NCBI GenBank assembly: GCA_964363455.1 | Contig: CAYIIM010000001.1 | Span: forward strand, 1-42,265 | DNA from: an uncultured Candidatus Saccharibacteria bacterium | GTDB taxonomy: Bacteria; Patescibacteriota; Minisyncoccia; UBA6257; 2-01-FULL-56-20 | Direction: 5' to 3' | DNA length: 42,265 bases | In this document: positions 1-42,265 of the stretch, one piece after another | Numbering within the stretch: position 1 is the first letter of the stretch | Layout of the letters: each line of letters starts with the position of its first letter | The notes under the pieces: model-generated | Databases searched by the model: none | Told to the model about the DNA's origin: nothing | Seen by the model: only the letters and a program-made list of their open reading frames with translations | Made by a program: the position numbers and the translations under genes

Positions 1-753
1 CCATTTGGACTTGGGCATGCCTTCGCCGCTCGGATGAGGAGTTTGTCCACAGCTGGCGGGAGTCATGAGATTGAACCAGAATTCGACGGTCATCTGATCG
101 CAAGGGCCGAAGCTCAGACTCGGATCGGAGGGGATGCGCACCGCGTCGTACACTCCGTCTAACCGAATGGCATTGCCGGGGCAGGTGGTAACAGGCGTTG
201 TTCTTCTCTTTACCGATTTCAGTCGTTTGTGGTAGTAGCCAGAGGAGATACTGGACTTAACGATGCCTGTTGCTTCCTCTTCGGCATGAATCATAATATC
301 TACTTCGCCTTCACGGCCATAGTATAAGCCCACATGTGTGGTCGTCTGAGGAGTGCTGTTTCGCGTATCGAAAAACAGCAAGTCACCACGCTGAAAAGGA
401 CCTGTTAAAGGAACGTCGATCAAGGGAGGATGCGCTTCCTGTGCGCCAGACCCATGAGGAAGGATGAATGGGTCAAGGCTGTTCTTATGTGCCCACCAAG
501 TTAATCCAGAGCAATCGAACATGTCAGAACCTTTTCCATTCCAGCAATAGCATGTAATAGGCGGACATACGCGACAGTCCGGGCATTGGTAGGCATAATC
601 GGCACAGGCTGAACTGCTTCTGCAACATGCTGCCCTCTTGGTTGAAGCAATATCAACAGCGTCTTGTGCTTGAGAGGTGGAGAAGCACAAGGCGGACCCG
701 ACAGTTAGAAGAAGGAGTCTATTGATCAGGAACGAAAGGTTTGCCGAGGACAC
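1..753 (-). CDS. NlpC/P60-family peptidase with LamG/concanavalin-like C-terminal region, partial (3' end beyond the window edge)
   Basis: Not in the ORF track. My reverse-strand translation in the frame ending at base 1 is open for all 251 codons from GTG at 753. Signal-like N-terminus NRLLLLTVGSALCFSTSQA, catalytic Cys motif MFDCSGLTWWAH, His motif TTHVGLYYG, then LDGVYDAVRIPSDPSLSF...MTVEFWF. The start lies 4 nt after the stop of the upstream ORF. Confidence 0.6.
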   Translation of the reverse strand, partial: MSSANLSFLINRLLLLTVGSALCFSTSQAQDAVDIASTKRAACCRSSSACADYAYQCPDCRVCPPITCYCWNGKGSDMFDCSGLTWWAHKNSLDPFILPHGSGAQEAHPPLIDVPLTGPFQRGDLLFFDTRNSTPQTTTHVGLYYGREGEVDIMIHAEEEATGIVKSSISSGYYHKRLKSVKRRTTPVTTCPGNAIRLDGVYDAVRIPSDPSLSFGPCDQMTVEFWFNLMTPASCGQTPHPSGEGMPKSKW

Positions 754-756
754 AGT

Positions 757-1692
757 TCACTCCGCCAGTTTAATACTCGAAATTATTGCTTGGTAGTCGT
801 TATCGAATTGCGGCGTATAATCTCGGTGTGAGATAGAGACAATATCGTGCCCCACCGCGACTAGAATCCGCACGTACGGGCCCGCTCCATCAGCCGTCAC
901 AAGTCGCAACGCGGGAAAGCCATCGACAGTAACCTCCGTCACCGGGGATACAATTGAAGGATTCAGTGGTATTATATTTTCCTCAAACCATTGATTTATG
1001 GACAGACCGCCAGGATTCCTCCCCTGCCCCCGACTGACGGAGAAATAACTCTCATCAGAGGCAAGAGAATCGATAATCGGCGAAAACTCCGTCACATTGC
1101 TGAAAATGAGCCCCCCAAGATTTGTCCAGCTTGGCGGATAGTGAACAACGAGTCCATTTTCTGAATCGGTTAGGCTTGGCCATAATTCGAGTGTGAGAGG
1201 TAATGGCTTAGCAAACGTGCTGCTCCCCGCTCGTACGTGCAACGTTCCGTCGATCGTGTCCATCGGCGTGCCAGCCGGGACGTTTGCAACGATCTGAATC
1301 GTTCGGGCCGCACCCTTAGCCAACGCAGGCAAGGTGTGAGGTGACACGGTGAGATATGGAGCGAGTTCCGGTACGAACTCAAGCGACGTAGCCGGGATGG
1401 CGCTCTGCGCCGTCAAAATAATGGTGACTGTGTCGTTCCCGTCGAGACTCAAGTGGTCAGGCGTCCAGCTAATCGGCGGCGCTTTCGGTTTAGAACCGCC
1501 TGATTTGGGAGCCAAAGCGTCCTGCGCCCAAGGAGACTGAGCGACCGCAAACACGCCGCACACCACCGTCAGAATCAGGATGGCTGATAGAAGAGGTCGT
1601 TTCGTTTTCTGACGCATAGGGTCCATTGTCAGAGGTCTAGTCGAACTTGGATGTTCTAATTTTACCGTAAATCTTTGGGCATCGTCAAGCAC
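757..1692 (-). CDS. Secreted or membrane-anchored hypothetical protein
   Basis: 311-aa ORF. Basic stretch then hydrophobic segment RPLLSAILILTVVCGVFAVAQSPWAQ. The real start is probably an internal Met (1626 or 1617). Tightly coupled to the downstream NlpC/P60 gene. Confidence 0.5.
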   Translation of the reverse strand: MLDDAQRFTVKLEHPSSTRPLTMDPMRQKTKRPLLSAILILTVVCGVFAVAQSPWAQDALAPKSGGSKPKAPPISWTPDHLSLDGNDTVTIILTAQSAIPATSLEFVPELAPYLTVSPHTLPALAKGAARTIQIVANVPAGTPMDTIDGTLHVRAGSSTFAKPLPLTLELWPSLTDSENGLVVHYPPSWTNLGGLIFSNVTEFSPIIDSLASDESYFSVSRGQGRNPGGLSINQWFEENIIPLNPSIVSPVTEVTVDGFPALRLVTADGAGPYVRILVAVGHDIVSISHRDYTPQFDNDYQAIISSIKLAE

Positions 1693-1707
1693 TAATTTAG
1701 AAACTTG

Positions 1708-2574
1708 TCACAAGATCGCGTCGCATGACGGGATCTTGTGCGCCCAGGAGTTGGCGGGATTTTTCGAATCGAATCTTGATAGACTGGAAAACACGAATCC
1801 GTTCCAAGCGGTATGGAATTTGGCATCGCGCCCGACTTCGGCCGCGATCCGCTGAAGTGCGTTCTTGTGCGTGTCGTTTGTGGTGACGGTCAATACCCGC
1901 ACGTTCTTGAATCCGTCCGGTGCCCGCTTCCACCAATGAAAATACGCCCAGTACCTCTGCCTCATGCGCTCCAGCGAGACATTGCCCCGATCGAATTCGA
2001 GGAAGTGGTGAAGTCGGCGGCGGTCCGGAGTTTCGAGGACGAAATAGGCGTCGGGCTGGAGGTACTTACGCTTGCCGACTTCAAGCCGATGCTTGCGCCT
2101 GTTTAGGTGGCCGTCCCATTCGAAACGGATGCCTTTCCGCTCACACGCGATGCGCATGCAAACCATAAAGGTCGCTATTCCCAGTTGGTGATCGATGAAT
2201 GGCCAGCCAATCTGACGTTCTGGCGGCGGGGTCCATTCCAGATTGGCAATCCGCAATTCCGGGTCAAGATGCTGCAACAGCGCGGCGCCTTTCTTCCCTA
2301 ACCCGTAGACGATCTCCTCTGTCAGGACTTTGAGCGGTCTTGCCGCAATCGGGCGTTCAAGATAGAAGTGCTGCCATAATAACCGGCAACGTCTTGCCAG
2401 ATTCTCCTCCGATCCGGCAAAGAGCGCGTGAATGTGAGCCGGTTGCAGAAACCGGTGCATGAAAACAGCGCGAATGATCTCGATGTCTCGATCCTGAAGT
2501 CGGAAAGAGGGCGGATCACGGCGGCGTTGCCACCATGATCGAAGTTGTGTGAAAGGCTTTGGATTTGTCTGCAT
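1708..2574 (-). CDS. Replication-relaxation (Replic_Relax) family protein
   Basis: LQDRDIEIIRAVFMHRFLQPAHIHALF, LWQHFYLER, HQLGIATFMVCM, LQPDAYFVLE and HHFLEFDRGNVS match the family's wHTH plus PDA...E.DRG layout. I place the start at Met43 (ATG 2574). The track's 2700 start runs into the structured repeat region. Confidence 0.6.
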   Translation of the reverse strand: MQTNPKPFTQLRSWWQRRRDPPSFRLQDRDIEIIRAVFMHRFLQPAHIHALFAGSEENLARRCRLLWQHFYLERPIAARPLKVLTEEIVYGLGKKGAALLQHLDPELRIANLEWTPPPERQIGWPFIDHQLGIATFMVCMRIACERKGIRFEWDGHLNRRKHRLEVGKRKYLQPDAYFVLETPDRRRLHHFLEFDRGNVSLERMRQRYWAYFHWWKRAPDGFKNVRVLTVTTNDTHKNALQRIAAEVGRDAKFHTAWNGFVFSSLSRFDSKNPANSWAHKIPSCDAIL

Positions 2575-2647
2575 CGGGTCTCGATGCAGCAGTTTATCAC
2601 GCTTGAAGCCCGTCCCCTGAATTGACAGGGTTGCAGAAATGGCAGTC

Positions 2648-3012
2648 CGGGGAACAGACCGTGGCGGCGGGGCGTCAGCGTTCGAATCCGTGATCCGCAA
2701 CGCGAACCGATAGGTTCACTGACGCGCCGGCCGCCTTCACCTTTTTCGTCTGGAGCCTGTCGTCACGACACAGCGGAAGACCGAAGCCCATGAGGGCGTA
2801 GCCGACTCCCAGATGCGGACCATTCGGTCGCACTAACGGGAGTCGGGAAAAAGGTGAAGGCGGGCGGTGCCGCCTGGTGCCGAAGCCCGTGATTGCTGCG
2901 TTCGCAAGCAATTCACCCCTGCGTCCCTGTGAAGGGGTAAACGCAGGGGTGATTCGTCAGCGCGATAGCGCCGTCTCGGCACCTTCGCACCGCCGCCACG
3001 GTCTGTTCCCCG
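2648..3012. repeat. Nested inverted-repeat / highly structured ~365-nt element in a divergent intergenic region
   Basis: Perfect complementary arms: 2648-2670/2990-3012 (23 bp), 2731-2747/2847-2863 (17 bp), 2802-2810/2838-2846 (9 bp) and 2913-2924/2941-2952 (12 bp). Also local hairpins at 2672-2725 and ~2890-2910. Confidence 0.6.
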
Positions 3013-3179
3013 AGGCCGTCAACCATTTTTTGCGAAGGTTGACAAGTTATTAAAGCATTATCTACAATAAGGTTAGCATGGGGATTTGTCGGAGGCGATG
3101 GCAAAAACCGTTGTTTTTCCGACAATCTTTTTTATATAATGGGTGTTTTTCATTTTATGCACGAGGGAGGTGACTAGAG

Positions 3180-3383
3180 ATGCCTGAATTGACTGCCGAG
3201 GAACAACAGCGGCTCTTTTCCTCAATTGGATCGGTCTATGCAAACCGAGAGAATTGTGATCCGAGACAGGAGATAGCGCGTTGGTGGCAAGACGTCGAGG
3301 GAGCACTGTTCGATCGAGCGCTCCTATCAGATCGAGAAGAGATGGCATCTGCGTCCCAAGCGATGCACATCTTGATTCGATGA
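3180..3383 (+). CDS. Small hypothetical protein (67 aa)
   Basis: ATG preceded by GGGAGGTG about 8 nt upstream. Ends 13 nt before the next ORF. Confidence 0.4.
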   Translation: MPELTAEEQQRLFSSIGSVYANRENCDPRQEIARWWQDVEGALFDRALLSDREEMASASQAMHILIR

Positions 3384-3396
3384 TCGCGCTCAAAAG

Positions 3397-4605
3397 TTGT
3401 TTCATGAATCATACGGCGACGCTTCAGCGTCGCCGTTCTCCATAGAAGGGAACCTCGTGAGCGACCGCTATCGAATGATTGACTTTCCGAGTGAACGCTT
3501 TGACCAATTGGTCGCAGACCTTCTCAATCCGACGACAATAAATGACAAGCGGAATCGTTCATTTCGTAACATTCTGACATTGCTAAGTGCCCGTTTGAAT
3601 GCAAAGAGCGTTCTCGTTGAGGAAAACTACATCGATGTAGACTATTTGAGTATGTACTCTGGCTGGTACGCCGCTGCATTCAAGCCACATTCAGCGTTGA
3701 CGACCAGGCTCCATTTCTTCAAGAAAATTGGAGTGCGCTTAGAAGATGTTCGAGATGGTGCAATTGAACAATTGGGCTACTTAGGGTACGTCGTTGTCAC
3801 ACCACTTACTTGTGGGAGAATTGGCAGAACTCTTATCACGTCTTGGCAAGGCGCGATTGATATCGCCGGACAGCCTCATAAGCCGAGATTTCTTTCTGCC
3901 CGGTCAGTCGTCCACCTCTATGGCCGCCGATTCTCCGCTGAAGGCTCGCCATTCATCACTCAAGACGCACTGACGATAGCATGTGCCCAAGCTTCCATTT
4001 GGATGACAAGCAGATTTGTACATCTGAAGTATGGGAGGTATGGCGCGCCTAGGCACCTTCCACATGGCATAACGGAATCTGCTAGCCACAACCTGACATG
4101 GGCGGGGCGCCTGCTCCCCACAGACGGACTGACTGTGATTCAGGTCATAAACGCGTTCGTCAATCTCGGTCATTTCCCAGTCTATCATAGCTGGAAGTGC
4201 AAGGACCTTGCCGAACGAGAAAAGGCGCTATCTTGGATTGTCAGATACCTAGACTCGGACCTTCCGGTCATGTTAACTCTACCCGGCCCCCAGCATGCCG
4301 TGGTTGCAATTGGTCAACTGTCCGCAACTAAACGTAGGGTAGCAGTTCCGACGACCAAGAGGTTAGTCACGTCAGACGCTTGGGTAGGTGGTCTAGCAAT
4401 AAACGATGATGGCCCCGGGCCCTATCTCATAATGCCTCGGAATGTAGACGAGTATAACGCCTTAGAATCCGGTCCAGACTCGGACCGCGTGCCTCCGAAA
4501 ACCTTGCCCGGCTGGTGGAGGAGTTTTGAGGATGCCGAAGGGATGATTGTACCAGTTCCGCAAGAAGTATCGATCAACGCAAAGCACATCGACGATATCG
4601 AGTAG
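3397..4605 (+). CDS. Hypothetical protein with a possible papain-like Cys/His peptidase signature
   Basis: 402-aa ORF. QDALTIACAQASIWMTSRF (Gln...Cys) and PGPQHAVVAIGQ (His) resemble C39/papain-like catalytic motifs. Start uncertain (TTG 3397 or ATG 3475). Confidence 0.5.
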   Translation: MFHESYGDASASPFSIEGNLVSDRYRMIDFPSERFDQLVADLLNPTTINDKRNRSFRNILTLLSARLNAKSVLVEENYIDVDYLSMYSGWYAAAFKPHSALTTRLHFFKKIGVRLEDVRDGAIEQLGYLGYVVVTPLTCGRIGRTLITSWQGAIDIAGQPHKPRFLSARSVVHLYGRRFSAEGSPFITQDALTIACAQASIWMTSRFVHLKYGRYGAPRHLPHGITESASHNLTWAGRLLPTDGLTVIQVINAFVNLGHFPVYHSWKCKDLAEREKALSWIVRYLDSDLPVMLTLPGPQHAVVAIGQLSATKRRVAVPTTKRLVTSDAWVGGLAINDDGPGPYLIMPRNVDEYNALESGPDSDRVPPKTLPGWWRSFEDAEGMIVPVPQEVSINAKHIDDIE

Positions 4606-4747
4606 GAATTCGAAGAGTGTCCGATTTCCTAAGAAACTCCATTGATCTTATCAAGTAAGCTCGAGTGACAATTCGATCCGTAACATTCGCTCCGTCTAAT
4701 GCCGAAACGAAGTACACAAGCGATAGCCGCGACGAGTCCTCTGCAGC

Positions 4748-5296
4748 GTGCCGGTACCATCTGTACACTATAGGGTTGTTAACTGCCTTGGAATCCAAAG
4801 CCACCTCTACGATACCGGTTGCCGCATTTCTGAGGGATTGATGGTCGACTTCGCGAAGATCGACATGCGCAATCGTGAAGTCGCCGTGGAGGGAAAAGGA
4901 AACAAGCGAAGAGTGGTCTTTCTAGGCGGTTCGCTCGAATGGATTGAGCGGTATCAAGCCCAGGGCCATTCTGGTTTCACGAATCAGTATGGCCGCAGGC
5001 TCCGACGTCAGGACGCGCTCAATGCGATTAAGGGAATGGCTGTTTCGGCGGGGATCCAGAAGAGAGTCACGCCCCACACGCTTCGTCACACATTCGTCAC
5101 CTACCTGATTTGGGCGGGTGTCGATCCGCGCACTGTCCAGATGATGGCGGGTCACGACGACATTGACACAACGTTGCGATATTACTCGGCAGTGACACAT
5201 GATCGCATGAGGCAATCGCACAAACTCCTAATGCGTGCACTAGACGGTCGCGGGATTGACCTTCGGGTGCCTATCGGCACGGGGGCCCGGACTTAG
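4748..5296 (+). CDS. Tyrosine recombinase, catalytic domain only (N-terminal core-binding domain missing; likely truncated)
   Basis: LYDTGCRISEGL (catalytic Arg box), HTLRHTFVTYL, GHDDIDTTLRYY. There is an in-frame stop at 4724, and only ~140 nt separate this ORF from the preceding gene, so no room for the N-terminal domain. Confidence 0.7.
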   Translation: MPVPSVHYRVVNCLGIQSHLYDTGCRISEGLMVDFAKIDMRNREVAVEGKGNKRRVVFLGGSLEWIERYQAQGHSGFTNQYGRRLRRQDALNAIKGMAVSAGIQKRVTPHTLRHTFVTYLIWAGVDPRTVQMMAGHDDIDTTLRYYSAVTHDRMRQSHKLLMRALDGRGIDLRVPIGTGART

Positions 5297-5419
5297 GATC
5301 AGAGTTATCCCCATTTGCTGGTTGATGTGATCGGTGATAGGATCAGAATCGAAAGGGTATTCCTTCAATGGGATTCCTCTGAGGGCATGACAGAATCCCG
5401 CTTACGAATTGCCTAGAAA

Positions 5420-5448
5420 CATCCCCACGCAAGTGGGGGTGTTTTGTT
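5420..5448 (+). terminator. Intrinsic terminator at the compositional boundary
   Basis: Stem catccccac/gtgggggtg with GCAA loop, followed by ttttgtt. Confidence 0.6.
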
Positions 5449-5505
5449 ATAATTAACTTAATAAGAGTTCAGACTCGAAAGGTCGAGAGATGCTTATAAA
5501 TTGAA

Positions 5506-6039
5506 ATGATTAAAAAATTATTTTTAGTTTCGTTTATGGTTTTGGCTTTAGCCGGGGTGGCTCAGGTTCATGCGCAAGATGTTCCGGCTGGAGATACGCC
5601 TGTGGAAAATTCGGGCGATGTTAATATTTCGATCGATCTTGATGGTAAGGGAGATGGAGCCCAGATTGTAGTAGGCGCGGATGGCAAGTGTACGGTCAAC
5701 GGAGTGGAAGTGGATTGCGACGAAGCTGCGGAAAATTTCGGAAAGGGATTTGGCGCTTTTTTTGGAGCTGGAATCGCTTTTGTCCTCATTTTCTTTGTGG
5801 TCGGGATTTTAGCCTTTATTTTCTGGATTATGATGTTGGTTCACGCCATCAAATATCCGGTTGACAACAAGGTGTTGTGGATAATATTGATGGTGATAGC
5901 TGGGGTGCTTGGTTCGATTATTTATTATTTTGCGGTTAAAAGGCATTATGGAAAGATGGGAATGCCAATGAATAATGTCCCACCGAGTATGCCACCAAGT
6001 AATCCGCCGACGATGCCGCCAACGAACACGGGGCAGTAG
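5506..6039 (+). CDS. Membrane protein with PLDc_N-like C-terminal membrane motif and Pro-rich tail
   Basis: Signal peptide MIKKLFLVSFMVLALAGVAQVHA. FWIMMLVHAIKYPVDNKVLWIILMVIAGVLGSIIYYFAVKR resembles the cardiolipin-synthase N-terminal (PLDc_N) motif. Confidence 0.6.
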   Translation: MIKKLFLVSFMVLALAGVAQVHAQDVPAGDTPVENSGDVNISIDLDGKGDGAQIVVGADGKCTVNGVEVDCDEAAENFGKGFGAFFGAGIAFVLIFFVVGILAFIFWIMMLVHAIKYPVDNKVLWIILMVIAGVLGSIIYYFAVKRHYGKMGMPMNNVPPSMPPSNPPTMPPTNTGQ

Positions 6040-6048
6040 GAAGAAAAT

Positions 6049-6077
6049 AAAAATACCCCTTAAATAGGGGTATTTTT
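6049..6077. terminator. Bidirectional hairpin terminator
   Basis: aaaaatacccct / aggggtattttt arms with loop taaat; A-run before and T-run after. Confidence 0.6.
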
Positions 6078-6087
6078 ATTTTAGTAT

Positions 6088-6165
6088 TTAATTGCCGTCG
6101 TCGTCTTTGCCGGGGAAGTCTTTATCGATGCGTTCGGAGACTTTCATTTTGCGGAAGAGGAAGTT
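6088..6165 (-). pseudogene. Orphan 3' fragment of an mgtC-family gene (last ~25 codons)
   Basis: Encodes NFLFRKMKVSERIDKDFPGKDDDGN*, matching the C-terminus of the intact gene at 7324 (LFLFRKMKVSERIDKDFPGKDDDSS*). 6097-6156 equals 7333-7392 with 1 mismatch. Confidence 0.65.
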
Positions 6166-6216
6166 TTATTTAGCCACCAGGGTCTAGCCAATAGGGTAAA
6201 AAAAGCAAAAATCACC

Positions 6217-6531
6217 TTAACGTCGGTTTCCAGCTTGCTCAACTAAGCCAATCTTTTTGTGAAACACTTGGGCAATTTTATTAAGAGTTACGATAGATAA
6301 GCCATGGGAACCGGATTCGATTCGAGCTATAACGGATTGGGGCATGTCGGCTTTCTCGGCCACTTCTTTTTGAGTCATCTTCCTTTTTTGGCGCAAGGTT
6401 TTGATTTCGTGGGCTAGTTGGAGTCGTCCCATTTCTTCGGAGAATGATTTTCTGAAGCGTTCACTTTTAAGCTTTTTAACGATGATTTTATCGAGAGGAG
6501 TGAAATTGTATTTTTTGGTTTGTTTTTTCAT
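6217..6531 (-). CDS. XRE-family HTH antitoxin (HigA-like)
   Basis: MTQKEVAEKADMPQSVIARIESGSHGLSIVTLNKIAQVF is a classic Cro/C1 HTH. There is a 4-nt ATGA overlap with the upstream toxin gene. Confidence 0.75.
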   Translation of the reverse strand: MKKQTKKYNFTPLDKIIVKKLKSERFRKSFSEEMGRLQLAHEIKTLRQKRKMTQKEVAEKADMPQSVIARIESGSHGLSIVTLNKIAQVFHKKIGLVEQAGNRR

Positions 6532-6836
6532 TTTAGAAAAGTTTGTGTTTTTAGACCTTTATAAATTTTCTCGGCTTTTTCAATGATTCGTTTAGGTGTT
6601 TTCTGGCTTTGCTTTTTGAAGGCGTCTACTATATAGATAGTTCCACCTATGTTGAAAAATATTATTCTATACTGCCGGACAACTATTTCTTTGATTTTAT
6701 CTTTGAGAGTTTTGATTAAGAGTCCTTCGGTGTGACTTTCTTCGAGAGATTTTAGGTGAGCGAGGATTTTGGCAGAATCATCATCTTTTAACCTATCGAG
6801 AAACTTGCGAACATCTTCAAGAATTCTTACGTCCAT
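6528..6836 (-). CDS. RelE/ParE-superfamily toxin (HigB/Gp49-like)
   Basis: 102 aa. YRIIFFNIGGTIYIVDAFKKQSQKTPKRIIEKAEKIY matches the Gp49/HigB C-terminal pattern. Toxin-first gene order. Confidence 0.7.
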   Translation of the reverse strand: MDVRILEDVRKFLDRLKDDDSAKILAHLKSLEESHTEGLLIKTLKDKIKEIVVRQYRIIFFNIGGTIYIVDAFKKQSQKTPKRIIEKAEKIYKGLKTQTFLK

Positions 6837-6985
6837 GAATTTATACGGTATTCAGTTTTTATTGTTTCACTATTAGTATAGCAAAATTGCTATACCTGTC
6901 AAATGTGTGGGCGTGAGTTATGCTGGGCCGATTTGGGCGAAGAGGAGGTGGAGATTCTATATTAAGCACTAGCCACTAGGTTTTT

Positions 6986-7303
6986 TTATTCAAAAAAACT
7001 TTTAATTGCGAATATAAGAGCGATTATAACTGGTGAAAGAAAGGCTAATATTATCGTTATTATTTTTTGTTTTTTAGAAACCAGGTATAGCTCTGTTTTT
7101 CTTAAGTATACTCTTGCCCCAAGGTAACTTGCTGCTATCCAAGTCAGTATTATGGCTATTCCAGAAATTACTAGTCGCTCTGGTTGATTACCCAACGCAT
7201 TCATGAAGGTTGAAAATCCTAGGAACACTAGAAGATTAAATCCTATAATCCCCATAATTAGGATATAAACTATCGCGAGTGGCAGGTTTTGTCTTTTGTC
7301 CAT
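6986..7303 (-). CDS. Small membrane protein (3 predicted TM segments)
   Basis: From Met62 of the track ORF: MDKRQNLPLAIVYILIMGIIGFNLLVFLGF... The track's N-terminal extension overlaps mgtC in another frame. Confidence 0.5.
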   Translation of the reverse strand: MDKRQNLPLAIVYILIMGIIGFNLLVFLGFSTFMNALGNQPERLVISGIAIILTWIAASYLGARVYLRKTELYLVSKKQKIITIILAFLSPVIIALIFAIKSFFE

Positions 7304-7323
7304 TATTGGCTGGTAGCTAAATT

Positions 7324-7818
7324 CTAGCTTGAGTCGTCGTCTTTGCCGGGGAAGTCTTTGTCGATGCGTTCGGAGACTTTCATTTTGCGGAACAAGAATA
7401 GGAGACCAGAGATGATGATGGCGGAGACAACTGCAAATTGGACGAGGCCGATGCCGACTAACACACCGATGGCGGAGGTCATCCAAATGTCGGCGGCGGT
7501 GGTAAGCCCATGAACGTGATTCTTGTTTTTAATGATAATGCCGGCGCCTAAGAAACCAATACCAACAACGATGTTGGCGATGATGTTTAGGAATCCAGCG
7601 TTTTGAACGGTGATGGCCTGGGCGAAGTTGGTGACGTCTTTGCCGATTAAAAATGGCAGAGCCAAAGCAATCATTGAGAAGATGGCGGCGCCACCGGCAA
7701 CTAACATAGAAGTGCGGATACCGGCTTCTTTGCCGGCGAATTCGCGTTCAACGCCGATAAGGGCACCGAGGGCAAGGGCGACGATGAGGTTAATAAGCAT
7801 TTGCTCGAAGGTAAGCAT
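7324..7818 (-). CDS. MgtC/SapB family membrane protein
   Basis: LINLIVALALGALIGVEREFAGKEAGIRTSMLVAGGAAIF is the MgtC signature. Start taken at ATG 7818. Confidence 0.8.
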   Translation of the reverse strand: MLTFEQMLINLIVALALGALIGVEREFAGKEAGIRTSMLVAGGAAIFSMIALALPFLIGKDVTNFAQAITVQNAGFLNIIANIVVGIGFLGAGIIIKNKNHVHGLTTAADIWMTSAIGVLVGIGLVQFAVVSAIIISGLLFLFRKMKVSERIDKDFPGKDDDSS

Positions 7819-7876
7819 TTGTGTAATAATTTTACACAATAGGCTACCAGAATACAAATTGTGTACAAATATACAA

Positions 7877-8269
7877 ATGAATCTTGGTAAAGAAGAGGAG
7901 GTAGCATATCCAGAGTTAAGTTATAAGGTTGTAGGTGCGCTTTTTGAAGTTTGGAATAACATAGGGGGTGGTCATAAAGAGAAGTTTTATCAGCGAGCTG
8001 TGGCTCAAGAGTTAAAGACATCAGGAGTTGTTTTTCAGGAACAGCTACCAGCCAAAGTTGAATATAAGGGAAAGTTTATAGGGATTTATTATTTTGATTT
8101 TTTGATTGAAGACAGAGTTGTTTTAGAAATCAAAGTTAGAAATTACTTTTCCAAAAAAGACATCGAACAAATTTACTCTTACTTAAAAGCGAAAAATCTA
8201 AAATTAGGTATAATAGCTCATTTTACGAAGACCGGAGTTAAGTTTAAGAGGGTTTTGAATTTGAGGTAA
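7877..8269 (+). CDS. GxxExxY protein (PD-(D/E)XK-like)
   Basis: ELSYKVVGALFEVWNNIGGGHKEKFYQRAVAQEL...FDFLIEDRVVLEIKV...LGIIAHF. Start at ATG 7877; the track's upstream extension is antisense to mgtC. Confidence 0.8.
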   Translation: MNLGKEEEVAYPELSYKVVGALFEVWNNIGGGHKEKFYQRAVAQELKTSGVVFQEQLPAKVEYKGKFIGIYYFDFLIEDRVVLEIKVRNYFSKKDIEQIYSYLKAKNLKLGIIAHFTKTGVKFKRVLNLR

Positions 8270-8311
8270 TTATTTGTATATTTGTAGTAATTAGTATTAT
8301 GTAGCCAAACC

Positions 8312-9703
8312 ATGAGGACATTAATTAGTGGAATAGTTTCGAAGGAGGGTGAGGAAGTTGAGCTCTATGGGTGGGTGCATTCGAGGCGGGATCATGGGAA
8401 GCTCGTGTTTATTGATTTAAGGGATAGGACCGGATTGGTGCAGGTGGTTTTATCCCCGACGCCCAAAGAAGGGTCGGGGCAGGCGGGCCTGGATCAAGCG
8501 AATGATTTGCGGATTGAGTATGTGATTAAGCTGACCGGTAAGGTGGCGAAGCGGCCTGAGAAGTTGGTAAATGAAAAAATTGCGACGGGAGCGTATGAAA
8601 TTCAAGCGACGGGTTTGGAAATTTTGAGCGCATCAAAAGAGTTGCCGATGCCACTGGATACCGATGGACGGGAGATTGGCGAGGATGTGCGGATGAAATA
8701 TCGGTATCTCGACTTAAGACGTGAACGAATGACTAAGAACTTGATAACGAGGCACAAGATTACAAAATACATTAGAGATTTTCTTTCAGAGCGAGATTTT
8801 ATTGAAGTCGAGACGCCGATTCTTACAAAATCTACACCAGAAGGTGCAAGAGATTATTTAGTACCAGCGCGACTTCAGAAAGGGAGTTTTTATGCCTTGC
8901 CGCAATCGCCTCAGCAGTACAAGCAGCTTTTGATGGTGGCGGGTTTGGAAAAATACTTTCAGATTGCCAGATGTTTCCGGGATGAGGACACACGAGGGGA
9001 TAGGCAGCCAGAATTTACCCAGTTGGATTTGGAGATGAGTTTTGTGGAACAGGAGGAGGTGATGGCTTTGAACGAAAAGCTTTTGATTGAAATTGTGGGG
9101 AAACTTTATCCGGAGAAAAAAATTCAAGAGATGCCTTTCCCGCGGATTTCTTACAAAGAAGCGATGGAAAAATATCAAACCGACCGACCGGATTTGAGGA
9201 AGGACAAGGAAGACCCGAATTTATTGGCATTTTGTTGGGTAGTGGATTTTCCGTTTTTTGAGAAGACTGAAGATGAAGGTTGGACATTTACGCATAATCC
9301 TTTTTCCGCACCGAAAAAAGAATTTATGGATGATTTAGTGGCTGGGAAAAATATTGGGGAGATAATTGCGAGCCAGTACGACATAGTTTTAAACGGTTGG
9401 GAAATTGGAGGAGGGAGTCTGCGTAATCACAAACCCGAAGCATTGAAGGCGGTTTTTGATATTCTCGGGTACAAGGACACCAGTCAATTTAGTCATATGT
9501 TTGATGCACTTCAGTCCGGTGCGCCACCACACGGTGGAATCGCTTGGGGTTTGGATCGGTTGATTATGATTTTGCAAAATGAGCCGAATATTCGGGAGGT
9601 GATTGCGTTTCCGAAGACGGGAGACGGAAGGGATTTAATGATGGATGCGCCGTCGAGCGTGGATGATAAACAATTGAAGGAGTTGGGGTTGGAGCTGAAA
9701 TAA
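8312..9703 (+). CDS. aspS: Aspartyl-tRNA synthetase, bacterial-type core without the GAD insertion
   Basis: FIDLRDRTGLVQVV, QSPQQYKQLLMVAGLEKYFQIARCFRDEDTRGDRQPEFTQLDLEMSF, GGGSLRNH, PPHGGIAWGLDRL. At 463 aa, DRPDLRKDKEDPNLLAFCWVVDFPFFE joins directly where E. coli has ~130 aa of GAD domain. Confidence 0.9.
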   Translation: MRTLISGIVSKEGEEVELYGWVHSRRDHGKLVFIDLRDRTGLVQVVLSPTPKEGSGQAGLDQANDLRIEYVIKLTGKVAKRPEKLVNEKIATGAYEIQATGLEILSASKELPMPLDTDGREIGEDVRMKYRYLDLRRERMTKNLITRHKITKYIRDFLSERDFIEVETPILTKSTPEGARDYLVPARLQKGSFYALPQSPQQYKQLLMVAGLEKYFQIARCFRDEDTRGDRQPEFTQLDLEMSFVEQEEVMALNEKLLIEIVGKLYPEKKIQEMPFPRISYKEAMEKYQTDRPDLRKDKEDPNLLAFCWVVDFPFFEKTEDEGWTFTHNPFSAPKKEFMDDLVAGKNIGEIIASQYDIVLNGWEIGGGSLRNHKPEALKAVFDILGYKDTSQFSHMFDALQSGAPPHGGIAWGLDRLIMILQNEPNIREVIAFPKTGDGRDLMMDAPSSVDDKQLKELGLELK

Positions 9704-9708
9704 AGACT

Positions 9709-11376
9709 ATGAGAGAGAGTCTCCCATTGCCAGCCGAAGAAAAAGACGGCGAAATGACCACCAAGGAGTCGGCGTTAGACGTCGAAAAAGAGAATCAATC
9801 AAGCCTCGATAAACCAGAAACGAGAAACGACTTTGCTAAGTACTCTGCATGGGCCGAAAAAATAGATGCATTAGTAAAAGTGAAGCGCAAGACCGCATAT
9901 GACAAGCAGGAAGAGAAACTCAAAGAACGAGAGAAAGAAATTATGGCTTTAGGGCCGGCAGTGCTTGAACAGGTTTTGAATTCCGGCAATACAAACCAAA
10001 TATACGCTCTAAACTCAACCCTAGAACTCCTGCGGTTAAATTATGGAACTAAGCGGTTATGCGACTTCGCACAGGAGTTCATTGTTTCTCATCTTAGCCA
10101 GTTTGAGGAAATAATTCGCGATCCCCAAAATCTCAAGCTTATACCCAAGTGTCTCGTAAACGTTAAGCAGGCCATACAATTCTATGATTCGCAAGACGAA
10201 AATCGTGTAAGTGATATTAAGTCTGAAGGAATAGCGATGTTTGAGAGGGTTTTTGCCTCTCTCGAAAGCCGGATGAGAGAGGATGAGGCAGGTGAAATAG
10301 GCCAGGCTTATTCGAAGATGTTTGCTCCGTTAATTGCAGGGGGGAGCCCTGAAGTCGCTGGTCGCGCGCTAAAACTTGTATTAGATTTTTTTGTCTCGGA
10401 AAAACAAGGTTCTCAACAAGCTGCCGATTCTACCATTTCTGAGTTGGTTAATAGTTCTTCGGTTGATGAAGTTGAAAGATATATACACGAAGATAGAAGT
10501 GACGATTCTTTAAACAGCAAAGTTAAATCGGTATTAGTTAAGATAATAGAAGGTTATAGTCTTAATCCAGAAGATCTTGTGAGGACCTGGAATGAAACGA
10601 GCACTGATAGGAAAATCGGCAAGCCCTATTTTGCTTTTGGCGCTTTGTATCGTGATAACTTAAGAAACATCCGGTATCTTGAGCAACATTCTCCTGGATC
10701 CGCAGCTACTCTCAGAGATAATTTTGGTATTAAAAATTTTGGTCGGTACCCAAGCGAAGTTTTGCTTGATCAATACAAAGGAATATCTGATGATCAAACT
10801 CCATATGGAATAGCAATATTTCCCTATTCTGACCACAACGGCGCGTTTATCGACCCAAAAGAGTCTTTTGAAACTTTATCTACTTCTATTCGTGGGCACC
10901 ACCTGCTAAGAGTTTTTGAAGCGGGGGGCAAGATGGAAATAGCTAGACATTTAATTTCTCTGGATAAGAAATACGGCACATTTAATAAAATCTCCTTTGC
11001 GTTTATCGGAGGTCACGCTAATCCAGATGTTATAGTTTTTGGCGATAATAAAGACGATCTTAGCTCGCGTATTTATTCTAAGGATCTATTAGGTAAGGGA
11101 TTACAGCGAACTAGCGGTTTTTTTGTGTCCCGACCAACCATAATAATTTCGGGATGTTCTACTGGAGTAAAAGAAGGTATTGGTCAAAAACTTTCAAAAA
11201 CATTCAGCGCAGAAGTCATAGCGCCTGATGATAAATCTGCTGTTTCATCTATCACTGCCACCTACAAAGATGATCGCCCAACCTTTAGGGTTGGGTATGA
11301 TAATGCAAAGGCCGCAACTTTTGAGTCAGGAGAAAAGAAGAGAACTGGTCTTGGGCGGTTTTTATTTGGAAAATAG
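9709..11376 (+). CDS. Large hypothetical protein with a C-terminal caspase/CHAT-like His-Cys dyad candidate
   Basis: 555 aa. Helical N-terminal two thirds. C-terminal FAFIGGHANPDVIVFGD ... RPTIIISGCSTGVKEG resembles the clan CD H-G / hydrophobic-strand-C arrangement. Confidence 0.55.
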   Translation: MRESLPLPAEEKDGEMTTKESALDVEKENQSSLDKPETRNDFAKYSAWAEKIDALVKVKRKTAYDKQEEKLKEREKEIMALGPAVLEQVLNSGNTNQIYALNSTLELLRLNYGTKRLCDFAQEFIVSHLSQFEEIIRDPQNLKLIPKCLVNVKQAIQFYDSQDENRVSDIKSEGIAMFERVFASLESRMREDEAGEIGQAYSKMFAPLIAGGSPEVAGRALKLVLDFFVSEKQGSQQAADSTISELVNSSSVDEVERYIHEDRSDDSLNSKVKSVLVKIIEGYSLNPEDLVRTWNETSTDRKIGKPYFAFGALYRDNLRNIRYLEQHSPGSAATLRDNFGIKNFGRYPSEVLLDQYKGISDDQTPYGIAIFPYSDHNGAFIDPKESFETLSTSIRGHHLLRVFEAGGKMEIARHLISLDKKYGTFNKISFAFIGGHANPDVIVFGDNKDDLSSRIYSKDLLGKGLQRTSGFFVSRPTIIISGCSTGVKEGIGQKLSKTFSAEVIAPDDKSAVSSITATYKDDRPTFRVGYDNAKAATFESGEKKRTGLGRFLFGK

Positions 11377-11461
11377 TGTAAGGCCTTCTATTTTTAATAG
11401 TGTAGTTTGATATATTTCTAATTTTGGTTTAAGATTTAAGCCAAATTCGTCGTGCGGTACA

Positions 11462-11524
11462 CCCCCACACCAAACGAGAAAGCGCAGGTTCCTCGGTATA
11501 AATTTCTCGTTATGGTGTGGGGGG
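11462..11524 (+). other. 20-bp GC-clamped hairpin immediately upstream of the adk-like gene
   Basis: cccccacaccaaacgagaaa (11462-11481) pairs with tttctcgttatggtgtggggg (11503-11523) with a 1-nt bulge. No T-run follows. Confidence 0.4.
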
Positions 11525-11546
11525 TAAATAAAATAAATAATAAAAA

Positions 11547-12617
11547 ATGAAAGGCGTAGATTTTGAAGTTTTTAATAATAAGGTAGAGGGTGTGTCGGAA
11601 AAGTTTGATTTGAACAGTCCCGAAGGAAGGGCGAAGTATTTTCAGGCCAAAGCCGGTCCGGAGATTGAGAAGCTCAAGAAGTATTTAGAAACAAAAACTT
11701 TCGTGGCTTTTTTGATGGGCAAGAAAAATTCGGGGAAGGGGACTTACTCTAAGTTGTTTATGGAAGCAGTCGGCAAGGAAAAAATCGGCCATATTTCCGT
11801 GGGGGACGTAGTGCGGGACGTGCATAAGGCGATTGAAAGCGGAGAAGGAAAGAAAGAGTTGATGGCGTTTTTAGAAAAGAATTACCGTGGTTTTCATTCT
11901 CTTGAGGAGGTGGAGGATATCATTATGGGGAGAGATACGAAATCACTCGTTTCTTCAGAGGTAATCGTGGCTTTACTTCAATATGAAATTTCAAAGCGAC
12001 CGCGACAGGCGATTTTTATCGATGGATTTCCGAGGGCGCTAGACCAGATTGGGTATTCGCTGATGTTGCGACAAGTATTGGGCTACCGCGAAGATCCGGA
12101 CTTTTTGGTGTTTATTAGCGTGCCAGAGACGGTGATTGACGCGAGGATAAAAGCGCGAGTAATTTGTCCGATTTGTAAGACGCCGAGGAGTTTGAAGTTG
12201 GCGCCGACAGCTTTTATTGGTCAAGATGAAGCGACTGGAGAGTTTTACTTGATGTGTGACGATCCGAAGTGCAATAAAGCGAAAATGGTGACGAAGGAAG
12301 GCGATGAACTCGGGATTGAGCCGATTCGAGATCGGTTGGAGTTGGACGATGTGATTTTTAAGCGACTTTTGGATTTGAAAGGTTTGCCACAGATAAAACT
12401 GCGCAATTGTATTCTGTCTAGTGTGGCGTGGAATTACGTGGAAAAATACGAAGTGACGCCAATGTATAGCTATAAGAAAGGCGCGGATGGAAAAATTGAG
12501 ACGATTGAAGAGCCATGGTTAGTACAGGATGATGATGGATTGGAGTCGGTGAGTTTACTGCCGGCTTCGGTGGTGCTTGGATTTATCAAGCAAACTGTGG
12601 AGGTTTTGGGACTCTAG
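11547..12617 (+). CDS. adk: Adenylate kinase family protein with N- and C-terminal extensions
   Basis: P-loop GKKNSGKGTYSK, ISVGDVVR, IDGFPR, and a zinc-LID CPICKTPRS...CDDPKCN. 356 aa versus ~215 aa typical. Confidence 0.65.
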   Translation: MKGVDFEVFNNKVEGVSEKFDLNSPEGRAKYFQAKAGPEIEKLKKYLETKTFVAFLMGKKNSGKGTYSKLFMEAVGKEKIGHISVGDVVRDVHKAIESGEGKKELMAFLEKNYRGFHSLEEVEDIIMGRDTKSLVSSEVIVALLQYEISKRPRQAIFIDGFPRALDQIGYSLMLRQVLGYREDPDFLVFISVPETVIDARIKARVICPICKTPRSLKLAPTAFIGQDEATGEFYLMCDDPKCNKAKMVTKEGDELGIEPIRDRLELDDVIFKRLLDLKGLPQIKLRNCILSSVAWNYVEKYEVTPMYSYKKGADGKIETIEEPWLVQDDDGLESVSLLPASVVLGFIKQTVEVLGL

Positions 12618-12746
12618 GAGTAATCGCTAATAATGCGAATTGAAGAGTAATAACGCGAATAAAAATTAGGGATTACTGGTTTTAGAAATGACAACACCCC
12701 AGACTCAATCATCGAGCCTGGGGTGTGTGGTTTGCAAGAGGAGGTG

Positions 12747-13046
12747 TTATGCCGCGATTCGATAGCCATATTCGACCTGCTCTGCGGGGCTCATGTGCTG
12801 AGCTTCGTTTCGCAGATCGTTTAGCGTCACTCCCGTAAAAGCCCAGGCGACGTATCGCCGAATGGCTTTCGGTGTTCGGGGGATCAGGGATATTCCCGCA
12901 ATTGCTCGCCGGTGGATCGGCTGACTCATGCTACTGGGCAAGGCCAGGTTGGCCTTGGCTCGTCGGATTTCTTTCCAGCGCGGGCGACCTTCGCCGCGCA
13001 GAGAGCGGTGGAGCATTTCGCAGACCTGATAAGCAGTGTACTTCAT
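12747..13046 (-). CDS. Hypothetical protein (99 aa) in a GC-richer, SD-led cassette
   Basis: AGGAGG lies 8 nt upstream of the ATG (reverse strand). Visibly GC-rich compared with flanking genes. Confidence 0.5.
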   Translation of the reverse strand: MKYTAYQVCEMLHRSLRGEGRPRWKEIRRAKANLALPSSMSQPIHRRAIAGISLIPRTPKAIRRYVAWAFTGVTLNDLRNEAQHMSPAEQVEYGYRIAA

Positions 13047-13074
13047 TGCAGCATCCTCCTGGTGGTTGGTTTAC

Positions 13075-13124
13075 TTTCGTTGTCTTTCTTGAAGATTTTG
13101 GTTTCCTCAAGAAAGACAACGAAA
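13075..13124 (-). promoter_or_regulatory. 18-bp perfect leader hairpin of the 12747-13046 cassette
   Basis: 13075-13092 is complementary to 13107-13124. Lies between the predicted promoter and the SD. Confidence 0.5.
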
Positions 13125-13157
13125 AACCATTCAGTTTTCAAGTTTCTATTACGCTTG

Positions 13158-13186
13158 CATTATATACCTAAAGTGCTGTTTTGTCA
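13158..13186 (-). promoter_or_regulatory. Consensus sigma70-type promoter (TTGACA-17-TATAAT)
   Basis: Reverse strand: TTGACA (13186-13181), 17-nt spacer, TATAAT (13163-13158). Confidence 0.55.
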
Positions 13187-13301
13187 AGGTCAGTATAATA
13201 TAAGATTATAATTTTTTTTATGATTTTGTTTTTTATTTAAACTAGAATAGGGTAAAATTGTGTTTGTAAGAGAGTTGGGGAAAACAAAATTTTTATTAAT
13301 T

Positions 13302-13754
13302 ATGGAAGAAAAAGTAAAGAAAATGGGAATCGGGGTTGGGGTGGCGCTCATAAAAGACGGGAAAGTTTTGCTTGGGCATCGACATGAAGATCCGGAAAAG
13401 GCGGATAGCTTACTCCATGGAGAAGGGACTTGGACAATGCCGGGCGGAAAGGTGGATTTTGGGGAAACCATTGCTGGGGCGGTTTGTCGGGAAGTCTTAG
13501 AAGAGACAAGCCTGGTGGTTGATCCGAAAAATTTGAAATTGGTGAGCGTGGGTAATGAGCGAGTTCCAGCTGCACATTTTGTGACGATCGGGTTTGCTTG
13601 TGAAAAATATGAGGGCGAGGTGAAAGTAATGGAGCCGGATGAAATTACCGAGTGGAAATGGTTTGATTTGAAAGATCTACCAAGTCCGATGTTTTTCCCA
13701 TCTGATAAAATTGTAAAGAATTATTTAGCGGGGAAAATTTATCAGGGAGAGTAG
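13302..13754 (+). CDS. NUDIX hydrolase
   Basis: Nudix box GGKVDFGETIAGAVCREVLEETSL. Start taken at ATG 13302. Confidence 0.8.
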   Translation: MEEKVKKMGIGVGVALIKDGKVLLGHRHEDPEKADSLLHGEGTWTMPGGKVDFGETIAGAVCREVLEETSLVVDPKNLKLVSVGNERVPAAHFVTIGFACEKYEGEVKVMEPDEITEWKWFDLKDLPSPMFFPSDKIVKNYLAGKIYQGE

Positions 13755-13775
13755 AATGAATTTTGAGTTTCACTG

Positions 13776-13819
13776 CTACACCTTTGGACGATCGTCCAAA
13801 GGTGTAGTAAGTTCTTTTT
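13776..13819 (+). terminator. Perfect 32-nt palindrome centred on CGATCG plus T-run
   Basis: ctacacctttggacga|tcgtccaaaggtgtag, followed by taagttcttttt. Confidence 0.6.
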
Positions 13820-13840
13820 CGTCGATTTTGTTAATTTGAG

Positions 13841-14314
13841 CTATTCCTTAACCGACCTGGTTTGGAATAAAGAAAGATCAATACCAGATTGGTATAGCGC
13901 TTCAGCCTTAACAAGTTCTTCTTCGATACCAACGTGTTTTAGGTTGGCAAGATCTTGGATGCTGACCCATTTGTAGTCAGTGAAATCTTCGCTGATTTTT
14001 ATTTCATCAGGGTTTTCGACTTCGCAGAGGTAAGAGAAAAACTTAGCAGTTTGGCCGTCGGGCCGGAGGTAAGATTTGTCTTTTAATAATATTTTTCCCG
14101 GTTTAAGTTTGAGGTTTGCTTCTTCCAGCGCTTCTTTTTCTAGGGTTTCTTCGGTGGTGTCGTTGTTTTCAACTTTGCCGCCGGGGAAGGTGTACATGCC
14201 CGGATAGGCGATTTCATCGTCGCGTCTCTTCAAGACCAAGTATTTTCCTTCGGAGTTTCGAATCACCGCAACAACGGCGACGATATGAATTTTGTTAGTT
14301 TTCTCGTAGGCCAT
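13841..14314 (-). CDS. NUDIX hydrolase
   Basis: Nudix box GGKVENNDTTEETLEKEALEEANL. Confidence 0.8.
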   Translation of the reverse strand: MAYEKTNKIHIVAVVAVIRNSEGKYLVLKRRDDEIAYPGMYTFPGGKVENNDTTEETLEKEALEEANLKLKPGKILLKDKSYLRPDGQTAKFFSYLCEVENPDEIKISEDFTDYKWVSIQDLANLKHVGIEEELVKAEALYQSGIDLSLFQTRSVKE

Positions 14315-14341
14315 CTCAGAATTGTATCAATTATCAAATTA

Positions 14342-14383
14342 TAAAAAAAGAACACCCCAGAGACGGCTCAGGTCTCCGGGGTG
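14342..14383 (-). terminator. Strong intrinsic terminator (minus strand)
   Basis: 12-bp stem 14353-14364/14372-14383. Its single non-Watson-Crick pair is G-U only on the minus strand. Followed on that strand by ttcttttttt. Confidence 0.8.
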
Positions 14384-14876
14384 ATTAATCGTTAAATGCT
14401 TGGGTTTTGAAAATGGTCTTTGCCTTTCGCTCGTCCGCCATGGAAGAGTTTCGGGCTTTCGGTGTGTACAAGCGGCACGCTGCGTACCAAGCATTACGCA
14501 GAATAGACCTATGCCCAGACCCCTGATCAACCAAAGAGCTTTGGCTGGTACGTGACGACTTTGAGGTGGCTCCTCGCTAAAATTTTAACTTCGATTAGCG
14601 AGCCTCTAGGTGTCATTCCAGTTTTATCTCTCTACTGCCGAAAGATGTTTGATACGTTTTGAGTGTTCGTCGAATTGACCCGGAAAGGTCATTACTAGCG
14701 CACTCTCTTACGTTCAACTTATCCCGGCTGACTGACCATTGTAAACCTTAGGTTTGAAATCGCGGCCGCGACTTCTCACCGAGCTATGGGATATTATACT
14801 CATAGATATGGTTTTGTCAAGGGCAACAAAAATACGATTAATCCAGTCAAAATTAGAAGTTTTAAGAGGAGGTATT
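14384..14876 (-). ncRNA. Unclassified structured RNA candidate (or long structured 3' UTR of the RF1 gene)
   Basis: ~490 nt with no credible ORF between the RF1 stop and the terminator. Several hairpins: 14480-14501, 14526-14549 (with a G-U pair valid only on the minus strand) and 14568-14604. Possible closing pairing 14412-14418/14734-14740. Confidence 0.35.
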
Positions 14877-15620
14877 TTACTTTGGCTGACCTTCGGAGGC
14901 TTTTCGAAATGCTTTTACGATCGGTTCCATGTTACCTTCTAGTATATTCTCAATCATCGAGAATTTTTTTCCGATACGATGATCGGTGATGCGGTCGTCG
15001 GGGAAGTTGTAAGTGCGGATTTTTTCCGATCGGTCGGCAGTGCCGATTTGATCCCGACGAGTCTCTGAGATGTTGCCTGAGACTCTTTGTTGTTCCATCT
15101 CGTAAAGTTTTGCTCTTAAGACCGCCATGGCTTTTTCGCGGTTGGAAAGCTGAGATCGTTCTTCGCGGGAGCCGACGACGATACCAGTGGGTTTGTGGAG
15201 AATTCTGACCGCCGTTTCCACTTTGTTAACGTTTTGCCCGCCGGGACCACCAGCGCGAGTGAAGGTGACTTCGAGGTCGGAGTCTTTGATGTTGATCTCT
15301 TTGGCTTCAACAAGCGGCAAGATAGCGACAGAGGCAGTGGAGGTGTGAACGCGGCCGGCTTTTTCGGTTTTGGGGACGCGTTGGACGCGGTGGACGCCGG
15401 ATTCCTGTTTCAACTCCTCGTAAGCGCCTTCACCAGAGAGTTCGGCGACGAGGGATTTGTAGCCATCAAGAGAGGTTTGGTTGGTGTCTAGAATATGAAA
15501 ACTCCAGCCGCGTTTTCCGGCGTAGCGTTGGTACATTCGGGCCAAGTCGCCAGCAAAGATAGCAGCTTCGTCACCGCCCGCACCCGCTCTGATTTCTACA
15601 ATGATTTTATGAGTAATCAC
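14877..15620 (-). CDS. prfA: Class I peptide chain release factor, RF1-type, lacking domain 1
   Basis: [35 protein letters not shown] (PxT-type tripeptide), [37 protein letters not shown]. 247 aa, aligning from about residue 105 of E. coli RF1. GTG start, only ~90 nt from the divergent neighbour. Confidence 0.85.
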
Positions 15621-15709
15621 GAATATACAAATTAGTTTAATATACGAATAAACGGAGGTAAGTGATTGGGGATAGCCAGTTTCCTAGGGGGTATGTTATC
15701 ATAAGTTGT

Positions 15710-16126
15710 ATGAATAATCCACCTTTGGTTTTAATTGTTGACGACGAAGAAAACTTTCGCGAGATTTTTTCCACTAAACTTGAAGAAGTCGGTTATAAAG
15801 TGGAAACGGCGGTCAATGGTGAGCTTGGATTTGAAAAAGCCAAGGAGACTAAGCCAGATTTGATTTTAATGGATATGGAGATGCCGGTTTTAAATGGCGC
15901 CGGAGCGACCATGAAGCTTAGGGAAGATAAGGAAACTCAAGGGATAAAGATTGTTTTCCTTACAAATTATGGTGATCCGAGGTCGGAGATGCGTGAAGCC
16001 GATATACATTTTTCGAAAGAGATTGGAGCAAATGATTATCTTAGGAAGACAGATGATTTAGATCGCATTGCCGATAAAGTGAAGGAAATGCTTGAAGTTG
16101 GCCAGGTAGTAGAAAGTAGTAAGTAG
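15710..16126 (+). CDS. Stand-alone response regulator receiver domain
   Basis: LVLIVDDEENFREIF...PDLILMDMEMPVLNG...IVFLTN. Start taken at ATG 15710. Confidence 0.8.
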   Translation: MNNPPLVLIVDDEENFREIFSTKLEEVGYKVETAVNGELGFEKAKETKPDLILMDMEMPVLNGAGATMKLREDKETQGIKIVFLTNYGDPRSEMREADIHFSKEIGANDYLRKTDDLDRIADKVKEMLEVGQVVESSK

Positions 16127-16145
16127 TAAGTAGTGAATAGAAAGA
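16106..16145 (+). repeat. AGTAG-rich stop-codon-dense repeat, copy 1
   Basis: gtagtagaaagtagtaagtagtaagtagtgaatagaaag. Supplies the last codons and the stop of the upstream gene. Related copies at 22324-22358 and 33053-33095. Confidence 0.6.
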
Positions 16146-16175
16146 GGAAGAGAGGATTTGTGTAATAATAGAAAG

Positions 16176-16772
16176 ATGAGAGAAAAACCGTTAATTTTAA
16201 TAGTGGACGACGAAGAAAACTTTCGCGAGATTTTTTCGGCGAAATTAGGAGCGGCGGGTTTTGAAACGGCGGTAGCAAATGGTGAGGTGGAGGCGCTTCA
16301 AAAAGCTAAAGAATTAATGCCGGATTTGATTTTGATGGATATTTTTATGCCGCCGGGGGCGACGGGGACGGATGTGGCGCTCAATATTCACCAAAGTCCG
16401 GAGACTAGAAATTTGAAGATTGCGTTTTTGACAAACCTCAAGGATCCGTGGCCGGCGATCTCCGGAGATCACCAAAATGTGAGTAAGGAGATGGGGATGG
16501 AGGATTTTCTTGAGAAGACAGCGGATTTGGATAATATTGCAGCGAAGGTGAAAGAGATATTGGCGAGAGGAGATGGATCAGCTCAACCAACGCCGCCAGT
16601 TCAGGCGCCGGTCGCGCCAGCTCAGCCTGTTCAACAATCCTCGGCCCCCGTGCCAATTGAGAGTGTGCCGGTTCAGATTCCAGTTGAAGCTTCAATGGAA
16701 ACCCAAGTCCAACAACCTGAAATGCCTCAACAGCCTCCAGCCCAGCCTCCTCAGTCGCCAGCGTCGGGTTAG
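16176..16772 (+). CDS. Response regulator receiver domain with Pro/Gln-rich C-terminal tail
   Basis: LILIVDDEENFREIF...PDLILMDIFMPPGATG...IAFLTN, then PTPPVQAPVAPAQPVQQ...PQQPPAQPPQSP. Paralog of the upstream gene. Confidence 0.8.
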   Translation: MREKPLILIVDDEENFREIFSAKLGAAGFETAVANGEVEALQKAKELMPDLILMDIFMPPGATGTDVALNIHQSPETRNLKIAFLTNLKDPWPAISGDHQNVSKEMGMEDFLEKTADLDNIAAKVKEILARGDGSAQPTPPVQAPVAPAQPVQQSSAPVPIESVPVQIPVEASMETQVQQPEMPQQPPAQPPQSPASG

Positions 16773-16777
16773 GACTT

Positions 16778-16906
16778 GTCGGGTAGTGAAAATTCGACTA
16801 TTTGTTAGGTCTTTATGATGTTAATTGAAGATTTTATTCCCAATGATGTTTTGTTGCTAAGTAAGGCTTTTGTTTCAGGGAGAAGGTCGAATTTCTACTA
16901 CCCGAC
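16778..16906. repeat. REP/MITE-like inverted repeat pair (21-nt arms, 87-nt spacer)
   Basis: gtcgggtagtgaaaattcgac (16778-16798) versus gtcgaatttctactacccgac (16886-16906), followed by ttgcgttttt. Same arm family as 17774-17838. Confidence 0.55.
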
Positions 16907-16945
16907 TTGCGTTTTTCTGAATAAAGCTTTACTATTGGCCTACTT

Positions 16946-17317
16946 ATGTTAGCGATTAAATTACAGCGAATCGGCAAGAAACATCAGCCTTCATATAGGT
17001 TGGTCGTGGCCGAAAAACGATCTAAACTTGGAGCCCCACCAGTGGAAGATTTGGGTTCCTATAACCCAAAGACAAAGACTGTAAATGTGAAAGGGGAAAG
17101 GGTAACTTATTGGATTGAAAATGGCGCTCAGCCGACCGTGTCGGCACATAACTTGCTAGTTAATAAATCTGTTTTAAAATTGGAAAATTTGGCAGTGAAG
17201 ATGAAGAAGGCAGTGGCGAAACCGGTGGTGGTTAAAGTTGAGGCTAAGGGGGAAGATGTAGTAACGGAAGCTCCGGCGGTAGCCGAAACGGCTCCAGTCG
17301 AGGAGGTAGCGAGTTAA
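16946..17317 (+). CDS. rpsP: 30S ribosomal protein bS16 with C-terminal extension
   Basis: MLAIKLQRIGKKHQPSYRLVVAEKRSKLGAPPVEDLGSYNP...YWIENGAQPT. Confidence 0.9.
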   Translation: MLAIKLQRIGKKHQPSYRLVVAEKRSKLGAPPVEDLGSYNPKTKTVNVKGERVTYWIENGAQPTVSAHNLLVNKSVLKLENLAVKMKKAVAKPVVVKVEAKGEDVVTEAPAVAETAPVEEVAS

Positions 17318-17423
17318 TTTTTCTTAGGATATAATTTAGAGGTATTGATTGGAGATGAACTTGCCTTTGATAGGCAAATCTGAAAAGAAAGGTCGTGAAT
17401 AAAAAGATTTCCAGAAAGAAAAA

Positions 17424-17723
17424 ATGAACAGTATGGCTGATAAAGATTTTCTTGAATATCTCGTTAAGGCCTTAGTTGATCACCCGGATGATGTGAAGGT
17501 TGAGCGAAAAGTGGACGAGATGGGAGTGCTTTTGTCCCTTCGAGTCAATGCGCTCGACATGGGCCAAGTGGTCGGTCGCCAAGGTGCGACAGCAAAAGCG
17601 ATTCGCTCTTTGCTTCGCATCGTGGGTATCAAAAACAACGCCCGAGTCAACTTGAAGATCGAAGAGCCGGAAGGCGGTTCTCGACCTCCGAGGCGAGAAG
17701 GTGGAGAAAGCGCTAGTTTCTAA
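17424..17723 (+). CDS. KH-domain RNA-binding protein (YlqC/UPF0109 type)
   Basis: LVKALVDHPDDVKVE...MGQVVGRQGATAKAIRSLLRIVG. Conserved position downstream of rpsP. Confidence 0.85.
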   Translation: MNSMADKDFLEYLVKALVDHPDDVKVERKVDEMGVLLSLRVNALDMGQVVGRQGATAKAIRSLLRIVGIKNNARVNLKIEEPEGGSRPPRREGGESASF

Positions 17724-17741
17724 ATTAAAAAATTTAGAGCA

Positions 17742-17773
17742 AAAAGCCTCGAGAGATCGGGGCTTTTTGTTTT
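17742..17773 (+). terminator. Intrinsic terminator after the rpsP-KH operon
   Basis: aaaagcctc / ggggctttt stem followed by a T-run. Confidence 0.65.
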
Positions 17774-17838
17774 CCGGGCAGTAGAAATTCGACTAGGAAT
17801 TTTTGAAACGGAACCAAAGTCGAATTTCTACTGCCCGG
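17774..17838. repeat. REP/MITE-like perfect inverted repeat (21-nt arms, 23-nt loop)
   Basis: ccgggcagtagaaattcgact (17774-17794) and agtcgaatttctactgcccgg (17818-17838), followed by ttttgtt. Confidence 0.6.
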
Positions 17839-17843
17839 TTTTG

Positions 17844-17872
17844 TTGACGTCATGTTTTTTCGGGACTATCAT
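17844..17872 (+). promoter_or_regulatory. Sigma70-type promoter TTGACG-17-TATCAT
   Basis: -35 at 17844-17849, 17-nt spacer, -10 at 17867-17872. Confidence 0.55.
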
Positions 17873-17878
17873 GATTTA

Positions 17879-18029
17879 GCCGAAAGGTTGGATAACCGGG
17901 GTTGGGAGTAAATGTCGCGCGCCAACCAGGGACAAGCCAGTGCCATGCCCTAATGGGAGCGCCAAAGTTGTCTCTAGCGATTCATTGAGGGTGGAAGGGG
18001 TTCGTGCGCTCCTTCCACCTGATTTTTTT
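17879..18029 (+). ncRNA. ~150-nt promoter-to-terminator small RNA or leader candidate, unclassified
   Basis: Bounded by the promoter above and by terminator 17989-18029 (ggtggaagg/ccttccacc plus seven T). Internal complementarity includes ggttgg/ccaacc. No ORF. Confidence 0.45.
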
Positions 18030-18035
18030 ACCTGG

Positions 18036-18064
18036 TTTACTTTTTACCGGTTTTCGGTTAGAAT
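18036..18064 (+). promoter_or_regulatory. Candidate efp promoter TTTACT-17-TAGAAT
   Basis: -35 at 18036-18041, -10 at 18059-18064. Confidence 0.45.
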
Positions 18065-18075
18065 CTACTTTAAAT

Positions 18076-18119
18076 TAATGTAATCCCTCGTCTCCGCCAT
18101 TTGGCGGATCGCTCGGGAT
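18076..18119 (+). promoter_or_regulatory. Conserved 44-nt leader element, copy 1 (upstream of efp)
   Basis: taatgtaatccctcgtctcc...ggatcgctcgggat. About 35 of 47 aligned positions match 20686-20729, including an 18/20 core. Confidence 0.45.
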
Positions 18120-18134
18120 AAGTGTGCCCTTATT

Positions 18135-18704
18135 ATGTCACTTGCGTATACAGATTTAACCAAAGGCGTGTTTTTTGTGATGAACGGCGAGCCCTACGAA
18201 GTTTTAGAGGCGCATTTTTTGCGTATGCAACAGAGAAAGGCGGTGGTGCAGACTAAGATTAAAAATTTGATGACAGGGAAAGTTTTGGATCGAAATTTTC
18301 AGCCGAGCGATAATTTTGATGAGGCGGATATGGAAAAAAAGGAAGCAAACTTTATTTATAAAGCGAAGAATGAGCTTTGGTTTCATGAAAAGGGGAATCC
18401 GAAAAATCGGTTTTCTTTAAGTGAAGATTTGGCTGGTGAGGCCGGACAATTTTTGAAACAAGATACGACGGTGACGACTTTGGTTTTTAATGAAAAAGTT
18501 ATTGGCATGACACTGCCGATCAAAATGGAGTTGAAGGTGACGGAGGCTCCGCCAGCGATTAAGGGCAATACAGCGCAAGGCGGAACGAAGGTGGTGGAGC
18601 TTGAAACCGGTGCAAAGATTTCAGTCCCGCTTTTTGTAAACGAAGGAGATGTAGTGAGAGTGAATACTGAGATGGGAACTTATGTGGAGAGGATCAGTAA
18701 ATAG
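18135..18704 (+). CDS. efp: Elongation factor P
   Basis: FVMNGEPYEVLEAHFLRMQQRKAVVQTKIKNLMTGKVLDRNF...KGNTAQGGTKVVELETGAKISVPLFV. Confidence 0.9.
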   Translation: MSLAYTDLTKGVFFVMNGEPYEVLEAHFLRMQQRKAVVQTKIKNLMTGKVLDRNFQPSDNFDEADMEKKEANFIYKAKNELWFHEKGNPKNRFSLSEDLAGEAGQFLKQDTTVTTLVFNEKVIGMTLPIKMELKVTEAPPAIKGNTAQGGTKVVELETGAKISVPLFVNEGDVVRVNTEMGTYVERISK

Positions 18705-18740
18705 AGAGTAGCGAGGATTGCAACGATATGAATGCGAGAG

Positions 18741-18787
18741 TGCTAAACTATCCGACGATCGTCGGATAGTTTAGCATTTGGGTTTTT
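18741..18787 (+). terminator. Perfect 36-nt palindrome centred on CGATCG plus T-run (efp terminator)
   Basis: tgctaaactatccgacga|tcgtcggatagtttagca, followed by tttgggttttt. Confidence 0.75.
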
Positions 18788-18800
18788 GGTCAAGCGAATG

Positions 18801-18842
18801 AGAAAAAATAAAAGCCCCCTGTACCTTGCAGCCTTGGGGGGC
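18801..18842 (-). terminator. Intrinsic terminator for the AI-2E transporter gene
   Basis: gccccc/gggggc stem, followed on the minus strand by ttttatttttt. Confidence 0.55.
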
Positions 18843-18996
18843 GTTAGTTTTTCCCACTATCCGCTTTTAATGCGATTGCGGGAGCTTGTGAGGTTGATCG
18901 TGCGGGACACGATGCTCTCCTTTGAATTCGGTTGGTTTTGTGATCCAACGTGAATTGGGAATTAGATTACTCTACGAGGCGATAGTTTGCCAAGCT

Positions 18997-20040
18997 CTAA
19001 TTTTCCTCTGATCGGTTCAAGACTAATACTGGGTAAATGTCGAGGAGGGTGCCTAGGAGGGCGAGGAAGAGGGGACCAATGAGAAATCCGATAGGGCCGA
19101 AAAGACTCAAACCGCCGAGGACGCTCAGTAAGATGAGAAAGCTGTGGATGTGGATTTTGCGCTGCATTAATTTTGGTCCGAGGAAGTTGTCAATTAAACC
19201 GACGGCGAGGGCGCCCCAGGCGAGAAGGCCTATGGCGGAGAAAAGGGTGTCAAAGGCAAAGAGGTAAATAATAATTGGAGCTAAAACCACGGAAGTGCCG
19301 AGGATTGGAACGAGAGCGGCGATGACGGTGATGAAACCCCAGAGAGCGGCGTTGGGGACGCCGAAGATGGTAAAGCCAATGCCGGCCAGAAGGCCTTGGA
19401 CGATCGCGACGGTTAAAGTGCCGCGCATCACAGAACCAATAGCGACTTTCAAGCGGTTGAGGATTTCGACGGTATGTTTTTCGGCGAGTGGACTGACTTT
19501 AATAATGGCGCTCTTAAAGTTTTCGCCGTCTTTGAAGAAGTAGTAAATGGCCAGGAGGCTTAAGAAGAAGCTGGTCAAGACGCTCGCGAGGCCCTGGAAG
19601 ATTGGACCGATGTTTTGGGTAAGCCATTTAAAGAAGAGCTCGGCAGTTTGCTTTAGATCGATGTCGATATTGCTTGATGGGAAGAGCTCTTGGATTTTGG
19701 TTTCAAGTGTGGTCTCGATCTTTAAAAGGGGATTGATGTTAGCGGTGTCACTTGTAACTCTAAGGTAAAGTCCTTGGGCTTGGTCAAAGACGGTAATACC
19801 CATCAAAGTGACGGGAACAAAAACGATGATTAAAATGGCGAGAATGGTGATGAGTGAAGCAACACTGGTTTGGCCGCGGAAAAGTTTCAGGACGCGATTA
19901 TAAATAGGTTCAAAGATGACGACGAAGACGGTGGCGATGACAAGGGAATTTAGAAATGGCAGAAACATAAATGCCACTACGAGTCCCGCAATGCCGATCA
20001 GGCCTAAGAGGAAATAAGTTTGAATGTCTTTTTTTTCCAT
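18997..20040 (-). CDS. AI-2E family transporter (PerM/YhhT-like, UPF0118)
   Basis: 347 aa, multi-TM. VIATVFVVIFEPIYNRV...RGTLTVAIVQGLLAGIGFTIFGVPNAALWG...GPLFLALLGTLLD is typical of the family. Confidence 0.8.
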   Translation of the reverse strand: MEKKDIQTYFLLGLIGIAGLVVAFMFLPFLNSLVIATVFVVIFEPIYNRVLKLFRGQTSVASLITILAILIIVFVPVTLMGITVFDQAQGLYLRVTSDTANINPLLKIETTLETKIQELFPSSNIDIDLKQTAELFFKWLTQNIGPIFQGLASVLTSFFLSLLAIYYFFKDGENFKSAIIKVSPLAEKHTVEILNRLKVAIGSVMRGTLTVAIVQGLLAGIGFTIFGVPNAALWGFITVIAALVPILGTSVVLAPIIIYLFAFDTLFSAIGLLAWGALAVGLIDNFLGPKLMQRKIHIHSFLILLSVLGGLSLFGPIGFLIGPLFLALLGTLLDIYPVLVLNRSEEN

Positions 20041-20184
20041 ATGCCCCGTAGGAAATTAAATATTTTTTGTTGAAATTTTTTCGACGTTATTTTTTTTGTC
20101 TAGCGTTCAAAATCTTGCTTGCTTAATTGATTTTAGTTCAAAAATTTTTAGTATTTTTTCGCTATTTCCTACGGGGTTCACTCC

Positions 20185-20214
20185 TTGACTACTTAGGGTG
20201 GTTTGTTTTAGTAT
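20185..20214 (+). promoter_or_regulatory. Promoter TTGACT-18-TAGTAT
   Basis: -35 at 20185-20190, -10 at 20209-20214. Confidence 0.45.
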
Positions 20215-20220
20215 AGGGCG

Positions 20221-20317
20221 AAGTTTAGGAACTCTCAAATCTAGGCACGGGCGCTAAATCATTGCTTATTTATTTAGGCAGTTTCCCCGATTTAGCGTCC
20301 ATGCCTGGATTTTTTTA
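20221..20317 (+). ncRNA. ~97-nt small RNA / attenuator candidate ending in a 21-bp hairpin plus T8
   Basis: Arms 20240-20260 and 20289-20309 (two G-U pairs valid on the plus strand, one mismatch), then tttttttt at 20310-20317. Confidence 0.4.
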
Positions 20318-20368
20318 TTCGTTCGCACAGTTTATCCACAGAATTTCCGATTTCCACGCATTTTGCCG

Positions 20369-20396
20369 TTGACACTCCTATTGCTAAAAGTATAAC
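20369..20396 (+). promoter_or_regulatory. Promoter TTGACA-16-TATAAC
   Basis: -35 at 20369-20374, -10 at 20391-20396. Confidence 0.55.
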
Positions 20397-20427
20397 ATAC
20401 TCAAACATAAAGTAGGTGAGTTTTTGG

Positions 20428-20505
20428 GTCTCGTTGGGGAAACCGGGACGAAAAGTACCTATGAATACAAATACTTTTTGTCACAACGAGGCGTCGTTTG
20501 TTTTT
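20428..20505 (+). promoter_or_regulatory. Conserved attenuator/riboswitch-like leader motif, copy 1
   Basis: Core tctcgttggggaaaccgggacgaaaagt matches 22/28 nt of 28522-28549. Long-range helix 20428-20436/20484-20492 followed by a T-run. Alternative local hairpin gtctcg/cgggac. Confidence 0.5.
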
Positions 20506-20509
20506 ATGA

Positions 20510-20564
20510 GGGCTATCCCTTGGGTTTTGAACTTTAAAACCTAGCGGATAGCCCTTTTGAGTTT
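20510..20564 (+). terminator. Second hairpin terminator in the leader of the first fibre gene
   Basis: gggctatcc (20510-20518) pairs with ggatagccc (20546-20554), then ttttgagttt. Confidence 0.5.
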
Positions 20565-20685
20565 GAGGGTTAGCAAATAAAAAGGTCGAGACAATAAAAA
20601 AATAAAAACAAATTCACTTTATCAATTTTTAGAAAGGGGAACTTCTTGGAAGTTGATAGGGTAAAAAATTAAAAGTCTAAAACAA

Positions 20686-20729
20686 TAATGTAATTCCTCG
20701 TTTCCTTTAGTTGATGGATCACTTGGGAT
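20686..20729 (+). promoter_or_regulatory. Conserved 44-nt leader element, copy 2
   Basis: taatgtaattcctcgtttcc...ggatcacttgggat; homologous to 18076-18119. Confidence 0.45.
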
Positions 20730-20786
20730 GATTTTATTAAATCATCTTTTAGAGTTCCGAGAACTACATTATTGGAAAATAAAATC

Positions 20787-22178
20787 ATGAAAAAATTACT
20801 TATCGGTTTTGGAGCTTTGGCAATCGCTTTGCTTTTAGCACCAGGCTTTTTGGCTTTTGAAGCCCACGTGGTCAATGTGACTGCGAAGATCGAGAATGCT
20901 TTGAGCGTTCCGATCGAATCAATCGACTTTGGAACGGTGTTCCCTCAGGAGCAGTTGAACGAAGCGCTTGGAATCAGCCTTTCCCAATCCTTTATGGATG
21001 AGGATCGAGTTGATGATGTTGATTACTTTATCCGTCAGAAGCCAAAGTGTGGTATTACTTCTGATGACGGAAAAATATTAGATCATTCCAGCACTGCGAC
21101 GGGACATGTCCATGTCGGCGATGTACCACAAGACAGCACTACCATAACCCAGCAATTTGAGGGTTATTATGTTGACTGTGGTCCATTACCTCGACGTTTG
21201 ATGGATGTAGATCTTCCAGAGACAGCGTGGAATGATATTGAATCATACGGCATGTTGCCATTCCTTTGTCCTTACATTTCGAAGCACTCCGATGGAGCGC
21301 CAGCTAACGATGGAAATTTGAATTCTTTCCACGAGCCGTTCCAGGTTTCCGGCAATTCGATTGTTTGGAATGATACACCGGGTCACTTGGCGAAAGCCCA
21401 GAATGACACGGTTGATAACTGGATCATTGATTTGGCGGTGCCATGTTTTGGCGGCGAATGCGCTCAAGACTGGGCCAGTTTTGTTAACGGCTTTAATCCG
21501 TTAGCGAATCCAGACGATTACACTCAGCCGACCACAGACGAACATAAGATCTTCGGTTGTGATCTTTGGGTAGAAGTCGGCGGGATTAGCCTTCCAGGTT
21601 TGGGTTGCAAAGGCAAGATTGACTTGATGCTCGTCGTGGATGAATCCGGCAGTATTGGTTCGACCAATATGGACGCGGTGAAGTTAGCTTTGCACAGCTT
21701 CATCGACGCTTTAGTGCTTGCAGTTGACGGACCAAATGCTGGTCAGACCAGCTTTGCTTCGATCGGTGTCTTGGATCAGGAGCTTACATCGAGCTCAACT
21801 GAGATGCACGCGGCTATTGATACATTATTTTCTGGCGGTTTAACCAATTTATCTGCTGGTATCGCTTTGGCGAATGACGAATTTAATAGCGTTCGAGACC
21901 GAGCGGATGCGCCGAACATGATGATTGTCATCACTGATGGAGTACCGAATGTTTGTTATGTTAGTGGTTGTGGAGATCCAGCAGTTGAAGCGGCTGGATA
22001 CGCAACTGTAGCAAAAGCGGACGGGACGGAAGTTTTCGTGGTTGGTATTGGTTCAGGTGTGGATGCGACCTACTTGCAGACTTCTATTGCAAGCGCTCCT
22101 TCAGCGAGCCATTACTTTGCCGGAGACTTTGCCACTTTAGAGACAACTTTCGCGGATTTAATTGCTTGCGAAGAATAA
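20787..22178 (+). CDS. Secreted Cys-rich protein (paralog A) with SipW-type N-terminal signal and C-terminal vWA domain
   Basis: MKKLLIGFGALAIALLLAPGFLAFEAHVVNVTAKIENAL. Shares FGTVFPQE, DDVDYFIRQKPKC, DLAVPCFGGECAQDW and KIFGCDLWVEV with 22413 and 27293. vWA with MIDAS at IDLMLVVDESGSIG...LTNLSAG...VITDG. Start moved to ATG 20787 by homology with paralog B. Confidence 0.8.
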   Translation: MKKLLIGFGALAIALLLAPGFLAFEAHVVNVTAKIENALSVPIESIDFGTVFPQEQLNEALGISLSQSFMDEDRVDDVDYFIRQKPKCGITSDDGKILDHSSTATGHVHVGDVPQDSTTITQQFEGYYVDCGPLPRRLMDVDLPETAWNDIESYGMLPFLCPYISKHSDGAPANDGNLNSFHEPFQVSGNSIVWNDTPGHLAKAQNDTVDNWIIDLAVPCFGGECAQDWASFVNGFNPLANPDDYTQPTTDEHKIFGCDLWVEVGGISLPGLGCKGKIDLMLVVDESGSIGSTNMDAVKLALHSFIDALVLAVDGPNAGQTSFASIGVLDQELTSSSTEMHAAIDTLFSGGLTNLSAGIALANDEFNSVRDRADAPNMMIVITDGVPNVCYVSGCGDPAVEAAGYATVAKADGTEVFVVGIGSGVDATYLQTSIASAPSASHYFAGDFATLETTFADLIACEE

Positions 22179-22323
22179 CTAAAGTCGTGATCAAACTTTC
22201 TCTTGTGTAAAAACAAGAGAAAGATTTGGTCGCGATGGGCCCTCCGCCTTTCTTTGGGAACGAATATAAGCAAAAGAAAGGCGTGTGGCCGATAGGCGGT
22301 CAAAATAAAAAGGTCGAGTAAAT

Positions 22324-22358
22324 TAGAAAGTAGCGAGTAGTGAGTAGAAAGTAGAAAG
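22324..22358 (+). repeat. AGTAG-rich repeat, copy 2
   Basis: tagaaagtagcgagtagtgagtagaaagtagaaag, directly after the AAGGTCGAG motif at 22310-22318. Confidence 0.55.
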
Positions 22359-22412
22359 ATTCACTGCAAACTACAAAAAATAAATAACTCTCTTAGTTGA
22401 AAAAATAAAATC

Positions 22413-23270
22413 ATGAAAAAATTACTTATCGGTTTTGGAGCTTTAGCGATTGGTGTGGCGTTAGCACCAGGCTTTTTGGCTTTTGAAGCCCACGTGGTCA
22501 ATGTGACTGCGAAGATCGAGAATGCGCTCCAAGTGACGACAAACTCGATTGATTTCGGGACGGTGTTTCCTCAGGAGCACTTGAAGCAGCCACTCGGTAT
22601 TAGTCTTTCGGGTTCTTTTATGGCTGAAGACAGAGTAGATGATGTCGAATATTTCATTCGACAGAAGCCAAAGTGTGCGATTACTTCAAACGGTGGTTTA
22701 TCGTTTGATCCGTTGAACACCGCGACTGGTCATATCCAGCTCGGTGATAATCCAGCTACCCAAGAAGATATTGAGACTTATTGGATTGATTGTGGTCTAG
22801 CGCCAAGGATCTTGGCGGTTGACGACACCGCAACTCCTTTAGTCAACGAAGCAGAATCTTGGGGTGTTTTACCTTCGCTTTGTGAATACATTTCCAAAGA
22901 AGGTCCAGATGCAAATGATAGCGACACCGCTTCGTTCCACACACCGTGGACAGTTGTTCAGGGTGATAACGCATCTACCACAGCTGTTGAAACTTCTTGG
23001 ATCAATTGGACTGACACAAAGGGCCGATTAGCCAAGTCTGAGCAAGACACGGATGATGCGTGGGTCATCGATCTCGCGGTTCCATGTTTTGGCGGATTCT
23101 GCGCTCAGGATTGGGCTGATTTCGTTGCCGGAATCAACGCCGATGCTGATCCGAATGCTTATACCCAACCAATTGGCAACGAACACAAAATTTTCGGTTG
23201 CGATTTGTGGGTAGAAGTTTCTGGAGTTTCGGAAGCTTCAATTGAAGTTCCACCAACTCCAGATCCGTAG
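22413..23270 (+). CDS. Secreted Cys-rich protein (paralog B), candidate major subunit
   Basis: 285 aa. N-terminus MKKLLIGFGALAIGVALAPGFLAFEAHVVNVTAKIENAL. Same conserved blocks as paralog A but no vWA domain. Confidence 0.8.
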   Translation: MKKLLIGFGALAIGVALAPGFLAFEAHVVNVTAKIENALQVTTNSIDFGTVFPQEHLKQPLGISLSGSFMAEDRVDDVEYFIRQKPKCAITSNGGLSFDPLNTATGHIQLGDNPATQEDIETYWIDCGLAPRILAVDDTATPLVNEAESWGVLPSLCEYISKEGPDANDSDTASFHTPWTVVQGDNASTTAVETSWINWTDTKGRLAKSEQDTDDAWVIDLAVPCFGGFCAQDWADFVAGINADADPNAYTQPIGNEHKIFGCDLWVEVSGVSEASIEVPPTPDP

Positions 23271-23495
23271 TTGAAAGTTAAATTTCCGAAAGGAAGTTTA
23301 GTTAGTAAAAAATCCTTATACCCCTCCCCAGTTTTTCAAAACTGGAGAGGGGGAGAGAGGATGTGATAAGAGGTGTCTCGCCGTTAAAACTTCGTAAATG
23401 GAGTCGCAATGGCAAAGGTCGGGATAGTAGCACCTTAATAATTAAGAATTTTGTGGATATAGACATAAATCAGGGACTGTGTAATAATCTTGGAT

Positions 23496-23993
23496 ATGGA
23501 AAACAATAGCTCTAAAAGAGGGTTGATGCCATGGATGGAAAAGCAGGCCGGTCGGCCGCTTAAAACCTCGGACAAGGTAATTGGGATTATCCTAGTTATC
23601 ATCTTCCTTTTCGTTTTTTACGTCGTCTTAGATGCCAATAAGTACAAGATGCAGGTGGTGGTGATTGATGGCGAAGGCAAAGTGGGAGTTAATCCAACGA
23701 CAGAGCTTTTAGACTTTGGCGATATGTCTCGGGGAACAGAATCGGTCAGAACGGTGACGCTTAACAATGGCACGTTTATGCCCGTCTATGTTTTAGTGTG
23801 GCAAACAGGAAGACTTTCCGAGATCGTAAAGGTGACGGACAGGAATTCCGGTGAACCCGCCCAAGCTTTTAAGCTTAAATCCGACACAGAAGTAAAGTTA
23901 GAATTTGGCGCCAGGATGCCAGCGTCGGCAGCGATTGGCGACAAGTACACAGGCCGAGTCTTTATCTTCAAAATTCCTACCTTCGGACTTTAG
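23496..23993 (+). CDS. Single-pass membrane protein with beta-sandwich-like ectodomain
   Basis: TM segment VIGIILVIIFLFVFYVVL, then LDFGDMSRGTESVRTVTLNNGTFMPVYVLV (DUF1573/Ig-like pattern). First gene of the tightly packed block that contains the signal peptidase. Confidence 0.65.
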   Translation: MENNSSKRGLMPWMEKQAGRPLKTSDKVIGIILVIIFLFVFYVVLDANKYKMQVVVIDGEGKVGVNPTTELLDFGDMSRGTESVRTVTLNNGTFMPVYVLVWQTGRLSEIVKVTDRNSGEPAQAFKLKSDTEVKLEFGARMPASAAIGDKYTGRVFIFKIPTFGL

Positions 23994-23999
23994 TTGGGA

Positions 24000-24530
24000 A
24001 TGGAGAATGACGAACTAGTAGAAAAAGATTTCGAATCTGATTCGGAAGCGGATCTTGAGGATCGAAAAAAAGTTCCGAAAAAGAAGAAAAGCAAAATTAA
24101 AAGCTTTATCTGGAATTTTGTTTTCTACATCGTCATCGTCGGCGGAATTATTTTTGGTTTGCCAAAGATATTGGTGTGGGCGCTCGATACCCAATATCCG
24201 ATGGCGGCGATTACCTCGGGTTCGATGTGGCCAGTCCTTAAAACCGGAGACATGGTTTTTATCAAAGGAGTGACTGTCCTCGAGCAAATAGAACAAGGAG
24301 ATATTATAGTTTTCCAGAGCGATTCGAATGGAACGCTGACCATTCACCGAATTGTTTCGATTAAAGAAGGGATTATTACCACCAAAGGCGACGCGAACTT
24401 TACCGAGGATACCCCGATCAGTTTTGATAAAGTAGTGGGAAAAACTTTGAATTGGAAGGGAGATAAGCCGGTACGACTTCCATACTTGGGATCAGTAACA
24501 AATTTATCAACGCGACTTAGAAATAAATGA
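24000..24530 (+). CDS. Signal peptidase I, Sec11/SipW type (S26B)
   Basis: TM segment FIWNFVFYIVIVGGIIFGL. AITSGSMWPVLKTGDMVFI (Ser box), LTIHRIVSI (His general base rather than Lys), TTKGDANFTEDTP. ATGA overlap with the next gene. Confidence 0.8.
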   Translation: MENDELVEKDFESDSEADLEDRKKVPKKKKSKIKSFIWNFVFYIVIVGGIIFGLPKILVWALDTQYPMAAITSGSMWPVLKTGDMVFIKGVTVLEQIEQGDIIVFQSDSNGTLTIHRIVSIKEGIITTKGDANFTEDTPISFDKVVGKTLNWKGDKPVRLPYLGSVTNLSTRLRNK

Positions 24531-27289
24531 CCGGGAAAAATTTGAAAAAAAATAAATACGTGGATTCAATTTTAGTTAACAATCCCGAAGAAAAGCAGAA
24601 TAGCCAAAAAATTGGGAAAGTTTTGCGCGCTAAAAAAGAATCGCAGATGAAACCCGTTTTTTATAAGACAGTTTTGAATAAGGTTAAAAAAATAGATTTT
24701 TTTGATTTAATTTTTGGTTCGATTGGGCGGGCTTTTAAAAAGACATTTTTTATTTGGAAATTCTCGTTAGCCCTTTTGCTTTTAGTGAGTATTGTGCCAC
24801 TGTCCGCTTTTGAAGCGCACATTACCAATGTGACAGCCACGATTTTCAATATTGATCCGCCGGTAATTACACCGCCGGGGGGAAATTATAACGGTCCGGT
24901 GGATATCATGATCGATGACAATGATCCAGATGCGACGCATATTTTTTACACGATTACGCCGGGAACGGATGCCGGGGTGGCGCCAGATCCGGCTTGCGGA
25001 GTTTTGCCAGGAGCGGCAAAACCGATTGGGCCGATTACGCTCTCGGATGACTCAGTGGTTAAAGCAATCGCTTGTGATGGACCAGACGGTTCGGCGCATC
25101 ATAGTTTAATTACGACAGAAATTTACGATTTAACTTTAAAAGCGAAGATTGAAGGGAGGAAATATAATGATTTGGATTTAAGCGAAGGTCTGACGGTTGG
25201 CGATACGACAGTGGAAGGGTGGAGAGTGGATCTGAAAATTGGGACTTCGACGATTGCGACCACCGTGACGGACGCCACGGGTTATTATGCTTTTAACAAT
25301 CTTGATCCGGCGACTTATACCGTGGTTGAAGAATCGCGGACGGGGTGGCAGTCGGTGTCGCCAACTAGCGTTTCGGTGACGATTCTTGGAAGTGAGACAA
25401 AAACAGTTGATTTTTTCAACTTTGATAGTGGGTATGCCTGTGTTCCTGGAGTAGTGAGTTTCCCAAATCATTTGGCGGTACTCGCGGCGGGAAACGGAAG
25501 CGGGAATGATGATGTGGTGTTGGGAACGAATGTGACGGTTAACGGCGATGTGCGATCGAATGACGAGATTGAAAGAAGCGCGAGCAGTACCAGCCAGTCG
25601 ATTAATGGCAATGCGACAGTCGTTAATGGAATTGACCTTGGGATTTTCATCTCTGGCGCGTCAACGACTGGGGCGTCGTCTGTCACGCTTCCAAATATTA
25701 ACATCGCGAACTGGAAAGCTCGGGCTCATGACGGTGGCGTGGTGAACGGTAGTTTTAATTTTCCCAATAATCTTTCTGGGATCGTGATGGGGCCGACGGA
25801 AATTATGGGCAACTTAACCTTTGGTAGCTCCAATGGATTGATTGTTCGTGGGCCGATGTATATTCACGGCAATTTGACGATTGGAAGCAACACAACAATT
25901 ACCCAAGACGGAGCGTTTGCGGATCAGTTTGCGACAATTATTGTGGATGGATTAATTTCGATTGCCCCGGGCGTCACATTTAACGGGGCGGGCGCAGATG
26001 GAGCATTTCTTCTCGTCTCAACTCGAACGGCGGTTTTGGGCGATGGGGCGGCGATTGATGTGGCATCGGATAATTCTGATTTAGGAGATGCGGTGCTTTA
26101 CGCTTCAAATGGTGATGTTCACGTGAGAGCCAACCGGAATATTTTGGCGGCGTTCGCGGCTCATGGCACGGGATTAGATAGCAACAATAACGGCGCGGTT
26201 TTATTGGATTCGAATGTGGTTGTAAACTATCGAACTTTGCCAAATAAGATTTCTTGCGGACCGAGACAGCCATACGATTTGACGAGCCATGTGATTATCA
26301 ACGAATTTATGCCGAATCCAAGCGGGAACGATTTGGGAACGGCAGGCGGGTCTTTGGATGGGGAGTGGGTGGAAATCTTTAATCCGATGGGAGCGTCGGT
26401 GGATCTTGCCGGTTATGTTTTGTACGATGGAGACAACACTCACGCGCTTGCACTCACCGCTTCGAACTCAAATACAGGATCACTTACAATTCCGAGTGGA
26501 GGATACGTAGTGATTTACCGTGAGGGTGATGTCGATTTTGAATTAAATAACAGCGGAGGGGACACAGTCCGGCTTTTTAGTGGGCCGATTGAATTAGGCG
26601 GAACTTTGGTGGATAGCCATCTCTTCACGCGGGATGCTCCGGACAACAAATCTTTTGCCAGGGTACCAGATGGTTCAAGTAACTGGGTGGATCCAGATTC
26701 AACCCCGGGTGAGCCCAATGAATTTTTCTTTGAGATGTTGCCAGGCGAGGATGACGCCTTTGATGGAGTAGCAAAGCCACCGATGATTATTCCTCGGATT
26801 GACGAAGATTATTTAGATGAGATGCCTGTTGATGTTTTAGAAGTTGAAGAAGTTTTAGTTGAAGATGTTCAGGTTGTGGAAGAAACCGACATTGAGGCGA
26901 AGAGTACGGAAATGCAAGTAGAGTTTCAAGGTGGTGGCGGTGGAAGCGGTATCCAACCGGTTACTGAAGATAATGACCAACCGGCGGACGATTTAACCAG
27001 CGAGGCAAGTTCAACGCCAGAGGAAAATCCAGTTTTGCCTCCCACTGAAGAAAGCTCGATGTCGTCTGAAGACCAGGTTGTTGCGCCAGTTGATACTTCA
27101 AACACCCAAGCAGAATCTGACAGCGTGCCAACGAGCGAGAGCCAAACTGAAGCCGCTTTGCCGGAAGAAAGTGCGGCAGTTTCGGAACCCATTGTCGATA
27201 ATTCTGGGGGAGGAGGAGATGGCGGTGGCAGTGACGGAGGCGAGCAACCCCAGCCTGCTCCGAGCCCAGAAGAAACACCAACTAATTAA
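24527..27289 (+). CDS. 920-aa surface protein: SipW-type N-terminal motif, Ig-like and Cna-B/SdrD-like modules, beta-helix region, lamin-tail (LTD) domain, acidic Ser/Pro-rich tail
   Basis: LLLLVSIVPLSAFEAHITNVTATIFNI. GWRVDLK...TDATGYYAFNNLDPATYTVVEESRTGWQ. Repetitive NG(D/N)V/TI stretch. LTD: VIINEFMPNPSGND...GEWVEIFNPMGASVDLAGYVLYD...FELNNSGGDTVRLF...TPGEPN. Confidence 0.8.
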   Translation: MTGKNLKKNKYVDSILVNNPEEKQNSQKIGKVLRAKKESQMKPVFYKTVLNKVKKIDFFDLIFGSIGRAFKKTFFIWKFSLALLLLVSIVPLSAFEAHITNVTATIFNIDPPVITPPGGNYNGPVDIMIDDNDPDATHIFYTITPGTDAGVAPDPACGVLPGAAKPIGPITLSDDSVVKAIACDGPDGSAHHSLITTEIYDLTLKAKIEGRKYNDLDLSEGLTVGDTTVEGWRVDLKIGTSTIATTVTDATGYYAFNNLDPATYTVVEESRTGWQSVSPTSVSVTILGSETKTVDFFNFDSGYACVPGVVSFPNHLAVLAAGNGSGNDDVVLGTNVTVNGDVRSNDEIERSASSTSQSINGNATVVNGIDLGIFISGASTTGASSVTLPNINIANWKARAHDGGVVNGSFNFPNNLSGIVMGPTEIMGNLTFGSSNGLIVRGPMYIHGNLTIGSNTTITQDGAFADQFATIIVDGLISIAPGVTFNGAGADGAFLLVSTRTAVLGDGAAIDVASDNSDLGDAVLYASNGDVHVRANRNILAAFAAHGTGLDSNNNGAVLLDSNVVVNYRTLPNKISCGPRQPYDLTSHVIINEFMPNPSGNDLGTAGGSLDGEWVEIFNPMGASVDLAGYVLYDGDNTHALALTASNSNTGSLTIPSGGYVVIYREGDVDFELNNSGGDTVRLFSGPIELGGTLVDSHLFTRDAPDNKSFARVPDGSSNWVDPDSTPGEPNEFFFEMLPGEDDAFDGVAKPPMIIPRIDEDYLDEMPVDVLEVEEVLVEDVQVVEETDIEAKSTEMQVEFQGGGGGSGIQPVTEDNDQPADDLTSEASSTPEENPVLPPTEESSMSSEDQVVAPVDTSNTQAESDSVPTSESQTEAALPEESAAVSEPIVDNSGGGGDGGGSDGGEQPQPAPSPEETPTN

Positions 27290-27292
27290 CCA

Positions 27293-28396
27293 ATGACGAA
27301 AAAATCATTAATCATTGTGGCGCTTCTAGGAGTCGGAGTGATGATTGCTTTAAACGCATTTCAAGTGAGTGCGACTAAGTGTGAGATTAATCCGGATTTG
27401 TCGGTGACGCCGAACATTATTTCTTTTCAAACGGTTTTTCCGGGGGAGGTTCATTTTAAACCGCTGGACGTTGATCTTTCGAGTTCATTTATTGAAAATC
27501 CGATTTACGATGATGTTGAATATCGAATTGTTCAGAAACCTAAGCCAAAAAAAGATACCGCGTGGGATAGGGCTTATTGCGCAGCTCATCCGACGGATTA
27601 CAACAAATGTTATCGTTCGCTTTGTCCCTATCTATCTAAGGAAGTTGACGGCACGCCCGCCAATGATACAGGAGTGCCGGCGTATCATAATCCAAATGCC
27701 AGCTCGAGCATTGCTTTAGGCCGGTTGGCGAAGTCTGAAGAGGATACAGAGGATAGATGGACGATTGATTTGCACGCGCCGTGTTTTAAGGGTGAATGTG
27801 ACCAAACCAATTCAGTGGCGGAGGAATATCAATTAAATCCCGCGTGGCGTGGAGAAACTTTTGGTTGTGATTTGGTGGTTGAGGTTTTAAGCGTCAGTTA
27901 CTCGAAAGCAGTGACGAGGACCCAAGGTTTTTGGCAGACCCACACGGCGTTTACTTCAAATATTTTTTCCACCAAGTTAGGCGGAACGATGAATGTTGGG
28001 ACATCAACGCACGTGAGAGCGGTGACAAACATTCAATCAAGCGGCCAGAGTCGGCTTTTCGGAGCTTTCTACTCCAGCATTCCAAAGAAGACAAACAATG
28101 TGAATCGAACGCCTTTGGATAAGGCGCGAGTGCAACTCTTACAACAGTTGGTGGCGGCAAAATTAAATTGCGCCGCTTTCGATTGTTCCTCAGCGAATCA
28201 AGCTTTAATCAACCAAGCCGATGCGGCTTTCGCCGGAAATTCCACGATTGCGATAAATAATTTGATTCCGCTCCTTACTACTTTTAACCAAAGCGGTGAT
28301 GTAATTCCAATCCCGCCAGCACTGGGAAATCCTGGATCGGCAACTCCCAGCACTTCGCAATCTTGGGCAAATAAAGTTTTTTGGGATAATCCCTAA
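27293..28396 (+). CDS. Secreted Cys-rich protein (paralog E) with distinct C-terminal extension
   Basis: Signal ending ALNAFQVSATKCEINP. Shares FQTVFPGE, DDVEYRIVQKPKP, LCPYLSKEVDGTPAND, GRLAKSEEDTEDRWTIDLHAPCFKGECD and FGCDLVVEV with paralogs A and B. Confidence 0.75.
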   Translation: MTKKSLIIVALLGVGVMIALNAFQVSATKCEINPDLSVTPNIISFQTVFPGEVHFKPLDVDLSSSFIENPIYDDVEYRIVQKPKPKKDTAWDRAYCAAHPTDYNKCYRSLCPYLSKEVDGTPANDTGVPAYHNPNASSSIALGRLAKSEEDTEDRWTIDLHAPCFKGECDQTNSVAEEYQLNPAWRGETFGCDLVVEVLSVSYSKAVTRTQGFWQTHTAFTSNIFSTKLGGTMNVGTSTHVRAVTNIQSSGQSRLFGAFYSSIPKKTNNVNRTPLDKARVQLLQQLVAAKLNCAAFDCSSANQALINQADAAFAGNSTIAINNLIPLLTTFNQSGDVIPIPPALGNPGSATPSTSQSWANKVFWDNP

Positions 28397-28471
28397 TTTT
28401 CCTTTATTTGTAAAGATTGACGAGATTAACTTAAAAGGTCGGATGTGTGAAAAATGTGGATAACAAAAAAT

Positions 28472-28499
28472 TTGACAGGGAAACATATATCCGTAAACT
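28472..28499 (+). promoter_or_regulatory. Promoter TTGACA-16-TAAACT
   Basis: -35 at 28472-28477, -10 at 28494-28499. Confidence 0.5.
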
Positions 28500-28520
28500 A
28501 ATCTAGACAAAGGTAAATTC

Positions 28521-28597
28521 TTCTCGCCGGGGAAACCGAGACAGAAATTCCGTAAATAGGGGAAATGCGAAATATAAACCGGCGAGAATTTTTATTG
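28521..28597 (+). promoter_or_regulatory. Conserved attenuator/riboswitch-like leader motif, copy 2
   Basis: Core tctcgccggggaaaccgagacagaaatt. 10-bp helix 28521-28530/28579-28588 directly followed by tttttatt. Alternative local hairpin tctcg/cgaga. Confidence 0.5.
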
Positions 28598-28608
28598 TCA
28601 GTATTTAG

Positions 28609-28651
28609 AACCACGCTCTAGCGCACAGGGAGTTGTGGTTTTTTGTTGTTT
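28609..28651 (+). terminator. Second hairpin terminator in the leader of the Gly/Asn-rich gene
   Basis: aaccac (28609-28614) pairs with gtggtt (28635-28640), followed by ttttttgttgttt. Confidence 0.4.
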
Positions 28652-28791
28652 GAAAAGTTGATTATTGGGTTCTGGATTCAAGAATTTTTTAAAAAAGAAT
28701 TTTTGAATCCGGAACTCTTTGCTTTTAGCGAAGAGGGATGGGGAAAGGTCGAGTAAGAAAAAAATTAAATCTATAGATTTAATACTAAATA

Positions 28792-29652
28792 ATGAAAAAA
28801 ATTTTATTAGTTTCCTCTTTGGTAGCTGTGATGGTCATTGGTGGAGTCTCTCCAGCTTTGGCGACTGGCTTCGGAGAAGGATGGTTTGATGGTTTTGACG
28901 GAGACGAGACGACCGTTAAGAACACTAACGAAGCGTCAGTTTCAAACAGTGTAACAGTTTCAGCTTCAACTGGTGGCAATGATGCCAACGGTGGAGATGG
29001 AAGCAACGGTGGCGATGGTGGCCGAGGCGGCAGAAATGCTGGCAACGGTGGCCAGGGCAGCCGAAACGGCGACGGCGGCAATGGTGGCAACACCGGCGAC
29101 GGCGGCAACGGCGGAGCGGGCGGAGACGGAGGCTGGGGTGGAGAGATCTACACTGGCTCAGCTTCAGCTTGGTCTGAAATTGAAAACACTGTTAACACCA
29201 ACAAAACAAAAGTTGAAGGTTGTGGTTGCGAAGAAGAAGAGAGTTCAGAATATGAACTTCCTTGGTTTTTTGGTCACAACAATGGTGACAAACTCACCAT
29301 CCGAAATCGCAATAGCGCCAGCGTTTCTAATAGCGTTGAAGTTAAAGCGAAGACCGGACACAACGATGCAGATGGCGGCAATGGTTCAAACGGTGGTGAT
29401 GCCGGAAAAGGCGGATCCAACGCGGGTGATGGCGGAGACGCCGGAACCAGCCACAGCGGCCACTTCTGGTGGTTCTTTGGTGGTGAAGACGAAGGCGGTA
29501 ACGGCGGCAATGGTGGCAACACCGGCGACGGCGGCAACGGCGGAGCGGGCGGCGAAGGCGCTCTTGGTGGTATCATCGAGACCGGCGACGCGGATGCTGG
29601 TTCAGTGGTTGTAAATTCGGTCAACAGAAATGTGACCCGAGTTCGAAACTAG
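28792..29652 (+). CDS. Secreted Gly/Asn-rich repeat protein (two ~120-aa units)
   Basis: Signal MKKILLVSSLVAVMVIGGVSPALA. Units NEASVSNSVTVSASTGGNDANGG...GEIYTGSASAWSEIENTVNTNKTKV and NSASVSNSVEVKAKTGHNDADGG...GIIETGDADAGSVVVNSVNRNVTRV. Confidence 0.75.
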   Translation: MKKILLVSSLVAVMVIGGVSPALATGFGEGWFDGFDGDETTVKNTNEASVSNSVTVSASTGGNDANGGDGSNGGDGGRGGRNAGNGGQGSRNGDGGNGGNTGDGGNGGAGGDGGWGGEIYTGSASAWSEIENTVNTNKTKVEGCGCEEEESSEYELPWFFGHNNGDKLTIRNRNSASVSNSVEVKAKTGHNDADGGNGSNGGDAGKGGSNAGDGGDAGTSHSGHFWWFFGGEDEGGNGGNGGNTGDGGNGGAGGEGALGGIIETGDADAGSVVVNSVNRNVTRVRN

Positions 29653-29762
29653 CCTGTCTGGGGCGAGCGAGCTCTTTAAAAAGAGTTCGCTCCCTCGCTA
29701 AAGAGAGAAAACTTTGATCGGTAGTTCTTTTTAGCGAGGGTATCGAAATCCTCGGGTCACAC

Positions 29763-30272
29763 ATGGAGCATACGTTTAAAAAATTACTTTGTTTCAGCTT
29801 AATGGGAGGCTTTGTATTTGCCGGGTCTTTTGGTTTGGCGTTAGCGGATAATGTCTCGATTCAGAATAATGTCAGCGTTTCGGCCGAGACTGGCGGGAAT
29901 ACCGGCGCCGTGACTAATGAAGGCAAGGCGAGTGTGGATATTCGCGTTGAGAGTGAAGTAGATGGAAAAAAACAAGCGCCGGTGATTGTTCACGAAGAGA
30001 CAGTGGGCGGAAAGATTGAAAAAGAGATTGAAGTGGAGTCGGAAGACGGAGTGGTGAAAACCAAAATCAAAACTTCGGCGGAAGCGGAGAGCAATTCTGA
30101 TACGAGCGGGGTTTCGGCGAATGGTGAAGATGGGGAAGATGGCGACGATGGAGTTGAAACTGTGAGCAGTAAAGTGACGGTTTCGAGTAAAAGCACTTTT
30201 CTGGCTTCGGTGGGAGAATTTTTTGCAAACGTTGGAAATAGTATTTGGACGTCGATAAAATCAATTTTTTAA
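29763..30272 (+). CDS. Secreted acidic protein carrying one copy of the N-x-V-S-x-S-A-x-TGGN half-motif
   Basis: Signal-like FSLMGGFVFAGSFGLALA, then DNVSIQNNVSVSAETGGNTGAV. Confidence 0.65.
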   Translation: MEHTFKKLLCFSLMGGFVFAGSFGLALADNVSIQNNVSVSAETGGNTGAVTNEGKASVDIRVESEVDGKKQAPVIVHEETVGGKIEKEIEVESEDGVVKTKIKTSAEAESNSDTSGVSANGEDGEDGDDGVETVSSKVTVSSKSTFLASVGEFFANVGNSIWTSIKSIF

Positions 30273-30276
30273 ACAT

Positions 30277-33066
30277 ATGAAAAATCAAAAAAACATTTTA
30301 AGAATTTTAGCGACGGGGTTTGTGGTTTTAAACCTCGTTTTGTCACCTCTGCCAGTTTTTAATTATCACGCAATTGCGCAGGAGGCGTCGCCGGCTGAGG
30401 AGCAGGTGATTCCGCCAGTGGAAGAGCAAGTAGTACCTCCAGCCGAAGAAATTCCGCCCGCGGATGAAATAACCGAAACCACAAGCCAGGAAACTCCGGC
30501 AGAAGAAAATACCGGGGAGCAGATTTCTAATCCCGAAGAAGAGGCGTTAACCGAAGGAACTCCGGGTCAAGAGGGTGAAAGCGGCGTGGATGGAGAAGAC
30601 GGAATTCCAGATGAAGACGCCGAGCCAGAACTAACTAATGAAGAGGAGGATGTACTCGATAACGCATCATCAACGGATGATGGCAATTCTTCGTCAACTA
30701 ATGAAGGAGTTGGGGTTGGAGAGAGCGGGGAGGATGGTGAAGATGGAGCGAATGGGGATGATGGCGGAAGCAATGGCGGGGGTTTGCCGGCGATAATTGA
30801 TACGGGTGACGCGGCGGCGGCGGCGAACATCTTGAATATGGTGAATTTGAATATCGTTGACTCAGAAGGCTGGGTGAACTTTATGAATCTTTTTGGCGGA
30901 CTTTTGGGTGATGTGGATTTGAGTGATGTCACTTTTCCGGAGAGTGATCGCTGTCAGTCGGATGAATGTGAGGCGGCGCGATTGGAAGGAAGAAGGAATT
31001 TTGAAAATGAAAACGACGGCGAGATTGATAACAATGTGAATGTTGGCGCGGGAACGGGAGGTAATGAAATTACCGGCACGGGCGAGATTTATACTGGCGA
31101 CGCGGCCGCGGCGGCGAACGTGGTGAATGTTTTGAACACCAACATCATCCGTTCGAATTATTTGATTTTAGCTTTGAATAGTTTTGGAAATTTTGATGGG
31201 GATTTGGTTTTGCCCGGCGCTTCGTTTTTTGAGCAGTTGTTTGGCGGCCGAGGCGAACCGAGAAGCGAGCAGACGATTCCGCCTTGTGAGCAAACTCTAG
31301 AAATTGAAAACGACAACCAGGCGGAGGTGAGTAATACTGGTGATACCGTGGCGGAGACGGGAGGTAATGAAGTTGAAGACGGTGACGGGGCGGTGATCGA
31401 AACTGGAAATGCTGACGCGCTTTCTAATACCGCGAACTTAGTGAATTCAAATTATTACAACAGCTCACCGGTTTACATTTTGGTGAGAGTGACGGGGCGA
31501 TGGAATGGAGATGTTTTCAGTGTGCCGCCGGGATTAAAGTGGGAGGAAACCCCGATGGGAATTTTGATCACATCGGACGATGATGCGGACGGCGGAGTTT
31601 TGCCGGATGTAGAACCCGAAGCGGAATTGGTTGAGGGAGAAGTGGAAGAAGTTTCTGGAACGGAGACAAATGAAGAGGGGATTGAGTTTGGTCACGGCGC
31701 ACGGCCTTGTGAATCGTCAGATTTGATTCAAAACACCAACCGAGCGCGAGTGAATAACAATGTTAATGTTTTAGCTTTAACTGGAGAAAATAGAATTAAT
31801 AATGGCGGAGGGAGTTATATCGGAACTGGGAACGCTTTTGCCGCGTCGAATGTGTTTAACGTGGTTAATACAAATATTGTTGGCAGTAACTGGATTTTGG
31901 CTTTAGTAAATATTTTTGGCGACTGGGATGGGAACTTGGCTTTCGGCCGGCCCGATCTCTGGATAGGGACGCGCGCGGCGGCTTCGACTAATCCGTTGGT
32001 CGCGGGCGGATCGGTGACTTATACGATTGACGTGACAAACCATGGGGATGCAACGGCGACCAATGTTCGCGTGCGAAGCGGCAGTGATCCACACGAAAGA
32101 GTGAAGCAAAATCAAACTCCGGATAATTTGTTTGTGACGGCGTTTAGCGGGTTGTTTAGTGATGATTCCGAGGATGATAAAAATGTGGTTTGGGAAATTC
32201 CATCTTTGGCGCCAGGCGAATCTCGAACTTTGTCATACACTTCGCAGGTGACGGACAATCCGCCGGGAGGACTCTCATCTTTTGATACGATTACTACGGT
32301 GGCGAGTACCGAGACGGATGCATCCGAAACTGACAATACTGATAAATTAACGCTGATGCTCCAGGGGGCAACGACTGGAGGAGGAGGGGGGCAGGTTTAT
32401 GTTTCGGGATTTGGCGGGGGGTATGGAAAGCCGAAACTTGAGATTTCTAAAACTTCTAACGCGGGGCCGATTGTGAACCCGAGCTCGACGGTGAGTTATA
32501 AGATTATTGTGGAAAATACTTTTGGTGATTTAGCGCGTGAGGCAGGGGTGGTTGATGAACTTCGTGATCCGAATGGCAATCTAGTCGCCGAAAATATTTG
32601 GGATTTGGGAACGATTTATTCGGGCGAGGAAATAGTGATTGATTATGACACCACGTTTAGCGCGACGGCGCCGTTTGGGACGTATGTGAATGTGGCGAAA
32701 CTTTACGCGAAAAATGATTTTGGTCAGGTTTTGGAAACAGTGATTGCTTCATCGAGTATCGTGATTGGCGTGGGCGTACCAGTTGGGCCAATGGGAACGG
32801 AGTCGGCAAGTGAAGATGGTGATAATGAAAGTGATTCAGATGATTTTTCCCTTTCTTTGTTTAAACCCGAGATTGCGATGGCTTCGCCAGAGCCGTTGCC
32901 GATTTTAGAAAAAGCGGAGTATCAAGATCAAGACAGCGGTTTGGCTTCGATCTTTTCTCTTTTTCCTTGGTTGGGATCGAATTGTTTTTTCTTGTTGATA
33001 TTGGTAATACTTCTAGCGCTTTATGTTTGGTGGAGGACGAGGAGGAAGAAAGATAGTAGTCAGTAG
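30277..33066 (+). CDS. 929-aa surface protein: acidic linker, four TGGN/TGDA/NxVNTN repeat units, DUF11/CARDB-like domains, C-terminal TM anchor
   Basis: NNVNVGAGTGGNEITGTGEIYTGDAAAAANVVNVLNTNIIRSNY. VSNTGDTVAETGGNEVEDGDGAVIETGNADALSNTANLVNSNY. NNNVNVLALTGENRINNGGGSYIGTGNAFAASNVFNVVNTNIVGSNW. GGSVTYTIDVTNHGDATATNVRV. C-terminal FFLLILVILLALYVWWRTRRKK. Confidence 0.8.
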   Translation: MKNQKNILRILATGFVVLNLVLSPLPVFNYHAIAQEASPAEEQVIPPVEEQVVPPAEEIPPADEITETTSQETPAEENTGEQISNPEEEALTEGTPGQEGESGVDGEDGIPDEDAEPELTNEEEDVLDNASSTDDGNSSSTNEGVGVGESGEDGEDGANGDDGGSNGGGLPAIIDTGDAAAAANILNMVNLNIVDSEGWVNFMNLFGGLLGDVDLSDVTFPESDRCQSDECEAARLEGRRNFENENDGEIDNNVNVGAGTGGNEITGTGEIYTGDAAAAANVVNVLNTNIIRSNYLILALNSFGNFDGDLVLPGASFFEQLFGGRGEPRSEQTIPPCEQTLEIENDNQAEVSNTGDTVAETGGNEVEDGDGAVIETGNADALSNTANLVNSNYYNSSPVYILVRVTGRWNGDVFSVPPGLKWEETPMGILITSDDDADGGVLPDVEPEAELVEGEVEEVSGTETNEEGIEFGHGARPCESSDLIQNTNRARVNNNVNVLALTGENRINNGGGSYIGTGNAFAASNVFNVVNTNIVGSNWILALVNIFGDWDGNLAFGRPDLWIGTRAAASTNPLVAGGSVTYTIDVTNHGDATATNVRVRSGSDPHERVKQNQTPDNLFVTAFSGLFSDDSEDDKNVVWEIPSLAPGESRTLSYTSQVTDNPPGGLSSFDTITTVASTETDASETDNTDKLTLMLQGATTGGGGGQVYVSGFGGGYGKPKLEISKTSNAGPIVNPSSTVSYKIIVENTFGDLAREAGVVDELRDPNGNLVAENIWDLGTIYSGEEIVIDYDTTFSATAPFGTYVNVAKLYAKNDFGQVLETVIASSSIVIGVGVPVGPMGTESASEDGDNESDSDDFSLSLFKPEIAMASPEPLPILEKAEYQDQDSGLASIFSLFPWLGSNCFFLLILVILLALYVWWRTRRKKDSSQ

Positions 33067-33095
33067 GAAGTAGTGAGTAGTAAGTAGTAAGAAAA
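33053..33095 (+). repeat. AGTAG-rich repeat, copy 3
   Basis: atagtagtcagtaggaagtagtgagtagtaagtagtaagaaaaag. Overlaps the last codons and the stop of the 929-aa gene. Confidence 0.55.
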
Positions 33096-33136
33096 AGAAA
33101 CCCCCGCGTGTCGTGAGACTCGCGGGGGTATTTGTT
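33091..33136. terminator. Bidirectional terminator
   Basis: acccccgcg (33100-33108) pairs with cgcgggggt (33121-33129). A-run before and atttgtt after. Confidence 0.65.
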
Positions 33137-33153
33137 GCTTCGCTGCCAGGCGG

Positions 33154-33798
33154 TTACGGTAGATTGATGCGAAATGTAGCATTTAAGGTTTCATCGGCAC
33201 TTTCTGTTAACTTGTAGTTGTAGAAAGGGCTGAACCAAGTAATGCCGAGCCGAAGTTCTATGGGAGTGTCAGGGATTTCACACCCTACCCATGTACCAGC
33301 GCCCTTTTGATTGTCCAATATTGCTCCAAACCGAATGTAATACTCGGTATCAACCATAGCTTCCGCTCGATAGCGCCGGAACCTATCTTTTCCTGCCCAG
33401 CCGTAGACCCGGATTTCCCAGTTGCAATGACTCAGTAGAATCATACCAGAGCCGACAACGGAATGGGGTTCTTGGTCATATCCACCTCCGGCTCCTAGTT
33501 GGAGCCAAGGCAGGAGATTAACAGTTCCTCCGCCGATTGCGGTGGCAGTGCTTTCTTTGACAGCGAAGAAGATGAATCCGCCCAGTCGTGCGTTGTGATC
33601 GTAGTCGATACCGCCTTCGAAAGCGTATTCTGGCTTGAGTTTTTCGTTGTAGGAGCCGACGACTTGGCCGAAGAAGGTCAACTCTTTTTCGTCAGGCACT
33701 TTCTCGGCAGTTACATCTCGCTTGGTGGTTCCGTTGGCTAATCTGGCCATACCAAAAATCATAAGCATGGCGACGAAAAACATTGCGAACTTTCGCAT
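33154..33798 (-). CDS. Secreted beta-rich protein, possibly beta-barrel-like; SD-led cassette
   Basis: Start at ATG 33798, preceded by GAAGGAGG. Signal MRKFAMFFVAMLMIFGMARLANG. Alternating hydrophobic/Gly-rich pattern through to the C-terminus. Confidence 0.55.
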   Translation of the reverse strand: MRKFAMFFVAMLMIFGMARLANGTTKRDVTAEKVPDEKELTFFGQVVGSYNEKLKPEYAFEGGIDYDHNARLGGFIFFAVKESTATAIGGGTVNLLPWLQLGAGGGYDQEPHSVVGSGMILLSHCNWEIRVYGWAGKDRFRRYRAEAMVDTEYYIRFGAILDNQKGAGTWVGCEIPDTPIELRLGITWFSPFYNYKLTESADETLNATFRINLP

Positions 33799-33917
33799 TT
33801 CAGTCCTCCTTCTGAAGTGATTATTGGTCCAAAACGTCTTGAATTGACAAGTGTTATTTCCCACTAACTCTGACCTACTTTTAGCACAGAAAGTCGAGAT
33901 TTGTAAACCCCTAATTA

Positions 33918-34472
33918 CTATGACGGGTTTTCAGCTAATAAATTACTTTTGGCAGAGTTTAGGGTTGTTCTGGGCTTTAATTCGAGCCAATAGGCGATAG
34001 CGGGGCTCAAGGCCACGGCTAAGATTCCGTTACCGAGGAGGTGGATGGCGGTAAAGGGGATCTGGCCGACAAGGGCGATCATAAAAGATTGGCCGTAGAA
34101 AATCGGGCCGATAGTGAGACCAGTGAGGGTATCAAAGGCTAAAGTGTTAATAATCGAAAATTTTAAATAGTTTAGAGGGCGATTGGATCTATTTTTGAAA
34201 TAGTACGAGGCGGCAATACCAATGGCGCCGTAAACAATGGCCGTGACCCAAGTCCAAGCCCCCACTTCACCGTCGATGATATCAAACAAAAACATTGATA
34301 AAAAGGCGAAGATAAATCCACTTGTTCGGCCATATTTTTTAGCCAAGGGCATAGTGGAGGCCATCACTGGTTCGATGTTGGGAGCTTTGATTGGAAGGAA
34401 TCTTAATGCGATTCCGGCGATGAGAATTGTGAAGTATTTTAAGCCACCAATTTTTTGTATGAATTTTTTCAT
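33918..34472 (-). CDS. Multi-pass membrane protein, possible solitary S-component-type vitamin transporter
   Basis: 184 aa with ~5-6 TM segments. 6 nt downstream of the corrinoid adenosyltransferase gene. The functional call rests on context only. Confidence 0.4.
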   Translation of the reverse strand: MKKFIQKIGGLKYFTILIAGIALRFLPIKAPNIEPVMASTMPLAKKYGRTSGFIFAFLSMFLFDIIDGEVGAWTWVTAIVYGAIGIAASYYFKNRSNRPLNYLKFSIINTLAFDTLTGLTIGPIFYGQSFMIALVGQIPFTAIHLLGNGILAVALSPAIAYWLELKPRTTLNSAKSNLLAENPS

Positions 34473-34478
34473 AACGTT

Positions 34479-35000
34479 TTAGTATTCTAAACCTTTTTTC
34501 GCTTTGATACCTTTCATATAGGGGTGTTTGATTTCTTTCATTTCGGTGACGAGGTCGGCCAATTGGATAAACTTTTTTGGCGCGTCCCGGCCGGTAAAAA
34601 TGACGTGTTCTACCCTAGGCCTTACGTATTTTAATAGATCTAGGGCGTCTTTCAAAGTGATGAGTTTGAGCTTTAGGGCGTTACAGATTTCGTCCATTAT
34701 GAGCATTTGCCACTTACCGGTAGCCACTTCCTTTTTGGCATATCTTAGGGCTTTCTGGGCGGCTTTTTGATGGTCGGAGAGGGGGAGTTTATCGCCCAAA
34801 ATACCCACGAAACCTAGCCCCATTTTCACAATTTTGAGGCTGGGGGCGAGTTTTTTATAGGAGGTATCTTCGCCGGACTTCCAGGGGCCCTTGATGAACT
34901 GGACCATTAAAACTCGCCGGCCCTCGCCGATGGATCTTAACCCTTGGCCTAAAGCGGCGGTGGTTTTACCTTTACCATTACCCGTGAAAACTAAAAACAT
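34479..35000 (-). CDS. cobO: Cob(I)yrinic acid a,c-diamide (corrinoid) adenosyltransferase, CobA/CobO/BtuR family
   Basis: VFTGNGKGKTTAALGQGLRSIGEGRRVLMVQFIKG, LIMDEICNAL, HVIFTGRDAPKKFIQLADLVTEMKEIKH. Confidence 0.8.
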   Translation of the reverse strand: MFLVFTGNGKGKTTAALGQGLRSIGEGRRVLMVQFIKGPWKSGEDTSYKKLAPSLKIVKMGLGFVGILGDKLPLSDHQKAAQKALRYAKKEVATGKWQMLIMDEICNALKLKLITLKDALDLLKYVRPRVEHVIFTGRDAPKKFIQLADLVTEMKEIKHPYMKGIKAKKGLEY

Positions 35001-35080
35001 TTTTAGGTGAAGTAATTGTATTTCGGTAGGGTTATTATACCCCTTACCGGTTTTTTTCTCGGTTTTCTACTATCCCCAGT

Positions 35081-35120
35081 TTACTACACTATTTTAGCGA
35101 TCGCTAAAATAGTGTAGTAA
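35081..35120. repeat. 40-bp perfect palindrome (left copy) centred on GCGATCGC
   Basis: ttactacactattttagcga|tcgctaaaatagtgtagtaa. Ends 15 nt before the ATG at 35136. Confidence 0.8.
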
Positions 35121-35135
35121 GATTGTTATAAGAGT

Positions 35136-35696
35136 ATGAGGAAAAGCTTGACGGTAAGAGTTTTGGAGACATTGGGTGAGGGTGTTATGACGGCGACGAA
35201 TGTTGTGGTGGCGATTTTGGAGTCGGGTTACGGTGCTTCTTACGCCAAGATGGATCGGAATTATCGCCGACTTGAATCGGCAAGAATCGACAGAGTAAAC
35301 GTCGCGATAGAGAAACAAAGATTTTACAATCTTATTTCTAAGCTCAAGCGCGAAGGACTAATTGAAGGAAAGGGTAAGCTAAAGATTACTTCTTTTGGTA
35401 AAGAAAAACTTTTTAAATCTAAACAAAGTTATTTGATTAATCATCACTACAGAAAAATGGCTGATGAAACTGTTAAAATTGTTATTTTCGACATACCCGA
35501 AAAGGAGAGGCGCAAGAGAGAATGGTTGCGTTTTTCTTTAGTCCAACTTGGTTTCAAAATGCTCCAAAAAAGTGTTTGGACGGGGAAGGTGAAAATACCC
35601 GAAGAATTTTTAGAAGACTTAAGATTCTCCAAAATTGACAGTTTCGTGCATATTTTTAAGGCTGAAAAACTTGGGACGATTAATGTGGATGAATGA
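35136..35696 (+). CDS. PaaX-like regulator: N-terminal winged HTH plus Cas2/VapD-fold domain
   Basis: FYNLISKLKREGLIEGKGKLKITSFGKE (wHTH), and VKIVIFDIPEKERRKREWLRFSLVQLGFKMLQKSVWTG (PaaX/Cas2-like beta-alpha-beta core). Confidence 0.65.
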   Translation: MRKSLTVRVLETLGEGVMTATNVVVAILESGYGASYAKMDRNYRRLESARIDRVNVAIEKQRFYNLISKLKREGLIEGKGKLKITSFGKEKLFKSKQSYLINHHYRKMADETVKIVIFDIPEKERRKREWLRFSLVQLGFKMLQKSVWTGKVKIPEEFLEDLRFSKIDSFVHIFKAEKLGTINVDE

Positions 35697-35739
35697 TTTT
35701 TTTACAGACGTTAGCTTAAGCCAATTTTGATCCTTTTAG

Positions 35740-35781
35740 TTTACTACACTAATTTAGCGATCGCTAAATTAGTGTAGTAAA
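35740..35781. repeat. 42-bp perfect palindrome (right copy)
   Basis: tttactacactaatttagcga|tcgctaaattagtgtagtaaa. Differs from the left copy only by a symmetric change (tatttta to taattta) present in both arms. Confidence 0.8.
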
Positions 35782-35858
35782 GGGCTAGATTAAAACTAGA
35801 GTAAAACTAGATTCAAGCAGATTGAAAAAACAGTGTTCAAGAATATGGGCGGATTTCT

Positions 35859-37031
35859 CTAGTTTTCTTGGTCAATTTCGAGGAGGCGGTTGTATTTGGC
35901 GATCCGTTCGCCGCGGGCGGGGGCGCCGAGTTTGAGGCCGTAGGCGTATGAGCCATATGCAAGGTCGGCAATGAAATCGTCTTGGGTTTCACCGCTTCGA
36001 TGTGAGACCACCACTTTCCAGCCCCACTTTTTGGCTTGTTCGATCGCCGCGAGGGTTTCGGTCAATGTGCCGATTTGGTTGGGTTTGATAATGATTGAGT
36101 TGATGGATTTGGCCGCGTGGGCTTTTTTCATTAGCTCTACATTGGTGGTGGTCAGGTCATCGCCGCAGATAAGAGTGTTTTTGCCAATTAGATTGTTTAA
36201 TTTGGTGAAGTTTTTAAAATCTTTTTCTTTGAAAGGATCTTCGAGATAGTGAAGTTTGTATTTGGATTTAAGTTCGGCGTAGAGTTTGAAAAGTTCGGCA
36301 GGAGATTTTTTTATATTAGAAGCGGCGGCGTCGAGGCCAAACTGAATTTTGTTTTGAAGTTTCGCGAGTTTGGCGACATGAGTGAGGACGCGGAATGGTT
36401 CGAGGTTGTCGTCAAGGTTGGGGGCAAAGCCGCCTTCGTCGCCGAGGCCTGTGGCGCCTTGGCCGAAATGTTTGCCGAGGTATTCACCTAGGCTTTTGTA
36501 TAAGTTCAACCCGATTTTGACAGACTCGGTGATGTTTTGGGATTTTGGGATGATTAAATATTCTTGAAAATCGAGATTGTTTTTAGTGTGGAGGCCGCCG
36601 TTTACAACGTTAATGAAGAGTTTGGGGAAGTAGTCTTTGGTCCGTTTGTATTCGAGAAGGTGGGCTAGGTGTTTCCAAAGAGGAATATTTTGAGAGAGAG
36701 CGGCGGCCTTGGCGGCGGCGACGGAGGCGCCGAGCATGGCGTTGGCGCCGAGACGGGACTTATTTTTGGTGCCGTCGAGTTTGAGTAAGCAGTGATCGAT
36801 AAAATTTTGGTTGCCAGCATGGATGCCGTTTAGAGCAGGGGAGATGATTTTTTCGATATTTCTGATCGCGATTTTGGGCGAAACGTAGACGGCTTCGCTC
36901 GAACCACGGCTTTTGCCTTGGGGGACAGAGGTGACGGATTCGATACCGTTTTGGAGTTTGAGACGGACTTCAATGGTCCACTCTCCACGCGAATCGAGTT
37001 CGGGTCGGGCTTTGATGGATTTGATTTTCAT
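35859..37031 (-). CDS. eno: Enolase (short form, 390 aa)
   Basis: ARPELDSRGEWTIEV, LDGTKNKSRLGANAMLGASVAAAKAAA, GDEGGFAPNL, YLEDPF, GDDLTTTN, IKPNQIGTLTE, VSHRSGETQDDFIADLA. Confidence 0.9.
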   Translation of the reverse strand: MKIKSIKARPELDSRGEWTIEVRLKLQNGIESVTSVPQGKSRGSSEAVYVSPKIAIRNIEKIISPALNGIHAGNQNFIDHCLLKLDGTKNKSRLGANAMLGASVAAAKAAALSQNIPLWKHLAHLLEYKRTKDYFPKLFINVVNGGLHTKNNLDFQEYLIIPKSQNITESVKIGLNLYKSLGEYLGKHFGQGATGLGDEGGFAPNLDDNLEPFRVLTHVAKLAKLQNKIQFGLDAAASNIKKSPAELFKLYAELKSKYKLHYLEDPFKEKDFKNFTKLNNLIGKNTLICGDDLTTTNVELMKKAHAAKSINSIIIKPNQIGTLTETLAAIEQAKKWGWKVVVSHRSGETQDDFIADLAYGSYAYGLKLGAPARGERIAKYNRLLEIDQEN

Positions 37032-37079
37032 GAGGGCTTTTAGGCTTTAATTATAGCAATTCTGTGTTCTAGTTTATAC

Positions 37080-37108
37080 TTGACAAATAGGTATTTGTGG
37101 TGTATAAT
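37080..37108 (+). promoter_or_regulatory. Perfect consensus promoter TTGACA-17-TATAAT
   Basis: -35 at 37080-37085, -10 at 37103-37108. Confidence 0.65.
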
Positions 37109-37130
37109 GAGGCTAGAATATTGATAAGAC

Positions 37131-37178
37131 TCTCAGATACTTTTTGGCAGGTTTTTGCCTCTCAAAAAGTGTCTGAGA
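37131..37178 (+). promoter_or_regulatory. 16-bp leader hairpin
   Basis: tctcagatactttttg pairs with caaaaagtgtctgaga. Its single U-G pair is valid only on the plus strand. Confidence 0.5.
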
Positions 37179-37214
37179 AAATAACGGAATACCAACCAGA
37201 AGAAGGAGAAATCC

Positions 37215-37925
37215 ATGAAGACAGTTGCTGCTCTGATTGTTGCGATCCTGTTCGTGTTGCCGATGACGGTCAGCGCCCAGGTGTTAGTTTCCACCGAAGT
37301 GGTTAGCAAGTACATCGCTGGGGCTGGGTTTCTTCCGCACGACGGTACTACGACTCAGGTGGACGTGCTTATCACCCTCCCCAAAGGCTTTTTTTTCGGT
37401 CTTTGGTTTTCGAGCGGTTTTGACTTCAAGCCCAACTTTGGGAGGGAAGTCGATTACACGCTGGGTTGGCAGAATGAAGTTGTCGGTACAGGATTGGCGT
37501 TTTACGACCTGAACGACATCTTCGGTACTCAAGGCGCGGATATAGTGTTGCCATACCTTGAGCTGCATCCATCTTTCATGAGAGTGGATCAGACGTTCAC
37601 ACCGTTCGTGCGGGCAGAGTACAATCTTTGCACGCGCAGTATGTCCAAGAATTCTTCGCTCGACCTTTCGGTCGGCATGAAACAATCTTGGCAGATCAGC
37701 GAGCGGTTCTCTGTGAACCAGAGAATTCGGTTGCTGTATGACGATGGGTTGTTCGGCAGCCGGAGTGGATTTATTACCCGATGGGACATCGGAGCTTCTG
37801 CTCAAGTGACCAGGCAGGTCAATCTGAACTTGTCGGTCAAAAATTCGATTCCGTCGAGGTCAATGACTGATCGTCAAAACCTGACCTCGTTCGGAGTTGG
37901 TGTTTCGTCAAGCTTCCCGTGGTAA
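37215..37925 (+). CDS. TorF/Gcw_chp-like putative beta-barrel protein; SD-led cassette
   Basis: AAGGAG 7 nt upstream of the ATG. Signal MKTVAALIVAILFVLPMTVSAQ. VSKYIAGAGF...PKGFFFGLWFSSGF...GREVDYTLGW fits the TorF-family pattern. C-terminal SSSFPW is an aromatic terminus. Confidence 0.55.
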   Translation: MKTVAALIVAILFVLPMTVSAQVLVSTEVVSKYIAGAGFLPHDGTTTQVDVLITLPKGFFFGLWFSSGFDFKPNFGREVDYTLGWQNEVVGTGLAFYDLNDIFGTQGADIVLPYLELHPSFMRVDQTFTPFVRAEYNLCTRSMSKNSSLDLSVGMKQSWQISERFSVNQRIRLLYDDGLFGSRSGFITRWDIGASAQVTRQVNLNLSVKNSIPSRSMTDRQNLTSFGVGVSSSFPW

Positions 37926-37988
37926 TCAACTGCGGGGAGTGCAATACAGGGGCTCGTGTCTATGACGCGGGTCCCTTTTCGTTACTAC

Positions 37989-39713
37989 TTAAGCAACTTC
38001 CGAGTTGTAACATGATTCACAATAAATTATTTCTGGTCTATCTGGAGAATAGGCAGTTTCGAATTGGTTGGGGCATTGGCCGTCGGGATGGTGGGTGTGT
38101 TTCAAGGTGTTATCAAAAACTTTGTAATCACACATACATTTTCGAGTCCAGGTGCGGTTTGGGCCGCGGGCTTTGAAGCGGCGGTTGTGGCGACAGTCGG
38201 GGCAGAGTCGCGGTAGGGGAATTTGGAGTTGTTTATAGAACTCAAACTCACGGGGAATGATCAGATAGTTTTTATTGCAGCTTTGGCAGGCAAAAATTTG
38301 TTTAGGAACGTCAATGCCTTCGGTGTCTTTGATTGAATCAGGGGCGTTCTCCCATTTGATGGTTTCTTTGCCGAAGGTGCCACGGGAAAGATCTTCCCAT
38401 TTGAAGCCTTGTTTTAGAGCCTCTTCTTTAGTAAGGGGGAAGTTTTCAACAGCTAAAGTTTCGTTATATCCAAAAGGGGTTAATTCTTTTGGGAAAAAAT
38501 TTCCGTAACCAATCTCTTGGTCAATCTTTTTTCTAATTTCTCCAATGAGCGATAAATATTCTTCTTTGGTATATTGCTTGTTCAAGATGCAATATTCTTT
38601 TCTGACTAACCCATCACAACCTAGACAATTATTGCTGCTTAAACTATAGGTACAGTATTCGAGGTTGGTTGAGCTGAAACAGCGATTACAGGCGATAATT
38701 TTTGATGAATCTAAGCCACAAGTGAGGGAGTTGTAGATTAGCTCGCCGTTGCGTCCGGCAACATCACAGTCGTAGCAATCTTTTGCGCCCCGAAAGATAT
38801 GGACACCGTATTTGTTGTTTTCGACGTCATCGTAGCAATGGAAACATTGGAGACAGTTTTTTGCGTTTTTAATGTAATTGCCGGTGCTGTTTTCGGAGCT
38901 TATAATTTCCGCAAATCTTCTGGGCTGGGTGGTTAGAAAGTTTTCAAATTTTTCCCGTATTGCTTCTACGCCAGCATTAGTATCAAGGCGTGCTTCTTTT
39001 AAAAATTCTTCGTATTTTTCCTTTGTTAGGGGTTGGTTGAAGACGTGATATTGTTTGTTTCTTAGATTGACGCAACCAATACAATTAGAACAGTTTTTGC
39101 AGTCAAAAAGAAAAAAGCTGTCGCGGGAATCGTGGCAACCTTTGGAGTAAAAAAGTTTGTAGCAGTTGTAACAGTCGTCGCTTTCATACGAGAGTTCCGT
39201 TTCGGAGGCGAAGGAGGTGTCGAGACAGTCTTTGCATTTTTGAACCCAGTAGCAGTGAGTACAGTTTTCGTTGTTTGAAGACTGGATCACCATGTAGCAG
39301 TTTTTGTTTTCGGTGCAGAGATTGGTGTATTCGCAGTTGACGCTGGAGTTGTATAGGAGAGCGGCTTTGGGGACTTTGTCCCAGACTTCTTCCCATTGTT
39401 CAAAAAAGGGTTTATTGGGGTTGTAATCAATCCCAAATTCGCGAGCATCCCAATCAAATTTGAACCAACATTCGGAGCACCAAACAGTGAACGGTTTGTT
39501 GGGGCTGTAGATTGAAATAGTTTCTTTATTGCATCGGGCGCAGGGGCGTTTATAAAATACCCTTTCGTTTCTAAAGATGAGTCGTTGTTGAGCGCGGCAA
39601 AAAGGACAAAGTCCCGGGGGCGGGACTTGGATTTTTTCGTAATAGGAAAAGTCGTCGGGTTCAATGGTGAACTCGGATCGGCAGTTTTTGCAGGTGCGGA
39701 TTTCGGAGGTCAT
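37989..39713 (-). CDS. Cys-rich protein (574 aa) with duplicated zinc-ribbon termini
   Basis: N-terminal CKNCRSEFTIEPDDFSYYEKIQVPPPGLCPFCRAQQRLIFRNER and C-terminal CQSCNKNYLIIPREFEFYKQLQIPLPRLCPDCRHNRRFKARG. The middle is full of CxxC/CxDC repeats. 1-nt TAATG overlap with the upstream dehydrogenase gene. Confidence 0.65.
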   Translation of the reverse strand: MTSEIRTCKNCRSEFTIEPDDFSYYEKIQVPPPGLCPFCRAQQRLIFRNERVFYKRPCARCNKETISIYSPNKPFTVWCSECWFKFDWDAREFGIDYNPNKPFFEQWEEVWDKVPKAALLYNSSVNCEYTNLCTENKNCYMVIQSSNNENCTHCYWVQKCKDCLDTSFASETELSYESDDCYNCYKLFYSKGCHDSRDSFFLFDCKNCSNCIGCVNLRNKQYHVFNQPLTKEKYEEFLKEARLDTNAGVEAIREKFENFLTTQPRRFAEIISSENSTGNYIKNAKNCLQCFHCYDDVENNKYGVHIFRGAKDCYDCDVAGRNGELIYNSLTCGLDSSKIIACNRCFSSTNLEYCTYSLSSNNCLGCDGLVRKEYCILNKQYTKEEYLSLIGEIRKKIDQEIGYGNFFPKELTPFGYNETLAVENFPLTKEEALKQGFKWEDLSRGTFGKETIKWENAPDSIKDTEGIDVPKQIFACQSCNKNYLIIPREFEFYKQLQIPLPRLCPDCRHNRRFKARGPNRTWTRKCMCDYKVFDNTLKHTHHPDGQCPNQFETAYSPDRPEIIYCESCYNSEVA

Positions 39714-40729
39714 TACTTAACTAAATTCTTCGGAGTGCCGGTGATAAAGCTCTGGATGTTTTCGAGGGTGGTGTCGAGAATTCTTTGGAGAGCTTCCTTG
39801 GTGTTGAAGGCGTTGTGGGGGGTGACGATGACGTTGGGCATATCGATTAATACATGATTAGCGAGGACGGTTTTCAAGTCGTGTTCTTCGGGGTGGCCGC
39901 CGAGGATGAAATTAATTTCGCCGCTGGTTAAATTTTCTTCTTCTAAGACATCTAATCCGGCGCCGCCGAGTTGGCCGTCTTGGAGAGCTTTGACGAGTGC
40001 TTCAGTTTCAACGATGGCGCCCCGGGCGGTGTTGATTAAAATCGCGCTTTTTTTCATTAATTTAATTTTGTCCGCATTGATGAGATGGTGGGTCTCTTTC
40101 ATATACGGGACGTGGATGGAGACGACATCACTTTGTTTTAGTAAATCTTCGAGGGAGAGGTATTCATAGCTATTTAGTTTTTGGAATTCTAAATCGGGGA
40201 AAGGATCATAGGCGACGACGTTCATATCAAAACCCTTTGCCATTTTAATGATGTGTTTGCCAATTCGGCCGGTGCCGACGACGCCGAGGGTTTTGCCTTT
40301 AAGGTCGAAGCCTTGGAGATTGTCTTGGGCGAAACTGCCGGACTCGCGGATTTGATCAACGGAAAGGTAAATTTTTCTTGAGAGGGTCAGGATCAAACCA
40401 AAAGCGAATTCGGCGACGGTGTTTTCGCCGTAGGCGGGGACGTAGCTGACTGGAATGTTTTTTTCTTTGGCAGTGGTGACATCAACGTGATCGTATCCAG
40501 TGGAGCGGGTGGTGAGGAATTTTAAATCGGGGAAAGCATCAAAAACGGGTTTATCAACTTGGGAGCCGACAAAGACGGAGACGATTTCGGCGCTAGTGTC
40601 GGGTGGGAGATGGTCTTTGTCGAGCTGGTCGACGATAAATTCGGCTTCGATGGGGAGACCTAATGTTTGGATTTTATTTTGGATATATTCTTTTTCCCAA
40701 GGTTTGATGGAGAAAAATTGAGTTTTCAT
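39713..40729 (-). CDS. D-isomer-specific 2-hydroxyacid dehydrogenase (LdhA/PGDH-like)
   Basis: GKTLGVVGTGRIGKHIIKMAKGFDMNVVAYDP, ILINTARGAIVE, VIVTPHNAFNT. Confidence 0.8.
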   Translation of the reverse strand: MKTQFFSIKPWEKEYIQNKIQTLGLPIEAEFIVDQLDKDHLPPDTSAEIVSVFVGSQVDKPVFDAFPDLKFLTTRSTGYDHVDVTTAKEKNIPVSYVPAYGENTVAEFAFGLILTLSRKIYLSVDQIRESGSFAQDNLQGFDLKGKTLGVVGTGRIGKHIIKMAKGFDMNVVAYDPFPDLEFQKLNSYEYLSLEDLLKQSDVVSIHVPYMKETHHLINADKIKLMKKSAILINTARGAIVETEALVKALQDGQLGGAGLDVLEEENLTSGEINFILGGHPEEHDLKTVLANHVLIDMPNVIVTPHNAFNTKEALQRILDTTLENIQSFITGTPKNLVK

Positions 40730-40770
40730 GGGGTTAATTATAGGGCAAAAGAGGGGATTTTTGAAATGAG

Positions 40771-40798
40771 AAACCCCGTCCTTGGTAGGGCGGGGTTT
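40771..40798 (-). terminator. Hairpin terminator of the Clp_N cassette
   Basis: aaaccccgtcc pairs with gggcggggttt. Flank gatttttgaaatgagaaaccccg resembles that of 41580-41623. Confidence 0.45.
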
Positions 40799-40825
40799 GG
40801 CGGTCTGTGTGAGTGTCGAGTTATG

Positions 40826-41296
40826 TTAGTCGATCTTTTTCAGTTGGTCATCGATCTTGGAGTAATCGATGTCGTACATACCAAGCACTTGCGCGGCTGC
40901 GCTTTCTGCCTCCTTCGCGATGGCCAGAAGAATATGCTCGGGGTCGACTTCTGTGGCCTGTCGGGTCATTGCTTCTTCGATGGCGATTTCCCAAATTGTC
41001 TTGAATCTTGAGGTGACGGGGAGCGATCCTTCTCCTGGAGGATTTTCTGTGGGGGATTGAATGACTTCGGTCATGGATATTTTGAGGTCATTTATATCCA
41101 GACCTAAGTCTCCCAAAACCTGGATTGCGAGATTTGGTCTGCCTTTTGCGGCGGTGTTTCGAGGGTTGATCAAACCCAGTAGAAGATGTTCGGTGCCGAG
41201 AAAGTCATGTTTCAGTTGTCTGGCTGCAAGATCGGCAAGCCCGATCGATCTTTTTGACAACTCGGATGGTTTAAGTTTTGGCTCTTGTTCTCCCAT
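40826..41296 (-). CDS. Stand-alone Clp N-terminal (Clp_N repeat) domain protein; SD-led cassette
   Basis: Start at ATG 41296 preceded by GGAGGAAG. LGTEHLLLGLINP and VDPEHILLAIAKE are the two Clp_N repeat signatures. Confidence 0.7.
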   Translation of the reverse strand: MGEQEPKLKPSELSKRSIGLADLAARQLKHDFLGTEHLLLGLINPRNTAAKGRPNLAIQVLGDLGLDINDLKISMTEVIQSPTENPPGEGSLPVTSRFKTIWEIAIEEAMTRQATEVDPEHILLAIAKEAESAAAQVLGMYDIDYSKIDDQLKKID

Positions 41297-41323
41297 ACTT
41301 CTTCCTCCGCTTCGTGTGGTTGT

Positions 41324-41371
41324 TTGTAGACAGTTCTTGAGGAGTTTCCGCTCGCCAAAAACTGTCCACAA
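41324..41371 (-). promoter_or_regulatory. 12-bp leader hairpin of the Clp_N cassette
   Basis: 41324-41335 is complementary to 41360-41371. The single wobble pair is G-U only on the minus strand. Confidence 0.45.
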
Positions 41372-41392
41372 ATTCCTGTCAAAATTCTGGGT

Positions 41393-41421
41393 TTATATTA
41401 CTATTTTGTCGGGTTTTGTCA
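41393..41421 (-). promoter_or_regulatory. Promoter TTGACA-16-TAATAT
   Basis: Reverse strand: TTGACAAAAC at 41421-41412, -10 at 41399-41394. Confidence 0.5.
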
Positions 41422-41579
41422 ATCCCGATTAGAAATAGCAGTTCTAAATGGCTTACACCACACTTTCAGTGGAACTGATTTCTAACGGGACTTGGGTTAA
41501 CGATATAATATAAAAGAGTAATTTTTTTAGTGGAGATTTTTATTTTTGGGAGGTTTTGGAAGAGATTTTGAAATGAAGA

Positions 41580-41623
41580 AACCCCGCCGTGGTGCAGGTG
41601 GCGGGGTTCGTGTTTTTCTCTTT
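41580..41623. terminator. Hairpin terminator (bidirectional T-runs)
   Basis: aaccccgcc (41580-41588) pairs with ggcggggtt (41600-41608), followed by cgtgtttttctcttt. Confidence 0.5.
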
Positions 41624-41640
41624 GTTGACGATTAGGTTGA

Positions 41641-42093
41641 CTACTGGGCTGGATTCGATTGGGTTGTTTCGGTTTCTCTATAAGGAACCGATCCCAGAAG
41701 TTTCACTCCAGCCGACACAATTCTGCCAGATTCAAGAAACCCTACATGCCAGTGGTGAAAGTCATCTCTTTGGCCACTGCGGAAGAAGTGCATGTCCATT
41801 TGAATAGCATCTGATGGGTGAAAGCGACAGAGGAAGCCTTCGATCCGCGCCGATCTTCTGAGTGCATCCTGCATCATCTCGAATTCATGATTTTGATAAC
41901 ACAGGAATGCGCGGAGAGGTTCGTACACCTCAGGTAGGCTAGAGTTTGGATCTGGATCACTCAGCCAGCAAGTTAAGGCGAAGGACGGTAGTCCTAAAGC
42001 CGCGGCTAGGCCTTTACTTGATCGAAGCACAGCCCAGTCTTCCATTTCGCGTCTGAGCTCGGCGCTACAGATGATTGTCAACTTCTTAAACAT
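41641..42093 (-). CDS. Hypothetical protein (150 aa); SD-led cassette
   Basis: AAGGAG 8 nt upstream of the ATG. No recognisable motif. Confidence 0.5.
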   Translation of the reverse strand: MFKKLTIICSAELRREMEDWAVLRSSKGLAAALGLPSFALTCWLSDPDPNSSLPEVYEPLRAFLCYQNHEFEMMQDALRRSARIEGFLCRFHPSDAIQMDMHFFRSGQRDDFHHWHVGFLESGRIVSAGVKLLGSVPYRETETTQSNPAQ

Positions 42094-42172
42094 CGCAATT
42101 CTCCTTTCGGATCGGCTTGCTATGGCCGGTTTGGGTTTTGTGTAGAGCGGTTAGTAATCTACTACTAACGAT

Positions 42173-42202
42173 ATCTTACGGGATATTTCGTGGTTTTGTC
42201 AA
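42173..42202 (-). promoter_or_regulatory. Promoter TTGACA-18-TAAGAT
   Basis: Reverse strand: TTGACAAAAC from 42202, -10 at 42178-42173. Confidence 0.45.
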
Positions 42203-42265
42203 AGCAATAGTGTTTTAGGCACACACATATGGCGGGTTTGTTTGTCGGTGTTCGACCAGAAATTC

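Follow-up and report, generated by a model that had tools for sequence, protein, structure and literature searches.

A previously undescribed gene cluster, conserved in the ultra-small Patescibacteria, combines a signal peptidase of the archaeal/eukaryote Sec11/SipW type and a membrane protein with an Ig-like domain with a set of secreted adhesin-like proteins that carry, directly behind the signal peptide, the same nearly invariant segment of 14–16 residues, here termed the tag. The tag most likely joins these proteins into a surface fibre, and we put at about even the chances that the cluster encodes a SipW-like, cleavage-coupled system of N-terminal-strand assembly with a new subunit family, parallel to tapA–sipW–tasA and sipW–bsaABC. 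Full-text literature searches pairing the lineage with components of the system returned no paper describing it.

Organization and conservation of the operon

The cluster lies within the window, the whole 42,265-nucleotide stretch of DNA that was analysed, which belongs to a Patescibacteria MAG. Its features are the following.

20787–22178, + strand: A, signal peptide, tag, Cys-rich core and C-terminal vWA domain with MIDAS (ORF, Pfam, pairwise comparison)
20856–20903, + strand: tag of A, FEAHVVNVTAKIENAL, immediately behind the hydrophobic segment ...APGFLA
22413–23270, + strand: B, signal peptide, tag and core only; candidate major subunit (ORF, alignment, AlphaFold)
22482–22529, + strand: tag of B, FEAHVVNVTAKIENAL
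23496–23993, + strand: C, N-in membrane anchor and predicted extracellular Ig-like β-domain of ~115 aa, tag absent (AlphaFold, Foldseek)
24000–24530, + strand: S26B signal peptidase, Sec11/SipW-type, Ser-His-Asp (profiles, SEC11 alignment)
24527–27289, + strand: D, long N-terminal region, hydrophobic segment, tag and core-less adhesin body (ORF, Pfam)
24809–24847, + strand: tag of D, FEAHITNVTATIF
27293–28396, + strand: E, signal peptide, degenerate tag, minimal core and C-terminal 'GFWxTH' domain (ORF, comparison)
28669–28715, + strand: inverted repeat with a 20-bp stem downstream of E, a possible operon terminator (consensus match only)

The junctions are tight, with the stop of C at 23993 and the start of the peptidase at 23994 (TTG) or 24000 (ATG), the start of D overlapping the peptidase stop in an ATGA at 24527, and the stop of D at 27289 followed by the start of E at 27293. 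The 5′ ends of A and B are near-identical in DNA from −14 to about +120. A promoter and terminator scan of the window gave counts not above shuffled expectation, and the 20-bp hairpin 3′ of E alone stood out. Profile searches of the window ORFs returned no sortase family match and no type IV pilus genes. The initial annotation had described a co-directional block at a SipW-type peptidase in a CPR-type cell, lacking sortase and type IV pilus genes in the window; these results agree with it on each point, and the block proved to be a conserved operon with junctions as it described. The NCBI product for C is 155 aa long, which by calculation implies a start near 23526.

The gene order recurs at 75 genome loci that represent many lineages of Patescibacteria, and the operon is also carried by complete genomes such as OZ246403.1 (715,934 bp). 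The arrangement consists of one to four paralogues carrying tag and core, then C, the S26B peptidase and a tag-only adhesin, often with an LTD domain. The peptidase was present in 49 of the 50 genome loci in which this could be tested, and C adjoins it in 56 of the 75. Under the strict pattern, the gene directly 3′ of the peptidase encodes a core-less protein with the tag in 38 of 49 loci; most of the others have variant tags. A search with the tag DNA alone recovered 187 tag ORFs at 117 metagenome loci, 61 of which contained the peptidase or C; there was no locus extending 3 kb or more in both directions from the tag in which they were missing. Several hits lie on 'Hain-' contigs, and groundwater datasets are rich in these organisms. 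The co-occurrence of motif and S26B peptidase, for which the initial annotation had proposed a survey, is thus tight and specific in the genome loci and in these well-flanked metagenome loci.

The shared N-terminal tag

In A, B and D, a hydrophobic segment ending in Ala is followed immediately by FEAH[VI][VI]NVTAxI(EN), with identical tags in A and B; the version in E is degenerate, Ala being followed by FQVSATKCEINPDL. This is the near-invariant motif, weaker in E, that the initial annotation had picked out. A six-frame translation of the whole window contains FEAH at three places only, the tag sites of A, B and D, and in E-type paralogues of other genomes the segment is shortened and FEAH is absent. 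Across related loci the tag stands behind a hydrophobic segment in 361 ORFs; in 99% of these, the 18-residue stretch that ends one residue before the tag has a mean Kyte–Doolittle hydropathy exceeding 1.5. Such a pattern lies far outside what chance would give.

An alignment of 53 homologues, which are only 55–71% identical to B overall, shows no variation in the tag. Core proteins diverge down to 34% identity among the genome loci, and [FYW]E[AS]H..NVTA.IEN is still present in 50%-identity representatives. Its residues alternate in hydrophobicity (V.V.A.I), resembling known donor strands. The tag is modular: core-family proteins carry it and so do unrelated adhesin bodies, and in tag-only proteins similarity stops about 14 residues past the presumed A↓F site. 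Known donor strands of one pilus differ between subunits; near-invariance across hundreds of lineages exceeds what polymerization alone needs and may reflect an additional constraint, for example recognition by the peptidase or by C.

In the AlphaFold monomer model of B (pLDDT 88.5), the tag region has low confidence (means of 55 and 71 over 10-residue blocks, with residues 30–32 below 50) and is devoid of secondary structure; the remainder of the protein is modelled confidently. Since the most conserved segment is unstructured in the monomer model, the tag probably works through contacts between molecules. A copper site at an N-terminal His ('histidine brace', from cleavage at FEA↓H) or an ATCUN site was set aside, as unrelated bodies carry the tag too and the model does not pack it against the core. 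The tag contains NVT, an N-glycosylation sequon, and a role for it was considered.

Structure and domains of the encoded proteins

The signal peptidase scored 84.0 bits against TIGR02228 (sigpep_I_arch; cut-off 51.85) and 25.8 bits against Peptidase_S26 (cut-off 22.9), and its blocks each align with those of human SEC11C and SEC11A (7p2q, 7p2p; E = 2e-7). Its catalytic blocks are kept, with the Ser of SGSMxP, the His of HR[IV], where LepB has Lys, and the Asp of TKGDxN..D. By its sequence it is a true S26B enzyme with intact catalytic blocks, in line with the Sec11/SipW-type assignment first made. It is of the same enzyme type as SipW and is not its orthologue, scoring 51.4 bits against an equivalog cut-off of 190 for NF046067.

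A and B are 61% identical (E = 4e-109) and B and E 32% identical (E = 2e-27). Their shared core is Cys-rich and β-rich, with six cysteines invariant in the 53-homologue alignment. The core family comprises 598 clusters at 50% identity; the core is nearly always N-terminal and follows the tag at a fixed distance. The cores of A, B and E had no Pfam, NCBIfam or PDB match; Pfam searches of all 53 homologues gave nothing relevant, and a core profile run with hmmsearch against all PDB sequences gave no match at E ≤ 10. Foldseek comparison of the B model with the PDB returned noise only (best E 0.17, TM-scores ≤0.39, rmsd 13–30 Å). Cannulae, Hyper2, FimA and Ena3A appeared weakly among its matches; these were not significant and were not taken as evidence. 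In A the core is joined to a vWA domain (PF00092, residues 279–453, E = 3e-19) whose MIDAS residues (DxSxS...T...D) can be read in DESGS, GGLTN and ITDG.

The initial annotation had placed the locus beside the TasA family, and this membership is rejected for the core. No match to PF12389 at E ≤ 1 was obtained for A, B, E or any of the 53 homologues, nor any NCBIfam match to TIGR04088 at E ≤ 1 for A, B, D or E, although HMMER filters may drop very short weak matches. The hhalign probability of the core was 9.8% against TasA, in the signal-peptide region only, and 22% against a 40-sequence TasA-family profile, over 36 columns and again within the signal peptide only. Among the 50 top-ranked Foldseek matches listed for the B model there was no TasA, AbpA or camelysin structure. 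No PDB match of that model, to a jelly-roll fold like that of 5OF1 or 8AUR or to any other, had an E below 0.17.

Protein C is modelled as a transmembrane helix followed by an eight-stranded β-domain (AlphaFold pLDDT 89). The best structural matches are the chaperone–usher subunits DaaE, DraE and AfaE, followed by PapD-like/MSP domains and the chaperones DraB and Caf1M; in the model, the ectodomain has an Ig-like fold resembling chaperone–usher pilins and PapD-like domains. Comparison of the core with C by hhalign gave a probability of 1%, that is, no relationship. D contains LTD and SdrD_B domains (Pfam), a CHB_HEX_C-like region at a sub-threshold score and an acidic, Pro-rich tail. E has a minimal core that lacks the middle insertion, and its 'GFWxTH' domain is also found in many tag-only proteins.

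The first description of these proteins, with A, B and E as paralogues of an unassignable Cys-rich domain, a vWA domain with an intact MIDAS in A, C as a membrane-anchored β-sandwich and an LTD domain in D, thus holds. For E, a weaker version of the tag is indeed present; the proposal that E is a variant that plugs into the filament does not stand in that simple form, as the tags of E-type proteins are degenerate or lack FEAH. E and its relatives appear mostly to be without a functional tag, which makes E more likely a strand acceptor than a donor.

A proposed model for cleavage-coupled fibre assembly

We propose that the operon is dedicated to secreting and assembling a surface structure of Patescibacteria. 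Sec would export A, B and D, and E in weakened form, and the hydrophobic N-terminal segment would keep them anchored in the membrane. The adjacent S26B peptidase would then cut at A↓FEAH, freeing the β-strand-like segment of ~14–16 residues, FEAHVVNVTAKIEN. Having no place in its own fold, this segment would dock into an acceptor site in the core of another subunit, comparable to donor-strand insertion, and such docking would link the proteins into a polar fibre. Since neither TasA nor AbpA nor any pilin of solved structure shows detectable similarity to the core, the acceptor groove is assumed rather than seen.

The proteins with tag and core, B and the vWA-bearing A, would be able both to donate and to accept a strand and would thus form the fibre shaft. 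The tag-only protein, whose gene follows that of the peptidase (D in this operon, proteins with LTD, SdrD_B or CBM bodies in others), could only donate, which would place it at one fibre end, as a nucleator or tip adhesin comparable to TapA. E-type proteins, with a core and a defective tag, would be acceptors only, and C may partner the peptidase as a platform, chaperone or base. Of the interpretation offered by the initial annotation, this model retains the S26B peptidase, the operon, the link between tag and peptidase and the modular tag, and drops the TasA homology of the core.

Alternative explanations

An unlikely alternative is that the tag serves surface display and builds no polymer, the cleaved tag docking one-to-one into C, or staying on a complex of the peptidase and C, and so holding the adhesins at the surface. 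The position of C in the operon beside the peptidase, its membrane anchor, its pilin/PapD-like Ig fold of the strand-accepting kind and the occurrence of the tag on many unrelated bodies all speak for this, and near-invariance would fit a single common receptor. However, C is modelled with high confidence as an apparently complete eight-stranded domain, and display would leave unexplained the fixed distance between tag and core and the one to four core copies per operon. To our knowledge, the known SipW-linked systems are polymers.

We consider it rather improbable that the tag is a mere extended recognition or quality-control signal for a dedicated peptidase, with no structural role after cleavage and with the adhesins acting independently. 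The strict linkage of tag and peptidase agrees with such a role, and SipW-type enzymes do have cognate signal classes, such as that of TIGR04088, the model that found no match here. Signal peptidases, however, read few residues around the scissile bond, whereas 14–16 residues on the mature side are conserved here, with strand-like alternation and including positions far from the site. Moreover, the equivalent conserved post-cleavage segment of TasA turned out to be its donor strand (PMC10151520).

That the hydrophobic segment is an uncleaved signal anchor, the tag a membrane-proximal stalk and the peptidase the general signal peptidase of the cell is very improbable. The segments are ~20 residues long, the length of a transmembrane helix, and Phe often occupies position −3 of the proposed site, a residue uncommon there among type I signal peptidase sites and a poor fit to the −3/−1 rule. 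Against this, Ala, the classic −1 residue, precedes the F of the tag in 94–99% of cases, one lineage after another has the peptidase gene inside the operon, overlapping or abutting its neighbours, and the other secreted proteins of the window (28792–33066) have ordinary signal peptides and no tag.

There is only a slim chance that the core is a very divergent TasA/camelysin/AbpA jelly roll and the locus a Patescibacterial tasA operon: Patescibacteria are reported to have PF12389 homologues (PMC9245690), the two operons follow a similar logic and hhalign pairs the signal peptide plus 'AAF' of both families, but the profile and fold searches described above are negative and neither the six invariant cysteines nor the conserved blocks of the core have a TasA counterpart.

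Significance

The operon is conserved over many Parcubacteria-type lineages and encodes vWA and other adhesin-type domains. Patescibacteria are for the most part uncultured organisms with tiny genomes, presumed to live attached to other cells; we know of little about how they attach beyond type IV pili. Tentatively, and at rather less than even odds, the cluster may represent a new class of surface filament in Parcubacteria-type lineages, with a subunit fold unlike any solved structure, a universal 'plug' strand (FEAHVVNVTAKIEN) inserted in step with cleavage and able to carry any adhesin body (vWA, LTD, SdrD-B, CBM or DUF11), and a membrane-tethered PapD/pilin-like protein as assembly platform; this filament would be the long-sought organelle by which these episymbionts attach to host or substrate. 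A universal donor strand, if real, would bring a new subunit fold and a new phylum into SipW-dependent fibre assembly, make [FYW]EAH..NVTA.IEN after a signal peptide a marker for cataloguing surface adhesins, and offer a compact plug-and-socket pair for protein engineering. Were the tag for sorting only, peptidase and tag would still be a new enzyme-and-cognate-signal pair deserving a family model.

Comparison with known assembly systems

The proposed logic, in which an N-terminal extension completes the Ig-like fold of a neighbour, is that of chaperone–usher pili (Fim, Pap, Dr/Afa, Caf1). As in those, the fibres would be polar with a tip adhesin lacking one of the two functions, and the fold of C is closest to Dr/Afa subunits and PapD-like chaperones. 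Unlike them, the system belongs to a Patescibacterium, with no periplasm, and would use S26B processing; among the window ORFs there is no usher and no soluble two-domain periplasmic chaperone of the PapD type, C being a single Ig-like domain on a transmembrane anchor. With sortase-assembled Gram-positive pili it shares an operon-encoded dedicated processing enzyme and, if the shaft role holds, a shaft subunit combined with vWA-type and Cna-B/SdrD-type adhesins. It differs from these in that the window ORFs include no sortase and that A, B, D and E lack an LPXTG/TM signal at their C-termini; here the signal is N-terminal and the enzyme a signal peptidase. It also differs from type IV pili, for which the window has no genes, in that the tag follows the hydrophobic segment, whereas class III signals are cleaved before it.

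Archaeal bundling pili (AbpA/AbpB) and other archaeal donor-strand filaments are likewise made of β-rich subunits processed by signal peptidase I with an N-terminal donor strand, as proposed here, and the AbpA/AbpB system includes an accessory protein whose distal domains resemble adhesins (PMC9245690). The ABP operon yielded no dedicated peptidase (PMC9245690), and AbpA has a TasA-like jelly roll, to which no similarity was detected here.

The closer parallels are with SipW systems. In Bacillus subtilis tapA–sipW–tasA, as here, an S26B-type peptidase is encoded within the operon, and several substrates carry a conserved segment just past the cleavage site (cleavage being presumed here). TasA fibres grow by N-terminal strand insertion, and TapA, whose gene overlaps sipW, contributes its N-terminus only (PMC10151520). 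D-type proteins similarly have a putative N-terminal strand without a polymerizing body and a gene that overlaps the peptidase gene, and the N-terminal segment is disordered in the monomer, for B in the AlphaFold model. In contrast to tapA–sipW–tasA, sequence, profile and fold searches showed no TasA-like character of the core here, which has its own cysteines and conserved blocks, the peptidase is not a SipW orthologue, the membrane-anchored Ig-like protein C is additional, and the tag is nearly invariant on many unrelated adhesin domains.

Clostridium perfringens sipW–bsaA–bsaB–bsaC likewise unites a SipW-type peptidase, paralogous matrix subunits and a vWA protein in one operon; donor-strand polymerization has been described for it, and the proposed route runs from membrane-tethered precursors through donor-strand exchange to cleavage (PMC11580942). 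BsaA and BsaB differ from the present core in being remote TasA homologues, and the vWA domain here is fused to the subunit core. An N–K isopeptide lock has been shown in BsaA; here, speculatively, the invariant N30 of the tag and K85, together with the near-invariant K87 and E55, could form a comparable one.

Organization of the locus

The locus is made up of six open reading frames, all at the positions assigned to them in the initial annotation.

20787–22178, +, A (463 aa), tagged core protein with a vWA domain
22413–23270, +, B (285 aa), tagged core protein
23496–23993, +, C, membrane-anchored Ig-like protein
24000–24530, +, S26B (Sec11/SipW-type) signal peptidase
24527–27289, +, D (920 aa), tagged adhesin without the core
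27293–28396, +, E (367 aa), core protein

From C to E the junctions are, in order, 0–6 nt, an ATGA overlap and a spacing of 3 nt. Sequence identity is 61% between A and B (E 4e-109) and 32% between B and E (E 2e-27), a central insertion being absent from E. The DNA of the A and B 5′ ends is near-identical from 14 nt 5′ of the ATG to about +120 (20773–20910 and 22399–22536), beyond which identity falls. Because synonymous sites are alike too, the sequence suggests that these ends, encoding signal peptide and tag, were homogenised recently, through gene conversion or recent duplication of an export/tag module. The strongest terminator-like site of the region (28669–28715) follows E, ahead of the next gene: an inverted repeat, perfect by appearance, whose 20-bp stem is followed by a T-rich tail.

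The N-terminal tag

Directly behind a hydrophobic segment of approximately 20 residues, A and B have the same 16-mer, FEAHVVNVTAKIENAL; D carries FEAHITNVTATIF behind a hydrophobic segment of its own. Translated in all six frames, the 42-kb window contains FEAH only in these three tags. E retains only a degenerate version.

Tag anatomy was defined from 131 core-type and 34 non-core proteins of the genome loci. The residue preceding the first Phe is Ala in 99% and 94% of them, respectively, and the tag of the core proteins reads, in per cent, F100 E100 A100 H100 V87 I76 N100 V98 T94 A100 x I100 E92 N98 A95 L94, where x is variable. In non-core proteins the shared sequence ends approximately 14 residues in and gives way to unrelated bodies: D-like IDPPVxTPPGG... 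sequences, a ‘C..LS.GYWRNH’ domain that also forms the C-terminal half of E in the window, and LTD, CBM_4_9, SdrD_B, DUF11, DUF4215 and DUF642 domains. Distant representatives can begin with Y or W and have S as third residue, with H..NVTA.IEN kept. A hydrophobic stretch precedes the tag in all 361 tag ORFs (median Kyte–Doolittle value 2.14; above 1.5 in 99%). Cleavage at A|F is the most economical reading; Ala at −1 fits the rule, and F, L or I at −3 is unusual yet tolerable. The tag shows a V.V.A.I alternation, which, like its length, resembles that of a β-strand buried on both faces.

Many tag-only proteins have a Cys 1–8 residues past the conserved Ile near the tag end (e.g. IERRPSQC, IEPPPC, ICDYS, IEGC; surveyed loci L003, L008, L011, L013, L014, L025, L027, L053, L055, L058, L059, L062, L065 and others), which could pair inside its own protein or with a partner subunit. 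The D-like proteins (IDPPV...) are devoid of this Cys.

Conservation of the operon

The survey covered 75 loci of species-representative genomes, using ORF calling and phmmer. They share the order of one to four tagged core paralogues, C, the peptidase, one tag-only protein and sometimes an E-type gene, and come from lineages that include Ryan-, Vogel-, Uhr-, Doudna-, Giovannoni-, Wildermuth-, Azam-, Taylor-, Harrison- and Portnoybacteria and Paceibacterota. The peptidase is present in 49 of 50 testable loci, the exception (L023) lying at a contig end and beginning with D- and E-type genes. Under a strict pattern, the protein encoded right after the peptidase is tagged but has no core in 38 of 49 loci; nearly all the others have variant tags, such as AFEASVVNVTA and AYEAHVIGVTA.

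Metagenome contigs were scanned with the back-translated tag alone, which removes the bias of a core-based search. This yielded 187 tag ORFs (147 with the core, 40 without) in 117 loci. Of these loci, 61 contain the peptidase or C, among them every locus with 3 kb or more of sequence in both directions. Frequent occurrence of the motif with no S26B peptidase next to it, named at the outset as evidence against the system, is therefore not what either collection shows, and from this co-occurrence in genomes and metagenomes, tag and peptidase belong together.

The window is a contig of a Patescibacteria MAG. Three operon contigs (L047, L048, L067) come from MAGs with the label ‘uncultured Gammaproteobacteria’ or ‘Bacteroidales’, and many others bear the label ‘Candidatus Saccharibacteria’; the named relatives are of Parcubacteria type. 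These off-lineage labels are probably binning or labelling artefacts.

The signal peptidase

The peptidase scores 84 bits against TIGR02228, the archaeal-type signal peptidase I model (curated cut-off 51.85), and 51 bits against the Bacillus SipW equivalog model, far below its cut-off of 190. Its SGSMxP, HR[IV] and TKGDxN..D blocks are conserved in alignment with human SEC11C and SEC11A. By these sequence measures it is a genuine S26B enzyme, in agreement with the initial annotation, but not a SipW orthologue. It probably processes the tagged proteins at or beside the tag. At one locus (L070, 15425–15931), a second S26B-peptidase-like ORF lies approximately 3.4 kb downstream of the operon’s own.

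The core and its partners

The core of A, B and E has no Pfam or NCBIfam match, none of 53 core homologues has a relevant Pfam match, and the core profile matches no PDB sequence even at E ≤ 10. The AlphaFold model of B, built from a 53-sequence alignment, is confident and β-rich (pLDDT 88.5, pTM 0.78). Its tag region is of low confidence and devoid of secondary structure, with means of 55 and 71 for the 10-residue blocks that cover it and residues 30–32 below 50. The core contains six invariant cysteines (C88, C127, C157, C225, C230 and C263). A disulfide lock between subunits was proposed for them at the outset, but all six could be intramolecular. As the initial annotation stated, A contains a vWA domain (E 3e-19), and its MIDAS residues are present.

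In a large protein collection, 983 homologues of B were found. Those with a named source are all assigned to Patescibacteria, to Parcubacteria or to a candidate phylum of Parcubacteria type, and variants have a vWA, SpaA_2 or PA14 domain at the C terminus. An exhaustive profile search resolved the family into 598 clusters at 50% identity, and the core starts at protein residues 1–10 almost always.

Sequence, profile and fold comparisons did not reveal a recognisable TasA/AbpA jelly roll in the core. The similarity to TasA looked for in the core was not borne out: hhalign gave 9.8% probability against TasA (sequence verified against 8aur_A, 504 bits) and 22% against a 40-member TasA-family profile, the alignment being confined in both cases to the signal peptide and the ‘AAF’ junction, and Foldseek of the B model against the PDB returned nothing better than E 0.17, TasA being missing among the 50 best-ranked matches listed.

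C consists of an N-in transmembrane helix and an eight-stranded β-domain (pLDDT 89). Its Foldseek neighbours have modest E-values (1e-3 to 6e-2), with high probability for most named matches. The best are the chaperone–usher subunits DaaE, DraE and AfaE and a Burkholderia type 1 fimbrial protein, together with PapD-like, ASH and MSP domains and the chaperones DraB and Caf1M; sub-threshold Cep192_D2 and choice-of-anchor-D matches are consistent with these. D contains SdrD_B and LTD domains.

A model for tag function

Within the family, conservation is highest in the tag, which is unpacked in its own model and portable between unrelated proteins; these features of sequence and prediction suggest that it acts between molecules. 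In TasA, insertion of the N-terminal strand links the protomers, and TapA, whose gene overlaps sipW, donates only its N terminus, its own Ig fold being complete (PMC10151520). The Clostridium perfringens sipW-bsaA-bsaB-bsaC operon includes a vWA protein; BsaA precursors tethered to the membrane polymerise by donor-strand exchange ahead of cleavage by SipW, and an Asn–Lys isopeptide locks the product (PMC11580942). The operon groups with such SipW-dependent N-terminal-strand matrix and fibre systems in its enzyme type, in its operon logic and probably in its mechanism.

By analogy, the tagged core paralogues would be shaft subunits, A bearing a lateral vWA domain; D would be a TapA-like donor-only nucleator or a tip adhesin; E-type proteins, with their defective tag, would accept strands, not donate them; and C would serve as membrane platform or chaperone. 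We consider the chances of this arrangement to be about even. A lock between the invariant Asn of NVT and invariant Lys85 (or near-invariant Lys87) of RQKPKC, modelled on BsaA, is speculation.

The tag is more invariant than polymerisation needs, which suggests several simultaneous partners (peptidase, C and every paralogous core) and keeps two other explanations alive. Docking of the tag to C for surface display is rather unlikely; that the tag is only an extended recognition signal is less likely still. The tag–peptidase association and the new core family are solid; the N-terminal-strand fibre is attractive but unproven. The adhesin domains make host attachment a plausible but hypothetical role.

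By subunit family the operon falls outside TasA/camelysin, whose defining sequence and fold features were looked for in the core and not found, and the PF12389 homologues that exist in Patescibacteria (PMC9245690) are a different family. The operon belongs to none of the chaperone–usher, sortase or type IV pilus systems. What sets it apart is a new, unannotated core fold in which six cysteines are invariant, together with C as a universal Ig-like partner anchored in the membrane and a near-invariant plug-like tag across many adhesin architectures. Full-text literature searches on these lineages (Patescibacteria, Parcubacteria, Candidate Phyla Radiation) in combination with SipW, TasA, donor strands, or signal peptidases and adhesins turned up no account of the system; the sole connection is the remark on PF12389 homologues.

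Other features of the window

Positions 1–6900 have a GC content of 0.50–0.535, against 0.41–0.48 elsewhere, and are probably an integrated mobile element.

1708–2700, −, replication-relaxation protein
4748–5296, +, phage-type integrase
6217–6836, −, Gp49/HTH_3 toxin–antitoxin-like pair

The ORF at 14877–15620 (−) matches PCRF positions 101–194 only, plus RF-1; neither an upstream continuation in any frame nor a nearby CTTTGA frameshift site was found, and its sequence resembles that of a release factor truncated at the N terminus.

Downstream of the operon (28792–33066), three secreted proteins have a repeated ‘N.V.V.A.TGGN...TGDA.A..N..N.N’ motif in common. The first is rich in Gly; the third, of 929 aa, combines DUF11 repeats with a transmembrane anchor at its C terminus. 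They may represent a second group of surface proteins associated with the operon. At three surveyed loci (L037, L041 and L073), relatives adjoin tagged core genes.

Follow-up and report, generated by a model that had tools for sequence, protein, structure and literature searches.

Three consecutive genes (A, B and C) in the window, the 42,265-nt stretch of DNA analysed here from an ultra-small bacterium of the Patescibacteria (CPR), encode exported proteins built on a common repeat, which raises the question of whether their products form an amyloid-like matrix or serve the cell surface in another way. Gene A (28792..29652; 286 aa), gene B (29763..30272; 169 aa) and gene C (30277..33066; 929 aa) all lie on the + strand, and the start of C follows the stop of B after a gap of 4 nt. 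The three products are very acidic and carry ordinary AxA signal peptides, at about residues 1-24 in A (ALA/TG) and 1-28 in B (ALA/DN), and a Sec signal peptide recognised by inspection in C; A and B are secreted, and C is a surface protein with a C-terminal membrane anchor. This agrees with the preliminary description, which had proposed three exported proteins, one of them cell-anchored and two secreted, and the gene set is conserved. Upstream of gene A, the promoter scan found a promoter-like site (TTGACA-16-TAAACT; 28472-28499, + strand) and the terminator scan a long, AT-rich, terminator-like hairpin (28669-28715, + strand). Within 28472..28715 on the same strand lies the second copy of a leader RNA whose first copy occupies 20369-20564, and alignment of the two copies gave a common TTGACA box and a TCTCG..GGGGAAACCGrGAC core. 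A genome search found the repeat confined to the A-B-C locus within this 96.6%-complete genome.

The repeat unit is modelled as an antiparallel beta-hairpin of ~20 + 16 residues, comprising strands H1 (consensus N-x-N-x-A-x-V-x-N-x-V-x-V-x-A-x-TGGN) and H2 (consensus G-x-I-x-TGDA-x-A-x-A-N-V-x-N-x-VNTN), each with a ladder of conserved small residues and Asn on one face. As a non-circular test, an HMM was built from 1123 units of C-type proteins, taken from other genomes only, and run against all 200 six-frame ORFs of at least 50 aa in the window. It matched only C (E = 2.1e-101, four domains), A (3.8e-22) and B (9e-6), the best of the remaining ORFs reaching E = 0.44, and profile-profile comparison aligned the A family with the C family at 99.4% probability (E = 2.5e-21). 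The repeat earlier noticed in all three proteins is hence homologous among them. It had also been said to lack a nameable family, in line with which searches of Pfam-A and NCBIfam returned no named family for the repeat and the literature search found nothing on the hairpin. The sequence matches in PDB were rejected as Gly-linker or designed-armadillo artefacts, none being meaningful for A or C. At E<=1e-3 the repeat family comprises 2053 clusters at 50% identity and is present in at least 247 GTDB species.

An AF2 model of C residues 160-565 reached a pLDDT of 84 and a pTM of 0.80, with all four units at pLDDT ~90-98 and in one common strand pattern. Mean-field DCA of 1141 units gave an antidiagonal at i+j ~64 (13-52, 11-52, 19-46, 17-48, 15-48, 7-55 and 28-35), therefore H1 and H2 pair in an antiparallel manner. 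The confidently predicted head had no analogue among solved structures, and fold comparison found no similarity to curli or to any beta-solenoid. The possible beta-solenoid of the preliminary description consequently gives way to antiparallel 20-residue hairpins, supported by both AF2 and DCA, in place of parallel rungs.

Protein A consists of two hairpin units only, whose tips carry long Gly-rich (GGX)n loops, and its mature form has a pI of 4.27, 28.6% Gly and 12.2% Asn. The motif scan placed the TGGN and TGSA of the first unit at residues 60 and 121, and the TGHN and TGDA of the second at residues 188 and 264, which bears out the two full units previously assigned to it. Unit 1 (residues 40-143; 28909..29220, + strand) runs from H1 through the TGGN turn and a 50-aa Gly-rich loop to H2, and unit 2 (residues 168-286; 29293..29649, + strand) leads into a basic C-terminus. 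Between them lies a Cys-Gly-Cys (C144, C146; 29221..29229, + strand) that is nearly invariant in the A-family alignment, CxC or CxxC being found in 148 of 158 A-type proteins. The C-terminal sequence is NVTRVRN in A and usually R-[VI]-R-R in the family. The Gly runs repeat every 3 residues (9 nt) and lack the hydrophobic position; they are tip insertions of variable length, which occur as (GGX)3-8 in 123 of the 158 A-type proteins and are missing in C and in short-loop A homologues. They resemble the Gly-rich (GGX)n runs of mycobacterial PE_PGRS proteins in composition only, and A has no PE domain. The UniRef name of one A homologue begins with 'PE-'. The RTX/beta-roll repeat GGxGxDxUx (HemolysinCabind) had no Pfam match in A, B or C. 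The A family has at least 126 members, every one an unnamed CPR protein, and elsewhere the A-type module makes up the C-terminus of secreted proteins that carry a VWA domain (L014, L076 and P0091, in the same operons).

Protein B comprises a diverged hairpin at the mature N-terminus (residues ~29-67; motif ...NNVSVSAETGGN at 32-46 in the motif scan), then a middle part that is acidic and variable, and finally a conserved C-terminus of aromatic and amphipathic character. The B family aligns with the unit across both halves (hhalign 95.4%, E = 1.7e-8), and therefore B has one complete, diverged unit whose first strand is shortened. The single occurrence of the repeat in B noted before was thus correct, but its restriction to the first half was not, and split-unit complementation, in which an orphan first half in B completes an orphan second half in C, was rejected on the same ground.

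Protein C (pI 4.05) begins with a Glu/Pro/Asp-rich, probably disordered region (residues 35-160; 30379..30756, + strand) containing 41 D+E, 12 P and no K+R. The head follows on the same strand, with unit 0 (residues 166-220; 30772..30936; pLDDT 89-97) composed of H2 and an extension without the first strand, and with full hairpins in unit 1 (residues 239-327; 30991..31257; hydrophobic extension strand), unit 2 (residues 338-429; 31288..31563; variant extension) and unit 3 (residues 483-570; 31723..31986; extension). Of the four units once counted in C, three are therefore full and the N-terminal one is a second half only, and H2 also comes first in 220 of 306 C-type proteins. The extension earlier ascribed to these units, here written SN(W/Y)ILxL...FGxWxGxL, is carried by all four, the third having the variant SSPVYILVRVTGRWNGDVF. 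DUF11/CARDB-like domains had also been proposed, and the whole-protein Pfam scan returned two DUF11 stretches: CLIPPER (DUF11, PF01345) domain 1 (residues 569-692; 31981..32352, + strand) scored 50.2 bits (E = 3.8e-13) against a cut-off of 24.6 bits, whereas CLIPPER-like domain 2 (residues 721-812; 32437..32712, + strand) stayed below that cut-off when scanned alone (21 bits, E = 4.5e-4). Read by eye, domain 2 has a set of candidate residues for an isopeptide bond, Lys/Asp/Asn (LEISK, VVDEL and YVNVA). The C-terminal TM helix (residues 899-917) and the tail WWRTRRKKDSSQ on its cytoplasmic side (together 32971..33066, + strand) conform to the anchor and RTRRKK tail first described, the helix having a mean Kyte-Doolittle hydropathy of 2.52 over 19 aa.

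The arrangement A-(B)-C is a recurrent one in Patescibacteria. Among 83 loci, 69 have an A-type gene, and at least 45 a B-type gene, no more than 3.5 kb upstream of C and on its strand; B is absent from about half of the loci and is therefore not essential. In divergent subfamilies, too, a multi-unit protein with a TM anchor is paired with a secreted partner. With a five-sequence profile, which is insensitive, carriers made up 35 of 301 sampled genomes across the phylum; within the class of the window genome they made up 19 of 251. A SipW/archaeal-type signal peptidase (TIGR02228, E = 1e-23) is encoded 4.3 kb upstream of the trio, and the secreted matrix-like proteins with an anchored partner recall TapA-SipW-TasA of Bacillus subtilis. 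The proposed matrix link with this neighbouring locus does not generalize: SipW occurs within 10 kb of the trio in only 6 of the 83 loci, and the AFEAH..NVTA tag shared by the SipW-locus proteins is missing from A, B and C, which also have no Peptidase_M73/TasA (PF12389) match. A SipW-dependent matrix locus was accordingly rejected as a general link.

Overall, we read the trio as a Patescibacteria-specific cell-surface module that resembles an adhesin or a display apparatus more than a curli-type amyloid. C resembles the fibrillar adhesins with CLIPPER (DUF11, PF01345) stalk domains (PDB 9IFR; bioRxiv 10.1101/2025.04.25.650565 = PMC12617251) in its signal peptide, distal N-terminal head, CLIPPER stalk with a domain above the Pfam cut-off, C-terminal surface anchor and acidity, and perhaps in the candidate isopeptide set of domain 2. 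It differs from them in that its head is an unannotated hairpin repeat without a solved analogue, its stalk has just two domains, its anchor is a TM helix and not LPXTG or OmpA (no sortase was found in the genome), and it is accompanied by dedicated secreted paralogues, A and B, in the operon. On this architecture C would be the base, in which an acidic, probably disordered stretch at the N-terminus precedes a rigid all-beta head made of 3.5 repeat copies; a hydrophobic covering strand would follow each unit, and two CLIPPER stalk domains would stand below the head and above the membrane anchor. A and B may dock on the head by beta-sheet contacts from hairpin to hairpin, and the likeliest mechanism, if still tentative, is that such homotypic contacts keep them on the surface as a docking/display or adhesin complex. 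We infer the physical association of A and B with C and the adhesive role.

The same components could also be read, as first proposed, as a functional amyloid in which the head of C would be a cross-beta seed and the hairpins of secreted A would build an open-ended polymer by edge-to-edge or face-to-face addition, as with CsgB and CsgA. Like this locus, curli combine a secreted subunit with a partner associated with the cell, the two having an Asn/Gly-rich repeat in common and a conserved polar ladder on one strand face; A and C do have homologous units, one secreted and one anchored, A lacks the covering strand found in every C unit, and its AF2 monomer model is poor (pLDDT 53.5, too low to interpret). 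In the two-unit DCA, same-column couplings (7-7, z 14.9; 9-9) would fit in-register Asn stacking, but they are accompanied by ghost copies of intra-unit pairs, so this analysis cannot separate stacking from mere repeat homogenisation. The curli strands are strand-turn-strand parallel rungs, unlike the antiparallel hairpins of A and C, and the head of C is predicted to adopt a defined monomeric fold. Curlin_rpt (PF07012) gave no match at E<=1 to any of the three proteins, nor any in the whole genome (E. coli control positive), and the CsgG channel (PF03783) was absent from the 96.6%-complete genome (controls positive). The VWA passengers carried by the A module elsewhere fit docking better than polymerising. 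The amyloid nucleator is thus unsupported, and we regard it as improbable.

A rather unlikely alternative is that the repeat anchors its bearers to a wall or host polymer as a ligand-binding module, A-type proteins and C binding independently and without contact between them. Choline-binding repeats, SLH and LysM are functional analogues of such a module, and the C-terminal position of the two-unit module on secreted VWA proteins, the basic R-x-R-R end of ~75% of A-type proteins and the PG_binding_1 domain added in several C homologues would suit it. However, C already has a TM anchor, and its copies of the repeat lie at the end away from the membrane. A partnership is favoured by the tight linkage of A and C and by there being one locus in each genome, and no known carbohydrate-binding family was matched. 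The head of C is ~40% identical over 396 aa in distant lineages, which is high for an adhesin tip and could alternatively reflect a housekeeping role in the envelope. This unusual conservation across many lineages, together with one locus per genome and the strong acidity of A, B and C, would fit a structural, non-adhesive 2D surface layer co-assembled from C and A, but the distribution is too patchy for a core component, although the profile is insensitive, and no S-layer family was matched; such an S-layer-like scaffold seems the most doubtful of these readings.

Returning to docking on the head of C, non-covalent surface display is known from cohesin-dockerin pairs, choline-binding repeats and SLH modules. 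The hairpin repeat would be a functional analogue of these, a short repeated module in which secreted proteins that are otherwise unrelated (the VWA fusions) end, encoded next to an anchored scaffold of the same or a matching module, although it has no sequence or fold relationship to them. A more specific version, which we consider rather unlikely, is that the hairpin recognises itself and is a docking module that only Patescibacteria have: the head of C would offer open beta-sheet edges, with an orphan H2 tethered at the mature N-terminus in most family members, and two-hairpin secreted proteins (A here, VWA or PA14 adhesins elsewhere) would add by beta-sheet augmentation. The resulting display would be cohesin-dockerin-like and possibly extendable, and would build the attachment surface of an episymbiont.

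The three genes form a conserved, previously undescribed cell-surface module of Patescibacteria, and at minimum their repeat merits its own domain-family entry as well as a structure. These bacteria occur in great abundance, have mostly not been cultured and are thought to spend their lives attached to other cells, and to our knowledge almost nothing is known about the composition of their surfaces. If docking is true, the hairpin would represent a new way in which bacteria assemble their surface, and would open a way into the host-attachment machinery of the CPR.

Genes A (28792-29652, 286 aa), B (29763-30272, 169 aa) and C (30277-33066, 929 aa) are co-directional and encode two secreted proteins and a C-terminally membrane-anchored one, all built from one repeat unit, in which an H1 strand ending in TGGN is followed by an H2 strand (TGDA...VNTN). 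A motif scan reproduced the placement of the TG(G/H/E)N and TG(D/N/S)A sites in the preliminary description and the two full units in A; the four copies counted in C were likewise recovered, except that the N-terminal-most (unit 0) comprises the second half only, the other three being full. The extension SN(W/Y)ILxL..FGxWxGxL was present on all four C units, the third in variant form. B, whose segment with the motif match is NNVSVSAETGGN, had been taken to hold only the first half of the unit. Its family (46 sequences from related loci) instead aligns to both halves (95.4%, E 1.7e-8) and, judged from the alignment, B is a single complete unit, diverged and with a shortened first strand.

To avoid circularity, a unit HMM was built from 1123 C-type units taken from other genomes only and searched against all 200 ORFs of 50 aa or more in the six frames of the window. 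It matched C (2.1e-101, four domains), A (3.8e-22) and B (9e-6) and no others, the next-best ORF (37215-37925, + strand) being at noise level (E 0.44). When the profiles of the two families, 49 sequences for A and 116 for C, were compared with each other, the probability was 99.4% and the E value 2.5e-21. The search and the comparison together establish the repeat as real and show that its copies in A, B and C are homologous. The trio is its sole site in the 924-kb, 96.6%-complete Patescibacteria MAG; two exported beta-rich proteins encoded at 33154-33864 (- strand) and 37215-37925 (+ strand) bear no relation to it.

Searches of Pfam-A and NCBIfam returned no family for A, B or the head of C (residues 160-565, zero matches at E<=0.1), PDB sequence searches returned compositional artefacts only, and a literature search found no paper on the repeat. 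Beyond the head, the DUF11-like domains and the C-terminal anchor noted earlier in C were borne out, with a clear CLIPPER/DUF11 match at residues 569-692 (50 bits), a second, weaker stretch at 721-812 (21 bits when scanned alone), and a transmembrane helix at 899-917 (mean hydropathy 2.52) followed by WWRTRRKK. DUF11 is now named CLIPPER, an isopeptide-stabilised stalk domain in fibrillar adhesins (bioRxiv 10.1101/2025.04.25.650565).

An AlphaFold2 model of C 160-565, covering units 0-3 and built from the 116-sequence alignment, reached a mean pLDDT of 84 and a pTM of 0.80, with the four units at about 90-98 and low values only in the linkers. Every C unit in the model shares one strand order: a 20-residue H1, the TGGN turn, two short strands, the TGDA turn, an 11+3-residue H2 and a 10-residue hydrophobic strand corresponding to the extension. 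As an independent check on the fold, mean-field DCA was applied to 1141 non-identical units (Meff 999). The top couplings (13-52, 11-52, 19-46, 17-48, 15-48, 7-55, 24-40 and 28-35) fall on a single antidiagonal, i+j ~64, and therefore H1 and H2 run antiparallel over their full length as a long beta-hairpin with TGGN...TGDA at its tip. The monomer model of A was poor (pLDDT 53.5), yet contained the same strands, here 22 and 19 residues long. Two-unit DCA yielded mostly same-column couplings (7-7, 61-61, 31-31, 9-9) together with ghost copies of intra-unit pairs, a pattern that fits in-register stacking and repeat homogenisation alike.

The hairpin tips of A bear Gly-rich (GGX)n loops of 50-60 residues; (GGX)3-8 runs occupy the tip loops in 123 of 158 A-type proteins, 148 of which also carry Cys-x-Cys between the two units, and the C-terminus is usually R-[VI]-R-R. 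At the DNA level the Gly loops of A have a strict 9-nt period (GGX x3), and a 45-nt stretch is 98% identical in both (29071-29115 and 29500-29544), pointing to recent conversion within the gene, unstable loop length or a region at risk of collapse in assembly. The Cys-Gly-Cys between the units of A (29221-29229, residues 144-146) and the CxxxxC that separates C units 0 and 1 (RCQSDEC, residues about 226-231) are nearly invariant in their respective families; these cysteines may form disulfides outside the cell or cross-link separate molecules. In 54 of 66 B-type proteins the C-terminus is an aromatic F..VFS.F motif, which is not a TM segment. An H2 half-unit, equivalent to unit 0 of the window's C, stands at the start of 220 of 306 C-type proteins; in two loci of other genomes this orphan H2 lies immediately after the signal peptide (L001) or a few residues past it (L002), followed by an acidic/polar linker. 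Elsewhere, secreted proteins whose N-terminal domain is VWA (E 5e-9 to 7e-17) have the two-hairpin module at their C-terminus; they are encoded in the same operons just upstream of B/C homologues (other-genome loci L014, 6073-7467; L076, 7828-9129; and P0091). In L002 (7194-8585) a secreted protein in the corresponding position joins a C-terminal A-type module to a borderline PA14 match.

The matches listed include at least 126 relatives for A and more than 361 for C, nearly all from CPR lineages where a source label is given. The named ones are almost all hypothetical, a few C homologues being labelled peptidoglycan-binding or uncharacterised repeat proteins, and C homologues are ~40% identical throughout the 396-aa head. 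A profile of the five window units retrieved 2053 cluster representatives at E<=1e-3 from 1.84 billion proteins. A scan of GTDB species genomes found the repeat in 247 species, the best 80 of which are nearly all labelled Patescibacteria, with a few generic 'uncultured bacterium' entries. Its distribution is patchy: in samples from the phylum and from the class to which the window genome belongs, it was present in 35 of 301 and 19 of 251 genomes respectively, counts that are probably too low given the small profile. Within the same order only one of nine sampled genomes has it, and matches are concentrated in a few families (e.g. 6/9 in one), which points to patchy inheritance or horizontal transfer inside Patescibacteria.

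Of the 83 loci examined, 69 have an A-type gene in the 3.5 kb upstream of C and on its strand; at least 45 have a B-type gene so placed, and at least 39 have both. The combination of a multi-unit protein anchored by a TM segment and a secreted protein recurs in divergent subfamilies, and the superfamily is wider than the C-type studied here. In two other-genome loci, L095 (G258, 6461-9945) and L098 (G300, 6121-9674), the anchored protein was found by the H1 half-profile only (pattern 1111) and is adjoined by a secreted multi-unit protein of 376-413 aa. The proposed association of the trio with SipW is not supported as a general link: only 6 of the 83 loci have SipW at a distance of 10 kb or less, and the three proteins, whose signal peptides are of the ordinary AxA kind, do not carry the AFEAH..NVTA tag of the upstream SipW-locus proteins. 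The only visible tie between the two is a duplicated promoter and leader element, copy 1 at 20369-20564 and copy 2 before gene A, where 28472-28715 holds a near-consensus promoter (TTGACA-16-TAAACT), the leader copy and then a perfect hairpin of 20 bp, rich in AT. The SipW locus and the A-B-C operon may share their regulation. Downstream of the C homologue in L002 (13029-16149), two large genes show faint Peptidase_M73 (TasA/camelysin) matches, with a SipW-like ORF further on. As in the window, loci of the TasA-like and hairpin-repeat kinds are sometimes neighbours.

The analysis shows C to be a very acidic protein of the cell surface, stalked and anchored in the membrane, whose rigid head consists of long beta-hairpins; one or two secreted proteins built from the same hairpin are encoded in its operon. 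The nucleated amyloid or fibre originally proposed, with C as nucleator and A and B as subunits, draws on the conserved Ala/Val/Asn ladder along one face of each strand and on A being without the covering strand present on each C unit, but all curli membership tests that were run came out negative, and we regard it as improbable. Binding of the hairpin module to the wall or a ligand, with no A-C contact, is slightly less unlikely, while an S-layer-like scaffold seems the most doubtful of these alternatives. We tentatively favour, at somewhat below an even chance, retention of the secreted proteins on C: beta-sheet contacts between hairpins would hold A and B on its head, the resulting complex would function in surface display or adhesion, and A-type modules would act as carriers of passenger domains in other genomes. 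C can be described as a surface protein of adhesin-like type whose head repeat is new and which has secreted partners dedicated to it.
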